Assembly: GCA_964605015.1 (NCBI GenBank)
Contig: CAZSAH010000001.1
Location: forward strand, 55,168-119,167
Direction: 5' to 3'
Source: an uncultured Alphaproteobacteria bacterium
Lineage (GTDB): Bacteria; Pseudomonadota; Alphaproteobacteria; UBA9655
Length of the DNA stretch: 64,000 nucleotides
Positions within the stretch are counted from its first letter, which is position 1, and each line of letters starts with the position of its first letter. Below, piece by piece: positions 1 through 64,000 of the stretch. The position numbers were made by a program, and so were the translations under genes. The notes under the pieces are model-generated. The model was given only the letters and a program-made list of their open reading frames with translations, was not told the origin of the DNA and made no database searches.

Positions 1-1424
1 AGACCGTTCCTTACTTTTTGTTCATCAAAGAATATTATCTTATGAGCTCTCGTTGGTTACAAAATCTTGTGACCCAAGTTGAGGGGCTTGATGACGCCAC
101 CCTGCAAAAGCTTCAATTTTATACGAATCAATTGGTGGAGGCCGTGTCTCCAAGCAATTTCCCTCTGAGCAATCCTGAGGTTTTAGAAGAGCTTATCAAG
201 ACTCAAGGGGGATCCCTTCAAAAAGGATTCGAAACCCTATTGGAAGATATGAGCGCCGGCCGAGGGATGATCATGACGGACCCCGCAGCCTTCACCCTTG
301 GAGAAACCCTTGCGACAACCCAAGGAGACGTTATTTTTCGCAATGATCTTTTTGAATTGATTCATTATTTTCCCTTGACGAAAAAGCAATATGCCACTCC
401 TCTTTTGATTATTCCTCCTTGGATTAATAAGTATTATATTTTCGACTTGAGTCCCAGTAATTCCTTTGTCAAATGGATGCTGGAACAGGGGCATAATGTC
501 TTTATCATGTCCTGGGTGAACCCAGGGGCGGAGCTGGGTCTCAAGACGTTTGAAGACTATCTTTTAGAGGGGGCCTATCGCGCTTGCGAGATTGTCACCT
601 CTCGAACACAAAGTCCGTCCCTGCATGCCATGGGCTATTGTGTAGGAGGAGATCTGTTGACGGCACTCAGTGCCTACCTCGCAAAAACTCCTGCTCCTTT
701 TTCTCTTCAAACCATGACCCTGCTTGCCACGATTATTGATTTCTCAAAGGCAGGGGATCTGAAGATCTTCATGGATGATGAGCACCTTCAGCACATTGAA
801 GAGGTTATGATCCAAAAAGGCTTTGTAGATGTCGAGATCATGAAATCCATTTTTAGCCTGCTACGCCCCAAAGAGATGGTGTGGTCGTTTTTCATCAAAA
901 ATTACCTTTTAGGCCAAGTGCCGCCTGCCTTTGATTTTCTCTATTGGAATTCCGATTCGACGCGCATTCCAGCCGCCCTCCATCGCTTTGTTTTGCGAAA
1001 ATGGTTTCAACAAAATCTTCTTATGGCGCCTGGGGGAATTGATATCAACGACGTTTCTCTTGATTTGAAAGATATTACAACGCCCACTTTATTCCTTTCC
1101 ACCCTCGAGGATCATATTTCCCCCTGGAAAAGTAGCTATCCAGCCGTTCATCTTTTCAAGGGACCTTTGAAGTTTATCCTTGCAGGATCGGGTCATGTGG
1201 CGGGCGTGATGAATCCGCCCGCACGCCATAAATACGGTTTTTTTACACATTCTGAGTTTCCCGAGAACGCTGAGGACTGGCTTACGGCTGCGACAAAATT
1301 TGAGGGATCTTGGTGGACAGAGTGGCATGACTGGGTTGTTTCTTTTGGTAAAAAAAAGGGGGTTCCTATGGCCTCTTACCCCATCCTTGAATCTGCCCCT
1401 GGCACGTACGTAAGAGAAAAATGA
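1..1424 (+). CDS. phaC: Class I poly(3-hydroxyalkanoate) synthase, 5' end outside the window
   Basis: The frame is open from nt 3, so the track Met at 18 is internal. Lipase box G-Y-C-V-G-G has its Cys codon at 639-641, about 110 aa closer to the N-terminus than in full-length class I PhaC, so the gene is cut by the window edge. Thiolase, reductase and phasin genes follow. Confidence 0.9.
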   Translation, partial: TVPYFLFIKEYYLMSSRWLQNLVTQVEGLDDATLQKLQFYTNQLVEAVSPSNFPLSNPEVLEELIKTQGGSLQKGFETLLEDMSAGRGMIMTDPAAFTLGETLATTQGDVIFRNDLFELIHYFPLTKKQYATPLLIIPPWINKYYIFDLSPSNSFVKWMLEQGHNVFIMSWVNPGAELGLKTFEDYLLEGAYRACEIVTSRTQSPSLHAMGYCVGGDLLTALSAYLAKTPAPFSLQTMTLLATIIDFSKAGDLKIFMDDEHLQHIEEVMIQKGFVDVEIMKSIFSLLRPKEMVWSFFIKNYLLGQVPPAFDFLYWNSDSTRIPAALHRFVLRKWFQQNLLMAPGGIDINDVSLDLKDITTPTLFLSTLEDHISPWKSSYPAVHLFKGPLKFILAGSGHVAGVMNPPARHKYGFFTHSEFPENAEDWLTAATKFEGSWWTEWHDWVVSFGKKKGVPMASYPILESAPGTYVREK

Positions 1425-1450
1425 ATGGATCAAAAACAAAGGAGTTAACT

Positions 1451-2638
1451 ATGTCAGAAGAATCAATAGTCATCGTTTCAGCCCAACGCATTCCGACGGG
1501 GTCATTCCAAGGGGCTTATCAAACGATGAGCGCCGTTCAACTCGGGGCAGCCGCCATTAAGGGAGCTTTGAGCGCTGCAAAAATTTCCGGGGACGATATT
1601 GATGAGGTGCTCATGGGGTGTGTGCTGCCTGCGGGATTGGGGCAAGCGCCTGCCCGTCAAGCCGCTCTCCATGCGGGACTCCCTGATAAGGTAGAATGTG
1701 TGACTCTCAATAAAGTGTGCGGCTCAGGGTTGAAATCAGTCATGATCGCCCACGACTTGATCCGAGCCGGGTCCGCAAACATTGCCCTTGCAGGCGGGAT
1801 GGAAAGCATGACAAATGCCCCTTATTTGCTGCCAGGGGCGCGCGCAGGATTCCGAATGGGCACCCATCAGGTACTCGACCATATGCTTCTTGATGGCCTA
1901 GAGGATTCCTTTAGTGGGGGGACATCTATGGCAATTCTTGCTGAAAACACAGCTGAAAAATATGGGTTTACCCGAGAGCAGCAGGACGCCTATGCGATTG
2001 AATCGGACAAACGAGCTTTAGCTGCCATAGAAAAGGGATATTTTGACCAAGAAATTGTGCCTGTCTTGGTCTCCACTAAAAAAGAAACACTCACTGTTGA
2101 GAAGGATGAGCCCCCTCAAAAAATTAATTTTGATAAAATCCCTCTTCTAAAGCCGTCCTTTAAAAAAGAGGGCACCATAACGGCAGCCAATTCAAGTTCC
2201 ATCAGTGATGGGGCCGCAGCGGTCGTCCTTATGAAAGAAAGTGACGCTCAAAAGCGACATCTTAAGCCGCTCGCCAGAATTGTTGCCCATGCCCAGTATT
2301 CGCGTGAACCTGAAGGATTTACACTTGCCCCCAGTGGCGCTATTGAAAAAGTCCTTAAAAAAGCGGACTGGAGCAAGGACGAGGTCGATTTCTATGAAAT
2401 TAACGAAGCTTTTGCCGTTGTGGTGATGGCCGTTATGAAAGATTTAGGCCTCACCCATGAACACGTCAATGTTCACGGGGGCGCTTGTGCCCTTGGTCAC
2501 CCTATTGGGGCAACGGGTGCAAAACTTCTCACCACCCTTATTTATGCCCTTAAAACGCATCACAAGAAAAAGGGTGTGGTCGCCCTCTGCATTGGAGGAG
2601 GAGAAGCGGTGGCAATGGCTGTAGAGAGCGTGGAGTAA
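1451..2638 (+). CDS. phaA: Acetyl-CoA acetyltransferase (biosynthetic thiolase)
   Basis: Thiolase signatures NKVCGSGL (active-site Cys), NVHGGACALGHPIGATGA and CIGGGEAVAM. ATG 1451 is preceded by AAAGGAG (1437-1443). The track Met at 1421 overlaps the phaC stop and is less likely. Confidence 0.9.
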   Translation: MSEESIVIVSAQRIPTGSFQGAYQTMSAVQLGAAAIKGALSAAKISGDDIDEVLMGCVLPAGLGQAPARQAALHAGLPDKVECVTLNKVCGSGLKSVMIAHDLIRAGSANIALAGGMESMTNAPYLLPGARAGFRMGTHQVLDHMLLDGLEDSFSGGTSMAILAENTAEKYGFTREQQDAYAIESDKRALAAIEKGYFDQEIVPVLVSTKKETLTVEKDEPPQKINFDKIPLLKPSFKKEGTITAANSSSISDGAAAVVLMKESDAQKRHLKPLARIVAHAQYSREPEGFTLAPSGAIEKVLKKADWSKDEVDFYEINEAFAVVVMAVMKDLGLTHEHVNVHGGACALGHPIGATGAKLLTTLIYALKTHHKKKGVVALCIGGGEAVAMAVESVE

Positions 2639-2644
2639 TGAGAC

Positions 2645-2858
2645 AACTGTTTGAATTTACACTATTGTCATCCCCGCGAAGGCGGGGATCCAGATAGCGC
2701 TTTGATTTTTCAAATAAAGTTAAAAAAGGTTGCATTCCTACGGAATGCGTTGTTTTTACTGGATCCCCGCCTTCGCGGGGATGACAAGCATTATTATGCA
2801 GGGATAATACTATAAGTTCAAATAGTTGCCTAATTCTCAACGTCGAATTGAGGTTAGA
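2645..2858. repeat. MITE/REPIN-like composite palindromic element (hairpin family 1 doublet)
   Basis: Inverted pair of TTGTCAT-CCCCGCGAAGGCGGGG-ATCC units (2665-2691 and inverted 2761-2788) around a ~70-bp core. Outer arms are AACTGTTTGAATTTACACTATT and AATACTATAAGTTCAAATAGTT. The same architecture recurs at 10370-10585. Confidence 0.85.
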
Positions 2859-2866
2859 TTAACACC

Positions 2867-3637
2867 CTATCTCGCCGTATATCCCCCATCAATAACAAGT
2901 TCACTGCCCGTCACGAACTTGGATTCGTCAGATGCAAGATAGAGAATGCCATAAGCAATATCATCTGGTTCCCCCATATGACCGAGGGGATGTAGGCCGT
3001 CTAAATGCTTAAACAAAGCAGCAGGTCCCCCAGGGAATTGTTTTCCTAGTGTTTCGGTAAGAGGTGTCATAATAAAGCCAGGATGAATGGAGTTCACTCT
3101 TATCTTGTCCCGTGCATAATACATCGCATCTGTCTTTGACATTAAGCGCACAGCTCCTTTAGACGCATGATAGGGAGGGACATCATGGGCGCCCGTCAGT
3201 CCATAGATAGAGGAGAGGTTGATAATGCTCCCGCCCTTATTTTGTTGAAGATAAGGAATCACATGCTTTGTGCAGAAAAAAACACCCTTCACATTGATGT
3301 CCATCACAGCATCCCATTCAGCTTCGCTGATTTCATGGGGCGGCTTGTTAGCCCCTGCAATGCCTGCATTGTTGACAAGAACATCTATTTTGCCAAACTT
3401 TGTATTTATGTCATTAAAGACTTGTTCGACCTCTTTTTCATTGGCGGTGTTTAAATGCCAAAAATGCGCCTGCCCCCCATTTTTTTGAATTTCCTTAACA
3501 ACTTTCTGGCCGTCTTCTTCCTTAATATCCGTTACAGCGACTTTTGCACCGTGCTGAGCGCATAACAAAGCAGCGGCTTTGCCTATTCCCAAAGCGGCCC
3601 CTGTAATAATAATCGATTTATCTTTGACTCTTTTCAT
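2867..3637 (-). CDS. Short-chain dehydrogenase/reductase (classical SDR, substrate unknown)
   Basis: TGAALGIGKAAAL (TGxxxGxG), NNAG, and YHASKGAV (YxxxK) motifs; 256 aa. Confidence 0.85.
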   Translation of the reverse strand: MKRVKDKSIIITGAALGIGKAAALLCAQHGAKVAVTDIKEEDGQKVVKEIQKNGGQAHFWHLNTANEKEVEQVFNDINTKFGKIDVLVNNAGIAGANKPPHEISEAEWDAVMDINVKGVFFCTKHVIPYLQQNKGGSIINLSSIYGLTGAHDVPPYHASKGAVRLMSKTDAMYYARDKIRVNSIHPGFIMTPLTETLGKQFPGGPAALFKHLDGLHPLGHMGEPDDIAYGILYLASDESKFVTGSELVIDGGYTAR

Positions 3638-3735
3638 CTATCCCCCCCTTCTGTTATCCTTTCACAATAGGGGGATTTTTTTAATTTATCGTTAAGAAGC
3701 ATCTTGTTTTTTTCAATACAACTGATGAAGAAGAA

Positions 3736-4503
3736 ATGAAAAATCTAAAGGGTAAAAAGGGGTTGGTCATAGGCATTGCCAATGAGGACTCTATTGCATG
3801 GGGCTGCGCGAAAGCCTTTCATGAGGGGGGAGCTGACCTTGCGATCACTTATCTCAATGAGAAAGCCGAACCTTACGTACGGCCCTTGGCAGAAGACGTC
3901 GGGGCTCAGATTGTCATGCCCTTAAATGTCCAAGATAAGGGTCAGATGAATGCCGTCTTTGAGGCCATAAAGCAAACTTGGGGACACCTTGATTTTCTCC
4001 TTCATGCTATTGCTTTTGCTCCCCAGCAAGACCTACAGGGACGGGTCGTTGATGTCTCTCGCGAAGGGTTTTTGACAGCCATGGATGTCTCTTGTTATTC
4101 CTTCCTCCATCTTGCCCGTTTGGCTGAACCGCTCATGACGACGGGAGGGTCCCTGCTGACGACAACCTTTTATGGGGGAGAAAAAGTTGTTAACCAGTAT
4201 GGGGTGATGGGGCCTGCCAAAGCGGCCTTAGATGGGATTGTAAAATATCTCGCTGCTGACATGGGAGCGAAGAAAATTCGGGTCAATGCCCTGTCTCCTG
4301 GGCCAATCCCCACGCGAGCCGCAAGAGGTCTTCCCGATTTTGACGCCCTTTTGCAGCTTGCGATTCAAAAATCTCCCCTTCATGAGCCTATTTCTATTCA
4401 GGCTGTCGGGGCGTATGCGCGATTCTTAGTGAGCGATGAGGCCCAGCTTGTGACCGGCACCACAGCTTATGTTGATGCAGGATTTAATATCATAGCGGGG
4501 TGA
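3736..4503 (+). CDS. fabI: Enoyl-[acyl-carrier-protein] reductase (NADH), FabI type
   Basis: The N-terminus LKGKKGLVIGIANEDSIAWGCAKAF is typical of FabI. 255 aa, with a conserved Y...K region (YGVMGPAKAAL). Confidence 0.85.
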   Translation: MKNLKGKKGLVIGIANEDSIAWGCAKAFHEGGADLAITYLNEKAEPYVRPLAEDVGAQIVMPLNVQDKGQMNAVFEAIKQTWGHLDFLLHAIAFAPQQDLQGRVVDVSREGFLTAMDVSCYSFLHLARLAEPLMTTGGSLLTTTFYGGEKVVNQYGVMGPAKAALDGIVKYLAADMGAKKIRVNALSPGPIPTRAARGLPDFDALLQLAIQKSPLHEPISIQAVGAYARFLVSDEAQLVTGTTAYVDAGFNIIAG

Positions 4504-4585
4504 GAAAATCATCCCTATTTACCCTTTGTTAAGAAATTTATGAGAGACTTAATTATGTTCATAAATTTTAAAACAAGCGGCTCTT

Positions 4586-5308
4586 ATGAAAAGATTAGCA
4601 TTAGTGACAGGGGGAACTCGTGGAATCGGAGCCTCTATCTCTCAAAAGTTAAAAGAAGCAGGGTATAGAGTTGCCTCTGTCTATTATGGGAATGATAAGG
4701 CTGCTCAGGCCTTTCGTCAGCAAACAGATATTCCCACATATAAGTGGGATGTCAGCAATTTTAAGGCTTGTCAGGACGGCATTGCACGCGTTAGCCAGGA
4801 CCTGGGACCCATTGATATTCTTGTGAACAACGCGGGGATTACACGCGATGGGGCTCTCCATAAAATGGAGCCTGCCCAGTGGGAAGAGGTCATCCAAACA
4901 AATCTGAACTCCTGCTTTAACATGTGTCGCCACGTAATTGAGCCGATGCGCGCGCGTGGATTTGGGCGCATTATTAATATCAGCTCCATCAATGGCCAAA
5001 AAGGTCAATTTGGCCAAACAAATTATTCAGCTGCAAAGGCCGGAATTATTGGCCTTACAAAAGCCTTGGCGCAAGAGAGTGCGCTTAAGGGAATTACGGT
5101 CAATGCCATTGCCCCAGGCTATATTAACACAGACATGCTGCAAAGCATTTCAGAGCCAATCTTGGCGCAAATTACTCAGCAAATTCCTATGAACCGCCTT
5201 GGGAAACCTGATGAGGTTGCGGCCACAGTTCTTTTTCTAGTGTCCGAGGCTGCTGGGTTTATGACAGGGGCAACACTCACCCTGAATGGCGGTCAGTATT
5301 TTGTATGA
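4586..5308 (+). CDS. phaB: Acetoacetyl-CoA reductase
   Basis: Near-colinear with canonical PhaB: ALVTGGTRGIGASIS, YKWDVS, LVNNAGITRD, ISSINGQKGQFGQTNYSAAKAG and NGGQYF C-terminus. 240 aa. Confidence 0.9.
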   Translation: MKRLALVTGGTRGIGASISQKLKEAGYRVASVYYGNDKAAQAFRQQTDIPTYKWDVSNFKACQDGIARVSQDLGPIDILVNNAGITRDGALHKMEPAQWEEVIQTNLNSCFNMCRHVIEPMRARGFGRIINISSINGQKGQFGQTNYSAAKAGIIGLTKALAQESALKGITVNAIAPGYINTDMLQSISEPILAQITQQIPMNRLGKPDEVAATVLFLVSEAAGFMTGATLTLNGGQYFV

Positions 5309-5350
5309 TTTCACTATATTAAAACAACTTTAAACAAAGGAGAGACGATC

Positions 5351-5773
5351 ATGGCTAAAGACTCAAACGAAGGATTAGGTGCATTTAAGAACTTTAAATT
5401 CCCAGGCATTGACATGGAAGCGCTGATGGAAAGTCATCGAAAAAACTTAGAATTGATGAACAAAAATCAACAGATTGTTATTGAAACGACACAATCTCTG
5501 ATGGAACTTCAAAATCAATATATCAAGAATGCTTTTGAGATGTGGAATGAAAACATAAAACAATGCTGTTCTAAGTCCCCTCTTGAAGAGAAAACAGCTC
5601 AACAGTCAGAAGCTGCCCAAGAAACGACCGATAAAGCCATAGAGCATTTGCGCAACATTAATTCCGTCATTGCAAAATCAACTGAAAAAATGAATGAATC
5701 CCTCCAAAAGCGATTCAAAGAAGGCTTAGAGGAATCTTCAAGGATGACGAAGAAAGGCACAGATCGGAGCTAG
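5351..5773 (+). CDS. Phasin-family PHA granule-associated protein
   Basis: 140 aa, helical and low complexity. The ...DMEALMESHRKNLELMNKNQQIVIETTQSL... pattern is typical of alphaproteobacterial phasins. Sits next to phaB. RBS AAAGGAGAG lies upstream. Confidence 0.75.
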   Translation: MAKDSNEGLGAFKNFKFPGIDMEALMESHRKNLELMNKNQQIVIETTQSLMELQNQYIKNAFEMWNENIKQCCSKSPLEEKTAQQSEAAQETTDKAIEHLRNINSVIAKSTEKMNESLQKRFKEGLEESSRMTKKGTDRS

Positions 5774-5780
5774 ATTCGTT

Positions 5781-5976
5781 GCGGACAAGATCCCACTTTT
5801 GTCAGGTATGAAAAGAATTGACGCTAGAAGAGCTTGATTTGCGAAGCAAATCCTAGGCCTGTCTGACCTGAGGATCTTGCCCACAATACACAAGGTCCTC
5901 GGGTCAAGAAAAGTTAATGTTTTCCTAACGAAAAACAAAGCATTTCTAGGTCGCGGACAAAAGTGGGGATAACAAG
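5781..5976. repeat. Degenerate MITE-like element (hairpin family 3 relative)
   Basis: Terminal inverted repeats GATCCCACTTTTGTC (5789-5803) and GACAAAAGTGGGGAT (5956-5970). The interior is a decayed copy of the stem-loop series seen at 6461-6610 and 13530-13670. Confidence 0.7.
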
Positions 5977-6085
5977 AAGAGAAAAATTGTCGGGCGCTAA
6001 GGATTTTTTCTGTTGAATCTTGACCTTTTCCAAAATGTCATTTAAATGAGAAGATAATTTTTACACAATGAGAGGAAGACATAGC

Positions 6086-6403
6086 ATGGCACGGGAATGT
6101 GACATTACAGGAAAAAAGGTCATGAGTGGAAATAACGTGTCTCATGCGAACAATAAATCACGGCGAACATTTGCGCCAAATCTGCAACAAGCCTCCTTTT
6201 CAAGCGACGCCTTGAATGCAAAGGTACGCCTGCGGGTGTCTGCAGCAGGCCTTCGGACTGTTGAGAAAAATGGCGGGATTGACTCATTTTTAACAACAAC
6301 AGCTGATCGCAAGCTGACAGCCGCTGCTCGTCGTCTCAAACGTCAACTGGAAAAAAAGTGCTGCCCCCATGACCATGGAGAGGGACATCACCACCACGAT
6401 TAG
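6086..6403 (+). CDS. rpmB: 50S ribosomal protein L28 with Cys/His-rich C-terminal tail
   Basis: [34 protein letters not shown] is the L28 signature. ATG 6086 is preceded by GAGAGGAAG. The tail [14 protein letters not shown] (6359-6400) is unusual. Confidence 0.9.
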
Positions 6404-6444
6404 TCGGGGTGGTCTTTCTTTTTTTTTGGGGTGTTTACCCCCTC

Positions 6445-6700
6445 CTGTCATCCTATTTTTTGTCATCCCCGACTTAGAAGTTCTTGATTTGCAACGCAAA
6501 TCTTAGAACTTCTTGATCGGGGATCTTATTCGTTACGCGCAAGATCCTCGGTTCAAGAAAAGTCATTGTTTTTCTTCGAAAAACAAGCCTTTTCTAGACC
6601 GAGGATGACAAGTGGGGGCGGGGATGACAAGTATTGTTATGCAGAGATAATACTATAAATTCAAACAGTTCTTAATTTTCGATGTCGAACTGGCGTTAAA
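6445..6700. repeat. Composite palindromic repeat element (hairpin family 3 plus family 1-type outer arm)
   Basis: Long imperfect palindrome TGTCAT-CCCCGACTTAGAAGTTCTTGATTTGC...TCGGGG-ATC (6461-6525). Further stem-loops follow (GGATCTT/CAAGATCC; CCTCGGT/ACCGAGG), then GATGACAAG units. The outer arm AATACTATAAATTCAAACAGTT...GTCGAAC matches the one at 2800-2858. Confidence 0.8.
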
Positions 6701-6705
6701 TACAG

Positions 6706-7878
6706 TTACCTAGTTAAGGGACCTATATATTCTCGTTCTTGAAGGAAACATTCATTTAAACGTAGCCAATTGTATAGTTCCTGACTTCCAAAGAGTGCAG
6801 TTGGTGGTATATAGGTACGATATCGATCTGGCATTTCATATCTGCCGGTTAACCCTTCACCAAGAGCAGCAAGCAATACAGTCTCACCAGGTTCTCCCTT
6901 CTTCCATAAGGAAGCATAGAGAAAGGGCAGCCTAAGATTTTCGCTAGATGGCCTTCTTAACACAAATTGCTTGCTGGCGGATACGCCTCCGAATCCGTAT
7001 TCAGGAGTGCAATAATAAGGCTTCATTATATCTACTAAATAAGGAATGTTGGCATGCTCTAAAATGTCAGTCAAACCATAACCATACCCTCTGTGAGCAA
7101 TATTATCCGATGTGTTGAATTTAATATCATCTGTAATCATCAACCCTGTTTCAGGACGCAAAGAATTATATACGTCTTGAAAATCTCCCGTTTGATCTAG
7201 TAGATGAAGCCAAGTAGAACGAGAAATAACAAGATCAAACAATACATTTTGAAGGCCTCGTTCTCTCATTGAATCGCGGAAGTTTTCGATTTTAAAAGAT
7301 CCGTATCGATGAACGGTGCAACAAGGTAACTCTGTCACTTCTTGTTCGAGGTATTGTTCCCCACGTACACCCACAATATGTAATCTAAATTTCCTGTCGA
7401 ATTTTTGTGTGCCAATGTGCTTTGCAATAGCTTCACACAATTGAAAATTTCCTGCTCCGAAATCCATGACATAAAAGTCTTTTTGACTTTCTGGTGCAGT
7501 GTTAATCAAAACTGGAATAAGTCTATGTTCATCAATATCAGCAAGTCCATATTGGTGATCCCCGTTTAATTTCCAATCGCTCTTAGTATCTTTATTAACT
7601 TTAGAATATACAGCATCAATTGCTCGCTGAGCCTCTAAAGGACGCTGAGCAACTGCCAAGCCTGCCAATGCATCATCAGAGCTATCCATAGCTTGACAGG
7701 CAAGACTGTTGAAAAAAACGATTGCCCCAAAAATGCTTTTTAATAAGTTATACTTTTGTTTCTTACGCACTTTCTTGTTAGGAAAAAGAGAAAACATAAC
7801 CGTATACATCATAATTTCACCATCTGTTTTGAAATACTTACTGCACATATATATAATAAGACAAAAAAAGATCAACAA
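6706..7878 (-). CDS. Orphan secreted protein with class I SAM-methyltransferase-like core
   Basis: Motif I-like VMDFGAGNF and downstream LFDLVISRSTWLHL. The likely true start is Met at 7812/7809, giving a signal-peptide-like N-terminus (KSIFGAIVFFNSLACQA/MD). The gene looks AT-richer than its neighbours. I recognise no family beyond the fold motif. Confidence 0.55.
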   Translation of the reverse strand: MLIFFCLIIYMCSKYFKTDGEIMMYTVMFSLFPNKKVRKKQKYNLLKSIFGAIVFFNSLACQAMDSSDDALAGLAVAQRPLEAQRAIDAVYSKVNKDTKSDWKLNGDHQYGLADIDEHRLIPVLINTAPESQKDFYVMDFGAGNFQLCEAIAKHIGTQKFDRKFRLHIVGVRGEQYLEQEVTELPCCTVHRYGSFKIENFRDSMRERGLQNVLFDLVISRSTWLHLLDQTGDFQDVYNSLRPETGLMITDDIKFNTSDNIAHRGYGYGLTDILEHANIPYLVDIMKPYYCTPEYGFGGVSASKQFVLRRPSSENLRLPFLYASLWKKGEPGETVLLAALGEGLTGRYEMPDRYRTYIPPTALFGSQELYNWLRLNECFLQEREYIGPLTR

Positions 7879-7984
7879 TTATTTTGAGTTTCTTTCGTTA
7901 CTTTACAACATTCTGTTTTTAAAGGGTTTGCCTGGATCCCAGCTTTTGTGGATGATATGGAGGGCAGATGACAAGGATGCCTCC

Positions 7985-8521
7985 CTACCCTTGGCGCGCT
8001 AAAAACAAAGCAGAGAGCTTGCCATCTTTAAGTTTACTCCCCCGAGATGACCCAAACTCAAAGGCATACGCGTCTTTGAGGCACGATCCAAAGATCCCCG
8101 CGATGGTTGAGATGATCCCAACGGCCTCTCCAGGAAGGCTGGTACGATAAAGGGTAATGGTAACCAAACAAGAAATGAGGCCAAATGCTGCTGACATCAC
8201 CATGATATCCGCCCTCAAATTGCTGCGTCCGGCTTGTGCGAGCGCCATATCACGCAACCGTGCGCTCTCTCGGTCCTTGTATTCGCCCATCTCTAGCTCT
8301 TGATCCAGTTTTAAAACGGCTTGTTGAAATTGGATCAGCAACTGAGGATCGGTTTTAAGGGTTTGCAGAATTTTGAGGGGATCTGTCTCATTTGTGAGGG
8401 ATTGCGCCATACTCACAACCTTGTGGGCTGTTTTTTCGCCCTGCTCTCCATTGATCCAGCGACCAAGGAGAGGCACGACTTCTGTAAGAGCCTGGGCGAT
8501 TGTAAAAAGAGGAAAGGACAT
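7985..8521 (-). CDS. Putative phage/GTA-type holin (3 predicted TM segments)
   Basis: Lies immediately downstream of the endolysin (11-nt gap containing AGGGAGG). Has an N-terminal hydrophobic segment, a coiled middle and two C-terminal TM helices (IMVMSAAFGLISCLVTITLY, AVGIISTIAGIFGSCL). Layout resembles 3-TM holins paired with GTA endolysins. The call is positional and topological only. Confidence 0.5.
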   Translation of the reverse strand: MSFPLFTIAQALTEVVPLLGRWINGEQGEKTAHKVVSMAQSLTNETDPLKILQTLKTDPQLLIQFQQAVLKLDQELEMGEYKDRESARLRDMALAQAGRSNLRADIMVMSAAFGLISCLVTITLYRTSLPGEAVGIISTIAGIFGSCLKDAYAFEFGSSRGSKLKDGKLSALFLARQG

Positions 8522-8532
8522 GAGGCCTCCCT

Positions 8533-8946
8533 TTAATCGAGTTTATAGAAAATATGGCTGCCCAGGCGTACCCTCACCTTATCAGCGCGTGCCCAATAGG
8601 GTTTGCATGAGGTTGTGTGATAATGGTCGCCCCCGCGCGTTAAATCAGGCCATAGGCCCAGAGCCACTTTTTTGGCCACTTGTTGGGCGACCTTAAAGAG
8701 GGGATCTTTATCAAGATCTTCCTGGTGGATAAGAGAACAGTTGGGGTCATCTGCGTTCCAGCAAGAAAACTGGCGGGCTTTCAAGCAAACCTCCGTTAAG
8801 CTTTGTCCATATTTTTTGTTTCCTTTGAATCGGTTGACGATTACATTTGCCACCGCAATAAGGGCGGCTATTCCTACTTTTTTGTACTCTCCGCGAGCTT
8901 CTCCATAAAGAGTACGGGCGAGGATATCATAGTCATGGTCTGTCAT
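8533..8946 (-). CDS. Cell-wall hydrolase (SleB/Hydrolase_2 family) endolysin
   Basis: LARTLYGEARGE...AVANVIVNRF...QFSCWN motif series typical of SleB-type hydrolases. Start set to ATG 8946, which forms an ATGA overlap with the stop of the upstream ORF. The track start at 8976 would overlap by 34 nt. Confidence 0.8.
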   Translation of the reverse strand: MTDHDYDILARTLYGEARGEYKKVGIAALIAVANVIVNRFKGNKKYGQSLTEVCLKARQFSCWNADDPNCSLIHQEDLDKDPLFKVAQQVAKKVALGLWPDLTRGGDHYHTTSCKPYWARADKVRVRLGSHIFYKLD

Positions 8947-9458
8947 AAGTCGGCTCCTTTTGTAAGACGTTGCCATCCTTTTCCATCGAAAAAGAGGGGG
9001 GTGATTCCGGTTTCCTCTATTAAAAGCGCAAGCTTTCCCAGATCATCCTGTGACGGCAACGTAGCCTTTTCATAGAGAGGAAGCGGAAGAGGTTTCGGAA
9101 GGGTTAAAATTTCTTGCCACAGGGGCGCATCGTGCTCCCACAACGTGCTGAGATGATCTTTTAAACAACAATAAACACCTTGGTTATACATGACAAAATC
9201 TAAGGAATGGTAAGGGGTTTCACTCGCCCAGGGACCCCGGGGCGTAAGTGTTGCCTTTGGCAAGGGGAAAGTCCCAAAGTCTGTTCCAAACGTCCCTGTA
9301 ATGGTGAGGGCGTCTCCGTGAGCGGTGATTTTTCCGATCCCTTCTCCAGAGTCAAGATGAGTTTCCAGGGCTTTCAGACGGTCCTCAAGCTCTCGGAAAT
9401 TGTCATCCATTTCCTCAATCGTTAGGGGCGCTCCTTTGTCAGTGCGATATATCATCAT
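8943..9458 (-). CDS. Phage-related hypothetical protein with CBM5/12-like aromatic motif (possible fibre/receptor-binding)
   Basis: N-terminal LTIEEMDDNFRELEDRL resembles tail-fibre N-termini. The C-terminal motif FVMYNQGVYCCLKDH...WEHDAPLW (about 9111-9203) resembles the Y-x-G-x-Y...W carbohydrate-binding pattern. GGAG RBS lies upstream. Confidence 0.45.
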   Translation of the reverse strand: MMIYRTDKGAPLTIEEMDDNFRELEDRLKALETHLDSGEGIGKITAHGDALTITGTFGTDFGTFPLPKATLTPRGPWASETPYHSLDFVMYNQGVYCCLKDHLSTLWEHDAPLWQEILTLPKPLPLPLYEKATLPSQDDLGKLALLIEETGITPLFFDGKGWQRLTKGADL

Positions 9459-9475
9459 GGGGGTCTCCGGTTAAA

Positions 9476-10345
9476 TCATGGCCTAAAACACACGGTCACA
9501 AAGGTGGGGTGACCAGGCACAGGCTCGCAAAAATAGGAAGTATACGGCGTAACGCCGAGTTCAGTTTTCAAAGAAAGGCGCGCGTGCCCTGCAGACAGAG
9601 CACTTGTGAGGCTCATGTATTCTTCAACACGGGGAAGGGGGCTAAACATAACCGTGTGGTTGAAATCGCGCCCCCCATGGGGAGGCGGCGTGTGCTGAAC
9701 CTCCAACGTTGAAGATGTATACAAGCGAATGCGCGTTTTATCGTACTCTGAGGTGAGGGCATAATAAACCTGCTCAATCTGCTCAAGGGGGACGCCGGGA
9801 TGGTAGTATCCCCCATATCCTCGCAAAACGCGGGTGTTTACCACGCCTGGAGGGGACGTGAGCACGTTTCCAGCGGCAAGCGTTGTGATGCGCACCTGGT
9901 AGGACGCACCCTCTCCACAAAAGAGTTTGACATAGAGGGGGTTTGTGTCCTCTATTTGCCCTGCAGGCATGCTTTTCCCAGAAAAGAAAAACTTTTCCCC
10001 GTGATGCATGCCCTGTCCAACGCCTGCATACTCAACCGCAATCCCTTTCCATTGGGAATTCTTAATGTCCCGCTCATATCCCTGGATGACTGTCTCTTCC
10101 TCATACAGCAGGGCTTTTTCAAGGACTTCGCCCTCTGAGATCAGCTGCACCGTTGAGGTTTTGTTCACAAGAGGAAGGGGGCGCAACACACACCGCAAAC
10201 TCAACGTTTCTGGGACTGTTTTAGAGTCCTCCATCAGAATACACGACGAGGGATGGGTGATATCAAGGCTCCCTTCTTCAAGGTTTAAGTCCACAAAGCC
10301 GGGTTCATAGCCTGTGTCAGGGGAGGAGGGGTGTAAAATACGCAT
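9476..10345 (-). CDS. Hypothetical protein (phage-derived block, function unknown)
   Basis: 289-aa ORF tightly linked (17-nt gap) to the downstream fibre-like ORF. No motif recognised. Confidence 0.5.
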   Translation of the reverse strand: MRILHPSSPDTGYEPGFVDLNLEEGSLDITHPSSCILMEDSKTVPETLSLRCVLRPLPLVNKTSTVQLISEGEVLEKALLYEEETVIQGYERDIKNSQWKGIAVEYAGVGQGMHHGEKFFFSGKSMPAGQIEDTNPLYVKLFCGEGASYQVRITTLAAGNVLTSPPGVVNTRVLRGYGGYYHPGVPLEQIEQVYYALTSEYDKTRIRLYTSSTLEVQHTPPPHGGRDFNHTVMFSPLPRVEEYMSLTSALSAGHARLSLKTELGVTPYTSYFCEPVPGHPTFVTVCFRP

Positions 10346-10369
10346 GGGATGTCCTTTCTGTTACTATTT

Positions 10370-10585
10370 ATAATGTCAGTTCGACGTCAATAATTAGGCA
10401 AATGTTTGAATTTATAGTATTGTCCTCGCATAATAATACTTGTCATCCCCGCGAAGGCGGGGATCCAGAAAGCTCTTTAAAAAAGTGATTATTCCGATTT
10501 TCTTCGACAACAGTCTGTTTTAAAAGGTTTTATCTGGATCCCCGCCTTCGCGGGGATGACAAGTGGGGGCGAGGAGACAAGATAA
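10370..10585. repeat. MITE/REPIN-like composite palindromic element (hairpin family 1 doublet)
   Basis: CTTGTCAT-CCCCGCGAAGGCGGGG-ATCC at 10439-10466 and its inverted copy at 10537-10563, separated by ~70 bp. The left outer arm ...GTCGACGTCAATAATTAGGCAAATGTTTGAATTTATAGTATT matches the arms at 2800-2858 and 6640-6700. Inserted between two co-oriented phage-side genes. Confidence 0.85.
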
Positions 10586-10616
10586 GATGGTAATAATGTG
10601 TTTTGATTCAACTCAT

Positions 10617-12443
10617 TCACTCACTCCTCGGAACACACCACGGGACGGCCATAGTCACCGGAATAAGGTGCTCGAGGGTTTCCTTTGTTCTTAAATCCTT
10701 AAAGTGAAGGCGCAAACGGGTTGGCTTAGAAGACAGAGCTTTTTGAAGAGCCCGCGGAGAGCCGTTTGCGCACGCTCCCATGTCTGATTCTTGATCTTCT
10801 GGGCCATTGATGAGCTCGATTCCTTTGAGCAGAGGCCCCATCCGGCGGGCCTGGGGTGGGGTTTTGTCATCATACCGCCAATAGGTAAGCCCTGAAGGAG
10901 TGCGACACAGGGTGTTTTCAGAAGCAAGATAGGCTCCTTCCCAATAGTCATCTCCCCGAGGGGGGACCTGAAGGGCGGGAGCATGATCGCCTTCCCGCCC
11001 CTTTGGAGGGCATAAAATCGTCACGCGCCCAAATCGTTCCCCCGTTTCACCTTTCGCAATGAGGGAATATTTGACAACTTTTCCCCGGATCTTTCCGTCT
11101 GGCAACCGAGGGTCTGATAGGACAAGAGAGGTGTCTGTTGTGATGTCTTGGACCACCTCCCATGAAGCATCAAAGCTTATGTCAATGACTCTTGCCTGTT
11201 TTGCAAGAATGGCTTTAGCCCGCTCCATGGCGTGCTCAGCGGCTTGATACCCACGATCTGTTAAAAAGAATGAGGCGCGCGCTGGATTTCCCAGGGCTGT
11301 ATGGAAAATCTTTTGAAACACCCATTTGTTTGCGTCAAAAGTAAGCCCTGCAGTGTGCGTTCCTTGGCAGCGATAAATCCCATTTTGATAAGCAACATCT
11401 GTGCCGTCTCGATAAAAGCATTCAGGTTGCCATTTATAGGCATGAGGATCGGGGTTAATGTTTTGGAGCGTAAATTCCACCACCTTATGCTCCCCTTCAC
11501 CAGGATACAGATCCTGAAACCCATGGTGAAGAGTCACGATGAGGGTTTCCTTGCGTTTTTGATGATATTGCCAACTCACCCACAAGGTGGGCTTAAACCA
11601 ATGACGTTTCACACGGTAAGGTTTTGGATCCTCTCCGTCCTCCCGTAAAGGGACCGCGGGCGAATAGGAGGGGTAGAGGGAGGACGCGGGCGTCATTTCC
11701 TTTAAATCGCTCTTAAGAATCCACACCCCAGAGCGCCCCACCCGGTGGCCCGGCGTGGGCCACTTTTTAAGGAGAGACTCCTTTGTGTAGGTGCTGACGC
11801 GAGACTGCGGAAAAGACAGGCGTATGGCAGAACTTAGGTCCGTCACCCCTTCTTCCTTTTGAACCCAATGGGCATGGACCTTAACCGTACACGCTTTTAA
11901 AGGACGTTTTGTCATGCGCAATTGAAGACTCGCTGGAAAAAATGAGTCGTGAAGTGTCAAGGTCTGGCGCCCCTCAAACCAATCAGATCGTGCCAGATCC
12001 CACGTCCGCCGATCGCAATACAGGGAGGATGTGTGTGCGTCTTGGATGCGCTCCCCTTGATCAGGTTCCTTCACCCACAAGGCATCCCAATAGGGAGGAT
12101 GACGCATCCCCTGTTGAAGGCGCTCTATCTTTTCCGAGATATCCGGCGGGCAAGCGATCAGCTCGATCTCCGCAAAGGGGCCGTCTACCTTAACGGGCCC
12201 CCCTATGAGCACCCCCTTAAAGTAAAGACTGGCCCCTTGAATACTTCCTATTGTTCCCCCAGGGGGAAGCAAGATTCCCGCTTCAACAACGGCTCTTGCT
12301 GTTGCAAAAGAATCTTCTTCTTGAGAAATTTCTAAGTCAAAAAGAGGTATATTATCTCTTTTTTCAAATACAAGATAAATATTCATTTTTATTCTCATTA
12401 AAAAAAAGGGTTGACTGTAAGAGAAAGGAGCCGTATATGACAC
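10617..12443 (-). CDS. Large hypothetical phage-derived protein with CBM5/12-like motif
   Basis: 608-aa ORF; alternative starts at Met16 and Met20 (12386). Motif YKWQPECFYRDGTDVAYQNGIYRCQGTHTAG..FDANKW (about 11319-11438) parallels the motif in ORF 8943-9458. No other family recognised. Confidence 0.5.
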   Translation of the reverse strand: MSYTAPFSYSQPFFLMRIKMNIYLVFEKRDNIPLFDLEISQEEDSFATARAVVEAGILLPPGGTIGSIQGASLYFKGVLIGGPVKVDGPFAEIELIACPPDISEKIERLQQGMRHPPYWDALWVKEPDQGERIQDAHTSSLYCDRRTWDLARSDWFEGRQTLTLHDSFFPASLQLRMTKRPLKACTVKVHAHWVQKEEGVTDLSSAIRLSFPQSRVSTYTKESLLKKWPTPGHRVGRSGVWILKSDLKEMTPASSLYPSYSPAVPLREDGEDPKPYRVKRHWFKPTLWVSWQYHQKRKETLIVTLHHGFQDLYPGEGEHKVVEFTLQNINPDPHAYKWQPECFYRDGTDVAYQNGIYRCQGTHTAGLTFDANKWVFQKIFHTALGNPARASFFLTDRGYQAAEHAMERAKAILAKQARVIDISFDASWEVVQDITTDTSLVLSDPRLPDGKIRGKVVKYSLIAKGETGERFGRVTILCPPKGREGDHAPALQVPPRGDDYWEGAYLASENTLCRTPSGLTYWRYDDKTPPQARRMGPLLKGIELINGPEDQESDMGACANGSPRALQKALSSKPTRLRLHFKDLRTKETLEHLIPVTMAVPWCVPRSE

Positions 12444-12483
12444 TTGATTAGACAGATGCGCACATAACTTGAGGAATACATCG

Positions 12484-13407
12484 ATGACACAAAAAAGTTG
12501 GTTTCATTCAAAAGGATATCTCCAAGGAATTTTCTGGATGACGGTTGTTTGCTTTATCAGCAATTCAAACGACATTTTGATTAAACACGTCGGTGTGCGT
12601 TTGTCTGGCGCAGAAGTGGCCTTTTTCCGCTTTTTCTTTAGTACACTGGTGCTATTGCCATTCATGGCGGCGCAGGGCAAAGGGGCCTTTATTTCCCGCT
12701 ATCCAAAGGCACAATGTGCACGGGCGTTGCTCTTGATGCTCGCCATGGCCCCTTGGTGTTATGGGGTCGCCGCCCTTCCCTTGACACTCGCCACAACCTT
12801 ATCCTTTACGGTTCCCTTTTTTGTGCTACCGCTTGCGAAGATTTTCCTGAAAGAGCATGTGGGGTGGCAACGATGTTTTGCAACCTTGTTTGGGTTTCTT
12901 GGCATTGTTGTTGCATTGCATCCGACGGGAGATTCCTTTAACCCAATGGCCCTTGCCCTTGTGGCCTCAGCGGTTATGTTTGCTGTCCTTGATATTATCA
13001 ATAAAAAGCTCCTCACCGAAGACGAAACCCTTTTGTCCATGTTGTTTTATTCAGCCCTTGGAACAGCTATCCTCGGCCTGGTTCCTGCTTTACTGACGTG
13101 GCAAACGCCGACCCTTCAAGAACTTTTCTTCCTTCTTCTTCTGGGCGCAGGGGGAAGTTTAATTCTGTTCTGCCTCTTGAAAGCCTATGCGGCTACTGAA
13201 GTCTCCGCCCTTCAGCCTTTCAAATACGTGGAATTGGTCTTGTCTGGGATTTTTGGGTTTGTGATTTTCCAAGAATTCCCAACAGTTAGCACCATTTTAG
13301 GCGCGATTATTATCATCCCTTCCACCCTCTATATTACAATCTATGAGACCCACCAACAAAAGAAGCGGGTTGCACGAGAAGAGCTGGTGTTGAAGGCGGC
13401 GGCCTGA
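12484..13407 (+). CDS. EamA/DMT-superfamily transporter (10-TM type)
   Basis: Two EamA-like halves rich in TM helices. ATG 12484 is preceded by GAGGAA (12471-12476). The track start at 12469 is a TTG codon. Confidence 0.8.
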   Translation: MTQKSWFHSKGYLQGIFWMTVVCFISNSNDILIKHVGVRLSGAEVAFFRFFFSTLVLLPFMAAQGKGAFISRYPKAQCARALLLMLAMAPWCYGVAALPLTLATTLSFTVPFFVLPLAKIFLKEHVGWQRCFATLFGFLGIVVALHPTGDSFNPMALALVASAVMFAVLDIINKKLLTEDETLLSMLFYSALGTAILGLVPALLTWQTPTLQELFFLLLLGAGGSLILFCLLKAYAATEVSALQPFKYVELVLSGIFGFVIFQEFPTVSTILGAIIIIPSTLYITIYETHQQKKRVAREELVLKAAA

Positions 13408-13439
13408 GGGGTTCTATGTTAAGCGATGGTGCCTCTTTA

Positions 13440-13690
13440 CTTGCCATCCTCCCACCCTTGTAATCCCCGCCCCCACTTGTCATCCCCGCGAAGGCGGGGA
13501 TCCAGGATTTCTCCCACTTTTGTCATCCCCGAGCTAGAAATCCTTTGTTTTCGTTAGAAAACATTAGGATTTCTTCATCGGGGATCTTGCTCGTAGCGAA
13601 TAAGATCCCCGATCAAGAAGTTCTAAGATTTGCGTTGCAAATCAAGAACTTCTAAGTCGGGGATGACAAGTAAAGGGGATGACAAGTAAA
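13440..13690. repeat. Composite palindromic repeat element (families 1 and 3)
   Basis: CTTGTCAT-CCCCGCGAAGGCGGGG-ATCC at 13476-13503, followed by CCCACTTTTGTCATCCCCGA... stem-loops. Also carries the reverse-complement copy of the long 6461-6525 palindrome (CCCCGATCAAGAAGTTCTAAGATTTGC GTT GCAAATCAAGAACTTCTAAGTCGGGG-ATGACAAG). Confidence 0.85.
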
Positions 13691-13695
13691 TGGCC

Positions 13696-14211
13696 CTACT
13701 CCTCCTCCAGCTCCAAGCGCCAGCCCACAGAAGCGCCCCATTCATCCGTCTCTAAATGGTAACCTTTGACAAGCATGATGAGGGACGGACGGTAGGTGAT
13801 AAATCCTCCTGGAAACCGAGGCGGTAAAAAAACACAGTTTCCCTCGACTTTTTCTAAGGGGTACACCTTTCCCAATGAATCAAAGGCATGGCAGGAGAGC
13901 GGTTCCCTTTCTAAGAAGATAGTTAGCGCCCCCACCGGGACGGCTTGCGTCAATGATTGAACACACCCCACCTTCAGGCGTGTTCCTGCCCATAGTTTTT
14001 CAAAAGCAGGGGGCGCTTGGTCCGTACAGCTGATGGTTGACTGAAACTTCCGATGGCCTTTGTCCCCCACACACATAAGCTTTCCGTTGAGCGTACGGCG
14101 CAAGACACCTTGTGACAGAGGGGTGAGGGATTGGAGACACCCTCGGGCTGAAAAGGGAGGAAACCCATTGTCGCACCCCACCCCTTCCAAACGTAAATCG
14201 GTTTCATACAT
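13696..14211 (-). CDS. Hypothetical protein in the position where RcGTA-type clusters carry the major tail protein
   Basis: Start taken at Met17 (ATG 14211), overlapping the stop of the upstream DUF3168-like gene by 8 nt. The sequence (MYETDLRLEGVG...) does not resemble TP901-1-type tail tube proteins as I remember them. Confidence 0.45.
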   Translation of the reverse strand: MYETDLRLEGVGCDNGFPPFSARGCLQSLTPLSQGVLRRTLNGKLMCVGDKGHRKFQSTISCTDQAPPAFEKLWAGTRLKVGCVQSLTQAVPVGALTIFLEREPLSCHAFDSLGKVYPLEKVEGNCVFLPPRFPGGFITYRPSLIMLVKGYHLETDEWGASVGWRLELEEE

Positions 14212-14545
14212 GGGGCACCCGCGCCTTAATGCTGAAGGTGTGAACACGCGTTTCTTCATCCTTCAAAAGGGAAAGGCCACTTTTCATCACCTTCAGGCTT
14301 CCTTTTTGGTAGGTGTAAAGAAGGGATTCCACCCCTTTTGCGAGCTTTAAAATTTCTTTCGTTCCTGAGTAACGGCTCCAAATTTTAACCGTAAACGTCA
14401 CAAGAGTGGGCCCCCAAGGCAATCCTTGAAGCGATTGCGTGGGTTCAAGGGTAATGTAGGGATGGGGAGGGTCCGCGGGAACGTGCTGAAAGACGGGACA
14501 CACGTGTTCTAATAGTTTTGTAAGGTCTAAGAAAAGCTCACGCAT
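14204..14545 (-). CDS. DUF3168-like head-tail joining protein (RcGTA g8 position)
   Basis: 113 aa. Has the pattern ...VFQHVPADPPHPYITLEP...VKIWSRYSGTKE.... Overlaps the upstream head-closure gene by 8 nt. Gene order matches g6-g7-g8. Confidence 0.55.
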   Translation of the reverse strand: MRELFLDLTKLLEHVCPVFQHVPADPPHPYITLEPTQSLQGLPWGPTLVTFTVKIWSRYSGTKEILKLAKGVESLLYTYQKGSLKVMKSGLSLLKDEETRVHTFSIKARVPHV

Positions 14546-14858
14546 TTTTTTCCTCCACAGCTGTCATACATAAAAATTGATGGGATTGGATGGGCGCCGG
14601 CGTGCTGATCACAGACAAGCGCTTTAAGGCGTACCGAAGGGGCCATAAAAATCCTACTTTGGGAGGAAGGATGATGCCAGTGCGGACCACAACGCGGTAC
14701 AAGGACCTTTCTTGTTTGTCGATGAGTGGCCACAAACAGGCCCATACCCGCGGCCCACGTCTCCAGTTTTCGACCCAGCCCCCTTCCCCATCACCCTGTC
14801 TTTCAGGGGCCAGGAGAATCAGGCATTCTGTTAAATCTTTCGTTGTGATGGTTTTCAT
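14538..14858 (-). CDS. Phage head-closure / head-tail adaptor protein (RcGTA g7-like)
   Basis: 106 aa. Has the pattern ...QGDGEGGWVENW...VWACLWPL...E typical of HK97 gp7-type head-closure proteins. Confidence 0.7.
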   Translation of the reverse strand: MKTITTKDLTECLILLAPERQGDGEGGWVENWRRGPRVWACLWPLIDKQERSLYRVVVRTGIILPPKVGFLWPLRYALKRLSVISTPAPIQSHQFLCMTAVEEKNA

Positions 14859-14868
14859 TTTTTTCTCC

Positions 14869-15399
14869 TTACACTAATTTGAGGACTTTATAAGGCGCCA
14901 GCGATGGCAGATTGAGCGGTTGCCCTTCGTATAAAAGGCGTGTCCCCATGAGGACAGCCATTCTAAGGTCTGGAGGGAGATCAGCAGGTGTCTCGCCATA
15001 GCCCGCCCAAAAATCAAGGGAAAGGGCTTGTCCCCAAGCTTGAGAAGGCAAAATCACGTTGCCTTCCTCTGCCCTGTAAGACATGTCCTGCTCCCCGGCT
15101 TTTACCGCAGTGACCTCTAAAAGAGGCGGAAACGGCAGGGTGAGGGCCAGATCACCCACCTTGGTTTGCACCAAAGGAAAAGAAGGAGGATAGGGGGGCG
15201 TGATCTGCATCCCCCAGCCTTGCTTTAAAAGAGCGCGGCCTGTTATATTTTCCACCGCAGCGCGAGAGGAGGAAATAAAGATTTTCAGCAGATCATCCTC
15301 ATGCTCTGAGGTAATGCGCAGATAAGATTTGACCTCTTCAAGAGAAACAGGCTCTTGAAGAGGAGGAATATTGAGGCGAAGAAGCATGGGAGTCTCCAA
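14869..15399 (-). CDS. Phage gp6-like head-tail connector protein (RcGTA g6-like)
   Basis: EPVSLEEVKSYLRITSEHEDDLLKIFISSSRAAVENITGRALLKQGW matches the conserved N-terminal pattern of the gp6-like connector / phiE125 gp8 family. Confidence 0.7.
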   Translation of the reverse strand: METPMLLRLNIPPLQEPVSLEEVKSYLRITSEHEDDLLKIFISSSRAAVENITGRALLKQGWGMQITPPYPPSFPLVQTKVGDLALTLPFPPLLEVTAVKAGEQDMSYRAEEGNVILPSQAWGQALSLDFWAGYGETPADLPPDLRMAVLMGTRLLYEGQPLNLPSLAPYKVLKLV

Positions 15400-15497
15400 T
15401 TTAAAAATGAAGCGGGATGATTGGAAATATTAACCAAATATAAATACTTTTATTACATAATAAAGATATGAATATATATTATGAAAGAGAGGATACA

Positions 15498-15626
15498 ATG
15501 TTTAAATTATTATTAGTTACTCTCAGTGTATTGATTTTTATAGGGTCTGTATCCGTTCCTATGAGTGGGGCCTCTGCTTGTGATAGCAAGGGTGAGTGTT
15601 ATATGACAAATTTTCCGGACCCATAG
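15498..15626 (+). CDS. Small ORF (42 aa) encoding a signal-peptide-bearing, 2-Cys peptide; antisense to the head operon
   Basis: Below the track cutoff and translated by hand: MFKLLLVTLSVLIFIGSVSVPMSGASACDSKGECYMTNFPDP. RBS AGAGAGGA lies 7 nt upstream. Sits in an AT-rich islet, and a + strand intrinsic terminator lies ~145 nt downstream. Confidence 0.35.
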   Translation: MFKLLLVTLSVLIFIGSVSVPMSGASACDSKGECYMTNFPDP

Positions 15627-15769
15627 AACAAGATAACCAGTTAAAATATTTACCTTTTATCGAGGAGACATTGATGAGTCGTTTATTATTATCAATTTCA
15701 TCTTATGCCACCTCTTCCGCCAATTCGCTGTTTCCATAATGAAAAAGTCAATGGTTGTTTGAGAACTTG

Positions 15770-15800
15770 GCCCCACTCGCATAGAGTGGGGCTTTTTTTT
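15770..15800 (+). terminator. Rho-independent terminator oriented for the + strand
   Basis: GCCCCACTC-GCATA-GAGTGGGGC stem-loop followed by T8 (15793-15800). The T-run is only on the + strand, although the adjacent capsid gene is on the - strand. Confidence 0.7.
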
Positions 15801-15801
15801 C

Positions 15802-17013
15802 TTAAGCGCTGAAATTCACCACCTTTAAGGCCTCAAAATTCAAGACATCGCCTCCCACACGGCGGGTGGTGTAAAACTCCACATAGGGCTTAGCGCTATA
15901 GGGATCCCGCAACACTCGAATTTCACTGCGGTCTACGATCTGATAGCCTTCCTTAAAATTCCCAAAAACAATCGCCTTGGAGGGTTCGCCTGGGACAAGG
16001 GGAGGCATGTCATCAGAGACAATCACGGGATATCCCAGAAGTGTGGGCGTCATGACGCCTGCCAAGGGGGGCTCCCACAAATACCGTCCGTTCTCTGCGT
16101 CTTTCAAGCGCCGGATACGGGCTTGAGCGGCGCGCGACATCAGCCAAGAAGACCCCGGAAGGTAGGGCGGTTTTAAGGAAAAGAAGGTGTCTTGAAGCTG
16201 AATTTCCCCAACCCCTTCTGCGAAATCTCCGTTTTCGCCTGTCTTAATTTCCTCAAGACGCCCCCATACCCAATCCGCTCTCTGAGCTGTTTCATAGGCC
16301 AGAATCCCTTTGGGTGAGTTTTCCCCTGTTCCACGAATAAAAGCTGTATTTTCCATAGACGCTATTTTCTGGGCAATTTTTTGAGACAGCCACTCCTCCA
16401 CGTTTAACAGGGCATCCTCCAGCAGCTTTTGGGTGGCCCGTGGCTTGGCATACATCTCGTGAACGGGGATGCGGATTTTTGCAAGCTCTGGGGTGCGCGT
16501 TTCCGGCCGATCTTGGGTTTCTGTCACCCAACCCGCATCCATGGCATCTTTATCAATGAGCAGTTCAAGGGCAGAGGTAGAGATTTGTCGAACGCTGGCA
16601 AGGGATCGCATGACTGATGTTGCTTGTAAAGTTGCATACAAACGCTCATGAAGACCGCTAGGAACCAAATAACCCCCATCACGATCAGCCGTTGTCGAGA
16701 GTGCTTTTTTCTCATAAAGATGCAATGGGGTATCAAGGCCTTTGCGAATATAGTCCATAAAGGCATGCTGGTGGTTGGAAAATAAGTCAGCGCTTGTTTC
16801 AACCGGCGGTCGACTCGCAAACGCGTCCATTTGCTTAAGACGCTTTTCGGCCGTTTCCAGGCTTGCATCAAGGCGCGCCAGCTTTTCTTCATCCAAGGCG
16901 TCCACAGGGCGGTTACGCTCAAGGTTTGCCAAACGGTTGTCTTGTGTTGATTTATACTCTTCAAAAGTACGCGCCAAATCATCCAACGTATTTTGTACAT
17001 CATAATCGTGCAT
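15802..17013 (-). CDS. HK97-family phage major capsid protein (RcGTA g5-like)
   Basis: The N-terminal pattern LARTFEEYKSTQDNRLANLERN....DALDEEKLARLDASL is typical of alphaproteobacterial GTA-type capsids. About 400 aa. Start taken at ATG 17013, preceded by GAGGA; the track start is 17025. Confidence 0.88.
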   Translation of the reverse strand: MHDYDVQNTLDDLARTFEEYKSTQDNRLANLERNRPVDALDEEKLARLDASLETAEKRLKQMDAFASRPPVETSADLFSNHQHAFMDYIRKGLDTPLHLYEKKALSTTADRDGGYLVPSGLHERLYATLQATSVMRSLASVRQISTSALELLIDKDAMDAGWVTETQDRPETRTPELAKIRIPVHEMYAKPRATQKLLEDALLNVEEWLSQKIAQKIASMENTAFIRGTGENSPKGILAYETAQRADWVWGRLEEIKTGENGDFAEGVGEIQLQDTFFSLKPPYLPGSSWLMSRAAQARIRRLKDAENGRYLWEPPLAGVMTPTLLGYPVIVSDDMPPLVPGEPSKAIVFGNFKEGYQIVDRSEIRVLRDPYSAKPYVEFYTTRRVGGDVLNFEALKVVNFSA

Positions 17014-17039
17014 TTTTATCCTCATGTGTTGTTAGGAAG

Positions 17040-17516
17040 TTAATTCGTGGTCGGGTGACCACGACCTTTCACTTGATGAACCGTGGCGCGCGCATTCGCG
17101 CAAAAGGTCACAAGGGAAATTTCGAGAAGATCAATGTCTAAAAGAAGGCGGGCGTTGCTGGCTTTATCGCGCGTGGCTTTGAGGGCGCGAAACCCAATGG
17201 AAAGGCCGTCAATCGCTCCGTGTTTCAACAAAAGATAGGCCTCATCTGCTTGGGCAACCCCAAGGGTCAGGTGACCCTCTCCATAAAGGCCGCGCTCATC
17301 TTCATAGAGGCGTGTCCACACCCCAATGGGGCGCTTGGGGTCATGCTGCCACAGCATTTTCGGCATTTTTCCAAGCTGTCGCCAGGCGCGCAGCGTTTTT
17401 GAGAACGCGCCCTTCACCACCCGATCCTGCTGATGATCGGTCAAGTCAAAAAAACTCGCATATCCTGCGATTATCCCTTTTTTTTGAGAGGGAGTTAGAC
17501 GTATAGTGTGTGTCAT
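17040..17516 (-). CDS. HK97-family prohead protease (RcGTA g4-like)
   Basis: IAGYASFFDLTDHQQDRVVKGAF...MLWQHD...PIGVW...SIGF motif series of the S78/HK97 prohead protease. Lies directly upstream of the capsid gene. Confidence 0.85.
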   Translation of the reverse strand: MTHTIRLTPSQKKGIIAGYASFFDLTDHQQDRVVKGAFSKTLRAWRQLGKMPKMLWQHDPKRPIGVWTRLYEDERGLYGEGHLTLGVAQADEAYLLLKHGAIDGLSIGFRALKATRDKASNARLLLDIDLLEISLVTFCANARATVHQVKGRGHPTTN

Positions 17517-17544
17517 AAGAAGAACCTTTAAGGGTGTGAAAAAT

Positions 17545-18087
17545 ATGAAAAAACTAATGGGGATGCTGGTTTGTTTGGTTGGGATGGCAGAAGTTGCGCA
17601 GGGGAGTTGCCCTACTGGTTCATATTACTGTAACATTTGCGCGCAGTGCTTCTCTAATGACGTGAAGCCGTGTCCTAATCCGTGTCCTCGAGCACCTTCG
17701 CCGATCGCTCTTCCTCTTACTCTTCCAGCACAGGTTGTTTATACTATTAAAGGGACGAACACAGTGGTTGAAGGGAAGAAGGCGTGGGAACCAACACCAG
17801 CTTTTCAGTGTCCTTCTGGTGAGCGCGTAACGCAAATCTCTTCTTCTCACCTACCTCCTGGTTACCCTTCTCAATATAGCTGGTATAGTTGTGGTAAGGC
17901 CGCCCTACCTTCTTCTCCTTCTGTCGAGGCTCTTCCGGTGCCTACAGAGGTATACAAAGGTTATGCCCTTCCTTCTGAGACTATTTTTGGATGCTCCGCT
18001 GGCACTACGCTGACACCAGCAGATCACCTTCCCACGCTTCCACCTCAATCAAAGCTTCAAGGCTGGTGGGTCTGCGCTGGTTCTTGA
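17545..18087 (+). CDS. Secreted Cys/Pro-rich hypothetical protein
   Basis: Start taken at ATG 17545 (MKKLMGMLVCLVGMAEVAQG signal peptide). The mature N-terminus is SCPTGSYYCNICAQCFSNDVKPCPNPCP and the rest is Pro/Ser-rich. Divergent from the protease start, only 28 nt away. Confidence 0.6.
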   Translation: MKKLMGMLVCLVGMAEVAQGSCPTGSYYCNICAQCFSNDVKPCPNPCPRAPSPIALPLTLPAQVVYTIKGTNTVVEGKKAWEPTPAFQCPSGERVTQISSSHLPPGYPSQYSWYSCGKAALPSSPSVEALPVPTEVYKGYALPSETIFGCSAGTTLTPADHLPTLPPQSKLQGWWVCAGS

Positions 18088-18128
18088 TTGATAGGTTCGT
18101 AGCGATAGAGCCCTCTCTATCCGCGCCA

Positions 18129-18196
18129 CTTGTCATCCTGAACTCGTTTCAGGATCTTATTGTCGCTGAGATGCTGAAATAAATTCAGCATGACAA
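18129..18196. repeat. Hairpin family 2 inverted doublet (REPIN-like)
   Basis: CTTGTCAT-CCTGAACTCGTTTCAGG-ATC (18129-18156) and, inverted, GAT-GCTGAAATAAATTCAGC-ATGACAAG (18170-18196). Confidence 0.85.
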
Positions 18197-18338
18197 GACG
18201 AGTGGATCCAACCCAAATGGTATCGCCCCCCAAAAAAATTCTCTTCTGTTAATAAAATATTATTAATTTATCATTATACTAAAATTAATAATAAAAACAA
18301 AAAAAGAAAAAACAATATACAAACAAAGGAGAAATACA

Positions 18339-18557
18339 ATGAAAAATTTAACCCTTCTCGCTTTTTCAGCGATCGTAATAGCAGGCATCTCAGCGGTAAG
18401 TGCTGACTGTGGATGTGGTATGGCTGCCCCTTGTGCAGCATCATGCCCATGTCCTATGGAATGTCCTTGCCAACCAACTTGTTGCCCAGCCAACAGAGGA
18501 CTCTTTGATGGCGGAACATGTTGTGGTGGACCTGCTATTCCATCCTGTGGATGCTAA
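18339..18557 (+). CDS. Secreted ultra-Cys-rich mini-protein, paralogue 1 (72 aa)
   Basis: Signal peptide MKNLTLLAFSAIVIAGISAVSA. The predicted 50-aa mature part has 13 Cys (DCGCGMAAPCAASCPCPMECPCQPTCCPANRGLFDGGTCCGGPAIPSCGC). Strong RBS AAAGGAGAA and an AT-rich leader. Confidence 0.75.
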   Translation: MKNLTLLAFSAIVIAGISAVSADCGCGMAAPCAASCPCPMECPCQPTCCPANRGLFDGGTCCGGPAIPSCGC

Positions 18558-18574
18558 GAATCACCACAAAAATC

Positions 18575-18628
18575 GTCGTTGTAAGGCCTAAATCTTCTTG
18601 AGACCGCGGTTTTACAACGACAATTTTC
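18575..18628 (+). terminator. Possible terminator hairpin after Cys-rich gene 1
   Basis: 10-bp stem GTCGTTGTAA (18575-18584) / TTACAACGAC (18612-18621) with a large 27-nt loop, followed by AATTTTC. Weak as an intrinsic terminator. Confidence 0.35.
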
Positions 18629-18773
18629 ATGATAACTCCCTGATTATTCTCGTCAAATATTCTCCCGAAAAAAAATTTTGCAATTTTAATAAATTGTTAT
18701 GAATTGCTGGATATACTGGGTTCAATAATAACAAGAAGAAGAAACAACCAACATAAAAACAAAGGAGAATACG

Positions 18774-19082
18774 ATGAGTAAAAAACTAACACTTCTGTCC
18801 TTTTTGGCAGCAATGACAATGGGACTTACTGGTGCAAATGCGGCTCTTTCATTAGAAGCTCAGCAAAACGTAGAATATTACATGGGAGCTGGCCCTTGCC
18901 CAATGGCAGCAGCCCCTATGGTAATGGCTGCGGGTCCTTGCTGCAATGCACCTTGTGCGGCGCCTTGCCCATGCCCAATGGAATGCCCATGTGTTCCCGG
19001 TTGCTGCCCAGCAATCAGAGGGCTCTTTGATGGCGGCATGTGCTGTGGTGGACGAGCAGTTCCCCCAATCTGCGGCTGCTAA
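18774..19082 (+). CDS. Secreted ultra-Cys-rich mini-protein, paralogue 2 (102 aa)
   Basis: Signal peptide MSKKLTLLSFLAAMTMGLTGANA. The C-terminal module APCAAPCPCPMECPCVPGCCPAIRGLFDGGMCCGGRAVPPICGC aligns residue for residue with paralogue 1. Same RBS context (AAAGGAGAATACGATG). Confidence 0.75.
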   Translation: MSKKLTLLSFLAAMTMGLTGANAALSLEAQQNVEYYMGAGPCPMAAAPMVMAAGPCCNAPCAAPCPCPMECPCVPGCCPAIRGLFDGGMCCGGRAVPPICGC

Positions 19083-19099
19083 GTTCAGTGATCAGTGGT

Positions 19100-19127
19100 C
19101 AGTAATCAGAATTTTTTCTGATTACTG
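19100..19127. terminator. Perfect 12-bp hairpin between convergent genes (Cys-rich gene 2 and portal)
   Basis: CAGTAATCAGAA-TTTT-TTCTGATTACTG. An outer pairing TCAGTGGTC (19092-19100) / GACCACTGA (19141-19149) reaches into the portal 3' end. No clean T-run on either side. Confidence 0.55.
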
Positions 19128-19134
19128 ATTACTG

Positions 19135-20310
19135 TCATTTGACCACTGAATCAGGGAGCGGTGGATATCCTACAAGCTCTCGTTTTTCATTGATCGTTAA
19201 AAAAGACGCCTTTTCAATTTTTCCCCATAGGGCTTCCCGTTTGGGAGCAAGGGCGGGGATTGACTCACAATCATACTCAAGGGAAAGATTGTCCCCGAAC
19301 AGGGGCGTAAGCCATTGGTTAAGCTCGCCTTTAATCATTTCTAATTGCGGCAAAATCGTATCTTCCCACAAGTGGTATCGGGCTTCCTTATAGTTGGAGA
19401 AGGTGGCATCCCCTGGCACACCCACCAACATAGGGGGGACGCCATACACTTGAGAAATCTCACGGGCAGAGAGGTTCTTGCCTTCAATAAAATCCAAATC
19501 TTTCGGAGAAAGCCCCATTTCCTTCCATTCAAAGCTTCCTTCTAACATCATGACACGCCCTGCATTGCTGCATCCTTCATAGGATTTCTTTAATTCTTGG
19601 CGCAGGCGAGTGCGTTGCTCTTCCGATAAAATTTCTCCCTCTCCCATATTGATTTGCAGGGCTCCAGAGGGCCGCCCTCCATTTTGCAAGAGGGCGAGGT
19701 TGTGGCTTGCCACAGCATTATGCTGATCAATGGCATGCGCAGCGGCTTCAATGGGGCTCATCCCATACCAATCATGGAGAGGATGGAAGGTGCGCATATG
19801 GCGGATGCGTGCTTTGCCATTCAAGGGATCCACAGGAATGCGTACGGCGCGCCCTCCAAGGGTATACTCATAAGCTTGAGGAACTCCCGAAGACCCGGGA
19901 ATGATCCGGACGCGATCTGGCCTTAAAAGGTAAAGCTCTAAGGGCTCATTTTCAGGCATGACCGCTTCGATATAAGCATTTCCCGCCAGCAGAAGGTAGG
20001 CCGTCAGGGCCTCCATAAAGCGAGACAGGCCTTGCTGCGGATTGGGATGACGCAGCAGAGTCAGAAGGGGGTGGGTGGTCAGGCGCATGTCGCCCTTATA
20101 AAGCTGCCAAGGAACGCTTGCCACACCGCGTGCGATCAACGATACACAGCGATAGACAACAATGTTTTTCTGATACCCCTCTTCGGCAAGGGTATCATAT
20201 TGGCGTGGCGTCCAGAGGGGGTGGTGCGCCCCTGTTGTGATCAAAAGAGGGGCAGTTGCGCTGGCTTTTCTTTCTGCGCGGCGCAGCCAAGAGGGCATCC
20301 AATTTTTCAT
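19135..20310 (-). CDS. HK97-family phage portal protein (RcGTA g3-like)
   Basis: 391 aa. WTPRQYDTLAEEGYQKNIVVYRCVSLIARGVASVPWQLY closely follows the conserved N-terminal pattern of GTA-type portals. Confidence 0.88.
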   Translation of the reverse strand: MKNWMPSWLRRAERKASATAPLLITTGAHHPLWTPRQYDTLAEEGYQKNIVVYRCVSLIARGVASVPWQLYKGDMRLTTHPLLTLLRHPNPQQGLSRFMEALTAYLLLAGNAYIEAVMPENEPLELYLLRPDRVRIIPGSSGVPQAYEYTLGGRAVRIPVDPLNGKARIRHMRTFHPLHDWYGMSPIEAAAHAIDQHNAVASHNLALLQNGGRPSGALQINMGEGEILSEEQRTRLRQELKKSYEGCSNAGRVMMLEGSFEWKEMGLSPKDLDFIEGKNLSAREISQVYGVPPMLVGVPGDATFSNYKEARYHLWEDTILPQLEMIKGELNQWLTPLFGDNLSLEYDCESIPALAPKREALWGKIEKASFLTINEKRELVGYPPLPDSVVK

Positions 20311-20373
20311 GAGAATCTCCGAGGGGTGTAGTCATTGTACGTGTAGGTGGTTTGTTCTTGGTTGCCTCCACAA

Positions 20374-20441
20374 CTTGTCATGCTGAACTTGTTTCAGCAT
20401 CTCAGCAACAACGAGACCCTGAAACAAGTTCAGGGTGACAA
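20374..20441. repeat. Hairpin family 2 inverted doublet (REPIN-like)
   Basis: CTTGTCAT-GCTGAACTTGTTTCAGC-ATC (20374-20401) and, inverted, GA-CCCTGAAACAAGTTCAGGG-TGACAA (20415-20441). Confidence 0.85.
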
Positions 20442-20586
20442 TCTTTGGGAAGCCATCTTCACATACAACAAGGGTGTAAAATGTTTTGAGAGTTAACGCT
20501 AGGCACACGTCTGTGATTTTATATTTATCACTTTACACCCTTTTAGGAAGGAGTCAAGCCTCCCGATTGGCCATTTGGCCTTTTTT

Positions 20587-21444
20587 TTATTTTTTTATCT
20601 TTTTGGCTTTGGAAACCTTGTCTCCGCTTAGGGTTTGATAAACGAGAGAGATCATTTTTATTGATACAGCCAAGAAAATAAATTGGAACATGAAACACAT
20701 AAAGGCTCCAAGGAGAACGGCTGAAGCTCCTGGATAGATCAAATCAAAAAGTATGCCCACAATTCCCAGAACGATGAGACCAACCAGCGTAAGGCCAAGG
20801 AGACCGAAAACAAGAAGAACGCTAAGACCTAACAACCGCAAGATATTTCCTTTTAAAAGCGCCCAACTTGTGCGGAGAGGATGCGGCTTATCAAGAGCTA
20901 TTAAGACATTGTAGAGGGAAATGCGTATAGCTATATAAGAGCCATACACAAAAAAGGCAGTCCCCAGAATGATATCGACAGGTATACTTGCAAAAAGGTA
21001 ATGAGCGCCAATGACAATGCCTGCCGCCAATGAGACGTAGAGTCCTCCTAAGACACTAATTAAAAGCATATACAAGATCATTTTTACAAAGCGCCAGTTG
21101 AGGTGCAGAGTCCACCATTTTGTTCCACCCTCATGAAGAACAGCGTAGCGTACGTTGTTGATATAAATGCTAAATATAAAAATGAAATAGGTGATGAAAT
21201 AAACGCTATGTGCAAGATGCATAAGGGGGTTTGATACCGTCACCTCTGTTACCTTAAGTGTATTTCCCATCATGACTTCCTGGATCTGAAAGGCCATCCC
21301 ACTATACCAATACGCAAAGACCATGAAAAGCAAGCCAAAGATCAAAATACAAAGCGGCGCAAAGGCCACCCTAAACCATTCCAATAAATGACGCCAAACG
21401 TTTGAGAAGCTGGCCTTGAATGTTTTCATAACCTGGATATGCAT
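20587..21444 (-). CDS. Orphan polytopic membrane protein (about 6-7 TM)
   Basis: 285 aa, hydrophobic throughout, with a Lys-rich C-terminus. AT-rich gene. No family recognised. Confidence 0.6.
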   Translation of the reverse strand: MHIQVMKTFKASFSNVWRHLLEWFRVAFAPLCILIFGLLFMVFAYWYSGMAFQIQEVMMGNTLKVTEVTVSNPLMHLAHSVYFITYFIFIFSIYINNVRYAVLHEGGTKWWTLHLNWRFVKMILYMLLISVLGGLYVSLAAGIVIGAHYLFASIPVDIILGTAFFVYGSYIAIRISLYNVLIALDKPHPLRTSWALLKGNILRLLGLSVLLVFGLLGLTLVGLIVLGIVGILFDLIYPGASAVLLGAFMCFMFQFIFLAVSIKMISLVYQTLSGDKVSKAKKIKK

Positions 21445-21551
21445 GTTTACCTCCCTTAAGGGTAAATATATTTTTATAGAATTATATTATGCACAAAATT
21501 GTTAAGATTAAATTAAATTTTGTAAAATTCGGGAATTTTTTTGCATCCCTT

Positions 21552-21579
21552 TTTGTCATGCTGAATTTATTTCAGCATC
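21552..21579. repeat. Hairpin family 2 single unit
   Basis: TTTGTCAT-GCTGAATTTATTTCAGC-ATC in the divergent intergenic region. Confidence 0.8.
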
Positions 21580-21679
21580 CCTACTAAACAATTAACGAAA
21601 TTTTAAGCCAAGTCATATATCGTGATCATGAGTGGATGAAAAGGATGAAACAAACCCTTAACAGAAAAGGAACTTAATA

Positions 21680-22231
21680 ATGAATAAAAAATTTCTCAAG
21701 ACATTAGCCGCTGCTGCGACTCTCACAATGACCATGGAGGGAGACATAATGGCAGACGCAAAAACCGTCCATATAGCTACAACCTCGACGCTAGCTAAAG
21801 GCCTCAAGGAGCTTCATGATCAAGAAGATTTGAGATTTGATAGCCATAAGGGGACCCAGGCAGTACTGACGCCGTATCCTACTGAGCCAACGAAGGCTTG
21901 GAATGCAGCAATAGACATACTACCCGGACGTGCCAATGGGGCGTATTGGAAGGACATTTCGCAGGATAATGAAGGCAAGACAACTATGCTCAAAATAGCA
22001 AAAGCCCAAGAGGAGGGTCACGATGAACAAAATACACCTTTAACAATTTTGCTGGGTCTCAGAGATGTACACGCTTCCGCTCTCCTGAAAACCGTCGTGT
22101 GGGTCAAGTGTTCTAGCGTCGAGCCTATAATCTTTAGATCGATGCATGATGGGACGACATTGCTTGTTGATGGCACGGTTAATCTGCACAACTTAAAGGA
22201 AACTAACTGCTCTACCACCGTCGAGCATTAA
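21680..22231 (+). CDS. Hypothetical protein (183 aa), possibly exported
   Basis: ORF with RBS AAAAGGAA upstream. The N-terminus MNKKFLKTLAAAATLTMT is weakly signal-like. No motif recognised. Confidence 0.5.
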   Translation: MNKKFLKTLAAAATLTMTMEGDIMADAKTVHIATTSTLAKGLKELHDQEDLRFDSHKGTQAVLTPYPTEPTKAWNAAIDILPGRANGAYWKDISQDNEGKTTMLKIAKAQEEGHDEQNTPLTILLGLRDVHASALLKTVVWVKCSSVEPIIFRSMHDGTTLLVDGTVNLHNLKETNCSTTVEH

Positions 22232-22307
22232 AAATAGGGCTCTCAAAAAGCGATGAGGGCTAAAAGATGGACGAGGAAGAGGTGACAAAGGTCAAAATAC
22301 AAAGCGG

Positions 22308-22508
22308 CCTTCAATTCTTGTGAGATATAGCCCTCTCTTGTCATGCTGAACTTGTTTCAGCATCCCATTGACAACGAGATCCTGAAACGAGTTCAGGATG
22401 ACAATTTTTGGGTGAACACCGAGATCCTGAAACGAGTTCAGGATGACAGCTTGCGAGGAGAAGTGGAGAGTGGCCATAAGGCCTCTTCAATTCTTGTGAG
22501 ATGTAGCC
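22308..22508. repeat. Hairpin family 2 triplet flanked by ~25-bp direct repeats
   Basis: Units at 22337-22364, 22378-22404 (inverted) and 22423-22449 (inverted). Flanked by CCTTCAATTCTTGTGAGATATAGCC (22308-22332) and CTCTTCAATTCTTGTGAGATGTAGCC (22482-22508). Confidence 0.85.
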
Positions 22509-22557
22509 TATTAGGTGTATAAAATTCCATTGAATCAAAACAAGGACGAATACTCCC

Positions 22558-23331
22558 ATGCTCACCATTGCGACGTGGAATATCAACTCTATTCGTATGC
22601 GCCTTCCCCTTCTTCTCTCGTGGCTTAAAGAGACCGCCCCCGATATCGTCTTGCTACAAGAAACAAAAACAACGGATGATCAATTCCCGCGGGAAGCCAT
22701 TGAAGATCTTCAGTACAACATCGCCATGTCTGGCCAAAAGAGCTATAATGGGGTGGCGATTCTCTCTAAATTTCCCCTTGAAGACGTCGCTCGCGGGATT
22801 CCAGGGTTTGAAGACGATCAAGCGCGCTATCTTGAAGCGGTGACGGGGGGAGTGCGGGTGGCATCTGTCTATGTTCCCAATGGAATGGCGGTGGGGAGCG
22901 AAAAGTATGCGTATAAGCTTGATTTTTTAAAGTATCTTTACGCACACACTCAGACCCTTTTGACCTATGACGAGGCTTTTCTGTTGGGGGGAGATTTCAA
23001 CATTGCCCCCACGGATCAAGACGTTTATGACCCGCAAGAATGGCATGAGCAAATCTTGTGCAGCACGCCTGAGCGGGCCCGCCTTAGGTCCCTTGTTTAT
23101 TTAGGCCTCACCGATGCCTTGCGCGCCCTCCACGCCGAAGAAAAAGACCTGTATACGTGGTGGGATTACCGTGGAGGAGCTTGGCAAAATAATTATGGGC
23201 TTCGGATTGACCATCTTCTTCTCTCTCCTCAGATGGCAGATCGGTTAAAAGAGGCCTATGTTGACAAAAAAATCCGTGGTGTGGAAAAATCGTCTGATCA
23301 TGCCCCGGTTGTGTGCGGGATTGATGGGTAA
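22558..23331 (+). CDS. xthA: Exodeoxyribonuclease III
   Basis: LTIATWNINSIRMRL start, LQETK, GDFNIAP, and a SDHAPV C-terminal motif. 257 aa. Confidence 0.9.
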   Translation: MLTIATWNINSIRMRLPLLLSWLKETAPDIVLLQETKTTDDQFPREAIEDLQYNIAMSGQKSYNGVAILSKFPLEDVARGIPGFEDDQARYLEAVTGGVRVASVYVPNGMAVGSEKYAYKLDFLKYLYAHTQTLLTYDEAFLLGGDFNIAPTDQDVYDPQEWHEQILCSTPERARLRSLVYLGLTDALRALHAEEKDLYTWWDYRGGAWQNNYGLRIDHLLLSPQMADRLKEAYVDKKIRGVEKSSDHAPVVCGIDG

Positions 23332-23399
23332 ACTTTATAATCCTTGAATTTTTCTCACGAAAAGACGTAGGGTGAATCGAGTTTAAGGACAAGAAAATC

Positions 23400-24383
23400 A
23401 TGACATTGCGCGTTGGTTCAGTTGAATTACAAGATCGGGTGATTTTAGCCCCCATGTCAGGGGTCACGGATATGCCTTTTCGGCGCTTGGTGAAGCGCCA
23501 GGGGGCAGCTCTCGTTATTTCTGAGATGATCGCCAGTCAAGCCATGATTCGTCACACGCGCCAGTCCCTCTTGATGGCAACCCACACACCGGAAGAATAT
23601 CCCATGGCCGTTCAATTAGCTGGCTGTGATCCTTATGTGATGGCAGAGGCGGCAAAGCTGAATATGGATCGAGGCGCGACTCTTATTGATATTAATATGG
23701 GGTGTCCTGTTAAAAAGGTCGTGGGAGGACATGCAGGATCAGCCCTGATGCGGGATGAGGTCCATGCGGCTAAAATTTTAGAAGCTACCGTAAACGCGGT
23801 GAGTATTCCGGTTACGCTAAAAATGCGCACAGGGTGGGATGACAGCACACGTAATGCGCCGCGTCTTGCAAAAATTGCCGAAGAGGTAGGCATTCAAATG
23901 ATCACCATTCATGGGCGGACCCGCTGTCAGCTGTATTCAGGCAAATCCGACTGGGCCTTTATTCGTCAAGTCAAGGACGCGGTGAGCCTTCCTGTGATTG
24001 GGAATGGAGATGTGGTGACTGTTGAAAACGCCAAAGACCTTTTGGACATCTCGGGGGCCGATGGGGTCATGGTTGGGCGCGGCGTTTATGGTCGACCTTG
24101 GTTTTTAAACCAGGTGAGCCATTTTCTTAAAACGGGGGAAAAGCTTCCCGATCCTCCTTTGGGGGAGCAAAAAAGCCTTCTTTTAGAGCATTTCGAAGAC
24201 ATGCTCACTCATTATGGGGAACACACCGGCCTTTTAATGGCCCGCAAGCATTTGGGGTGGTATAGCAAAGGTCTTGCAGAATCAGCCGAATTTCGGGTAG
24301 CTATTAATCAAGCCACAACATCTTGTGATGTAAAAAACATTATTGACCCTTTTTACGAGAAAAACTTTGAGCTAAGGTCCTGA
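23400..24383 (+). CDS. dusB: tRNA-dihydrouridine synthase B (NifR3 family)
   Basis: LAPMSGVTDMPFRRL, DINMGCPVKKV (catalytic Cys) and HGRTR motifs. 327 aa. Confidence 0.9.
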   Translation: MTLRVGSVELQDRVILAPMSGVTDMPFRRLVKRQGAALVISEMIASQAMIRHTRQSLLMATHTPEEYPMAVQLAGCDPYVMAEAAKLNMDRGATLIDINMGCPVKKVVGGHAGSALMRDEVHAAKILEATVNAVSIPVTLKMRTGWDDSTRNAPRLAKIAEEVGIQMITIHGRTRCQLYSGKSDWAFIRQVKDAVSLPVIGNGDVVTVENAKDLLDISGADGVMVGRGVYGRPWFLNQVSHFLKTGEKLPDPPLGEQKSLLLEHFEDMLTHYGEHTGLLMARKHLGWYSKGLAESAEFRVAINQATTSCDVKNIIDPFYEKNFELRS

Positions 24384-24667
24384 TGAACGAATTCAATAAA
24401 CAGCTTTATTCTCTTGGCCTTCAAGGGGTCATGGAACGATATATCTCCCATTATTTTGATCTCCATGGAAATATTCTGCCCAGTGCTGGATTGTATCACT
24501 GTTTGATGAAGGAAATAGAAAAGCCTTTGATTGAGGTGTCTTTAAGGCGTCTTAAAGGGAATCAAGTGCAAGTTGCAAAACTTTTAGGAATTGACCGCAA
24601 TACTTTAAGAAGAAAAATTCAAGCCCTTAATATCTCGCTTGACATGTCTGGTGCTGATGGTCGTTGA
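24383..24667 (+). CDS. Stand-alone Fis-type helix-turn-helix DNA-binding protein
   Basis: LYHCLMKEIEKPLIEVSLRRLKGNQVQVAKLLGIDRNTLRRKIQAL parallels E. coli Fis [46 protein letters not shown] and the C-terminal domain of NtrC. The start overlaps the dusB stop (TGATG). Confidence 0.75.
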   Translation: MNEFNKQLYSLGLQGVMERYISHYFDLHGNILPSAGLYHCLMKEIEKPLIEVSLRRLKGNQVQVAKLLGIDRNTLRRKIQALNISLDMSGADGR

Positions 24668-26822
24668 TGCCTTTCATCGCTTAAAAGACTGGGCCACCCA
24701 GCGGCAGCTGGGGCGCAAGCTTCTGGTGCTTTTGGTTGCGGGCTCAATCATTTCAGTGATTGCAACCTATGTCACGCTCACCAGATCGCCGCCTTTTCTG
24801 AAAGACAAAAACTTTTTAATTTTTCTGCTCAGCCTTGATTTTGTGCTTCTTCTCACTCTTGCAGCGATTGTGGCCAAAAACATTACGGCCCTTTGGGTAG
24901 AGAGAAAAAGCGATCAAGCGGGGGCGAAGCTTCACGGACGTATCGTTGCCATCTTTAGTCTTTTGGCGATTACACCAACGATCCTTGTGGCAAGCTTTTC
25001 AACCATTTTCTTTAATATTGTTATTCAAAGTTGGTTTAACCAACGGGTGGAAACAGCCATTGGGGAGTCCATTGCTATTGCAGGGGCGTATTTGGGGGAA
25101 CACCAAAAAGTGATCAGCGCCAATGCGCAAGCCATGGCCGCAGATCTGGCCCCTCTCATTCAATATTCCACTCCTGAATCAGGACTATTGGACCAAAAGC
25201 TTACGGATCAAACTCAGGCGCGTGCCCTTGATGAGGCCATCATCTTTAATGATAAAATGGAAATTTTAGGGCGATCTCGCTTTTCTTTTGCCTTAGATTT
25301 TCTGAAAATTCAAGCGGCTGACTTGGCACGCGCACAAGATGCCCCTGTAATTCATACAAATGCGGAAAAGGACCGGGTGCGTGCCCTTGTGGCCATTAAT
25401 CCTTTGACCAATACCTATCTGTTGGTGGGACGGCAGGTGTCGCCTACGGTTTTAAGTCGGATTGAAAATGCTGAAAAAGCCGCTCAAGAATATGCGCGCC
25501 TTGAGTCCGAAGGATCAAGTCTGGCCCTTAAGTTCGCCCTTATCTTTGTGGGCATTGCTGTTTTATTGCTTTTAGCGGCTGTTCTCGCAGGGCTTCTTTT
25601 TGCTAATAAACTGGCACGCCCCATGCGTCGTTTAATCCAAGCCTCAGATGAAGTTTCGAAAGGCAACCTTTCCTTTCATATTCCTGAAGAGGAAGGGAAT
25701 GAAGAATTTTCATCTCTGATTTCTTCTTACAATCGGATGACAACCCAGCTTGATTCCCAAAGAGAACAACTTGATGGGCGTCGCCGCTTTACAGAAGCTG
25801 TGTTGAGCGGGGTATCCGCTGGGGTGATTGGTTTAGATGCCAAGGGGAAAATTAATTTGCCCAATCACTCTGCCAGCAAACTATTAGGCGTTGAGTTGAT
25901 GCATAAAATAGGAAAAAAACTGGTGGACGTCATTCCAGAGATGGCGCCGCTTTTTAAAGAAATCAAGGAAATCAAAACCAACTTTATCGAAAAACAAGTT
26001 ATCTTTAATCAAAAGGGGCATGGTCACACTTTTTTTGTGCGCGTTTCCTTAGAAAAGAAAAACAGCAAAATCACGGGCTATGTTGTCACCTTTGATGATA
26101 TTACCCAGCTACAAGCGGCGCAACGAAAGGCAGCGTGGTCCGATATGGGACGACGCGTGGCCCATGAGATAAAAAACCCGCTCACGCCCATTCGCCTCTC
26201 AGCGGAGCGATTAAAACGGCGTTATTCAAAGCAAATTCTTCAAGATCCGGAAACCTTTCAAAACTGTGTGGACACCATTATTCGTCAGGTGGACAATATC
26301 GGACAGTTGGTGAGCGAATTTTCATCTTTCGCGCGTATGCCAGCCCCTGATATGAAACTCGAAGATCTTGTGCAGATCTGCAAAGACGAAGTCTTCCTTC
26401 AGCAACATGCCCGACATGATTTAAAAATTGACTTTATGACCTCTTTAGCCACCCTTCCTTTTGTGTGCGATCGGGGGCAAATCGGTCAAGTTCTCACCAA
26501 CCTCATACAAAATGCTATTCAGGCGATTGAAGCAAAAAATATTTTTCTTGGCCATGTAGATGTGACTTTACAAACTGAGGGACAAAAAATTATTTTAAAG
26601 GTCTTAGATAATGGAATTGGGCTTCCTGCAGAACATCGGGAACGTCTTACGGAACCTTATGTCACATTTCGTGAAAAAGGAACAGGACTAGGGCTTGCGA
26701 TTGTGAAGAAAATCATAGAAGATCACGGGGGTATTTTAACCCTTCAAGATCATCCTGATGAGGGAACCATGGTTGAAATTGTGTTCACGCGGGCAAGTCT
26801 TGGTCAAGCTGTTGCAAATTAA
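24639..26822 (+). CDS. ntrY: Sensor histidine kinase NtrY
   Basis: N-terminal TM segments, a HAMP-like region, a PAS region, an H-box AHEIKNPLTPI, and N/G boxes (NLIQNAIQA, DNGIGLP, GTGLGLAIVKKI). Lies upstream of ntrX. The start is uncertain (Met 24639 or Met 24657, both overlapping the Fis-like gene). Confidence 0.85.
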   Translation: MTCLVLMVVDAFHRLKDWATQRQLGRKLLVLLVAGSIISVIATYVTLTRSPPFLKDKNFLIFLLSLDFVLLLTLAAIVAKNITALWVERKSDQAGAKLHGRIVAIFSLLAITPTILVASFSTIFFNIVIQSWFNQRVETAIGESIAIAGAYLGEHQKVISANAQAMAADLAPLIQYSTPESGLLDQKLTDQTQARALDEAIIFNDKMEILGRSRFSFALDFLKIQAADLARAQDAPVIHTNAEKDRVRALVAINPLTNTYLLVGRQVSPTVLSRIENAEKAAQEYARLESEGSSLALKFALIFVGIAVLLLLAAVLAGLLFANKLARPMRRLIQASDEVSKGNLSFHIPEEEGNEEFSSLISSYNRMTTQLDSQREQLDGRRRFTEAVLSGVSAGVIGLDAKGKINLPNHSASKLLGVELMHKIGKKLVDVIPEMAPLFKEIKEIKTNFIEKQVIFNQKGHGHTFFVRVSLEKKNSKITGYVVTFDDITQLQAAQRKAAWSDMGRRVAHEIKNPLTPIRLSAERLKRRYSKQILQDPETFQNCVDTIIRQVDNIGQLVSEFSSFARMPAPDMKLEDLVQICKDEVFLQQHARHDLKIDFMTSLATLPFVCDRGQIGQVLTNLIQNAIQAIEAKNIFLGHVDVTLQTEGQKIILKVLDNGIGLPAEHRERLTEPYVTFREKGTGLGLAIVKKIIEDHGGILTLQDHPDEGTMVEIVFTRASLGQAVAN

Positions 26823-26833
26823 GGAATATTAAA

Positions 26834-28210
26834 ATGAGTCAAGATATTCTAATCGTAGATGATGAACCAGACATCAGGGATCTTGTGTCTGGCATTCTAT
26901 CTGATGAAGGATTTACAACGCGTGTAGCGGCCACAGGAGAAAAGGCTTTAGAGGAAATTTCTCTGCGCCAACCTCATCTTCTTATCCTTGACGTATGGCT
27001 GGGGGATCCGAAGTATGATGGGTTGAAAATCCTAGAGCTCATCAAAAAAACAAACCCAGACCTTCCCATTCTGATGATCAGTGGCCATGGTACCGTGGAA
27101 ACGGCTGTGGGCGCCATTAAATTAGGTGCTTACGATTTTATTGAAAAACCGTTCAAAACAGACCGCTTATTGTTGGTTGTTTCTCGTGCCATGGAAGCGG
27201 CGGCTTTGCGGAAAGAAAATCGCCATCTTAAGGAAGCCGTTCTGGCGCCGCAAATGATTGGCAGCTCTTCAGCCATTCAAGCGGTCCGTAAGACAATTGA
27301 AAAAGTAGCCCCTGCAAATAGTCGCGTCTTAATGGTGGGACCTGCGGGTGTGGGCAAAGAGCTTGCGGCCCGTGAAATCCATGCGAAATCAAAGCGTGCT
27401 GCGGGTCCTTTCCTTGTTCTTCATTGTTTAATGGATTCGGAAATTTCTTTAGAGGATGCTCTTTTTGGAACAGAAACAGCCGAGTCTCGTACACTTGGTC
27501 TTTTAGAACTCGCCCATGGGGGAACTCTCTTCCTTGATGAGGTCACCGAGCTATCCCTTGAAAGCCAAGCCAAACTGGTTCGGTTTTTACATGAACATGC
27601 TTTCAAACGCCGGGGTGGACAGCAAAAAGTAACAGCTGATGTGCGCGTTCTGGCTGCGACAAAACGGGATATAAAGGCCTCCATTGAGGCTGGTTTGTTT
27701 CGTGAAGACCTTTATTATCGTCTGAACGTTGTGACCCTCTCTTTACCCCCTTTAAAAGAACGCCTTGAAGATATCCCAGACCTTGTGGCCTATTTTGTGG
27801 ATCGCTTGTCCAAACAGGCGAGCGTTCCCAAGCGCCAGTTTTCAGATCCTTCTCTGACCTTAATGCGCACATACAAGTGGCCAGGGAATGTCCATGAACT
27901 CCGCAACGTTGTGGAAAGAGCGCTTATTCTTTCGCCTGCCGCCAATGATGCAATCGTTACCCCCGACGAGCTTCCTCCAGAGGTAAGGGGCGAAACCATG
28001 CCCTCATCTTCTCAAAATTCCACTGACTTTCTGTCCATGCCCTTGCGAGAAGCGCGAGAATACTTCGAGCGAGAATATCTTCTTGCGCAAGTGCATAAAT
28101 TTTCAGGGAATATTTCTCGCACCGCCACCTTTATTGGAATGGAACGGTCGGCCCTTCACCGCAAACTCCGCCAGCTTCAGGTGGAGCACAAGAAAGTAAG
28201 CGGAGAGTGA
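26834..28210 (+). CDS. ntrX: Response regulator NtrX (receiver + AAA+ + Fis-type HTH)
   Basis: Receiver ILIVDDEPDIRD...LDVWL, Walker A GPAGVGKE, GGTLFLDEV, and a C-terminal HTH GNISRTATFIGMERSALHRKL. The GAFTGA sigma-54 contact loop is absent (EDALFGTETAESRTLG), as known for NtrX. Confidence 0.85.
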   Translation: MSQDILIVDDEPDIRDLVSGILSDEGFTTRVAATGEKALEEISLRQPHLLILDVWLGDPKYDGLKILELIKKTNPDLPILMISGHGTVETAVGAIKLGAYDFIEKPFKTDRLLLVVSRAMEAAALRKENRHLKEAVLAPQMIGSSSAIQAVRKTIEKVAPANSRVLMVGPAGVGKELAAREIHAKSKRAAGPFLVLHCLMDSEISLEDALFGTETAESRTLGLLELAHGGTLFLDEVTELSLESQAKLVRFLHEHAFKRRGGQQKVTADVRVLAATKRDIKASIEAGLFREDLYYRLNVVTLSLPPLKERLEDIPDLVAYFVDRLSKQASVPKRQFSDPSLTLMRTYKWPGNVHELRNVVERALILSPAANDAIVTPDELPPEVRGETMPSSSQNSTDFLSMPLREAREYFEREYLLAQVHKFSGNISRTATFIGMERSALHRKLRQLQVEHKKVSGE

Positions 28211-28299
28211 ACCCCTTCGGGCCCCTCCCTATCACGTGCTTTTTCAGGCTCTTCTTGGTGTGTCGCAAGGGTTTTGAGTGTTCTTTGAGCAACCTAGAT

Positions 28300-28329
28300 C
28301 GAACCAGGCTTTTGTCAGACTCTGGTTCG
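28300..28329. terminator. Hairpin between convergent ntrX and the glycan island
   Basis: CGAACCAG-(14 nt loop)-CTGGTTCG. No convincing T-run. Positional call only. Confidence 0.3.
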
Positions 28330-28416
28330 CGTTATTAAGTTGGTAAGATAGTCATTGTACGGTCGCTGATGGGTTCACGTCAGAGGCAAACAAAGTATCC
28401 CTAAAGTTTAACGAAG

Positions 28417-29640
28417 TTAAACACACTCAACCTCTGGAAGAGGAAAGATAAATTTCCCCCCTTTTTGCCGGAAACTCTCTTCTCGTGTTAAAAACTCACT
28501 TTTAAAATGCCAAGGAAGAACAAAAAAATAATCCGGATTGGCTTCTCGAGACTCTGCTTCCGAAATGATCGGAATCGTCATTCCAGGAGTGTATTTTCCC
28601 CACTTCACAGGATTACGATCTGCAATAGCTTCAATTAGATCAGTCGTTATTCCACAATACTGCAGCAATGTATTTCCTTTTGTTGAAGCCCCATATCCAT
28701 GAACCTTCTGTCCCTTATTTTTACATTCATTGAGCAACAAAAGTATGGAATTTTTTATGGATTCAATGTCTTGCGCAAAACGAGCAAGCAACGGCTCTAT
28801 TTCTTTTTCATTTTCAAGGATGTGATTTATTTTATCCAAATTTTGTGGAAAGCGTGCTGAGTCATGGCATGCATAAAGGCGGAAGCTTCCTCCATTAATG
28901 TCATTAAACTCAACATTAAAGATTCGCATTTTATGCCTACGCAGAAGCGTAATGAGCTGAGAGAGCCCATAGTACTCAAGATGCTCGTGACAAACCGTAT
29001 CAAAAGACTTCTGTTTTAACATTGTCGGGAGATAGCTTTGTTCAAAAACCCAAACTCCATCCTCTGCTAAAGCATCAGCAATATCCGCTACAAATTTATT
29101 AGGATCCGGAAGATCGTAGAACATAGCTATACTTGTAATAATCTTTGCCTTTTGCGTAGGAAAAACGTTTCGAAACGCTTGGCTTGTAAAAAAATCACCC
29201 ACGCGTGTTACATCATCGGGATAAAATTCTTTAAATTGATCACTTGTGGGATCAATGCCTATACGGTGCAGATCTTTTGACACGTACGCCTTGAGAAGGG
29301 TGCAATCATTACTTCCTATGTCTAAAACAATATCTCCAGGTTTTAAGCCAACCAAAGCACTGGCTTCATTAACAATTCCTCGCAGATGATTCTTCATGGT
29401 TTCATTGAGCCCAGAACGATACCCATAAGTGTGTCGGAATAAATCATCTTGGCGATAGTCATGTTTTAATTGCACCAAAAGACACTGTGTACACCGAATC
29501 AATACCATGGGCGCTGAGGGAACATTTTCGTTTGCAGATTCAGGAAAATAACCACATGAAGCCACATTTCCGAAATCAAAAACTTCTGTGAAGTCCTCAT
29601 GATGGCAAATTCTGCAAGATTTTATTTCTTCGTGATGCAT
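28417..29640 (-). CDS. NDP-hexose C-methyltransferase family protein (TylCIII-like architecture)
   Basis: N-terminal zinc ribbon (CRIC...CTQC), SAM motif I VLDIGSNDCTLL, and a C-terminal GASTKGNTLLQYCGI domain. Paralogue of ORF 48238-49476. Confidence 0.75.
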   Translation of the reverse strand: MHHEEIKSCRICHHEDFTEVFDFGNVASCGYFPESANENVPSAPMVLIRCTQCLLVQLKHDYRQDDLFRHTYGYRSGLNETMKNHLRGIVNEASALVGLKPGDIVLDIGSNDCTLLKAYVSKDLHRIGIDPTSDQFKEFYPDDVTRVGDFFTSQAFRNVFPTQKAKIITSIAMFYDLPDPNKFVADIADALAEDGVWVFEQSYLPTMLKQKSFDTVCHEHLEYYGLSQLITLLRRHKMRIFNVEFNDINGGSFRLYACHDSARFPQNLDKINHILENEKEIEPLLARFAQDIESIKNSILLLLNECKNKGQKVHGYGASTKGNTLLQYCGITTDLIEAIADRNPVKWGKYTPGMTIPIISEAESREANPDYFFVLPWHFKSEFLTREESFRQKGGKFIFPLPEVECV

Positions 29641-29733
29641 TAATCTAACTTTCTTGTAAGGGCTGATCTATTAAATTCCACTTTCCTTAAGGTATGTGCA
29701 GAAAACAAATAAGAATGCTTCAATGAAAACATA

Positions 29734-32325
29734 TTATTTTTGTAGTTTGCTTTTTAAAATTTCAAAAAGTTGTTGTCCGTCCTTAATGTCTTCTCTCCTA
29801 CAATTTACAGAAAATTGAAACTGAATACGCTGATCTATTTTACCTTTAAATAAAAGTGCGCTCTGAACCAAGTTTGCACGAATGAAACGAACATTTTCAG
29901 CAGGACTCATGTAAAAACAATGGGAGTATTGCACAGGCAATAACAACAGAGACCAATCACTACTTTCCGCTTGAACGTGGATTTCATTAGGTTCAAATCT
30001 TATAGATGCATCTTTCGCTGAAACTAAAGGACTTGGCAAGTCTTTTTCTTGGATAACGACCGAGTTTTCAAATGAAAAGTGAGGATCTCTTAAGAGTGAA
30101 AATATTTTATTTTCATCGGCAAGATAAATGGGGAGCGTGGGACTAAAGGTACCCAGGTTAGGGCGGTTAATTTCATATAAAAATAAAGTTGGCGACATAA
30201 TATAAGCATGGAGATACCCATAAAAATAATTTTTTGCTTCTTTCAAATCAGAGAGTTCTATTTTTTTGTTGAGGTTATCCTTTGTAACTATGTCCAAGGC
30301 ACTGCTTAATCCCGCAATTACTTTTTGAATGTCCTTATCCGATGTAGATGGGTAATCTTTCTGTATCTCTTTCATAAACTCACTTAAAAACTGCGATTTT
30401 TCAATATCTGATTCAGAGTTTATGCTATGAGAAAATGCTCTAAATTTTTCTGGATTTAGAAAAGATTCATATATATTCATAGCGTTTTTAACACCATAAA
30501 GGCTTATTCCCTCGATCTTCCTCGGCGTTTGTTCTAAAATTTTAGTAACTCCAGCGTGGTTTAAAATGCTATCGGTTATTATAAAACGTACGCCTAAAGC
30601 AGACAAAACTCGCAGATCAAGGTCATACACTTCTAAAGAAACAACTGGGGAACGGCAAAGAGATGGATCTTTACTTAATGCAGAAAAATTTAACAAGTTT
30701 TGCCAAAAAATAAGCATAGGCACATTGATCATTTGTGCATACTCTTCTAGGGTTGGAATGTTATATTTCCACAAATCGCTTAACATATGTGTGCTACCAT
30801 GAACATCTGATCGCTTTAAGTAGAGGCGTGTATTGATATAGTGGTCTAGTGGAGAAGAAGGAGCACTTTTGCCACAATCTATTGTTTTTCTTAAAGAGGA
30901 GTCCGCGCTTGCAAAATAAGAAATCACCGAGCCCCGAAAACGATCACCTGGATCAAGAGAAACTTGCTTACGCAGATATTCAATTATTACTTGTTCTGAC
31001 TTGGATTGTGTTGAAGAAATTGAATTTTCACGTATTTCTAGATACAATAACAGAGATGCAACCAATGGAGCTATCATTAAAGCAAAGCAAGAAAGTATAC
31101 TTATTTTTTTTTCTTTAAATTTCACCTTTTTAAAATAATTAAAGGAAAATCTATTCATTGTTGATATGAAACTTTCCCACAAAAAAGAGAAAAAAAGAAT
31201 AAAAAAGAGCATAAAAAATGCTTGGGATGCCATCGCAAGATACTGAGGACTTATCTGAGTGATTCGCCCTTGTATAATAGAATTGTCAAAGCAAAACCTT
31301 AGTAGGTCTGGTAAAAGTGCAATAATAAGAAAACACAAAGATATCCAACGATATTGACGTCTAAGTAAACCCATTACCCCCCCTAGAAAACTGAGAGCAT
31401 AAAGATAGGAAAATGGGTTCTTAAAAGAGAAAAAAACATAAAATGGACTTATAATAATGCTTTTCGGGCCACTGTACGTTGGCCATTTTGAAGGAAAATG
31501 AAATGAGATAAGTTTGCTACTTGAAAGGAGGGTACGTGCTCCATAGTGCTCCAAGACCTCATAGTAAGCAGGAATTTTAAAAATTAGCAGTAAAGCACTT
31601 ATGCAAAATAAAGCACTTACTTTCCATAAGATAGACGATCGATTAAGATACTGAAATGTGTACCCAGCACACATAAGTCCATAGGTTGCCACATAAAACA
31701 CGGAATAAAATACTGAAGATATGAACAAGACAAAACTAAGAAACATCAAAAGTAAAAGTAAAATAAAATTCTTGTTCCGACTTTCTTCACCAAGCGCTAT
31801 ATATGTGATAAACATCAAATTGCTCACAACCATTAAGTGTACGACATAAGGAGCAAGGCCTATGAGGGAAATCTGAGAAAATGGAGGGAAGAAAAACAAT
31901 AAAAACGTTTGCCCAACAAGTATGGATTGGATAGTTGTTAACTTGAGAGAGCGCGCTAAAAAAAATAGTGAGAAAAAAGCTTCAAGCCAATAAATAGAAT
32001 ACGAAATAATATGATTTATCGAAAGGTCAAAAGGGAGAGACACCGCCAAGGCACCTGGGTTCCACCAGGAATTGACTGGAAGGAACGTTGAGACCATACC
32101 CTGGAAAGGATTAAGCGCAATTACATTAAATGGCGTAGACCACTTGACTAAAGCTGTAGAAATCCAAGAAAACATGCCTCCATCAATGTTCGCGTACAGG
32201 ACGGTACAATCCCCTCCACTGTAAGCAACCCATGTAAATGCAAAAATAGCAAAAAGCCATAAAGTAGAAAGACTACCAATAGCTATTTGAAAAAATAGTG
32301 CCTTATTTTCTATAGCTTTATTCAT
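29734..32325 (-). CDS. Large polytopic membrane protein (863 aa), candidate GT-C-type glycosyltransferase/polymerase
   Basis: About 430 aa of TM helices followed by a soluble domain of about 430 aa. The start abuts the manC stop. Function is inferred only from context (GT2 + flippase-like + nucleotide-sugar genes). Confidence 0.4.
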   Translation of the reverse strand: MNKAIENKALFFQIAIGSLSTLWLFAIFAFTWVAYSGGDCTVLYANIDGGMFSWISTALVKWSTPFNVIALNPFQGMVSTFLPVNSWWNPGALAVSLPFDLSINHIISYSIYWLEAFFSLFFLARSLKLTTIQSILVGQTFLLFFFPPFSQISLIGLAPYVVHLMVVSNLMFITYIALGEESRNKNFILLLLLMFLSFVLFISSVFYSVFYVATYGLMCAGYTFQYLNRSSILWKVSALFCISALLLIFKIPAYYEVLEHYGARTLLSSSKLISFHFPSKWPTYSGPKSIIISPFYVFFSFKNPFSYLYALSFLGGVMGLLRRQYRWISLCFLIIALLPDLLRFCFDNSIIQGRITQISPQYLAMASQAFFMLFFILFFSFLWESFISTMNRFSFNYFKKVKFKEKKISILSCFALMIAPLVASLLLYLEIRENSISSTQSKSEQVIIEYLRKQVSLDPGDRFRGSVISYFASADSSLRKTIDCGKSAPSSPLDHYINTRLYLKRSDVHGSTHMLSDLWKYNIPTLEEYAQMINVPMLIFWQNLLNFSALSKDPSLCRSPVVSLEVYDLDLRVLSALGVRFIITDSILNHAGVTKILEQTPRKIEGISLYGVKNAMNIYESFLNPEKFRAFSHSINSESDIEKSQFLSEFMKEIQKDYPSTSDKDIQKVIAGLSSALDIVTKDNLNKKIELSDLKEAKNYFYGYLHAYIMSPTLFLYEINRPNLGTFSPTLPIYLADENKIFSLLRDPHFSFENSVVIQEKDLPSPLVSAKDASIRFEPNEIHVQAESSDWSLLLLPVQYSHCFYMSPAENVRFIRANLVQSALLFKGKIDQRIQFQFSVNCRREDIKDGQQLFEILKSKLQK

Positions 32326-32326
32326 A

Positions 32327-33760
32327 TCAAATTACTCTCTTATTTTCAACTCGCCCATACATATCCTCAAGCCTTACAATGTCATCTTCTCCCAAATAAT
32401 CTCCTAACTGAACTTCTATAAATTGTAAAGGTGTGTCTCCTGTATTTTCCACTCGATGAATAATCCCTTGTGGGAGATGAATTGTATCCCCTTTGTACAT
32501 GATAAGCTCTTGGTCATCACGCGTTACCTTCGCAGTTCCTTGGATAATGACCCAATGCTCTTCTCGATGATGATGGAGTTGAAGAGAAAGCTTTCCATGA
32601 GGATTAACCGTGATCTTCTTAACTTGAAACCCATCTCCACTATCTATAGATTGATACTGCCCCCAAGGACGATAAACAATGCCTTTATGTGATTCGTGCT
32701 CAGTTCTATTTTCATCTTTTAAAGTTTTTACAATATCTCTAACATCCTGAGAATAACTTTTGTTGGCAACAAGGACTGCATCACCGTCAGCAACCACAAT
32801 AATATCATCTAACCCCAACACTGAAATAAGCTGATTTTCGCTTCTGATGTAGGACCTTCGAACGTCCTTTACGAGAACATCCCCAACCAAGGTATTCTCG
32901 TTATTATCTTTTGAAGATATTTTCCAAAGCTCTTCCCAACACCCTAAATCGCACCAGCCCATATTCGCCTCAATCACAACACCTTCCTTTGTTTTCTCTG
33001 TTATGGCGTGATCAATAGAAAGACTCGGAAGGTTAAGAAATGACTTTTCTTCTAATCTTAAAAAATTGGCCTCTCTCGACGCATTGCTGAGTGATCTCTT
33101 GCACAATGCTAAAATTTCAGGTTGGAGATTGCGAAACTCCTCCAACATAGTTGATGCCTTAAACATATAAAGACCACAGTTCCACAAATAGGCCTTTGTT
33201 GATAAATATTTTTCAGCAATTTTTTTGTTCGGTTTTTCAACAAATTGTTGAATTGTGTAAATCCCTGTCGTGCCAAAAGCTTCCTGCCCCTTTTGAATGT
33301 AGCCGTAAGCTGTTGACGGAAAATCAGCTACAGCACCAAAAGTAACAATTTTTCCGGCGGCCACAATAGGAATTGCTTTAGAAACTAAGTGGTGGAATTG
33401 AGCGGTGTCCTCTATAAAATGATCAGAGGGAACGATGAGGATGATATCCTCAGGGCTATGAGAAAGACAAGTTATAGCAACAGCCGCTGCCGTGTTTTTT
33501 CCTTGTGGTTCTAAAATAATATTTTTTGGATTGACATCAATGGCCCTCAGCTGGTCAGAAATTAAAAATCGATGCTCTTCATTACAAATAACTGTAATAT
33601 CACCATAATTTTTATGAGATCTAAACCTTTGCGCAGTTTCTTGTATAAGCGTTTCTTTGTTAAGCAAATTCCAAAACTGCTTAGGAAATTTTGATCTTGA
33701 AAGGGGCCAAAGTCGTGATCCACTTCCTCCCGATAATATGACAGGAATAACCATACTCAT
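32327..33760 (-). CDS. manC: Mannose-1-phosphate guanylyltransferase / mannose-6-phosphate isomerase (type II)
   Basis: [25 protein letters not shown]-terminus and a C-terminal cupin [20 protein letters not shown]. 477 aa. ATGA overlap with gmd. Confidence 0.9.
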
Positions 33761-34812
33761 CTTTTAAAATTTTCGATATCGCTTTGAACCATTTCTTTCA
33801 CAAGCTCAGAAAATGTTGTTTTGTGAATCCACCCGAGTTTTTCTTTGGCTTTTGTGCTATCACCAAGCAAAAAGTCAACCTCTGAAGGCCTGAAATATTT
33901 ACTGTCGACTTTAATTAGAGTGCGTCTATTGTTTTTATCAACACCGATCTCTTCTACACCATTTCCTTGCCATTCAATTGAAATATTGATGCAGGCAAAG
34001 GCTTTTTCTATAAATTCTCTTACAGAATGAGCTTCTCCTGTCGCGAGAACATAGTCATCAGGAGTGTCAGATTGCAAAATTCTCCACATGCCCTCAACAT
34101 AATCACGTGCATGCCCCCAATCTCTTTTTGCACCTAGATTACCAAGAGCAAGATAATCTTGAGCCCCATGAAAAATACGTGCAACAAATTTCGAAATTTT
34201 ACGCGTCACAAAAGCTTCCCCTCGAACAGGGCTTTCATGGTTAAATAGTATTCCATTTGATGCATGGAATCCATAAGCTTCGCGATAGTTAATTGTAGCC
34301 CAATAAGCATATAATTTAGCAACACCATAAGGGCTTCTGGGATAAAAGGGAGTTTTTTCTGTTTGGGGAATTTCCTGAACTTTTCCATAGAGTTCAGATG
34401 TTGATGCTTGATAAATGCGCATCTCATCCTGAGCTTTTAAAAGATGCACCGCTTCAAGCATACGAAGAGCCCCTAATGCGTCCACATTGGCTGTGTATTC
34501 CGGGGTTTCAAAGCTCACAGCGACATGACTTTGTGCTGCAAGATTGTATATTTCTGTCGGTTGAATTTCGTATAATAAGCGCATTAAGCAACTCATATCC
34601 GTCATATCACCATAATGAAGGATAAGATTTGAGCGAGCGTTTGCCTGCTTTTCGAAGATAGGATCTAGTCTATATCGGTTATTTGTTGAAGACCGGCGAA
34701 CCATACCATGAACAATATACCCTTTTTCCAAGAGCAACTCAGATAGATAAGCTCCATCTTGCCCATTAATTCCCGTTACAAACGCTATATTTTTATGTGA
34801 TTTTAAACTCAT
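33757..34812 (-). CDS. gmd: GDP-mannose 4,6-dehydratase
   Basis: [44 protein letters not shown] and [12 protein letters not shown] motifs. 351 aa. Confidence 0.92.
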
Positions 34813-34841
34813 TTACGTATCCTATCTAATAAGAAAGAGTT

Positions 34842-35747
34842 TTATAATTTTCTAGCAAATAACACCATTTCCCCACTAAGTTGTACAGGGATCTGAATGT
34901 TTTTGAAAAAACTTAAATTTAGAATAGGATTAATAAGTTTGCTTATTTTATATCTTTGCAAACTTATTGCCAGTGAAAACAACCGAAAATAAAGTTTGTG
35001 GTTTCGATTTTGAACAACCTCGAAACCAACATCTTCAAGCATTTTTGTAAGCGTTTTCTTGGAAAAATAATATAAATGCATTCCTTGAAACCACCACCAT
35101 TTTTTTCCAAGTAATTTTGGCAACCAAGCCTCAACGTCACCTGTATAAATAACAAATAATCCCCCTGGAACAAGAGCGTTTGAAATTGAACTCAATTCGG
35201 TTTTAGGATCTTCAAAATGCTCAATCACACCCCATAGAGTTATGACGTCATACTTATTTTTTGCCTCTAATTCATTGAGTGGTTTCTGATACACTTTGTG
35301 TTTCTTTGAAGCAATACTGGCTGCCCAATTTGATAGTTCAATCCCTTCAACTTGAAATGCCTTTTCTGCCGCATCAAGAAATACCCCTGTGGCACAACCA
35401 ATATCAAGAAGTTTGCCCGTATTTTTGTACTTTAAAATCTGTTTCAGTGAATTTTCCGCGGTGAAACGCCGTTGATCTTCAGAGTTCAGATAGGTCTCAT
35501 CGATTGTTTCTGTATAGAACGTTTCCATTTTAGGCATTGGATTTGTAAAAACAAGACCACATTCCTTGCATCGAACGATCTTAAAAGTCTTGCGCGTATC
35601 GACATTAAAATTATAGTCCACAGTTGGCGGATTATCTTTTAATTCATCTTCGTATAAATCATCAAAATGATTTGAGTGACAAAGATTGCAAGGGATAACT
35701 CTTTTTATTACGCTTGATTGATTACTCATAGACAACTCCTCACCCAC
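34842..35747 (-). CDS. Class I SAM-dependent methyltransferase with N-terminal zinc ribbon
   Basis: CNLC...CKECG ribbon, motif I LLDIGCATGVFLDAA, and VITLWGVIEHFEDP. Confidence 0.8.
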   Translation of the reverse strand: MGEELSMSNQSSVIKRVIPCNLCHSNHFDDLYEDELKDNPPTVDYNFNVDTRKTFKIVRCKECGLVFTNPMPKMETFYTETIDETYLNSEDQRRFTAENSLKQILKYKNTGKLLDIGCATGVFLDAAEKAFQVEGIELSNWAASIASKKHKVYQKPLNELEAKNKYDVITLWGVIEHFEDPKTELSSISNALVPGGLFVIYTGDVEAWLPKLLGKKWWWFQGMHLYYFSKKTLTKMLEDVGFEVVQNRNHKLYFRLFSLAISLQRYKISKLINPILNLSFFKNIQIPVQLSGEMVLFARKL

Positions 35748-37173
35748 CCACTAACTTATGGGTATCATTTTTTGATGCAACAACTACAACATATGTAAAT
35801 GCATCCCTAAAACTAAAAGAAAACCTCTCAAGTAAAAACCCTGCCTGATTGAGCAGCTTTTTGATCTGCTTCTTTGATCTTATTTGAGTTGGCTCATCAG
35901 GATGGAGCTTTATTCCCTTTCGCAGAATAGTATTTAACACAAAATGAATAAATCTAAGGGCAAAGACAGAAAGTCCATAGGAAGGTGGCCAAAATAGCAC
36001 TACTTTTCCATCAGGAGTTAACACTCGATTAAATTCTTGCAATATATCCACAATCTCATTTTCCAGGAAATGTTCCATAACCCCTAGATTATAAATGCCG
36101 TCAAAGGTAGAGGGTGGCACTGGAATATCAAATATACTCCCAAGAATTGTCGTGCAATCATCTCCATGAACATCTTTATATTTACAAATTGCTTTACTTG
36201 ATAAATCCAAAGCCGTTACATGTGTATATTTAATGAGATCTACATCTGTTTCTCCACTTCCACACCCTGCATGCAGTAAGCGCGCTCCTTTGGAGAAGTT
36301 TTCTTTAATAAATCTGTTGAGATTGGGCTTTATAAGCTTGTATCTATAAAAACTCGCAACTATATCATAGGCTGCTTTTTCCTTTTTATTACCCCAATAA
36401 TGATCCCATTCATTTTTCGTTTTTTCATTATCAACGCGATTCTCTTTCTTTATTTTTTTTACAACCTTATTTAAGGTAATGGAAAGTTTTAAAAGATGAA
36501 ATACGCCCTTCAAAGCATGCGATAGTTTCATCTTTGAACTTCCATGGATTCTTCGATGCAATATGATAGGAATTTCTAGTATCTTACATCCTAATTGATG
36601 GAGGATCGTTAAGCTTACAAAGAAAAATTCATAATCTGCATTCTTGATAGAGTCGAAATAAGAAGAAGGTATATTCTTTATATTATACAATCTAAGGCCA
36701 CCTGTGGCATCAAATGGCAAATTAAGGAGGCGTTTTGTCAGAAAATGACCAAAATGAGTTACAACTTTACGGAAAGCTGTCCAATGTTGAAGACTTTCCT
36801 TACGATTAAATCGAGTGCCTATAATGATATCATTATCTTTTAAAGACGCTAAAAAGACTTCTATATCTTCTGGGGCATGAGAAAAGTCCGCATCCATCGT
36901 AACAAGTTTTTCATAGCCATGCTGATAGGCGTAATGAATAATTTCTAAATGAGCAGACCCCACACCACTTTTTTCTTTCCGATGAATCACACTTATACAC
37001 TTGTGTTCTTCGGATAATTTGTCAGCGATATCCCCTGTCCCATCTGGAGATCCATCGTCTACGATAAGCACATCCGCTTTAACATTTTGTAGCAACAAAA
37101 TTCTATCGACTAAAGACCTAAGATTTTGTGATTCATTGTAGGTCGGAATTCCAATCAATATTTCATTCTGCAT
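35740..37173 (-). CDS. Fusion protein: GT2 (polyprenyl-phosphate sugar synthase-like) + class I SAM methyltransferase
   Basis: N-terminal half IGIPTYNESQNL...VDDGSPDGT...TMDADFSH (GT-A DxD). C-terminal half RLLHAGCGSGETD...LGVMEHF. The linker contains an A8 tract (36453-36460). Confidence 0.75.
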   Translation of the reverse strand: MQNEILIGIPTYNESQNLRSLVDRILLLQNVKADVLIVDDGSPDGTGDIADKLSEEHKCISVIHRKEKSGVGSAHLEIIHYAYQHGYEKLVTMDADFSHAPEDIEVFLASLKDNDIIIGTRFNRKESLQHWTAFRKVVTHFGHFLTKRLLNLPFDATGGLRLYNIKNIPSSYFDSIKNADYEFFFVSLTILHQLGCKILEIPIILHRRIHGSSKMKLSHALKGVFHLLKLSITLNKVVKKIKKENRVDNEKTKNEWDHYWGNKKEKAAYDIVASFYRYKLIKPNLNRFIKENFSKGARLLHAGCGSGETDVDLIKYTHVTALDLSSKAICKYKDVHGDDCTTILGSIFDIPVPPSTFDGIYNLGVMEHFLENEIVDILQEFNRVLTPDGKVVLFWPPSYGLSVFALRFIHFVLNTILRKGIKLHPDEPTQIRSKKQIKKLLNQAGFLLERFSFSFRDAFTYVVVVASKNDTHKLVGG

Positions 37174-38140
37174 TACGCATCTGCCTTTTTATTTCATTAA
37201 AAACCATTTCTTCAATCATTGTTTCGAATGAATATTGAGGTTTCCATTTTGCTACTCTACAAATTTTTGAAGTATCTCCACAGAGAGGTATATTATGCCC
37301 TTTCTTTTTTATCAAGCTCTTATTTTCTTTGATATAGTCTGAACTTTTTAAATCTAACAAATTAAAAGCTATACTTGCAAAATTTTCGACTGTATGGAGT
37401 TTCCCCGTAGCAATAATAAAATCATCTGGTTGTGCAAGTTGGAGAATGCTGTGCATTGCTTTAACAAAGTCTTTAGCATGCCCCCAATCTACAGCAGCTT
37501 CTAAATTGCCCAACACAAGCTCATGTTGCAGCCCTAATTTTATTTTTACAACGGTTGACACAATCTTTTTTGACAAAAATTTAAGAGATCTTAGAGAGGA
37601 TTCATGATTATATAAGATGCCAACGCTACAAAACAATCCTTTATCCTTACGATAAAGCCTACAAATTTCAACGCCTGTTGCTTTGGTAATTCCATACTGA
37701 CATATGGGGCGAAAAGGAGTTGTTTCTTTTTGGGGGAATTCATCAGGATTTCCAAATAGATGTGAAGAAGCCGCATAAAAAAATTTGGAGAGGGGGGAAA
37801 AAAGCCTTATAGCCTCCAAAAAATTCAATACGCCATGAACATGAACTGATAAGCTGTTAATAAGGCCTTGGTGTATCTCTTCTCGTTGTTCTTCGGACGA
37901 ATGATGCGCAGCCGCTAAATAATAAATCTCGGCGGGCTTATACTCACTTATGATATTTTGAACTTGAGCATAACTCTCTAAAGCGATAGGACCATGAACT
38001 TGTGCCTCGTCGTAGGTTACCCCACTTTTATTGATCCCAATGACATGATATTCATTTTGCTTTAATAGTTGAGTAAGATACGTACCATCTTGGCCTCGAT
38101 CTCCAACAATGAGTGCTGTTTTTGGCTTAAGACGTTCCAT
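37163..38140 (-). CDS. GDP-mannose 4,6-dehydratase-like NAD-dependent epimerase/dehydratase (second copy; possibly a 4-reductase)
   Basis: ALIVGDRGQDGTYLTQLL (Gmd-type GxxGQDGxYL), YGITKATG (YxxxK) and GILYNHES. 325 aa. Confidence 0.7.
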   Translation of the reverse strand: MERLKPKTALIVGDRGQDGTYLTQLLKQNEYHVIGINKSGVTYDEAQVHGPIALESYAQVQNIISEYKPAEIYYLAAAHHSSEEQREEIHQGLINSLSVHVHGVLNFLEAIRLFSPLSKFFYAASSHLFGNPDEFPQKETTPFRPICQYGITKATGVEICRLYRKDKGLFCSVGILYNHESSLRSLKFLSKKIVSTVVKIKLGLQHELVLGNLEAAVDWGHAKDFVKAMHSILQLAQPDDFIIATGKLHTVENFASIAFNLLDLKSSDYIKENKSLIKKKGHNIPLCGDTSKICRVAKWKPQYSFETMIEEMVFNEIKRQMRNAE

Positions 38141-38150
38141 TTCTTAAGCC

Positions 38151-39269
38151 CTAAACAACTTTTTCTCTTGCTCTAAGCTTGAATTTTAGAAACTTAACAA
38201 TTCCTATTTCTTTTAAATCAAGAACGCTTATCCAACTCACAAACCCCGTTACTATTGCAAGAAGAGTGCTTATAGCGTGCTGCAATATGGCATAAGAAAC
38301 GATAAGTTCTTGCGGCAGTCCCGTCGGTCTTAAAACGACTAAAGTAGAAAGATGCAATGTTCCCACATAGCTAGGAGCGGAAGGAACCATAACTGCCAAG
38401 GATGTTGAAAGAATAAGTATAGAAATTTCTCCGATACCGAATTGATAATGAGAGGAAAAATCAAGGGACAAAAATAAAAAGTACAACCATAATCCATTAA
38501 ACATCCACATAACGACCGTATATCCAAAAATATTTAAATATTCTTTCCACGAATACGACAATGTTATGTTCAACAAAACATAATTAAAAAAATGCCGAAA
38601 TATCTTAAAATAAATTTTTTCTGAGCTGTTTTCAGAATTATTAATCCATTTTTCTAATTTTTTTATTTTCTCTTTAAAAATAAAAATAAAAATAAAAAAA
38701 AGCGCACACCCAAGAGATAGAGAAAAAATGGGCATTTTAATCCACCGAGAGATCGGAAAGCTGTATGTTAATATTGTAATGCAAAAAATAAACAAAAGAG
38801 AGAGTAAATCTAAAGCATGCTCATAAACGACGGTTCCAAAAATTGATGTTTTTAAAACTTCTTCTTTTTTAGAAAGAGCAAATACTCTTATAAGATCGCC
38901 TGAGCGAAAAGGAAGGAGCATATTCAACATATTTCCAATAGCCAATGCAACAAAAACATCTCTAAAATTAAAACGAGCAAAAAAGTTTAAAAGAAGTTGC
39001 CATCGCACGGATTTTAATAAAAGACTGAAAAAGAGGCATGCTATTGAAAAAACAAGATACTTGATATTAACAGCGCTTATTATTTGAAAAATTTCAGAAA
39101 AATTTATTTTTCTAAATACGGCAAAAAGGGAGAAGATCGTAATAATGAGCCCTACAAAAAATTTTAAATACTTCACGTTTGTCCCCGAAATCATACAGCT
39201 AACAGTCTTTTGCAGCAATTGAGAAGTGATGTATCTTTTATGGATTAAACTTATTCTTCTGTAAAGCAC
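38151..39269 (-). CDS. UPF0104 / LPG-synthase-TM (flippase-like) family membrane protein
   Basis: About 8 TM helices with a LPFRSGDLIRV motif typical of this family. The start may be internal (Met at 39194). Contains an (ATTTTT)x3 + T8 tract on the sense strand. Confidence 0.6.
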   Translation of the reverse strand: MLYRRISLIHKRYITSQLLQKTVSCMISGTNVKYLKFFVGLIITIFSLFAVFRKINFSEIFQIISAVNIKYLVFSIACLFFSLLLKSVRWQLLLNFFARFNFRDVFVALAIGNMLNMLLPFRSGDLIRVFALSKKEEVLKTSIFGTVVYEHALDLLSLLFIFCITILTYSFPISRWIKMPIFSLSLGCALFFIFIFIFKEKIKKLEKWINNSENSSEKIYFKIFRHFFNYVLLNITLSYSWKEYLNIFGYTVVMWMFNGLWLYFLFLSLDFSSHYQFGIGEISILILSTSLAVMVPSAPSYVGTLHLSTLVVLRPTGLPQELIVSYAILQHAISTLLAIVTGFVSWISVLDLKEIGIVKFLKFKLRAREKVV

Positions 39270-39475
39270 TTTAATGCCACGATAAACGCATTTAAACCAT
39301 AGAGAAAGCCTTGAGGTAAAGTCTTTACACCTCTTATAAACATCCCCAAAATACTATATGGACAGGCAAACTGAGATGGATTAAAATCCTTTATATTCAC
39401 TCAAAAAATAATAAGAAAGGCTTCTTTGTGATAAAACTCTTCTCTCCCCTAAAATGTCAACCTTGCGGATCATGG

Positions 39476-40252
39476 TCAGATCTCCTTCACTTTTTTGACA
39501 ACGAATTGAATAAATTTAATGACGTCTTTTTGTAAATTCATTTCTTTACCATAGCGCCAATCTTCAGCGGTTTGGATGAGGTGATTCCAGTGGGGTCCAA
39601 ATTTACGCTTCACCCAAGTGGCAGAAGCTTTTTTCGTAGAGGTTGTATGACAGGTAGCCGTGTACAAAATACGGCACAGATTTAAGACAATATAAGATTG
39701 GTAGTGGCTATTGCTCAGCCATTCTGGGTCACGCATTTTGGGCTCCCATTCTTGAAACAGATCGCGAATACAAGCGATCCGCACGTCCTCTATATCAATG
39801 GATTTAACGAGTGTTTTAAACTCTGGGCCTATCAAGGGAATGCCATGATTATACAGCAAATATTGGTTGATAATCCACTCGTTCCCATAAGGAGCTTCCG
39901 GGTAGAAGATACCTTCCCCGATATAGGGGCGTGGTGTTTGAGGAGGCTTTATACTGGACAACATGTGTCGAGGGACATAGGAACACTCAATCCGCTTGGC
40001 CCATTTTTTGGTGTCTGTTTCGACCTGAAGATGGATACGCTTAAGAGCTTCTAACTGTTCTAGTGATAGAGGATCATTCACAATGACAACAAGATCGATG
40101 TCGCTATTGTTCGGATCAAAGTCCCCATAGGACAACGATCCGGTGAGATAGACTCCCAGAAGGTTGCCTCCTATGATCGGCAGCATTCCTTGGGTAAGGG
40201 AATTTAACACGTCGTTTACGTCTGGATAGGGGGTGGAATTTTTGTCATTCAT
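39476..40252 (-). CDS. Nucleotidyltransferase-domain protein of the AadA/ANT-like architecture (function unproven)
   Basis: LGVYLTGSLSYGDFDPNNSDIDLVVIV (G-S...D-x-D NTase motif) plus a helical C-terminal domain of about 120 aa, as in aminoglycoside adenylyltransferases. Confidence 0.65.
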   Translation of the reverse strand: MNDKNSTPYPDVNDVLNSLTQGMLPIIGGNLLGVYLTGSLSYGDFDPNNSDIDLVVIVNDPLSLEQLEALKRIHLQVETDTKKWAKRIECSYVPRHMLSSIKPPQTPRPYIGEGIFYPEAPYGNEWIINQYLLYNHGIPLIGPEFKTLVKSIDIEDVRIACIRDLFQEWEPKMRDPEWLSNSHYQSYIVLNLCRILYTATCHTTSTKKASATWVKRKFGPHWNHLIQTAEDWRYGKEMNLQKDVIKFIQFVVKKVKEI

Positions 40253-40554
40253 GTCAAATCTCTCAAAATTCAGGGCTTTTAAGGAAAAAACGGCTGCAAA
40301 CCCGAAGGAGGGTTTTAAGCCTTATGCCCTGTTAGCAGGGCTATCGAGAGAGTATTTGCATGATACGGTCAAACCTATGATTGTTGCGTTCACTTTTAAG
40401 ATAGCATCGTTTTGGGAGAAATCAAGTCCAGAGTGGAACTTTCGAACTCTTCCCACATCTCCAAAACTAACAGTTGAGAGAGGAGGCATTCTCTCTCCTG
40501 CTGAGCAGATTACACCATAAAAAATCGGTCATTCAATTTCATCAATGATTCTTT

Positions 40555-40639
40555 GACGCAAATGGCCAATCATTGTACACAAAAAGTTTGCTTTTCTTCA
40601 AACTGTGGAGTAAACTATAAATATAAAATGGAAAAGTTG
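40555..40639. repeat. ~85-bp direct repeat, copy 1
   Basis: GACGCAAATGGCCAATCATTGTACACAAAAAGTTTGCTTTTCTTCAAACTGTGGAGTAAACTATAAATATAAAATGGAAAAGTTG. Near-identical to 44546-44634 (a 2-nt indel and about 2 substitutions). Contains an AGTTTG/CAAACT hairpin with a T-run on the - strand. Confidence 0.9.
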
Positions 40640-40667
40640 TGAGCATATTCACAACAATCTTCTCAAC

Positions 40668-41387
40668 TTATAAAATATGATAATAAATTTTCATGACATT
40701 TTTTTTAACTTTGGATCTCGTAATTTCTAAGCCTTTTAATTCTTTGAGGCTTTTGACATGGGTCCCCCCACAGGGTGAAAAGGGGAAATCTCCGATGCGT
40801 ATAAGTCGAATAGGTTGATCGCTTGGTACGCTGTAAGTGATGTTGGGGCACAACACTTGCAGTTTCTCTCCAGACACTTGATCCATACTGATGAGCCAAT
40901 CTTTCTCTATGTATTGTTCAATTTCTTTATTAATCGATTCTATTGGAATGTCCTCTAAAGAATTCCTTTTGGTATGGAATTCAACGTAACACTCGTCTGG
41001 GAAATGATGGCCTTTTACAGCACCCCACTGAGGAAAAAGGCTTTCTATGACATTGCTTATTAAATGACCTGATGTATGCAACCTGGCATGGAGAAGACGC
41101 GCTTCTTGATCAAGAAAACAGGTGCCTGTTTGTCCCATTAAATGGCTATAATCTTGATCTGTATAATGTCTAATCTCATTGCCCATAGATTTAACCTTAG
41201 CGATGGGAATGATATGGTCTCCGACCTCAATCCTGCCGTGATCGGAAGGTTGGCCTCCTCCCTGAGGATAAAATAGGGTTTGATTAAGAATCAAAAAATA
41301 CCCATGATCATCTTTGTTGCAAGCGACAATGACCGCGTGATCGTTAAACTTATAGGTGTCGTCAAAATAGAGAAGATGTGTTGTCAT
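40668..41387 (-). CDS. AlaX-like alanyl/threonyl-tRNA editing-domain protein
   Basis: Zinc-binding motifs H-x3-H (HARLHTSGHL) and CGGTHV of the tRNA_SAD / AlaX family. 239 aa. Confidence 0.75.
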   Translation of the reverse strand: MTTHLLYFDDTYKFNDHAVIVACNKDDHGYFLILNQTLFYPQGGGQPSDHGRIEVGDHIIPIAKVKSMGNEIRHYTDQDYSHLMGQTGTCFLDQEARLLHARLHTSGHLISNVIESLFPQWGAVKGHHFPDECYVEFHTKRNSLEDIPIESINKEIEQYIEKDWLISMDQVSGEKLQVLCPNITYSVPSDQPIRLIRIGDFPFSPCGGTHVKSLKELKGLEITRSKVKKNVMKIYYHIL

Positions 41388-41473
41388 GATCCGCTTCCTT
41401 TGTTAAATGTCATTGCAATATACAACTAATTTTATTATAGTCATCCCACATCAAGGTTGCAAGAGGTCAATGC

Positions 41474-42436
41474 ATGAAAAAAGAGTCTATCAATACTCTC
41501 AGAGAAGTCTCCCGTAAATTGATTCGGGAATTGGGGATTCTCCAATTAAACCAACCCCATTTAAAGAAAGCTCCTCAACATTGGCACGCTCTGATTGAGA
41601 TTGCCAAGGAACCAGGGATCACCACATCTCATTTAGGAAATCTGCTGCTTTTATCGGTCTCTTCAACCTCCCGCATTGTAAATGCCTTGATCGACCAAAA
41701 CCTTGTGTTCTTTAAGGAAGGGATGGACAAACGCGAAAAGTATTTACACATCACCAAAAAAGGGCAGCTTGAAGTTGCAAAAATGGATGAGTTTTCGAAT
41801 ACAAAAATAAAGGGAGCCTTTGAATTTTTAACAGAAGAAGAACAAGGTCAGCTCATTTACGCCATTCAAAAATACGGAGAGGCGCTGAAAAAAAGCCGCT
41901 TGGCTCGGGAACAGGTCAAAATTCATACTCTTTCCACCTCTCGGGCGATTCGCAAACAAATTATTGCCATGATCGAACATATTCAAAAGGGGGAATTTTT
42001 ATTGCCAATCACAGATGACATTAATGCCTGTATCTTAAAAGCTGAAGAAGAATTCTATTATAATAATTCCTATAATTTCTGGTATGCAGTGGATAAGAAC
42101 GGAGCCGTTATCGGGAGTATGGGGTTAAAGAAAATAGATAACCAGACAGGGGAAATCAAAAAATTCTTCGTTGCTCAGAACTATCGTGGCAAAGGAGTGG
42201 CCCAGAAGTTAATGAACACGCTCATGAAGGCTGCTTCTAAGCATCATTTTGAGAGCCTTTATCTTGGGACAGTAAGTCGCTTAGAAGCGGCCCAAAGCTT
42301 TTATAAAAAACATGGGTTTTCTCAAATTACAGCACAACAACTTCCCTCAGGATTTGTGATTTGCCCAGTGGACACAGTGTTTTTTAAAATAAGAGTTGAA
42401 GACTTACAGCACAAATTATCTGCGCTTTTGGATTGA
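41474..42436 (+). CDS. Fusion protein: MarR-type winged-helix regulator + GNAT acetyltransferase
   Basis: N-terminal about 140 aa MarR-like (HWHALIEIAKEPGITTSHLGNLLLLSVSSTSRIVNALIDQNLV). C-terminal GNAT motif A FFVAQNYRGKGVAQKLM. Confidence 0.75.
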   Translation: MKKESINTLREVSRKLIRELGILQLNQPHLKKAPQHWHALIEIAKEPGITTSHLGNLLLLSVSSTSRIVNALIDQNLVFFKEGMDKREKYLHITKKGQLEVAKMDEFSNTKIKGAFEFLTEEEQGQLIYAIQKYGEALKKSRLAREQVKIHTLSTSRAIRKQIIAMIEHIQKGEFLLPITDDINACILKAEEEFYYNNSYNFWYAVDKNGAVIGSMGLKKIDNQTGEIKKFFVAQNYRGKGVAQKLMNTLMKAASKHHFESLYLGTVSRLEAAQSFYKKHGFSQITAQQLPSGFVICPVDTVFFKIRVEDLQHKLSALLD

Positions 42437-42470
42437 GGTGCCTTATGAAGTTTTAAAAGGAGACTATAGG

Positions 42471-42905
42471 ATGGATATTCAAATTGGGTCAGAAGAAGAG
42501 CTCAATAAGATCAGTAACTCGCTGTTTGATTTTAACAAGGCTATTGTTGCAGGATTTAACAACCAATCAGAACCTTTTGTAACAATTCGCTATGTGATCA
42601 GAGAAAAAGAAGTTTTAATAGCTGGAATTTTGGGGCAAATTGTAATTAATAATGTTATTTACATAGATGATCTCTTTGTGGATGAGCTCCACAGACGTTA
42701 TGGTTATGCCACAGCTTTGCTTCAAAAACTCGAACAAGAAGCAAAATCCAGAGGGTGTTATCTCGCTTGGTTGTATACACTCAATAGTGAAGCTGTTCCT
42801 TTTTATGAGAAGTCTGGGTATGACGTGTTTGCAAAACTTGAGAATGCGCCTGCGCCAGGAGTCACAACCTTTTATATGAAAAAGCTTTTAAAGGAAGCAA
42901 AATAG
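42471..42905 (+). CDS. GNAT-family N-acetyltransferase
   Basis: LFVDELHRRYGYATALLQKLE motif A. ATG 42471 is preceded by AAAAGGAGA. The track start at 42396 overlaps the upstream gene. Confidence 0.8.
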   Translation: MDIQIGSEEELNKISNSLFDFNKAIVAGFNNQSEPFVTIRYVIREKEVLIAGILGQIVINNVIYIDDLFVDELHRRYGYATALLQKLEQEAKSRGCYLAWLYTLNSEAVPFYEKSGYDVFAKLENAPAPGVTTFYMKKLLKEAK

Positions 42906-43477
42906 TGCCATTAGGAATCCCCCTCAATCCCTTCTATTTCATCCGCCATGGGGAAACGGAGTGGAATCAACGGAATATCATTATGGGAAGCCAGGATATT
43001 CCGTTGAATGAGAGGGGGCTCCGGCAAGCACGTGAAGCGGCAGAGATTTTGAAAAATGAACCCTTTGAGATCATCGTTTCGAGTCCACGCCTAAGGGCTC
43101 AGAAAACAGCTGAAATCATCGCAAAACGGACAAACAAACCGATGCTTCTTGAAGAGGGCCTCGTTGAAATAAACTGGGGAGAGGCCGAAGGAACTTTCCA
43201 TGATCCAACGAAATCTATATTTGATGATACGCAGAGGCCAAAGGGAGCAGAACCCTTTTTTGCTTTTCAAAAACGCATTGTTGAAACGATTTCCTTCGTC
43301 TTACGCATGGGAAAACTCCCCCTGATCGTCTCTCACGGGGGCGTATTTAAGGCATTAACCTACCATATGGGCTACACAGATCTGGGATCATCCAATGGCA
43401 CGCCTTTCTTTTTTAAGCCTCCCCTTGATCCTGCCCATCCTTGGGGGATTTGTCATTTAGGGGAGGGGGACCTTTGA
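42905..43477 (+). CDS. Histidine phosphatase (phosphoglycerate mutase-like) family protein
   Basis: FYFIRHGETEWN (RHG catalytic motif) and a later SHGG motif. GTG start overlapping the upstream stop. Confidence 0.85.
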   Translation: MPLGIPLNPFYFIRHGETEWNQRNIIMGSQDIPLNERGLRQAREAAEILKNEPFEIIVSSPRLRAQKTAEIIAKRTNKPMLLEEGLVEINWGEAEGTFHDPTKSIFDDTQRPKGAEPFFAFQKRIVETISFVLRMGKLPLIVSHGGVFKALTYHMGYTDLGSSNGTPFFFKPPLDPAHPWGICHLGEGDL

Positions 43478-43493
43478 TGGCCAGGAAAATTCT

Positions 43494-44504
43494 ATGACCC
43501 TCAACGCTATAAATGTTGCCCTTGTCGGGTTTGGATTTTCAGGACGCACTTTTCACGCACCTTTTTTAATCGCGCTTGAGGATTACAATTTGTCCCGTGT
43601 CGTCTCTTCGCACCCTGAAAAAGTTCAAGAAATATTACCCAATGTCCATGTGGAATCAGATTTTACAAAGGTTCTGAAGGACCCCACCATAGATTTAGTT
43701 GTGATTGCAACACCAAATGCCACGCATTATGAGCTGGCGAAGGCATCTCTTGAAGCTGGCAAACATGTGCTTGTTGACAAACCTTTTACGGTTCATTCCA
43801 AAGAAGCCAAAGATCTTATTGATATAGCAAAGCAGAAAAAACGAATTTTAACCGTCTATCATAACAGGCGCTGGGATGGTGATTTCTTAACTGTCAAAAA
43901 AATCCTCGCAGAAAAGGTATTAGGCGATGTTTATTTATATGAGGCTCACTTTCACAGATATAGAGCCTTCCCTAACCCCCAACGATGGAAAGAATCTCCC
44001 GTCCTTGGATCAGGGATTTTATATGACCTGGGCGCTCATTTGATCGATCAGGCGTTGTTGCTTTTTGGTCCACCAGACGCCATTGATGCTGACATCCTCA
44101 CCCAAAGATCTGGTGCCGTTGCTGATGATTATTTTCATTTAACGTTAAAATATGGCACAAAGCGTGTTCTTCTAAAAGCTAGCAATCTTGTCTGTAACCC
44201 TGGGCCGCGTTATCAACTTCACGGCACTCAGGGGAGCTTCTTGAAAAGCGGCCTGGATCCTCAAGAGGCAGAGTTGATTGCAGGGAAAAATCCTCTTGAG
44301 AAAACATGGGGAAAAGATAGAGAGGAAAACCATGGAATGGTGAGCGTTAAGGATCATCATTCCTACGTTCCCACAATTCCAGGCAATTATGCTCTATTCT
44401 ATAAATTACTGTCTCAGGCTATTCAGAAAAATTCTCCCCCGCCCGTTCTTCCAGAGGAGGCCTATCAAGTCATCAAGCTCATTGAAAGGTGTGGAGAAAA
44501 ATGA
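43494..44504 (+). CDS. Gfo/Idh/MocA-family oxidoreductase
   Basis: N-terminal Rossmann VALVGFGFSGRTFHAPFL, EKP-type motif VDKPF, and a C-terminal alpha/beta domain. 336 aa. Confidence 0.85.
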   Translation: MTLNAINVALVGFGFSGRTFHAPFLIALEDYNLSRVVSSHPEKVQEILPNVHVESDFTKVLKDPTIDLVVIATPNATHYELAKASLEAGKHVLVDKPFTVHSKEAKDLIDIAKQKKRILTVYHNRRWDGDFLTVKKILAEKVLGDVYLYEAHFHRYRAFPNPQRWKESPVLGSGILYDLGAHLIDQALLLFGPPDAIDADILTQRSGAVADDYFHLTLKYGTKRVLLKASNLVCNPGPRYQLHGTQGSFLKSGLDPQEAELIAGKNPLEKTWGKDREENHGMVSVKDHHSYVPTIPGNYALFYKLLSQAIQKNSPPPVLPEEAYQVIKLIERCGEK

Positions 44505-44545
44505 TGAGGATTCTTTTGTTTGCAGATGTGACTCTTTGTTATATA

Positions 44546-44634
44546 GACGCAAATGGCCAATCATTGTTGTACACAAAAAGTTTGATTTTCTTCAAACTGT
44601 GGAGTAAACTATAAATATAAAATGGGAAAGTTGA
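44546..44634. repeat. ~85-bp direct repeat, copy 2
   Basis: GACGCAAATGGCCAATCATTGTTGTACACAAAAAGTTTGATTTTCTTCAAACTGTGGAGTAAACTATAAATATAAAATGGGAAAGTTGAG. Same orientation as copy 1. Confidence 0.9.
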
Positions 44635-44785
44635 GTCGACATTATGTTGACTCTTTTGAGCATCTTTTTGAAAGACAATAAAAAAGTGAGGCGATCATTG
44701 CCGGCTCTGGTTTAAAATGTGTCAGGTGTTAAGAATGCTCATTTCAGAGTACCTGTTGCCTCGGAACTTTTTATAGGCTGAGTTT

Positions 44786-45958
44786 TTAAGGATTAAGGGC
44801 AGCCATATAATTGTTCATATTCATGATAAACGCCTCCTTTAAAGGCTTTTCTAAGTGGTGAAGGTAGGGCTGAATTTTTGTTTTGAAGTCCTCTCGAAAT
44901 TCAAATGATTTACATTCACTCTGAACTAACCAAGGATCTTCTTGGATAAGCTTATGCTTAAAAAATTTCTTTTTCAAAAAAGACACCTTTTCACTTTTTT
45001 CTGTTTGCTTTGGCAGAGCCTCATTTTGGTTTTTGATAATGATCGGCCATAACCCGTTCATAATGTCAGAAAATGTTTGGTGATTCATGATTTGTTGGTT
45101 TAAGTAGGATAAAATGTTGAGAGCCATAAACTCACTCATATAAGAAAAATGAATAATATCAACAAGCTTGTATAAGTCTTCTGCTGAATACGAAGTGTTT
45201 AAACAAGAAAGATTGTCAACTAATATTTTTCTATATTTCCCATACTCTTGATAGAGAGAATCTGGTGATTTTAATAACATCTCAAGGGGGTGCCAACTTT
45301 CATAAAAATGAGAGGCTGCTAATGATCGGCCGCAATACAATAAAGGGAGTCGTTTTACTTTTCCCATACAGGCTGTAAGAGCTCCTCCCAAGAGTTCTCG
45401 TCCCAAAAGGGAGTCTAGGGATTGAAGTTGAGAAAAAATATTTTTTAAGATAGGGGTTCTATAGATAGCATAAGTAATAGCTTCATAGGATTGAAAAAGA
45501 TCTCGTAGACGAATAAGAGGATTATCATTCATCAGCACATCTTTTGTATAAACCAAATCTGAAATTGTAATATTTTTCTTTGCCGTAAAGGAAAAGTAAA
45601 GACCATGGGCGGCAATGTAATCCTTATTCGTTTTAAGAAAGCTTACAAGGGGGGCAATTGAATTGACTATAAGAACATCATCATCCGCACATAATGAGCA
45701 GAAAGATGTTTTAACTTTTTCAACCCCCCTCCAGAATTTTTCAAAGGGAGGGATGTCTGAAGGAAAGGAAAGAACATCTATGGTGAGCTGAACTTGACTG
45801 ATAGTATTTTTGTTTTCTTCCCTTTCCTGAGGATGGCTTGAGTCTAGAACTAAAATATTAAATTTAACACTTTGATTATCAAGGTAATTTAATAAAGCTC
45901 TAAACTCTTTTGGCCTATTATAGGTTGGAATAATAAGGGTATAATCTTCAACCATCAT
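44786..45958 (-). CDS. Glycosyltransferase family 2-like protein with extended C-terminal domain
   Basis: YTLIIPTYNRPKEFRALLNYL...LDSS...DDD (GT-A-type N-terminus). 390 aa. The C-terminal half is unassigned. Confidence 0.6.
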   Translation of the reverse strand: MMVEDYTLIIPTYNRPKEFRALLNYLDNQSVKFNILVLDSSHPQEREENKNTISQVQLTIDVLSFPSDIPPFEKFWRGVEKVKTSFCSLCADDDVLIVNSIAPLVSFLKTNKDYIAAHGLYFSFTAKKNITISDLVYTKDVLMNDNPLIRLRDLFQSYEAITYAIYRTPILKNIFSQLQSLDSLLGRELLGGALTACMGKVKRLPLLYCGRSLAASHFYESWHPLEMLLKSPDSLYQEYGKYRKILVDNLSCLNTSYSAEDLYKLVDIIHFSYMSEFMALNILSYLNQQIMNHQTFSDIMNGLWPIIIKNQNEALPKQTEKSEKVSFLKKKFFKHKLIQEDPWLVQSECKSFEFREDFKTKIQPYLHHLEKPLKEAFIMNMNNYMAALNP

Positions 45959-45964
45959 AATTCC

Positions 45965-46783
45965 TTAAGCACATTTTTTAACTTGAAGATCTTCACGGCG
46001 TTTAACCCAAGCGCTGGGCCATGCTGTAATATTTTCTGTTAAGGCACTCTCATTGAATGTCCATGCTGGGGTTTCTAAAGTAAAGTCTGAATGTTGAGCC
46101 AGAAATTCTTCAGTTGCTGCAACGGGATTATCATTTTCCCATTCAGGTTTTCCAGAAGGTACATCACAGAGATCTTGCATAAGCCCATCTGTGACAACAA
46201 TATAAGACCCTGGGGTGACAAGTTTATAGTAAGCCTCTAATTCTTTTGCTACATGATTTTTGCAATGATTAGAGTCAAGAATAACTAAAACCTTATCGGT
46301 AGGATTAATTAGTTTTTTGACTTGAGAAATAATTTCTGGGCTTACAGAGTCCCCTTCAATAAGGTGAATCATGGAAGAAAGTTCATGGCTAATAATAGCT
46401 TTTTTATTGTGAGGCCGGATTTCAATATCCACACCTATAACTTTTCCTTTTCCCATACATTTCAACAAGCTAGCGTTAAAAATGAGCGATCCACCATGGG
46501 CTATGCCTGTTTCAACGATTACATCAGGTTTTAAGGTATAGATCGCTTCTTGCAGTCTGATCATATCTTCTGGGTGCTGAATAATAGGACGCCCAAGCCA
46601 AGTAAAGGTGTAAGAATACTTTTGATTCCAACTCATTTTTAGCCAAAGATCAGATAACATCTCAAATGATTCTTTGCTATAAAGATCTAAACTTTGTTTT
46701 TCATTACTTTTAATAATGTCAACTTTTTTGCTTTCTGTATCAATTATGATTTGGGTCATGCTTTTTTCTCCTAAACATATCAT
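45965..46783 (-). CDS. CmcI / cephalosporin-hydroxylase-family SAM methyltransferase (sugar O-methyltransferase type)
   Basis: PDVIVETGIAHGGSLIFNA motif of the CmcI family. Two plausible starts: 46783 (ATGA overlap with the upstream gene) or 46759 (preceded by TAGGAGAAAAAAGC). Confidence 0.75.
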   Translation of the reverse strand: MICLGEKSMTQIIIDTESKKVDIIKSNEKQSLDLYSKESFEMLSDLWLKMSWNQKYSYTFTWLGRPIIQHPEDMIRLQEAIYTLKPDVIVETGIAHGGSLIFNASLLKCMGKGKVIGVDIEIRPHNKKAIISHELSSMIHLIEGDSVSPEIISQVKKLINPTDKVLVILDSNHCKNHVAKELEAYYKLVTPGSYIVVTDGLMQDLCDVPSGKPEWENDNPVAATEEFLAQHSDFTLETPAWTFNESALTENITAWPSAWVKRREDLQVKKCA

Positions 46784-47721
46784 TTAATTTCTTTAATAAA
46801 TTGAGCTCTACATTTAATCATTTCTCTTATACCTTTTTCAAGAGAATAAGATGGAAACCATTTTAAGTCCCTTCTAAGGCGATCAATGTTGGGCACAAGC
46901 CTATCGGCATCTTGAGCTGTCGGTTGACGCGCTCCAAATTGAATTAAATCTTCTCCTCCTAATTCATTTGTAACAATTTTTGCCAAGTCTCTAAGACTAG
47001 TGGGGTGTCCAGATCCAATATTAATAAAACCAAGCGGCTCTTCTTTTAAGAGGCGTATTAATAAGTGAGCCACATCTTTTACGTAAATATAATCTCTAAT
47101 TTGGTAACCTGTACCACATGTAATTGGCTTTTGCATTAAAAGATGATCAATAATGTCAGGTAAAAACCGCCCCGCAGATTCAGCAGGGCCATAAGGACAA
47201 AACAAGCGACCCCAAGTCATTTTTTTATTAAATAGAGCTGCCGCGGCTTGCGCTCCTGTTCCACAAGCTAATTTACAAGCTCCATAGAGTGTGGAAGGTA
47301 AGGTTGGAGTTTCATTTTCCGAACAGTCCTCTTGGGTAGTGCTATATTCAGCACACGTTCCAAGTCCAACAGCATGTTCGCCCCCGGCGTCAAAAAAGTC
47401 TTTAAAAAGCCCAAGGCTTGATTGAAGCCATTGAAAATTTTCAGGATCTGCCCAAAATTTTCCTGGCTTTGCAGTCCAAGCAAGATGAAGAAGATGGGTG
47501 GGCTGAATTTCTCTGATCATTTTTTGACAACTTTGATCTTCTAAAAGATTAACTTTAATCCACCTTATGTTTTTATATGCGTGATCTTTTAGGTTCTGAG
47601 AGGAAGTGGCGTAGACATCAAAGTCTTCTAAATGGAGTAAATCTAGGCAAGCCGATCCTATAAACCCCCCGGCACCTGTGATTAAAAGACGTTTAGAAGA
47701 CCTTATCATGGATTTAAACAA
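46780..47721 (-). CDS. NAD-dependent epimerase/dehydratase (extended SDR; likely 4-ketoreductase)
   Basis: LLITGAGGFIGSA Rossmann motif and YGACKLACG (YxxxK). 313 aa. Sits downstream of the RmlC-like epimerase. Confidence 0.8.
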   Translation of the reverse strand: MFKSMIRSSKRLLITGAGGFIGSACLDLLHLEDFDVYATSSQNLKDHAYKNIRWIKVNLLEDQSCQKMIREIQPTHLLHLAWTAKPGKFWADPENFQWLQSSLGLFKDFFDAGGEHAVGLGTCAEYSTTQEDCSENETPTLPSTLYGACKLACGTGAQAAAALFNKKMTWGRLFCPYGPAESAGRFLPDIIDHLLMQKPITCGTGYQIRDYIYVKDVAHLLIRLLKEEPLGFINIGSGHPTSLRDLAKIVTNELGGEDLIQFGARQPTAQDADRLVPNIDRLRRDLKWFPSYSLEKGIREMIKCRAQFIKEIK

Positions 47722-48245
47722 GGAAATTGCTGATCTCTGCCCGACATAATAGGATCAGAAAAAGGCCAATTAATCCCTAGGCTTGGGTCACTCCAACAAA
47801 TACCTCTTGCGGAGTTGGGAGCGTAGGGAGTGGAAATGAAGTACAATACTTCGCAATCATCACAAAGTGTTTGAAAACCATGAGCAAACCCTTCAGGAAT
47901 AAAAAGAGCATTTTTTTGTTCTGCCGAAAGTTCGACAGAAAACCATTGTCCTCTTGTGGAAGAGTCAGGCCGTATATCAACAATAACATCAAATATGCGT
48001 CCTTTAAGACAATAGATCATTTTTTTTTCAGCATGAGGTGCACATTGATAGTGAAGGCCACGGAGAGTTGCCTTTTTAGCATTCGAAGAAAGACTTGATT
48101 GACTGACGTTAAAAGAAATTCCCTTTTGAAGGAATGTCTCCACGCAAAACGTTCTTGCAAAATACCCCCTCATATCGTCCTTTTTATCAAGGTCGATATA
48201 ATAAGCGCCTTCTAAAGATAATGCTTGAAAATTCATCTTAGACAA
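47706..48245 (-). CDS. NDP-4-keto-6-deoxyhexose 3,5-epimerase (RmlC-like cupin)
   Basis: RGYFARTF...QSSLSSNAKKATLRGLHYQ...HGFQTL pattern of the RmlC family. 179 aa. Confidence 0.8.
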   Translation of the reverse strand: MSKMNFQALSLEGAYYIDLDKKDDMRGYFARTFCVETFLQKGISFNVSQSSLSSNAKKATLRGLHYQCAPHAEKKMIYCLKGRIFDVIVDIRPDSSTRGQWFSVELSAEQKNALFIPEGFAHGFQTLCDDCEVLYFISTPYAPNSARGICWSDPSLGINWPFSDPIMSGRDQQFPCLNP

Positions 48246-49476
48246 CTTCAGGGGAGGGAACAGGAATAATAAATTTACCCCCTTTTGCGCGGTAGCTAGA
48301 TTGTTGATTTAAAATTTCTTCTTTGAAATTCCAGGTAAGCAACAAAACGTAATCAGGCATCTTTTCAAGAAGTTCTTCTGGTGCATAGATAGGAAGATGA
48401 GAACCTGGGATATAATGTCCTTGTTTTTCTTTGCTGCGGTCGACAATGAAATCAAGAAACTCTTCGTTAATTCCAAAAACATTTAATAATGTGCTTCCTT
48501 TTGCAGAAGCCCCATAGGCAGCTATAGATTTACCCGAATTTTTTAATCCCTTTAGCAATGAAACAAGGGAATTTTTATTTATTTTAATATTATCAGAAAA
48601 TGTTTTGTAAAAACCAAGCGTAGAGATTTTTAGGTTATTTTCAAACTCAAGAAGTTCTTTGACTTTTTCACTTTGTGGGGCAGGAGAATGAGAGACAAAA
48701 AGGCGTAATGATCCCCCGTGAATGGGCAATCTTTCAACATCGCTAATTTTAAGCCCTGCTCGAGCAAATAAATGATCAAGCGCTTGCAATGAAAAATAAC
48801 AGAGATGTTCATGATAAATAGTATCAAACTCATTTTTCTCAATCATATCAATCAAATAAGGGACTTCAATTACAGCAAAGCCTTCTGGTTTCAAAATGGT
48901 TTTGATTCCTTCAACAAAGTCATTTAAATGAGGAACATGGGCGAGAACATTATTGGCATGAATTACATCAGCAAATTGACCCTTAGCGGCTAATGTGAGG
49001 GCAAGTTTTTTAGAAAAAAACTCTGGAAGGGTGGGAATACCTTTTTTATTCGCAACAGCTGCAATGTTTGCTGCCGGATCAATTCCCAACACTGGGACCT
49101 TGTTTGCTAAATAATATTGAAGCAAGTACCCATCATTGCTCGCGAGCTCAATAACAAGAGACTCTTTCCCGAGGTTTTTTAATTTTATCATCTTTTGAGA
49201 GATAGCCTGAGAATGATCAAGCATAGTGTCTGAATAAGAAGAAAAATAGAAATAATTTTTAAACAAAAACTCAGATGAAACGTCATGTTTTATTTGAACA
49301 AGGGAACAATTTGGGCAAAGATAAAGATCTAAAGGAAAAGAAGCTTCCTCTTCTTCTAATTGGTCCTTTCGTAAGAGTGAGTTAGCCAAAGGAAGGGTTC
49401 CTAAAGAGACAATTTGTTCGTCTAAAGACTGCCCACAAGAGCGGCAATTTTTTATTTCTTGGTATCTATTCATCAA
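48238..49476 (-). CDS. NDP-hexose C-methyltransferase family protein (TylCIII-like architecture), second copy
   Basis: Zinc ribbon CRSC...CPNC, motif I LVIELASNDGYLLQYY, and a C-terminal GASAKGSTLLNVFGI domain. 412 aa. Confidence 0.75.
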   Translation of the reverse strand: MMNRYQEIKNCRSCGQSLDEQIVSLGTLPLANSLLRKDQLEEEEASFPLDLYLCPNCSLVQIKHDVSSEFLFKNYFYFSSYSDTMLDHSQAISQKMIKLKNLGKESLVIELASNDGYLLQYYLANKVPVLGIDPAANIAAVANKKGIPTLPEFFSKKLALTLAAKGQFADVIHANNVLAHVPHLNDFVEGIKTILKPEGFAVIEVPYLIDMIEKNEFDTIYHEHLCYFSLQALDHLFARAGLKISDVERLPIHGGSLRLFVSHSPAPQSEKVKELLEFENNLKISTLGFYKTFSDNIKINKNSLVSLLKGLKNSGKSIAAYGASAKGSTLLNVFGINEEFLDFIVDRSKEKQGHYIPGSHLPIYAPEELLEKMPDYVLLLTWNFKEEILNQQSSYRAKGGKFIIPVPSPEVV

Positions 49477-49494
49477 ATTATTAATCCTTTTTCT

Positions 49495-50514
49495 TTAATC
49501 ACCGATTGCTTTATTGCGATCAAAGTAGTTTTCATACCAGCTTAGGGTTCTTTTAAGTCCTTCATCAAGGGAAAAGAGGGGTTTCCATTTAAGAATATTT
49601 TTTGCTTTTGTTGCATCAAGATATTGATTTGCAATTTCTTTGCTGGCTTGCCCTAGAATCTCTGGAGTGAGGTCGCTCTCCATAAGATTAAGAATAGTCT
49701 CAGTAATTTCTAAAGCAGAAAGAGGATTTTCATTCGAAAAGTTAAACGCCTGTCCTTTCAAAGAAGGAATTTCAGCAAGTTTTTCAGCAAGAAGAAGATA
49801 AGAACTCACTGCATCTTCCACATAGATGTAGTCTCTCACTAATTTTCCCGTAGAGCGAATCTGTGGTTTTTTGCCCCTTAAAACGGATCTTATTGTTCCG
49901 GGGATAATACGATTCCAGTTTAAATCTCCTCCTCCATAAAAATTTCCACAACGAGTAATGACCACCGGCACATCCCATGTTTGAGCATAAGATTGGGCAA
50001 TAAGGTCAGCACAGGATTTACTGACGTCATAAGGATATTTGGCTTGGAGAGGCGTTGATTCTGTATAGGGCAATTCATCAGCTTCTCCATAAGCCTTGTC
50101 AGAAGAAGCAATAACAATTTGTTTTACAGTAGGATTATGACGACAGGCTTCTAGCAAACGCCATGTGCCAGCAATGTTGGCTTCAAAAGTGGATATGGGA
50201 TTGCGATTAGCAATAGGCACGATGGTTTGCGCGGCTAAATGCAAAACTGTTTGAACCTCATATTCAGCTAGAACTCTTTCAAGCAAGGATTGGTCACATA
50301 TATCGCCTCGAATAACATTTATATGGTTCCATTGATCCTCTTGATTAATGAGGCATCCAGGAACCCAATCCCTTACGATTGCAATAACATTCGCGTTTAG
50401 TTTTCTTAGATTTTTTATAACCCAACCGCCAACTAAACCCGTTCCTCCTGTCACCAAAACATTGCGATCTTGCCAGAATGCGGGGTTATTTAAACTTATT
50501 GCCAGATTTTCCAT
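49495..50514 (-). CDS. rfbG: CDP-glucose 4,6-dehydratase-like extended SDR
   Basis: [20 protein letters not shown]-terminus (RfbG-type FWxxxxVxVTG) and YDVSKSCAD (YxxxK). Overlaps and follows rfbF. Confidence 0.7.
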
Positions 50515-51269
50515 GGAGCCTTACCACTTTCCCAAAGAGTTTCCAAAAGTCGTTTGTCACGTAATGTATCCATACATTGCCAAAAATCACCATGTTCATA
50601 GGCATAAAGTTGATTTTCTTTTGCCAGAGTTTCTAAAACATGGGATTCTAAAATAGTTTGATCCCCTTCAATATAATCAAAGATTTGAGGCTCGAAAACA
50701 AAAAAACCGCCATTAATCCATCCTTCCCCGATTTGTGGTTTTTCCACAAAAGTTTTAACCTGACCGCAAGAGGTGAGTTTTATTCCTCCAAATCGCGAAG
50801 GAGGCCTTACAGCTGTTACGGTTGCAATTTTTCCATGGGATTTATGAAATTCAATAACTTTCTGAACATCTACGTTGGCTACTCCGTCCCCATAGGTTAA
50901 GCAAAAGGTTTCCTTATCTAAGTATTTTTTCAGCCTTCCTAAACGACCTCCCGTCATAGAGTGTAATCCTGTTTCTTCGAGATGAATGAGCCAGTTTTCT
51001 TCGAACTGACGACGGGCAATAATTTCACTTTTAGATAAATCGATTGTCATATTTCCACTTAACCTAAAAACATCATGAAAATATTTTTTTATAACTTCAC
51101 TTTTATATCCCAGGGTAATAAAAAACTCATGAATTCCATGCATGGAATAAATTTTCATGATATGCCACATAATGGGCTTATCTCCAATTGCAATCATTGG
51201 TTTTGGAATAACGTTTGTTTCTTCAGAGAGTCTAGTTCCATACCCCCCTGCTAAAAGCACACATTTCAT
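50496..51269 (-). CDS. rfbF: Glucose-1-phosphate cytidylyltransferase
   Basis: [56 protein letters not shown] is essentially the RfbF consensus. 257 aa. Confidence 0.9.
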
Positions 51270-51486
51270 TTTATTTCTCTCTCTGACAAATTTTTGATAT
51301 ATCCATTCTTAAACTTGAAGAGGCTGTAGGTTAAATTCTATTAAATTTCAACAGCTTTTTCATTGATTCCCTCGGTTGAAAAGGCTTTTTCATTAGCGAG
51401 GGGTATAAATATTTCTTGCATAATATTTTTAACTTACCTATGGTCCGAATACTCATTATTAATTAAATCTTAAGAGGTTGTAGGCA
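51270..51486. promoter_or_regulatory. Divergent promoter region between the two glycan operons
   Basis: 217-bp AT-rich spacer between divergent rfbF (-) and the SIS-isomerase gene (+). No specific -35/-10 assigned. Confidence 0.4.
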
Positions 51487-52086
51487 ATGCCGAACTTAAA
51501 ATCAAGTCATAGTTTTCTCTTCTTTGAAGAATCTCAAAAAATTTGTGCTCAGTTAGATATTGAAGCCATTGAGAAACTTGTAGACCATCTGTCCGATCTT
51601 CGTGATCGAGAAGGGCGCCTTTTTTTCTTAGGTGTTGGGGGGAGCGCTGCAAACTGCAGTCATGCGGTCAATGACTTTCGTAAACTCTGTGGCATTGAAG
51701 CTTACACACCAGTGGACAATGTTTCTGAGTTAACAGCGCGAACGAATGATGAAGGCTGGGAAACTGTTTTTTACGAGTGGCTCATCCAAAGCAAGCTTAA
51801 CCACAAGGATGCACTCTTTGTTTTAAGTGTAGGGGGAGGGGATGCTGAAAAAAATATAAGCATGAATCTTATTAAGGCTATTGATCTTGCTCAGGAGAAA
51901 AAGGCAAAAGTTTTTGGGATTGTTGGAAGAGAGACAGGATACGCTAAAAAAGTGGGTGATTTAGTTGTTGTGGTTCCTCAATGTTCCCCACATCATATTA
52001 CGCCTCAGTCAGAGGCCTTTCAAGCTTTAGTGTGGCACTGTATGGTGTCTCATCCAAGGTTACAAATTAAAAAGACAAAATGGTGA
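51487..52086 (+). CDS. SIS-domain sugar-phosphate isomerase (GmhA-like sedoheptulose-7-P isomerase)
   Basis: GRLFFLGVGGSAANCSHAVNDF and LSVGGGDAEKNIS...AKVFGIVG parallel the GmhA layout. 199 aa. Confidence 0.7.
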   Translation: MPNLKSSHSFLFFEESQKICAQLDIEAIEKLVDHLSDLRDREGRLFFLGVGGSAANCSHAVNDFRKLCGIEAYTPVDNVSELTARTNDEGWETVFYEWLIQSKLNHKDALFVLSVGGGDAEKNISMNLIKAIDLAQEKKAKVFGIVGRETGYAKKVGDLVVVVPQCSPHHITPQSEAFQALVWHCMVSHPRLQIKKTKW

Positions 52087-52089
52087 AGA

Positions 52090-52632
52090 GTGCCTTCAGA
52101 ACCACATAAACGACCCGCTATTTTTCTTGATAGGGATGGAGTTCTTAATTTTCCTCTTCTCAAAAACGGAAAGCCTTTTCCTCCCTCCACTATTCAAGAA
52201 TTTAAACTAATGCCAGGGGTTGAAGAGGCTATCAATGCTTTTGTAGAAGCAAATTTTTTGTTGATTGTTGTAACAAATCAGCCTGATCCTTTGCGAGGAA
52301 CGCAAAAAAGAGAAATTGTAGAGGAAATGCATGTTCTCTTAAAAAAATGGCTTCCTCTTGATGATATACTAACCGCCTGGGACGAAACCAGTCATGAATA
52401 TAAACCCTCCATAGGATTAGTCACAAAAGCTGTAGAAAAACATCACATTAACCTTACAAAAAGTTTTTTTATTGGCGATAGATGGAGAGATATAGAATGT
52501 GGAAAACGTGCGGGATGCTCAACTGTTTTTATTGACAATAAATACAAGGAAGCTTTAACTGTAGAGCCAGATATACGCTGCCAAAGTTTAAGAGAAGCGG
52601 CGCAACTTATATGTCATAAACAAACTAAATAA
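52090..52632 (+). CDS. HAD-IIIA phosphatase (GmhB-like heptose bisphosphate phosphatase)
   Basis: AIFLDRDGVLN (DxDG nucleophile motif), VVTNQP and GDRWRDIECG motifs. GTG start. Confidence 0.75.
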   Translation: MPSEPHKRPAIFLDRDGVLNFPLLKNGKPFPPSTIQEFKLMPGVEEAINAFVEANFLLIVVTNQPDPLRGTQKREIVEEMHVLLKKWLPLDDILTAWDETSHEYKPSIGLVTKAVEKHHINLTKSFFIGDRWRDIECGKRAGCSTVFIDNKYKEALTVEPDIRCQSLREAAQLICHKQTK

Positions 52633-52642
52633 AGGTAAAGTA

Positions 52643-53386
52643 ATGATTAGTGCAAATAGCTTAAAAATTAAGATTTTTGCTGATGGAGCAGATATAAATG
52701 TCATGAAACAAATGGCAACCCTTCCTTTTATAAAAGGATTCACAACAAATCCAACATTGATGAGAAAAGCGGGGATTGTGGATTATGAAGGGTTTGCCTC
52801 TCTCGTGGTTTCAGAGTTTAAAAGTTATCCCATTTCTCTAGAGGTGTTTGCAGATGATCTTCTTACCATGGAGCAGCAAGCTTACAAACTTGCATCCCTG
52901 GGAGACAATGTCTATGTGAAGATTCCTGTGACTAACACCAAAGGGGTGTCGACAGCTCCGCTGATTCAGCGTCTTTCCAGAGATGGAATCAAAGTTAACA
53001 TAACGGCCGTGACCCTCCTCAGCCAGGTTCAAGAAATGATGGATGCCCTGGAAGAAGGCATTTCTTCATATATTTCTGTTTTTGCTGGGAGAGTTGCAGA
53101 TACGGGATGCGATCCCCTGCCTCTTATGAAAGATGCTTTGAAATTAGTTCAAGAAAAATCATCCATTGAACTTCTTTGGGCAAGCCCTCGGGAATTATTC
53201 AATGTGATTCAAGCGGATCAAATAGGATGTCATATTATTACGGCAACTTCAGATGTTCTGGCAAAGCTTGATCTCATTGGCAAAGATTTGAAAGATTATT
53301 CTTTAGATACCGTTAAAATGTTCTATCAAGACGCATGCTCTGCGGGTTACAACATCGTTCTTGTTGATAAAAAAATCGCCGTTTAA
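52643..53386 (+). CDS. Transaldolase-family protein (short, Fsa/TalC-like)
   Basis: KIFADGADINVM...GFTTNPTLM and the Schiff-base lysine context NVYVKIPVT. 247 aa. Confidence 0.8.
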   Translation: MISANSLKIKIFADGADINVMKQMATLPFIKGFTTNPTLMRKAGIVDYEGFASLVVSEFKSYPISLEVFADDLLTMEQQAYKLASLGDNVYVKIPVTNTKGVSTAPLIQRLSRDGIKVNITAVTLLSQVQEMMDALEEGISSYISVFAGRVADTGCDPLPLMKDALKLVQEKSSIELLWASPRELFNVIQADQIGCHIITATSDVLAKLDLIGKDLKDYSLDTVKMFYQDACSAGYNIVLVDKKIAV

Positions 53387-53404
53387 TTTAGGAAAGGAAA
53401 ACAG

Positions 53405-54400
53405 ATGACACATAAGGTTTTAATTACGGGTGGAGCAGGCTATGTGGGGACAATCTTAACCCCTCAACTTTTAAAGGCAGGTCACGAGGTGACCGTCTAT
53501 GATACTTGCTATTTTGGGAATTTTCTTGCTCCTCATCCGAAGTTAAAGGTTGTTGAAGCTGATATTCGGGAAACGCATAAGTTTAAGGCGGCTTGTCAAG
53601 GGATTGATACGGTGCTGCATCTCGCCTGCATTTCTAATGATCCCAGCTTTGAATTGGATGAAGGGTTGAGTCAATCAATTAACTATGATTGTTTTGAGCC
53701 CCTTGTTGTGGCCGCTAAGGAAGCGGGTGCAAAACGTTTTGTTTATGCGTCTTCCAGCTCTGTTTATGGAGTAAGTGACGCTCCTGATGTAACAGAAGAT
53801 CATCCTCTTGTTCCCTTGACCCTTTATAATAAGTTTAAGGGAATGTGCGAACCTCATTTATTTAAACACATGAGCGACGATTTTGTGTGCGTCACCATCC
53901 GTCCTGCAACGATCTGCGGATATAGTCCTCGTATGCGTCTTGATTTGTCTGTTAACATTCTCACCAATCATGCGGTCAATAACCGCAAAATCACTGTTTT
54001 GGGAGGAAAACAACTGAGACCTAATCTTCATATTAACGATATGGCTGATTTATATGAACTTTTACTGGATGTTCCGGATGCTAAGCTCCAAGGCCAAACC
54101 TTTAATGCGGGCTATGAAAATATGAGCATTATGGATATTGCTCATACGGTTAAAAAAGTTGTTGAACAAGAAATTTCAGGGACGTCCATTGAAATTGATG
54201 TTGCTGAAACTAATGATCCTCGTTCCTACCATATTAATTCTCAAAAAATTGAGAAAATCATTGGGTTTAAGCCAAAGTGGTCTGTAGAAGATGCCGTTCG
54301 GGATCTTTGCAAAGCATTTAATTCAGGAAAATTGCCTAATAGCCTTACAGATGAGCGTTACTTTAACGTGCGGACAATGAAAACCAAAAAGGCTGCTTAA
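53405..54400 (+). CDS. NAD-dependent epimerase/dehydratase (extended SDR)
   Basis: VLITGGAGYVGTIL and YNKFKGMCE (YxxxK). 331 aa. Confidence 0.8.
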   Translation: MTHKVLITGGAGYVGTILTPQLLKAGHEVTVYDTCYFGNFLAPHPKLKVVEADIRETHKFKAACQGIDTVLHLACISNDPSFELDEGLSQSINYDCFEPLVVAAKEAGAKRFVYASSSSVYGVSDAPDVTEDHPLVPLTLYNKFKGMCEPHLFKHMSDDFVCVTIRPATICGYSPRMRLDLSVNILTNHAVNNRKITVLGGKQLRPNLHINDMADLYELLLDVPDAKLQGQTFNAGYENMSIMDIAHTVKKVVEQEISGTSIEIDVAETNDPRSYHINSQKIEKIIGFKPKWSVEDAVRDLCKAFNSGKLPNSLTDERYFNVRTMKTKKAA

Positions 54401-55392
54401 TGACAAACAAACCAATAGCTGTTGTTACAGGTGGAGCTGGGTTTATAGGAAGTCACATGGTTGATCTTCTCTTGTCTCGTGGGTTTAAGGTTCATGCCAT
54501 AGACAACCTTGTGGGTGGAAATCTTACGAATATTATGCATCATAAAGCCAACCCAGATTTTTCTTTTGAAGAAAGAGATATTCGCTCTTATGAAGAGAGA
54601 GACTCCTTCTTTAAGGATGCGGTTTACGTTTTTCATTTTGCGGGTATCGGAGATATTGTTCCTTCTATTGAAAGGCCGAAAGATTATCTTTCTGTTAATG
54701 TGCAAGGGACGGTTCACATGCTACAATGTGCTCAAGTGGCAGGTGTCCAGAAATTTGTTTATGCCGCCTCTTCCTCTTGTTATGGCGTGGCCAAAACGCC
54801 AACCCGGGAAGATCATCCTATTTCAACTCTTTATCCCTATGCATTGAGTAAGTATCTAGGAGAGCAGGTCGCATTTCATTGGCATCAAGTTTATCGCTTG
54901 CCTGTGAATTCAGTTCGTATTTTCAATGCTTATGGAACACGCTCTAGAACTACTGGAGCCTATGGAGCTGTGTTCGGCGTTTTTCTGAAACAGAAAATTG
55001 CAGGCAAACCCTTTACAGTTGTGGGTGATGGGCAACAAACGAGAGATTTTTTGTATGTCACAGATGTGGTGAGAGCCTTCTTAGCGGCAGCTGAAACGGA
55101 GAAAACGGGGGAGATTTATAACCTTGGGGCAGGAAATCCTCAAAGTGTTCAAAAACTTGTTTCTCTTCTTAAAGGAGATGTAGTCCATATTCCCAAACGT
55201 CCTGGAGAGCCTGACTGTACCCACGCAGATATTACAAAAATTACCTCTGAACTTAAATGGTCACCTCAGGTAAGTTTTGAAGAAGGCGTAAGTCTCTTGA
55301 TGGGAAATATCGATTATTGGAAGGATGCACCCTTATGGGATCAGCAATCCATTGGAAAAGCCACAGAAAATTGGTTTAAGTATTTATCTTAA
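54400..55392 (+). CDS. NAD-dependent epimerase/dehydratase (UDP-glucuronate decarboxylase / 4,6-dehydratase-like)
   Basis: AVVTGGAGFIGSHMVDLL, YALSKYLGE, and DGQQTRDFLYVTDV. 330 aa. Confidence 0.8.
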   Translation: MTNKPIAVVTGGAGFIGSHMVDLLLSRGFKVHAIDNLVGGNLTNIMHHKANPDFSFEERDIRSYEERDSFFKDAVYVFHFAGIGDIVPSIERPKDYLSVNVQGTVHMLQCAQVAGVQKFVYAASSSCYGVAKTPTREDHPISTLYPYALSKYLGEQVAFHWHQVYRLPVNSVRIFNAYGTRSRTTGAYGAVFGVFLKQKIAGKPFTVVGDGQQTRDFLYVTDVVRAFLAAAETEKTGEIYNLGAGNPQSVQKLVSLLKGDVVHIPKRPGEPDCTHADITKITSELKWSPQVSFEEGVSLLMGNIDYWKDAPLWDQQSIGKATENWFKYLS

Positions 55393-55414
55393 ATAATATT
55401 TAAGTAGGGATGTT

Positions 55415-56992
55415 ATGGAAATAGAGACAAAAGATTTATTCAAAAGAAAAATCAAAACAGTTGATGAACTTCTTGAAATTCTGGGGCCGTTTCCTAGAGA
55501 TAAGAAAGTTATTATGTGTCATGGTACGTTTGATATTGTTCATCCTGGCCATATTCGTCATTTACTGTATGCAAAAAGCAAGGGTGAGATCCTGGTTGTC
55601 AGTATTACAGGTGATATTCATGTCACTAAAGACAACTATCGTCCCTATGTTCCTCAAGATTTAAGGCAACTTAATCTCGCTGCTTTAGAATTTGTTGATT
55701 ATATTATTACAGATTTCGATGCCACCCCTCTCAATAATCTCCGGATTTTAAAGCCTGATTTTTTTGCAAAAGGTTACGAATATATGGATGGAGGTCTCCA
55801 TCCTAAAACACAAGAAGAAGTCAATGTGTTAGAAAGTTATGGGGGGGAGGTTATTTTCACTCCAGGGGATATTGTTTACTCTTCTTCGGCTCTCATCAAC
55901 TTAGAATCTCCGCGTATTGGAACTGAGAAATTGATGACGTTGATGGAAAGAGAAAACATAACTTTTGAGGACCTTCGAAAAACCTTAGATACCTTTTCAG
56001 AGCTCCGTGTTCATGTGGTTGGAGATACCATTGTTGATAGTTATACGCACTGTAGCCCAATTGGGGGAATGACAAAAACGCCAACCATGAGTATGCGTTA
56101 TGAAAAGCAGTTAGATTTTGTAGGGGGAGCTGCAATTGTTGCAAAGCATCTTAAAGCTGCAGGCGCACAAGTTTTTTTCTCGACAGTTCTTGGAGAAGAC
56201 CCTTTAACAGAGTTTGTTTTAAAAGACCTGAGAAACTTTGGGGTAGAGTGCCTTGATATTATTGACAAAACACGACCAACAACCAATAAAAATGCGATCG
56301 TAGCTAATGGGTATCGTCTTTTAAAAATTGATACAGTCGACAACCGCCCCATTTCAGATCGTATCGTTCAGCTGCTTTCCCATAATATTAAATCTACGCC
56401 GGCAGATATTATTGTTTTTAGCGACTTTCGTCATGGTATTTTTAGTAAAACAAGTATCCCTGATTTAATTGCTGAAATTCCCCAAGGAGTCTTTCGAGTT
56501 GCTGATAGCCAAGTTGCGAGTCGTTGGGGGAATATTCTTGATTTTCAAGGGTTTGATCTTATAACCCCCAATGAGAGAGAAGCCAGATTTTCTCTAGGAG
56601 ATCAAGATTCTGTAGTTCGGAATTTGGCTTTAGAGCTTATGATCCAAGCAAAATGTAAAACATTAATTTTAAAAATGGGGGAGAAGGGCTCCATTACGTG
56701 TCGTAATATTTCTAAAGATGATCCTCGTTTCTTTTTGTCTGTTGATAGCTTTAGTGATCATGTTCTTGATGCGGTCGGTTCGGGCGATGCTTTGTTGGCT
56801 TATGCATCTCTTAGCCTTTATACATCCAAGAATGAAGCGATTGCTTCTATTTTAGGATCTTTAGCAGCAGCTGTTGAGTGTGAGTATGACGGCAATATCC
56901 CTGTAACGCCCGAGCATGTACTCAAAAAAATTGATCAACTTGAAAGACAAGTTAATTTTGATTATTCTTCTTTGGATAAAAAATGCGCATAG
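55415..56992 (+). CDS. Bifunctional cytidylyltransferase-fold nucleotidyltransferase + PfkB-family sugar kinase (HldE-like, reversed domain order)
   Basis: N-terminal CHGTFDIVHPGHIRHL (HxGH). C-terminal PfkB motif DAVGSGDALLAY. 525 aa. E. coli HldE has kinase first, then transferase. Confidence 0.7.
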   Translation: MEIETKDLFKRKIKTVDELLEILGPFPRDKKVIMCHGTFDIVHPGHIRHLLYAKSKGEILVVSITGDIHVTKDNYRPYVPQDLRQLNLAALEFVDYIITDFDATPLNNLRILKPDFFAKGYEYMDGGLHPKTQEEVNVLESYGGEVIFTPGDIVYSSSALINLESPRIGTEKLMTLMERENITFEDLRKTLDTFSELRVHVVGDTIVDSYTHCSPIGGMTKTPTMSMRYEKQLDFVGGAAIVAKHLKAAGAQVFFSTVLGEDPLTEFVLKDLRNFGVECLDIIDKTRPTTNKNAIVANGYRLLKIDTVDNRPISDRIVQLLSHNIKSTPADIIVFSDFRHGIFSKTSIPDLIAEIPQGVFRVADSQVASRWGNILDFQGFDLITPNEREARFSLGDQDSVVRNLALELMIQAKCKTLILKMGEKGSITCRNISKDDPRFFLSVDSFSDHVLDAVGSGDALLAYASLSLYTSKNEAIASILGSLAAAVECEYDGNIPVTPEHVLKKIDQLERQVNFDYSSLDKKCA

Positions 56993-57921
56993 TTATTATT
57001 GGGCTAGGAGTTCAAGGCGTAAAAAGGAAAAAAATTGCTGACGGTTGTGTTGTTGCGACTGTTGATCCTTTTTCACATGAAGCTTCATATCCATCCATTG
57101 AAGCGGTTCCTTTAGATCAATACGATGCGGCGTTTGTTTGCACTCCCGATGACGCAAAATATTCTATTCTTTATTATCTCCTTCAACATAAAAAACATGT
57201 TCTTGTAGAAAAACCCCTCTTTTTTGAAAATTCTCAAAAAATTGGGAAACTCATGAGCCTTTGTAATGATCATAAAGTTACATGCTACACCGCCTATAAT
57301 CATCGCTTTGAACCGCACTTTGTAAAAATGAAAGAAATGATTGAATCTGGCATTTTGGGGAAGATTTATAATGTTTCTCTTTTTTATGGAAATGGGACCG
57401 CTCGTCTGGTCAGAGAATCGCCTTGGCGAGATCAAGGATATGGCGTTTTAGCAGATTTGGGTTCTCATCTCCTGGACACCTTTCTTTTCTGGTTTGGACA
57501 TCGAAATTATACATTTTCGATGGTTAAATCCCATTGTTTTGAGAACAAAGCCTTTGATCATCTTACTTTCGTTACGCATCAATCAGAGCCTTCTGTACAA
57601 TTTGAATTGAGCCTTTTATCTTGGAAAAATCATTTTAGAGCTGATGTTTATGGAGAAGAGGGCAGTGCTCATATTTCCTCCTTATGTAAATGGGGGCCTT
57701 CAACTCTAACTTTCAGAAAACGTGTTCTCCCGAGCGGCAGACCTGCTGAAGAATCCTTCACATTGGTTCAAGCAGACCCCACTTGGCAAGAAGAGTATTC
57801 TCATTTCAAAAATTTGTGCGTTCAAAAAGAGAACAATCTTTCTAATGATCTTTGGATTCAAGAAAGCCTTCAAGACTTGTTTTTTCAAACACAAAGAGGG
57901 GAAATAAAAAATGTTTCCTAA
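56983..57921 (+). CDS. Gfo/Idh/MocA-family oxidoreductase
   Basis: MRIVIIGLGVQGVKR Rossmann start and VLVEKPL motif. 312 aa. Confidence 0.75.
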   Translation: MRIVIIGLGVQGVKRKKIADGCVVATVDPFSHEASYPSIEAVPLDQYDAAFVCTPDDAKYSILYYLLQHKKHVLVEKPLFFENSQKIGKLMSLCNDHKVTCYTAYNHRFEPHFVKMKEMIESGILGKIYNVSLFYGNGTARLVRESPWRDQGYGVLADLGSHLLDTFLFWFGHRNYTFSMVKSHCFENKAFDHLTFVTHQSEPSVQFELSLLSWKNHFRADVYGEEGSAHISSLCKWGPSTLTFRKRVLPSGRPAEESFTLVQADPTWQEEYSHFKNLCVQKENNLSNDLWIQESLQDLFFQTQRGEIKNVS

Positions 57922-59206
57922 TATTGTTGCTTATGTAGGGCTTACTCATCTTGGGCTCATTTCAGCTGCTGCTGCTCTTGAAAAGGGGTTTCAAGTTCTT
58001 TGTTTTGACCCAAATAAAAAGCTGATTGATAATTTAAAGGCCTCTCATTATCCTATCAATGAGCCTGATTTTGCAGAAGCCTTGGAAAAAAATAGAGAGC
58101 GCATTTTTTTTACTTCCTCTCTTGATGATTTGAATAAGGCAGATTTAGTTTATATTTCTCCTGATATTCCCACCAATGAGAGTGGGGTCAGTTGTTTAGA
58201 TGGAATTAAAAGCCTTATTTCTCTCGTTTCTCCTGCCCTCTCTAAACAGGCTTGTTTAATTATTTTAAGCCAAGTTCCTCCGGGGTTTACAAGGTCAATG
58301 AAAGATCTATTGTCATCCTCCCAAATTGATCTTTCAAGAGTTTATTATCAGGTGGAAACCCTCGTGTTTGGTGTTGCCATGCAGCGAGCCCTTTATCCAG
58401 AACGTTTTATTGTCGGTGTTAATGACGTAAAAAAGCCTTTAGATCCTCATTTTGAAGCTTTTTTACGAGCTTTCAGTTGCCCTCTTCTTGTTATGAATTA
58501 CGAAAGCGCTGAATTTTGTAAGATTTGTATTAATGCTTTTTTAGCAGCGACAGTATCTACGGCTAATACATTGGAAGAAATCTGTCAAAGAATTGGGGCT
58601 CAGTGGAGTGATATTATTCCAGCATTGCGCTTAGATAAAAGAATCGGGGAATATGCTTATCTGACACCGGGCTTAGGTCTTTCTGGGGGAAATATTGAAA
58701 GAGACCTCAAAACGTTGACTCATCTTTCTGAAAATCACGGTTCTCATGGGCAGGTTGTTGACTCTTTTATTAAGAATAGCCACCATCGAAGAAACTGGCC
58801 TTTGCAGGTGTTTTATCGGAAAATTCTGCCCTATCTTTCAGACAAGAAAATAACACTGAGCATTTTAGGACTTTCTTATAAGGAAAATACTCATTCAACT
58901 AAAAACTCTGCGGCATTAAAATTAATTTCTCAATTAAAGGGTTTTAAAATCCAAGTTTATGATCCCCTTGTCAAAAAACTTCCTCTTGAATCTTCTTTCG
59001 TCGAATTTAAATCAAATGCTCTTGAGGCCATCAAAGGATCTGATGTTCTTTTCTTAATGACCCCCTGGCCAGAATTTAAGGAGTTAAAACAAGAAGATGT
59101 CTTTTCTTTAATGAAAACGAAATTTATTGTTGATCCTTACAAATTATTAAAAGTTGAGTCAGAAGTTGCATTCTCTCAAGACATGGCTTATTACTCTTTT
59201 TGTTAG
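57911..59206 (+). CDS. Nucleotide-sugar dehydrogenase family protein with atypical active site
   Basis: The central region ESAEFCKICINAFLAATVSTANTLEEIC...DKRIGEYAYLTPGLGLSGGNIERD aligns with the Ugd NAFLA...GGxCxPKD region. It has Asn (codon 58691-58693) where the catalytic Cys is expected, and GLTHLG instead of GxGxxG. Confidence 0.65.
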   Translation: MFPNIVAYVGLTHLGLISAAAALEKGFQVLCFDPNKKLIDNLKASHYPINEPDFAEALEKNRERIFFTSSLDDLNKADLVYISPDIPTNESGVSCLDGIKSLISLVSPALSKQACLIILSQVPPGFTRSMKDLLSSSQIDLSRVYYQVETLVFGVAMQRALYPERFIVGVNDVKKPLDPHFEAFLRAFSCPLLVMNYESAEFCKICINAFLAATVSTANTLEEICQRIGAQWSDIIPALRLDKRIGEYAYLTPGLGLSGGNIERDLKTLTHLSENHGSHGQVVDSFIKNSHHRRNWPLQVFYRKILPYLSDKKITLSILGLSYKENTHSTKNSAALKLISQLKGFKIQVYDPLVKKLPLESSFVEFKSNALEAIKGSDVLFLMTPWPEFKELKQEDVFSLMKTKFIVDPYKLLKVESEVAFSQDMAYYSFC

Positions 59207-59219
59207 AAAGGAAATCATT

Positions 59220-60110
59220 ATGTTAATGCACAAAGAGAAAACCTCTCCAGGGGAAAAAGTTTTAGTATTGGGCTCTCAGGGGTTTATTGGAAAATCTCTT
59301 TGCAAGGCATTGGAAGCTTCTGCCTTTGAAGTAGATGCTGTTTCCTCCAAAGACATTGACCTTACGGATGTAAGTTCCGTGACTCTTTTAAGCGAAAAAA
59401 TTAAAAATTGTCAGCACCTTATCATGTTATCTTGCCTTACTCCCGATAAGGGTAAGGGGCCCGATGTTTTAGTCAAAAACATCTTAATGGCAAAACATGT
59501 TTGTGATGCTTTACGCAATCAAGATACACCTCCTCATGTTATCTACTTTAGCTCAGATTCTGTTTATAATTTTGAAGAGGCCCTTATTCATGAAGGAACA
59601 GCAAGTTCTCCTGTGGATACCTACGGGGCTATGCATCGAACACGAGAACTGATGTTTTTGGAAACCATTCCTCAGCAACTTGCAATAATAAGGGCCACCT
59701 TAGTCTATGGAGCGGGCGATTCACATAACTCTTACGGCCCCAATCGTTTTCGTCGAGAGGCTTACAAAGAAGGGTCTATTACCTTATTTGGAGAAGGTGA
59801 AGATACGCGTGCCCATATTTTTATTGATGATTTAGTAAAATTGACAATTTTAGTAATAGAGAACAACAGCATAGGGGTTCTTAATAGTGCTCCTGATCAA
59901 TCAGTAACTTATCTTGAACTCGCTCAGAGGGTGATAGAGTGTTTTGATAAATCAGTTGAAATTAAAAACAAACCGCGGGCGGCTCCTCCTAACCATCGTT
60001 ATTTTGATGCCAGTCAGTGTTATGAGGCTTTTCCTGGATTTACTTTTACTCCTCTTCAGGAAGGGTTAATAAAAACCTATCAAAAAATGCAAGAGAATCC
60101 TAATGCCTGA
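59220..60110 (+). CDS. NAD-dependent epimerase/dehydratase-family protein
   Basis: VLVLGSQGFIGKSL Rossmann motif. ATG 59220 is preceded by AGAAAGGAAA. The track start at 59154 lies inside the upstream gene. Confidence 0.7.
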   Translation: MLMHKEKTSPGEKVLVLGSQGFIGKSLCKALEASAFEVDAVSSKDIDLTDVSSVTLLSEKIKNCQHLIMLSCLTPDKGKGPDVLVKNILMAKHVCDALRNQDTPPHVIYFSSDSVYNFEEALIHEGTASSPVDTYGAMHRTRELMFLETIPQQLAIIRATLVYGAGDSHNSYGPNRFRREAYKEGSITLFGEGEDTRAHIFIDDLVKLTILVIENNSIGVLNSAPDQSVTYLELAQRVIECFDKSVEIKNKPRAAPPNHRYFDASQCYEAFPGFTFTPLQEGLIKTYQKMQENPNA

Positions 60111-60759
60111 AATTGATCTTCTTAGAAGATACCCAAAAGCCAAAAGGGATATTCAAAAACGTCATGCAGCCCAAACTCCTGAAAATATTGAGAGGGCACG
60201 TCAATATGGGTTTGAATATTTTGACGGAACACGAGAACAAGGATATGGGGGCTATCATTATGATGGTCGATGGCTGCCTATTGCTGAAGATATTATTGCT
60301 CATTACAATTTAAAAGCTGGTGATCGTGTTCTGGACGTTGGATGTGCCAAGGGTTTTTTAGTAAAAGATATGATGAAGGTTTGTCCAGGGTTAGAGGTTT
60401 TTGGACTTGATGTATCAGAATATGCACTTAAACATTGTGAGCCAGAAGTAGTTGGTCGTTTGCACTTAGGGTGCGCGCAATCTCTTCCGTTTCCTAGCAA
60501 AAGCTTTAGTTGTGTTTTTTCCATTAATACATTACACAACTTAGAAGGTGAGAGTCTTAAAAAAGCCCTGGGCGAAATTACAAGAGTTTCAAAAGGATTT
60601 TCTTATGTGCAAGTTGACTCTTATTACACAGAAGAAGAACGTGACCTTTTTTTAAGTTGGGTTTTGACTGCAAAAACCCATGATTACCCGGAAGGGTGGC
60701 TTCAAATATTTAAAGAGGCTGGATATACCGGCGATTATGGATGGACAGTTGTTAATTAA
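60103..60759 (+). CDS. Class I SAM-dependent methyltransferase
   Basis: Motif I RVLDVGCAKGFLV and a later FSINTLHNL. 218 aa. Confidence 0.8.
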   Translation: MPEIDLLRRYPKAKRDIQKRHAAQTPENIERARQYGFEYFDGTREQGYGGYHYDGRWLPIAEDIIAHYNLKAGDRVLDVGCAKGFLVKDMMKVCPGLEVFGLDVSEYALKHCEPEVVGRLHLGCAQSLPFPSKSFSCVFSINTLHNLEGESLKKALGEITRVSKGFSYVQVDSYYTEEERDLFLSWVLTAKTHDYPEGWLQIFKEAGYTGDYGWTVVN

Positions 60760-60777
60760 CAAGGAAAGGAAGAGAAA

Positions 60778-61773
60778 ATGGGAAAAAAATATGTTGTATT
60801 AGGTGGAGGCGGCTCATTTGGCATTCACACCTCTGAGTATTTATTAAAAAACGCGGACCCAGAGCGTGTCATTTCCATCGGGCGTCATTCTGAAAAGCCG
60901 GGGCCATTCACATTGGGTGTGGGCAAAGGAGACTCTCGTTATTCCTATCATGCATTTCACATCACTTATGAATTAGATTCTGTAATGGAGCTCTTAGACA
61001 AAGAGCGTCCTGAAGTCATCATTAACTATGCTGCCCAAGGAGAAGGGGCTGTTTCTTGGAAAAACTCTTGGCGGTTTTTTGAAACCAACTCCGTAGCTCT
61101 GGCTAAGATGACAGAAGAAATCATGAAGAGAGACTACTTAGAGCGTTGGATTCAAATCGGAACTTCTGAGCTCTATGGTTCTGTTGATGCGCCTTCTAAG
61201 GAAGATGATCCTATAAGACCCTCAAGTCCTTATGCAAGCAGCAAAGCTGCTGGTGACCTTCACCTTCTTTCCATCTCAAAAGTTCTTAATTTTCCTATGA
61301 ATATTGTTAGGCCTTCAAATGCTTACTGCCCTGGTCAACTCCTTCACCGGGTTATTCCAAGGTCTATTGTGTGTGGCTTAACCGGTCAGAAATTGCCTCT
61401 TCAAGGGGGTGGTCGTGCAAAAAAATCTTATATTCATGCCACTGATTTAGCGCGTGCAGTTCACCTTGTCTCTGAAAAAGCCCCCTTAGGTAAGGTGTAT
61501 AATGTGGGTCCTAAGCTTCCCATTTCCATAAGAGAATTGGTTGAAAAAACAGCTGAAGCCTTAAATATGCCTTTTGATCAACTCTGTACTGTTACTGATG
61601 ATCGTTTGGGGCAAGATGGACAATACTGGCTTGACAGCTCAGCAATTAAAAATGACATAGGATTTGAGCCTCAAATTAGTTTAGAGGAAGGCCTTGCGAA
61701 AATGGTTGAATGGGGAAAAACCTATCTTGATGAATTGAAAGACTGGCCTCAGACTTATATAATCCGCGCTTAA
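60778..61773 (+). CDS. NAD-dependent epimerase/dehydratase (NDP-sugar 4,6-dehydratase-like)
   Basis: YVVLGGGGSFGIHTSEYLL, TSELYG, and YASSKAAGD (YxxxK). 331 aa. Confidence 0.75.
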   Translation: MGKKYVVLGGGGSFGIHTSEYLLKNADPERVISIGRHSEKPGPFTLGVGKGDSRYSYHAFHITYELDSVMELLDKERPEVIINYAAQGEGAVSWKNSWRFFETNSVALAKMTEEIMKRDYLERWIQIGTSELYGSVDAPSKEDDPIRPSSPYASSKAAGDLHLLSISKVLNFPMNIVRPSNAYCPGQLLHRVIPRSIVCGLTGQKLPLQGGGRAKKSYIHATDLARAVHLVSEKAPLGKVYNVGPKLPISIRELVEKTAEALNMPFDQLCTVTDDRLGQDGQYWLDSSAIKNDIGFEPQISLEEGLAKMVEWGKTYLDELKDWPQTYIIRA

Positions 61774-61800
61774 TGTAAACATTATTTTGAGAAATATTAA

Positions 61801-62778
61801 ATGACTTTACCAAATAGAGAGCAGTCAAGAGGTCTTCTTAATAAGGTTCTTCGTGTTCGGTTAATTGAACAAAGAATTATGGATCTTTATGATGAAAATG
61901 AGATGCGTTGTCCAACACACTTTAGCATCGGTCAAGAAGCTATTGCTGCTGGCGTATGTGCTCATTTATTGAAAAGCGATCTGGTAACTTCTGCCCATCG
62001 AAATCACGCTCATTACCTTTCTAAAGGGGGTAACCTTAGAGCCATGATGGCAGAGCTATATGGTAAGGAAACGGGTTGTGCATCAGGCAAGGGAGGCTCT
62101 ATGCACCTCATTGATATTGAAGCTGGGTTTTTAGGAGCTGTTCCCATTGTGGGAAGTACAATCCCCATTGGTGTAGGCGCAACTTTTGCTTCTTATTTAC
62201 AAGGCAATGCTAAACTAACGGCTATTTTTTTTGGGGACGCAGCAACTGAAACAGGAGTTTTTTACGAGAGTTTAAACTTTGCAGCAATTCATAAGCTACC
62301 TGTTGTTATGGTGTGTGAGAATAACTTTTATTCTGTCATGACATCCTTGCGCGATAGGCGTCCTGCAGGGATAGAAATCTACGAAATTGCTAAATCATTT
62401 GGCATTTTTAGCTCTCAAGGAGATGGGAATGACTTAGATGAGGTTTTCCAACTCTCTGGTGACGCCATAGAACATGCTCGATCAGGAAAGGGGCCGGCTT
62501 TTATAGAATTCAAAACCTATAGGTTTGTTGAACATTGTGGTCCTTTTCCTGATGATCACCTTAACTACCGACCTGAAAACGAATTAGAGAACTGGAAAAT
62601 GCGGGATCCTGTACAACTATATAAGGAACGCTTATTAAATAAACAATATATAACAGAAAGTGAATTTTTAGAGTGGACAAACACAATTCATAAAGAAATA
62701 GATGAAGCTGTTTTTTATGCTAAATCAAGCGCATTTCCCCACAAAAGTTCATTGTTAAAAGATCTTTTTGCAGCATAA
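61801..62778 (+). CDS. Thiamine-diphosphate-dependent dehydrogenase E1 alpha-like subunit
   Basis: ThDP-binding motif FFGDAATETGVFYESLNFAAIHKLPVVMVCENNFYS (GD...NN). 325 aa. Confidence 0.85.
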   Translation: MTLPNREQSRGLLNKVLRVRLIEQRIMDLYDENEMRCPTHFSIGQEAIAAGVCAHLLKSDLVTSAHRNHAHYLSKGGNLRAMMAELYGKETGCASGKGGSMHLIDIEAGFLGAVPIVGSTIPIGVGATFASYLQGNAKLTAIFFGDAATETGVFYESLNFAAIHKLPVVMVCENNFYSVMTSLRDRRPAGIEIYEIAKSFGIFSSQGDGNDLDEVFQLSGDAIEHARSGKGPAFIEFKTYRFVEHCGPFPDDHLNYRPENELENWKMRDPVQLYKERLLNKQYITESEFLEWTNTIHKEIDEAVFYAKSSAFPHKSSLLKDLFAA

Positions 62779-62831
62779 TCCATGGGTCATCAAATGAAAT
62801 TTAACATACTAGCGACGAGATAAGAGTACAC

Positions 62832-63884
62832 ATGTCAAGAATAATTAAATATGTTGAAGCCCTCAATGAGGCACAAGATCTTTGCATGGAAAAAGATCCA
62901 AGTGTATTTTTGTTAGGATTAGGAATATCTGATCCTGCGGCAATTTTTGGATCTACACGAAATCTTTATGAAAAGTATGGCGAAAAAAGAGTCGTGGATA
63001 TGCCTGTTTCTGAGAATGCCATGACAGGTGTTGCGTTGGGAACGGCTCTTTCTGGAATGCGTCCTGTTATGACTCATATTAGGCTTGAGTTTGCTCTTTT
63101 GGCCATTGATCAAATTGTTAATCAGGCCGCGAAGTGGCACTATATGTTTGGGGGCAGAGCTTCCGTCCCTATGGTTATTCGATTGATCGTTGGTCGAGGA
63201 TGGGGGCAAGGAGCTCAACACTCTCAAAGTTTACATACTTGGTTTGCTCATGTCCCTGGACTAAAGGTTATCGTTCCTTCAACACCTTATGATGCTAAAG
63301 GTCTTTTAATTTCTGCTATAGAAGACAACAATCCGGTTATTTGTATCGAACATCGATGGCTTTATAATATAACGGGAGAGGTTCCGGAAGGGGTTTATAG
63401 AGTCTCTCTTGAAGAGCCAAACATTGTTCGAGAAGGAAAGGACATTACTATTGTTGCTTCTTCTTATACAACAATTGAAGCCTTAGAAGCTGTTTCTGAG
63501 CTAGAGAAAGAGGGAATCAGTTGCGAACTTATCGACCTTAGAATATTAAACCCTTTAAATGATGAAAAAATACTGCAATCTGTTAGAAAAACAGGCAATT
63601 TAATTGTCCTTGATATGGGTTGGAAGTCTGCTGGATTTTCAGGGGAAATTATAGCGCGGGTTGTAGAAAAAAGTAAAACAGCCTTAAAAAATCCTCCTGT
63701 TCGTATCACTCTTCCTGACGTTCCAACACCCACTTCTCGTGCTCTTTCAAATTATTATTATCCCTCCCCTTCCGATATTGCTAATGCTGCGCGTCTTATG
63801 ATGGGAAAACCCACTAAGTTACATGAGATTAAGCCAGAATCCTTTTTAGATGTTCCTCACTTCGGCTTTACAGGACCCTTTTAA
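62832..63884 (+). CDS. E1 beta-like (transketolase-type pyrimidine-binding and C-terminal domains) subunit
   Basis: VVDMPVSENAMTGVALGTALSGMRPV and a C-terminal CELIDLRILNPL pattern typical of E1 beta. 350 aa. Confidence 0.85.
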   Translation: MSRIIKYVEALNEAQDLCMEKDPSVFLLGLGISDPAAIFGSTRNLYEKYGEKRVVDMPVSENAMTGVALGTALSGMRPVMTHIRLEFALLAIDQIVNQAAKWHYMFGGRASVPMVIRLIVGRGWGQGAQHSQSLHTWFAHVPGLKVIVPSTPYDAKGLLISAIEDNNPVICIEHRWLYNITGEVPEGVYRVSLEEPNIVREGKDITIVASSYTTIEALEAVSELEKEGISCELIDLRILNPLNDEKILQSVRKTGNLIVLDMGWKSAGFSGEIIARVVEKSKTALKNPPVRITLPDVPTPTSRALSNYYYPSPSDIANAARLMMGKPTKLHEIKPESFLDVPHFGFTGPF

Positions 63885-63903
63885 GTCTTATGAGGGAAGA
63901 AAA

Positions 63904-64000
63904 ATGACAGAAAAAACAGTTTCTGTTATCATTCCCAATTATAACCATGCTCATTTTTTAGAAAGGGCTCTTCAGCCTTATCTCTTACAAACTCGGCCTC
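63904..64000 (+). CDS. Glycosyltransferase family 2, 3' end outside the window
   Basis: MTEKTVSVIIPNYNHAHFLERAL is a typical GT2 N-terminus. Truncated by the window edge. Confidence 0.7.
   Translation, partial: MTEKTVSVIIPNYNHAHFLERALQPYLLQTRP

Follow-up and report, generated by a model that had tools for sequence, protein, structure and literature searches.

Two Cys-rich genes within a GTA-like head cluster

The window, that is, the whole 64-kb stretch of DNA analyzed here, contains two small open reading frames on the forward strand: ORF A (18339..18557 (+)), a short form of 72 aa, and ORF B (18774..19082 (+)), a long form of 102 aa. Both were found at the coordinates, and with the translations and N-terminal sequences, reported in an earlier note on this DNA. 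As that note had proposed, both proteins start with a Sec-type signal peptide of n-h-c architecture with an AXA-type cleavage site, comprising residues 1-22 of ORF A (cleavage between AVSA and D) and residues 1-23 of ORF B (between ANA and A). The predicted mature form of ORF A consists of 50 aa, of which 13 are Cys (26%; a count made earlier and reproduced here), 8 Pro, and 8 Gly, with no His and one aromatic residue. It is rich in Gly, Pro, and Ala and contains four CxC, two CC, and three CxxxC motifs. The predicted mature form of ORF B (79 aa) contains 14 Cys and no His; its signal peptide is followed by an L[ST].E..QN.EYY.G motif, by (A)APC repeats, and finally by a Cys/Pro module.

The two proteins were correctly recognized as paralogs sharing their C-terminal module. 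BLASTP with composition adjustment aligned 32 aa at 75% identity (E=1e-9), and MAFFT extended the alignment to approximately 45 aa. In a six-frame scan of the window, at least 8 Cys within 40 aa occurred only in ORF A and ORF B. Because these are the sole Cys-dense stretches in the window and homologs exist at at least 14 other loci, the module lies far beyond chance expectation.

The neighboring genes are encoded on the opposite strand. An HK97-type portal gene (19135..20310 (-); PF04860, E=6e-87; TIGR01537) is positioned tail-to-tail with ORF B, an arrangement found in every related locus. On the other side lies the remaining head-neck cluster (13696..17516 (-)), assigned by Pfam and NCBIfam matches and comprising an HK97 prohead protease (17040-17516 (-)), a major capsid protein (15802-17025 (-)), a connector (14869-15399 (-)), a head completion protein (14538-14858 (-)), a tail completion protein (14204-14545 (-)), and a 187-aa ORF (13696-14259 (-)). 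The earlier note was therefore literally incorrect in placing no protease gene next to the pair: the prohead protease is one of its two flanking genes, and the other, the portal gene, abuts it. No rRNA or tRNA gene was found in the window.

In all 14 informative related loci (designated below by L numbers), the family gene or genes occupy the gap between portal and prohead protease on the opposite strand. This placement holds despite differing flanking host genes and despite pseudogenization of the portal gene: in L132/L133 it is interrupted by in-frame TGA and TAA stops, which are the same in two samples, and in L011 it is frameshifted, with the Cys-rich gene and its promoter intact in each case. 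The head-neck cluster was syntenic in L001, L006, L007, and L132-L134, and synteny extended over eight loci in all. As in RcGTA-like elements, the genes are co-linear in canonical order and vertically inherited, and the layout of the cluster matches that described for GTA head remnants in endosymbionts of the Holosporaceae and Rickettsiales (PMC9254644). Embedding in a GTA-like head cluster is the most consistent feature of the Cys-rich family and, like the promoter element and the cassette organization described below, went unremarked in the earlier note.

Family extent and selection on the Cys module

Searches of 1.84 billion proteins yielded 14 cluster representatives of the family, all unnamed. 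Further copies, for which the earlier note had suggested a search in relatives, were found at the at least 14 other loci, all sharing the same invariant block. Orthologs of ORF A in L006 and L008 were 76-81% identical, those of ORF B were 50-79% identical across 10 loci, and at least seven genomes had a short and a long paralog arranged in tandem. Each of the 37 family members carried a canonical Sec signal peptide; no twin arginine was seen in the n-region. The short forms of L001, L003, and L007 were the only ones with a lipobox-like V-M-A-S-C sequence, where ORF A of the window reads AVSA followed by DCGC; LPAM_1 matched two members faintly (E=0.17).

No known family could be assigned, in agreement with the earlier note. 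Neither protein matched Pfam (E<=1), NCBIfam, PHROGs, or PADLOC; Pfam searches with 28 aligned members at E<=10 returned only compositional noise (e.g., DEC-1_N, E 0.17), and a profile search of the PDB gave no solved structure at E<=10. Models of the SmtA/BmtA and Csp types were likewise unmatched, including Metallothio_Pro (window proteins, E<=1; 28 members, E<=10). A scan of 2.9 million viral contigs revealed no relative, and the family motif strings were absent from the literature searched. Two AlphaFold2 runs with family alignments predicted no fold beyond the signal helix (pLDDT 47 and 48), and structural matches to such models are therefore meaningless. These data show that ORF A and ORF B belong to a family of Cys/Pro-rich mini-proteins that is exported by Sec, is confined to one clade, and had not been described before. 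The carriers are a group of uncultured small-genome Alphaproteobacteria; the complete genome of one relative measures only 1.46 Mb.

We then compared substitution rates along the genes. From third codon positions that diverge while Cys residues are kept, the earlier note had guessed that the Cys framework is under selection, and this was borne out by a dN/dS well below 1, indicating strong purifying selection on the module. Between the modules of ORF A and ORF B, dN was 0.127 and dS was saturated at 2.05, giving a dN/dS of 0.06. Among ortholog pairs, module dN/dS was about 0.03-0.12 at a dS of 0.4-0.9 (0.03-0.09 for ORF A; 0.03-0.15 in most pairs for ORF B). The pre-module region had a dN/dS of 0.2-0.6, reflecting faster evolution outside the core.

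The assertion that every Cys is conserved was accurate for the two window paralogs and failed for the family, in which two core Cys are missing from the short-form orthologs of L001, L003, and L007 and one from the long form of L008. Across 37 members, the number of Cys ranged from 6 to 14 without parity preference (21 odd, 16 even), and the (xPC)n spacers differed in length, as exemplified by the APC expansions in L008. Cys spacing within the core was strictly kept; Met residues beside Cys (PMEC and GGMCC) and the non-Cys motifs E..QN..YY.G and CCP..RG[LI]FDGG were conserved as well.

Predicted promoter elements and terminators of the two genes

Upstream of ORF A, a 15-nt element, TTAATAAAATATTAT (TTAA-N7-TTAT; 18249..18263 (+)), contains the 13-bp palindrome TAATA-AAA-TATTA and is followed by a -10-like hexamer, TATACT (18275..18280 (+)), whose first base lies 26 nt downstream of the element's first base. 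A simple sigma-70 scan missed this -10 box because the -35 region is poor. The leader (18281..18338 (+)) is A-rich, G/U-poor, and unstructured; the folded stretch 18283-18345, which covers nearly the whole leader and the first codons, had an MFE of 0 kcal/mol. The ORF is followed by a terminator-like hairpin and UUUUC (18565..18631 (+); MFE -24.5 kcal/mol, z=-5.1), with none of 200 shuffles equally stable.

ORF B repeats this organization, with an element, TTAATAAATTGTTAT (18686..18700 (+)), that has two mismatches to the family consensus, a TATACT hexamer (18712..18717 (+)) again starting 26 nt after the element start, and an A/C-rich, unstructured leader (18718..18773 (+); MFE -0.8 kcal/mol, not above shuffles in stability). 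The large hairpin at the junction of ORF B and the portal gene (19089..19153, unstranded; MFE -36.4 kcal/mol, z=-7.4) overlaps the 3' end of the convergent portal gene and is likely a bidirectional terminator. The common ribosome-binding context described earlier was also recovered, as AAGGAG at 18326-18331 and 18762-18767, each 6-7 nt 5' of the ATG; this hexamer was invariant in the upstream alignment. Judged from these signals, the two genes constitute autonomous cassettes, each with a predicted promoter element, an unstructured leader, a Shine-Dalgarno sequence, and a terminator.

The exact 15-nt element precedes family genes in L001-L009 and L134 as well as ORF A, and TTAATAAAATATTAT occurs nowhere else in the window. 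Orthologous ORF B promoters of L001, L006, L007, and L008 carry the exact consensus. ORF A, ORF B, and the upstream alignment of five genomes all showed the same distance from element to TATACT. The element has been kept although nearby synonymous sites are approximately 50% diverged and the capsid proteins are only 65-70% identical.

Comparison of the element with the full CtrA box (TTAA-N7-TTAA) gave a match of 7/8 positions, in AT-rich DNA. Its 5' end lies approximately 38 nt upstream of the start site deduced from the -10 box, and activating CtrA boxes have their 5' nucleotide near -35 to -39 (PMC4287350). The predicted start sites fall near 18287 for ORF A and 18724 for ORF B. The geometry thus matches that of activating CtrA boxes and makes the element a candidate CtrA box. 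The window contains no ctrA gene; full CtrA boxes elsewhere in it number 8 against 3.7 expected and form no informative pattern around the head cluster. Among the 122 metagenome matches to the element that were listed, none was accompanied by a -10 box and RBS architecture or by a family gene; these represent chance occurrences in AT-rich DNA and therefore carry no regulon information. A MerR-type promoter was also considered, prompted by the 20-nt gap between TTAATA and TATACT, and was rejected because the dyad is not centered in the spacer.

Candidate functions and comparison with known systems

The features described above suggest thiol chemistry in the cell envelope. We tentatively favor, at less than even confidence, the explanation that ORF A and ORF B are abundant envelope proteins forming intermolecular disulfide cross-links. 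After cleavage of the signal peptide, the proteins would accumulate to high levels in the periplasm or envelope, where the CPCP.ECPC.P.CCP and CCGG...CGC segments, whose Pro content should keep them extended and stiff, would join A to B, or either protein to others in the envelope, through disulfides. Such bonds would harden or remodel the envelope, as with chlamydial OmcA/OmcB or eukaryotic Cys-Pro structural proteins. The conserved E..QN..YY.G and CCP..RG[LI]FDGG motifs may serve as docking sites, and a cell-cycle or developmental regulator, probably CtrA, may turn on expression through the TTAA-N7-TTAT box overlapping the -35 region.

In periplasms of the DsbA type, disulfides are the default state of Cys residues. 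The canonical Sec signal of all 37 members implies delivery to an oxidizing compartment, in which disulfides are therefore to be expected, and the odd Cys counts of 21 of the 37 would leave unpaired thiols for intermolecular bonds. Variable-length (xPC)n spacers are typical of low-complexity structural proteins, and the invariant AAGGAG, the leaders with an MFE of about 0, and the strong terminators would suit high expression. Some Holosporaceae and Rickettsiales, moreover, develop a differentiated infectious form rich in small periplasmic proteins (PMC11909080).

Some observations fit a cross-linker less well. The composition of the proteins (CxC, CC, CxxxC, no His, almost no aromatics, Met beside Cys) is equally metallothionein-like, the non-Cys residues of the module are conserved more tightly than a generic cross-linker needs, and the lipobox is confined to one sub-clade and absent from the window. 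The likeness to OmcA/OmcB, keratin-associated proteins, and sperm-capsule proteins is one of analogy, not homology.

Nearly as likely, and possible in our view, is a Sec-exported metallothionein-like buffer, in which reduced Cys, aided by conserved Met residues, would bind Cu(I), Zn(II), or Cd(II) as thiolate clusters in the periplasm and either store metal or shield the bacterium, if it lives with protists, against toxic metal levels inside phagosomes. The 26% Cys of mature ORF A with its CxC, CC, and CxxxC motifs, lack of His, and single aromatic residue, the Met of PMEC and GGMCC, the strict spacing within the core, the variable and often odd number of Cys, and the absence of a predicted fold without ligand are all consistent with this role. 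The N-terminal DCGCG..A..C of the mature protein also resembles that of fungal Cu-metallothioneins. The Tat-exported Csp1 provides a precedent for periplasmic Cu(I) storage by Cys thiolates.

Against this, characterized bacterial metallothioneins are all cytoplasmic, Sec export would bring an unfolded apo-protein into an oxidizing compartment, and known periplasmic Cu buffers rely on Met/His, on Tat export, or on modified Cys, as in bufferins (PMC11626156). The Pfam metallothionein models were unmatched, no metal-homeostasis gene lies nearby in about 14 loci, and non-Cys motifs such as RGLFDGG or QN.EYY are rarely conserved in metallothioneins. The element also appears to differ from metal-responsive operators: it is not positioned between -35 and -10, unlike MerR/CueR-type operators, and seems unlike the GC-containing CueR or CsoR sites.

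An accessory role for GTA particles is unlikely. The proteins could act as spanin- or receptor-like envelope proteins in release or uptake, or the cassettes could gate read-through from the portal to the protease and capsid genes. The location in the portal-protease gap, invariant at every locus including those with differing chromosomal flanks, the hairpin shared with the portal 3' end, and the CtrA-like box in both promoters would suit this role. o-Spanins are, moreover, small, Pro-rich, Cys-bonded exported proteins. GTA production in Rhodobacter requires CtrA (PMC3999984, PMC6363796). Nevertheless, the portal gene is broken in L132/L133 and L011 and the Cys-rich gene and promoter persist in all three, there is no PHROG match and no homolog in the 2.9 million viral contigs, and the genes lie on the opposite strand with promoters and terminators of their own. 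The gap holds no i-spanin, holin, or endolysin partner, and 13 Cys is unlike any known spanin. An identity as spanins was considered separately and rejected, as the window proteins have no lipobox, no partner gene, and too many Cys.

It is similarly improbable that the family represents secreted disulfide-rich effectors, toxins, or antimicrobial peptides directed against a eukaryotic host or competitors. In favor of such a role are their small size, their export, their fast evolution outside the core (pre-module dN/dS 0.2-0.6), and their restriction to one clade, in which the 1.46 Mb complete genome of a relative is consistent with host association. The disulfide-knotted toxin raised as an option in the earlier note is disfavored by Cys counts of 6-14 without parity preference, as well as by variable spacers and the lack of a predicted fold. 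More generally, the Cys framework is not fixed, none of the loci has a linked secretion system, immunity gene, or exporter, a Sec signal alone leads only to the periplasm, and selection on the best-conserved region is strongly purifying rather than diversifying.

A bufferin-like RiPP precursor, with Cys converted (e.g., to thiooxazoles) by an MNIO or other maturase encoded elsewhere and E..QN..YY.G as its recognition sequence, is highly improbable: the long form is leader/core-like, with a conserved N-terminal motif before a variable Cys-rich region, and bufferin precursors also combine a Sec signal with conserved Cys (PMC11626156, PMC12452194), but genes for RiPP precursors nearly always lie close to those of the modifying enzymes, the short form is equally conserved without the putative recognition motif, and the DUF2282 and EGKCG precursor families were unmatched, no EGKCG motif being present. 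The ORFs scanned in the 64-kb window included no MNIO (DUF692), DUF2063, radical-SAM, YcaO, lanthipeptide, or peptide-exporter gene, the context of related loci (up to 20 kb) contained no maturase, and precomputed Pfam calls for L001, L011, and L132-L134 listed no MNIO (DUF692) or DUF2063 gene. The absence of a RiPP maturase or peptide exporter near the pair, noted earlier, thus extends to the window and every related locus.

A bolder proposal, which we regard as doubtful, is that the family constitutes a new protein class, rich in thiols, exported by Sec, and unmodified, which has been fixed in the GTA cluster and wired to CtrA and forms either a chlamydia-style cross-linked envelope or a periplasmic metallothionein in a clade of small-genome, probably protist-associated Alphaproteobacteria. 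If true, this would be the first chlamydia-style disulfide envelope outside Chlamydiae, switched on along with the particle genes in a dispersal or infectious stage, or, alternatively, the first genuinely periplasmic metallothionein. Cross-linking of the envelope would demonstrate an independent origin of disulfide-hardened envelopes among symbiotic Alphaproteobacteria and would supply a marker for a hidden developmental stage. Metal binding would make these the first unmodified Sec-exported metallothioneins and would speak against the notion that a metal buffer with free thiols cannot work in the periplasm. Either way, the family is the sole conserved non-phage cargo of the GTA head remnants kept by reduced endosymbionts, and the invariant promoter element offers a handle on the regulation of GTA head clusters and their cargo.

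Among known systems, the preferred envelope explanation draws on OmcA and OmcB, a small lipoprotein and its partner that cross-link the chlamydial envelope by intermolecular disulfides under developmental control. The proteins described here likewise are exported, have a very high Cys content, and are the products of a small and a large gene in tandem; their bacterium, too, is probably host-associated, and the lipobox-like VMASC of one sub-clade's short form adds to the likeness. They share no sequence similarity with OmcA/OmcB, Pfam Chlam_OMP3 being unmatched; in the window short form, a signal peptidase I site takes the place of the lipobox of OmcA, and mature ORF B has only 79 aa compared with about 60 kDa for OmcB. 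Eukaryotic Cys-Pro proteins, namely, ultra-high-sulfur keratin-associated proteins, the sperm mitochondrial capsule protein SMCP, and the CPPCP of the IgG hinge, form inter-chain disulfide ladders. Their CPCP and CCxP repeats resemble ours in composition and motif only; no homology was detected, and ORF A and ORF B are bacterial and carry a signal peptide.

Metallothioneins (SmtA/BmtA, MymT, and fungal Cu-metallothioneins) resemble ORF A in low molecular weight, approximately 26% Cys, CxC and CC motifs, near absence of aromatics and His, and lack of a predicted fold without metal. By composition, mature ORF A falls within the operational definition of a metallothionein (small, >15-20% Cys, CxC/CC, few aromatics). 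It differs, as does ORF B, in being Sec-exported and Pro-rich with strongly conserved non-Cys motifs, where metallothioneins are cytoplasmic, and in lacking the His ligands and zinc-finger-like fold of SmtA. Like Csp1, the present proteins are exported and have approximately 13 Cys that could hold soft metals outside the cytoplasm; Csp1, however, is a Tat-exported, folded four-helix bundle lined with 13 Cys, whereas ORF A and ORF B have a Sec signal and no helix predicted beyond it. Bufferins likewise pair a Sec signal peptide with a Cys-bearing peptide destined for the periplasm; their MNIO/DUF2063 partner is absent from the window and related loci, and their precursor family is not that of ORF A and ORF B.

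With respect to the phage-derived surroundings, ORF A and ORF B differ from Rz1-like o-spanins in having no lipobox and in neighboring a portal and a protease instead of a holin and an endolysin. Phage morons (lambda bor and lom; HK97 family) are inserted between normally adjacent structural genes, and their exported products serve the host cell, not the virion; here too, a predicted promoter-gene-terminator unit lies between two structural genes. In place of an active prophage, however, the unit is carried by a GTA-like remnant that has been domesticated and passed on vertically, and the putative insertion is ancient, clade-fixed, duplicated, and oriented against the structural genes. From their arrangement, the cassettes may represent a "moron"-type insertion that is carried by all clusters compared and persists where the portal gene has decayed.

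Two exported Cys-rich proteins and their family

Both ORFs were found exactly as the earlier note described: ORF A (18339-18557; 72 aa, short form) and ORF B (18774-19082; 102 aa, long form). Across the whole window and in all frames, a density of at least eight Cys per 40 residues occurred only at these two ORFs. The Sec-type signal peptides reported earlier were recovered in both, each with a canonical n-region, hydrophobic core, and cleavage site; they contained one or two Lys residues, the mean Kyte-Doolittle hydropathy of the core was 2.2-2.8 over 10 residues, and the predicted small-x-small cleavage sites lay between VSA and D in ORF A and between ANA and A in ORF B. The predicted mature form of ORF A comprised, as in the earlier note, 50 aa with 13 Cys (26%), along with eight Pro, eight Gly, one aromatic residue, and no His, and that of ORF B comprised 79 aa with 14 Cys.

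The C-terminal Cys/Pro modules of the two proteins were alignable, in agreement with their proposed paralogy. The module showed a dN/dS of 0.06 between ORF A and ORF B (dS = 2.05, dN = 0.13), which indicates that the Cys framework was kept while synonymous sites became saturated; values between orthologue pairs were 0.03-0.12 at dS 0.4-0.9. These ratios bear out the earlier claim of selection on the Cys framework with differing third positions. The pre-module region evolved faster between orthologues (dN/dS 0.13-0.5).

Searches of 5.8 billion proteins retrieved nine proteins with ORF B and two further proteins with ORF A. When 1.84 billion cluster representatives were searched exhaustively with a profile, 14 family members emerged, and a second round with a profile built on 28 sequences gave 18. 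Wherever a source named a member, the name was "hypothetical protein". Only 3 of 185,579 species-representative genomes were carriers, all of them alphaproteobacterial MAGs, including one complete 1.46-Mb chromosome. The module had been considered unassignable to any family, and it indeed had no match in Pfam, NCBIfam, PHROGs, PADLOC, or PDB, nor in 2.9 million viral contigs; the empty PHROGs, PADLOC, and viral searches also reject a known phage or defence protein. A literature search with the family motifs found no paper containing them. The family is real but very rare.

Among close relatives, the block CPCP.[ED]CPC.P.CCPA.RG[LI]FDGG.CCGG was invariant, usually with a C-terminal CGC. Family-wide constants were the signal peptide, an E..QN..YY.G motif (lost from the short form), CCP..RG[LI]F, and Cys/Pro spacers of xPC units differing in length. 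Conservation of every Cys held between the window paralogues and failed elsewhere: two core Cys were lost in the short forms of related loci L001, L003, and L007 (CPC to CPT/CPA/CPE, CC to SC), and one in the L008 long form. The 37 members contained 6 to 14 Cys (odd in 21, even in 16), and the framework across the family is not rigid. The short-form signal peptides in L001 (7430-7627), L007 (9606-9809), and L003 (12-230) end in V/A-M-A-S-C, which is lipobox-compatible, so the short paralogue may be a lipoprotein in that sub-clade and a soluble periplasmic protein in that of the window. Units of (A)APC / AVAAPC just 5' of the module numbered two in the window (18930-18965), three in L006 (9998-10291), and four in L008 (593-910), which indicates repeat expansion and contraction within the coding sequence.

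Position within a GTA-like head cluster

The pair lies between genes for an HK97-type portal (19135-20310, minus strand) and a prohead protease (17040-17516, minus strand), beyond which follow major capsid, connector, head-completion, and tail-completion genes, in that order. No terminase or tape-measure gene adjoins the cluster, and host genes border it, with an EamA-family transporter gene at one end and xth, dus, and ntrYX at the opposite end. This layout, including the lack of an adjacent terminase, is that of the gene transfer agent (GTA) head remnants of Holosporaceae and Rickettsiales endosymbionts, in which terminase is encoded elsewhere (George et al.; PMC9254644).

Family genes were antisense to the portal gene, tail-to-tail, in every related locus of sufficient length (L001-L009, L011, L132-L134). 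Tandem pairs were found in the window, L001, L003/L004, L006, L007, L008, L011, and, in reversed order, L134. The linkage was kept despite other chromosomal flanks (ldh and a peptidase A24 gene in L132/L133; groESL in L134) and with a dead portal. The L132 (10333-11520) and L133 (7127-8314) portals, from two independent samples, shared identical lesions, namely in-frame stops (TGA at codon 13, where the alignment has Trp; TAA at codon 129) and a short deletion, and the L011 portal (5103-6300) had a frameshift near its 5' end. Because capsid and protease genes beside these inactivated portals appear intact, the cluster is judged to be decaying in some lineages. Since linkage holds where flanks differ and also where the portal is dead, family genes travel with the cluster, and their maintenance is independent of a functional particle.

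Other features surround the pair. The protease-portal gap encodes a third exported protein (17545-18087, plus strand; 180 aa, signal peptide MKKLMGMLVCLVGMAEVAQG) with Cys/Pro in its N-terminal part (SCPTGSYYCNICAQCF..CPNPCP). It lies outside the Cys-module family and had no Pfam, PHROG, or PADLOC match. Its only homologue, 33% identical, occupies the corresponding site in L006; L001 and L007 lack the gene. Antisense between the capsid and connector genes is a 52-aa ORF (15468-15626, plus strand) whose N-terminal segment is hydrophobic. It is conserved in L006 (70% identity), and a gene of 51 aa is called at the matching site in L001. This ORF lacks the TTAATAAAATATTAT element described below and may represent another small exported "moron" of the cluster. 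Five intergenic copies of a REP-like 29-nt palindrome, GAGATGCTGAAAYAARTTCAGCATGACAA, lie around the cassette and portal gene (18168-18196, 20375-20403, 21553-21581, 22338-22366, and 22376-22404; none expected by chance), usually accompanied by a second hairpin, ATCCTGAACTCGTTTCAGGAT, and create spurious ORFs reading ..LNSFQDL..AEMLKQVQHDK.

Five co-oriented genes (7985-12443, minus strand), with nothing but the EamA-family transporter gene between them and the head-neck genes, encode 608-aa and 289-aa proteins without family, a 171-aa protein (weak CBM_5_12 match), a cell-wall hydrolase of 147 aa (Hydrolase_2), and a 178-aa protein (phrog_1544). Synteny of the block extends to L134 and, in part, to L001, L006, and L007, and the block may be a diverged portion of this GTA-like element that covers tail and lysis functions. 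A very large surface-polysaccharide locus (28417-63884) takes up over half of the window, with genes for GDP-mannose and dTDP-sugar pathways, several C-/O-methyltransferases, glycosyltransferases, and sugar-nucleotide kinase/cytidylyltransferase-type enzymes; phaC, thiolase, reductase, and phasin genes for PHA lie at 18-5773. If the genome is no larger than that of its complete relative (1.46 Mb), these loci represent a considerable outlay on metabolism and envelope.

Upstream elements

ORF A and ORF B each come with a separate set of upstream element, leader, ribosome-binding site, and terminator. Alignment of ten upstream regions from five genomes showed, in order, an invariant TTAATAAAATATTAT, a TATACT box beginning 26 nt past the start of that element, an A/C-rich leader, and AAGGAG. 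The exact 15-mer was present 5' of family genes in L001-L009 and L134, with one mismatch in L132/L133 and two at ORF B; it occurred nowhere else in the window and was kept although capsid identity was only 65-70% in the most distant loci. Leaders were unstructured (MFE 0 and -0.8 kcal/mol), and a strong hairpin follows each gene (z = -5.1 for ORF A and -7.4 for ORF B), that of ORF B being common to the portal gene 3' end.

The element, TTAA-N7-TTAT, matches the CtrA box at 7/8 positions, a score for which AT-rich DNA makes near-matches easy. Taking TATACT as -10 places the 5' end of the element at about -38; in activated Caulobacter promoters, the 5' nucleotide of the full CtrA motif is near -35, for instance at -39 in ctrA P2 (PMC4287350). 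We regard the element as a putative CtrA-type box. Two perfect boxes (TTAA-N7-TTAA; 21502-21516 and 21592-21606) occupy one divergent intergenic region between a 285-aa membrane protein gene (20587-21444, minus strand) and a 183-aa ORF (21680-22231, plus strand), both products lacking a family match.

Candidate functions and comparison with known systems

The leading, still tentative, reading is that these Cys-Pro proteins would form intermolecular disulfides or serve a structural role in the envelope. It is favored by Sec export into an oxidising compartment, odd Cys counts with low-complexity repeat variation, high-expression signals in the sequence, the small and large tandem pair, the lipobox in one sub-clade, and a promoter of developmental rather than metal-sensor type; the Cys-Pro ladders are similar to those of inter-chain-disulfide proteins. 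A Sec-exported metallothionein-like buffer, likewise tentative, would fit almost equally well and is favored by a textbook metallothionein composition, Met beside Cys, strict core spacing, and the lack of a predicted fold without ligand. The cross-linker is ranked slightly above it because of the export route and promoter.

An accessory role for the GTA-like particle and a secreted effector are both improbable, less likely than either a cross-linker or a metal buffer. The disulfide-knotted toxin once suggested is disfavored by a variable Cys count without parity, expandable xPC spacers, and predictions without a fold (pLDDT 47 and 48). Least probable of all is a RiPP precursor; the earlier note saw no adjacent maturase, radical-SAM, or ABC exporter gene, and our scan of ORFs across the window and in related loci likewise found no MNIO, radical-SAM, YcaO, lanthipeptide, or peptide-exporter gene, which makes a bufferin-like origin unlikely.

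No homologue of known function exists for this undescribed family. It is precedented as a kind, both as a small exported Cys-rich protein and as a moron-type insertion in a phage-derived cluster; what is new is how these are combined, the constant location within GTA head remnants, and a CtrA-like element that is invariant.
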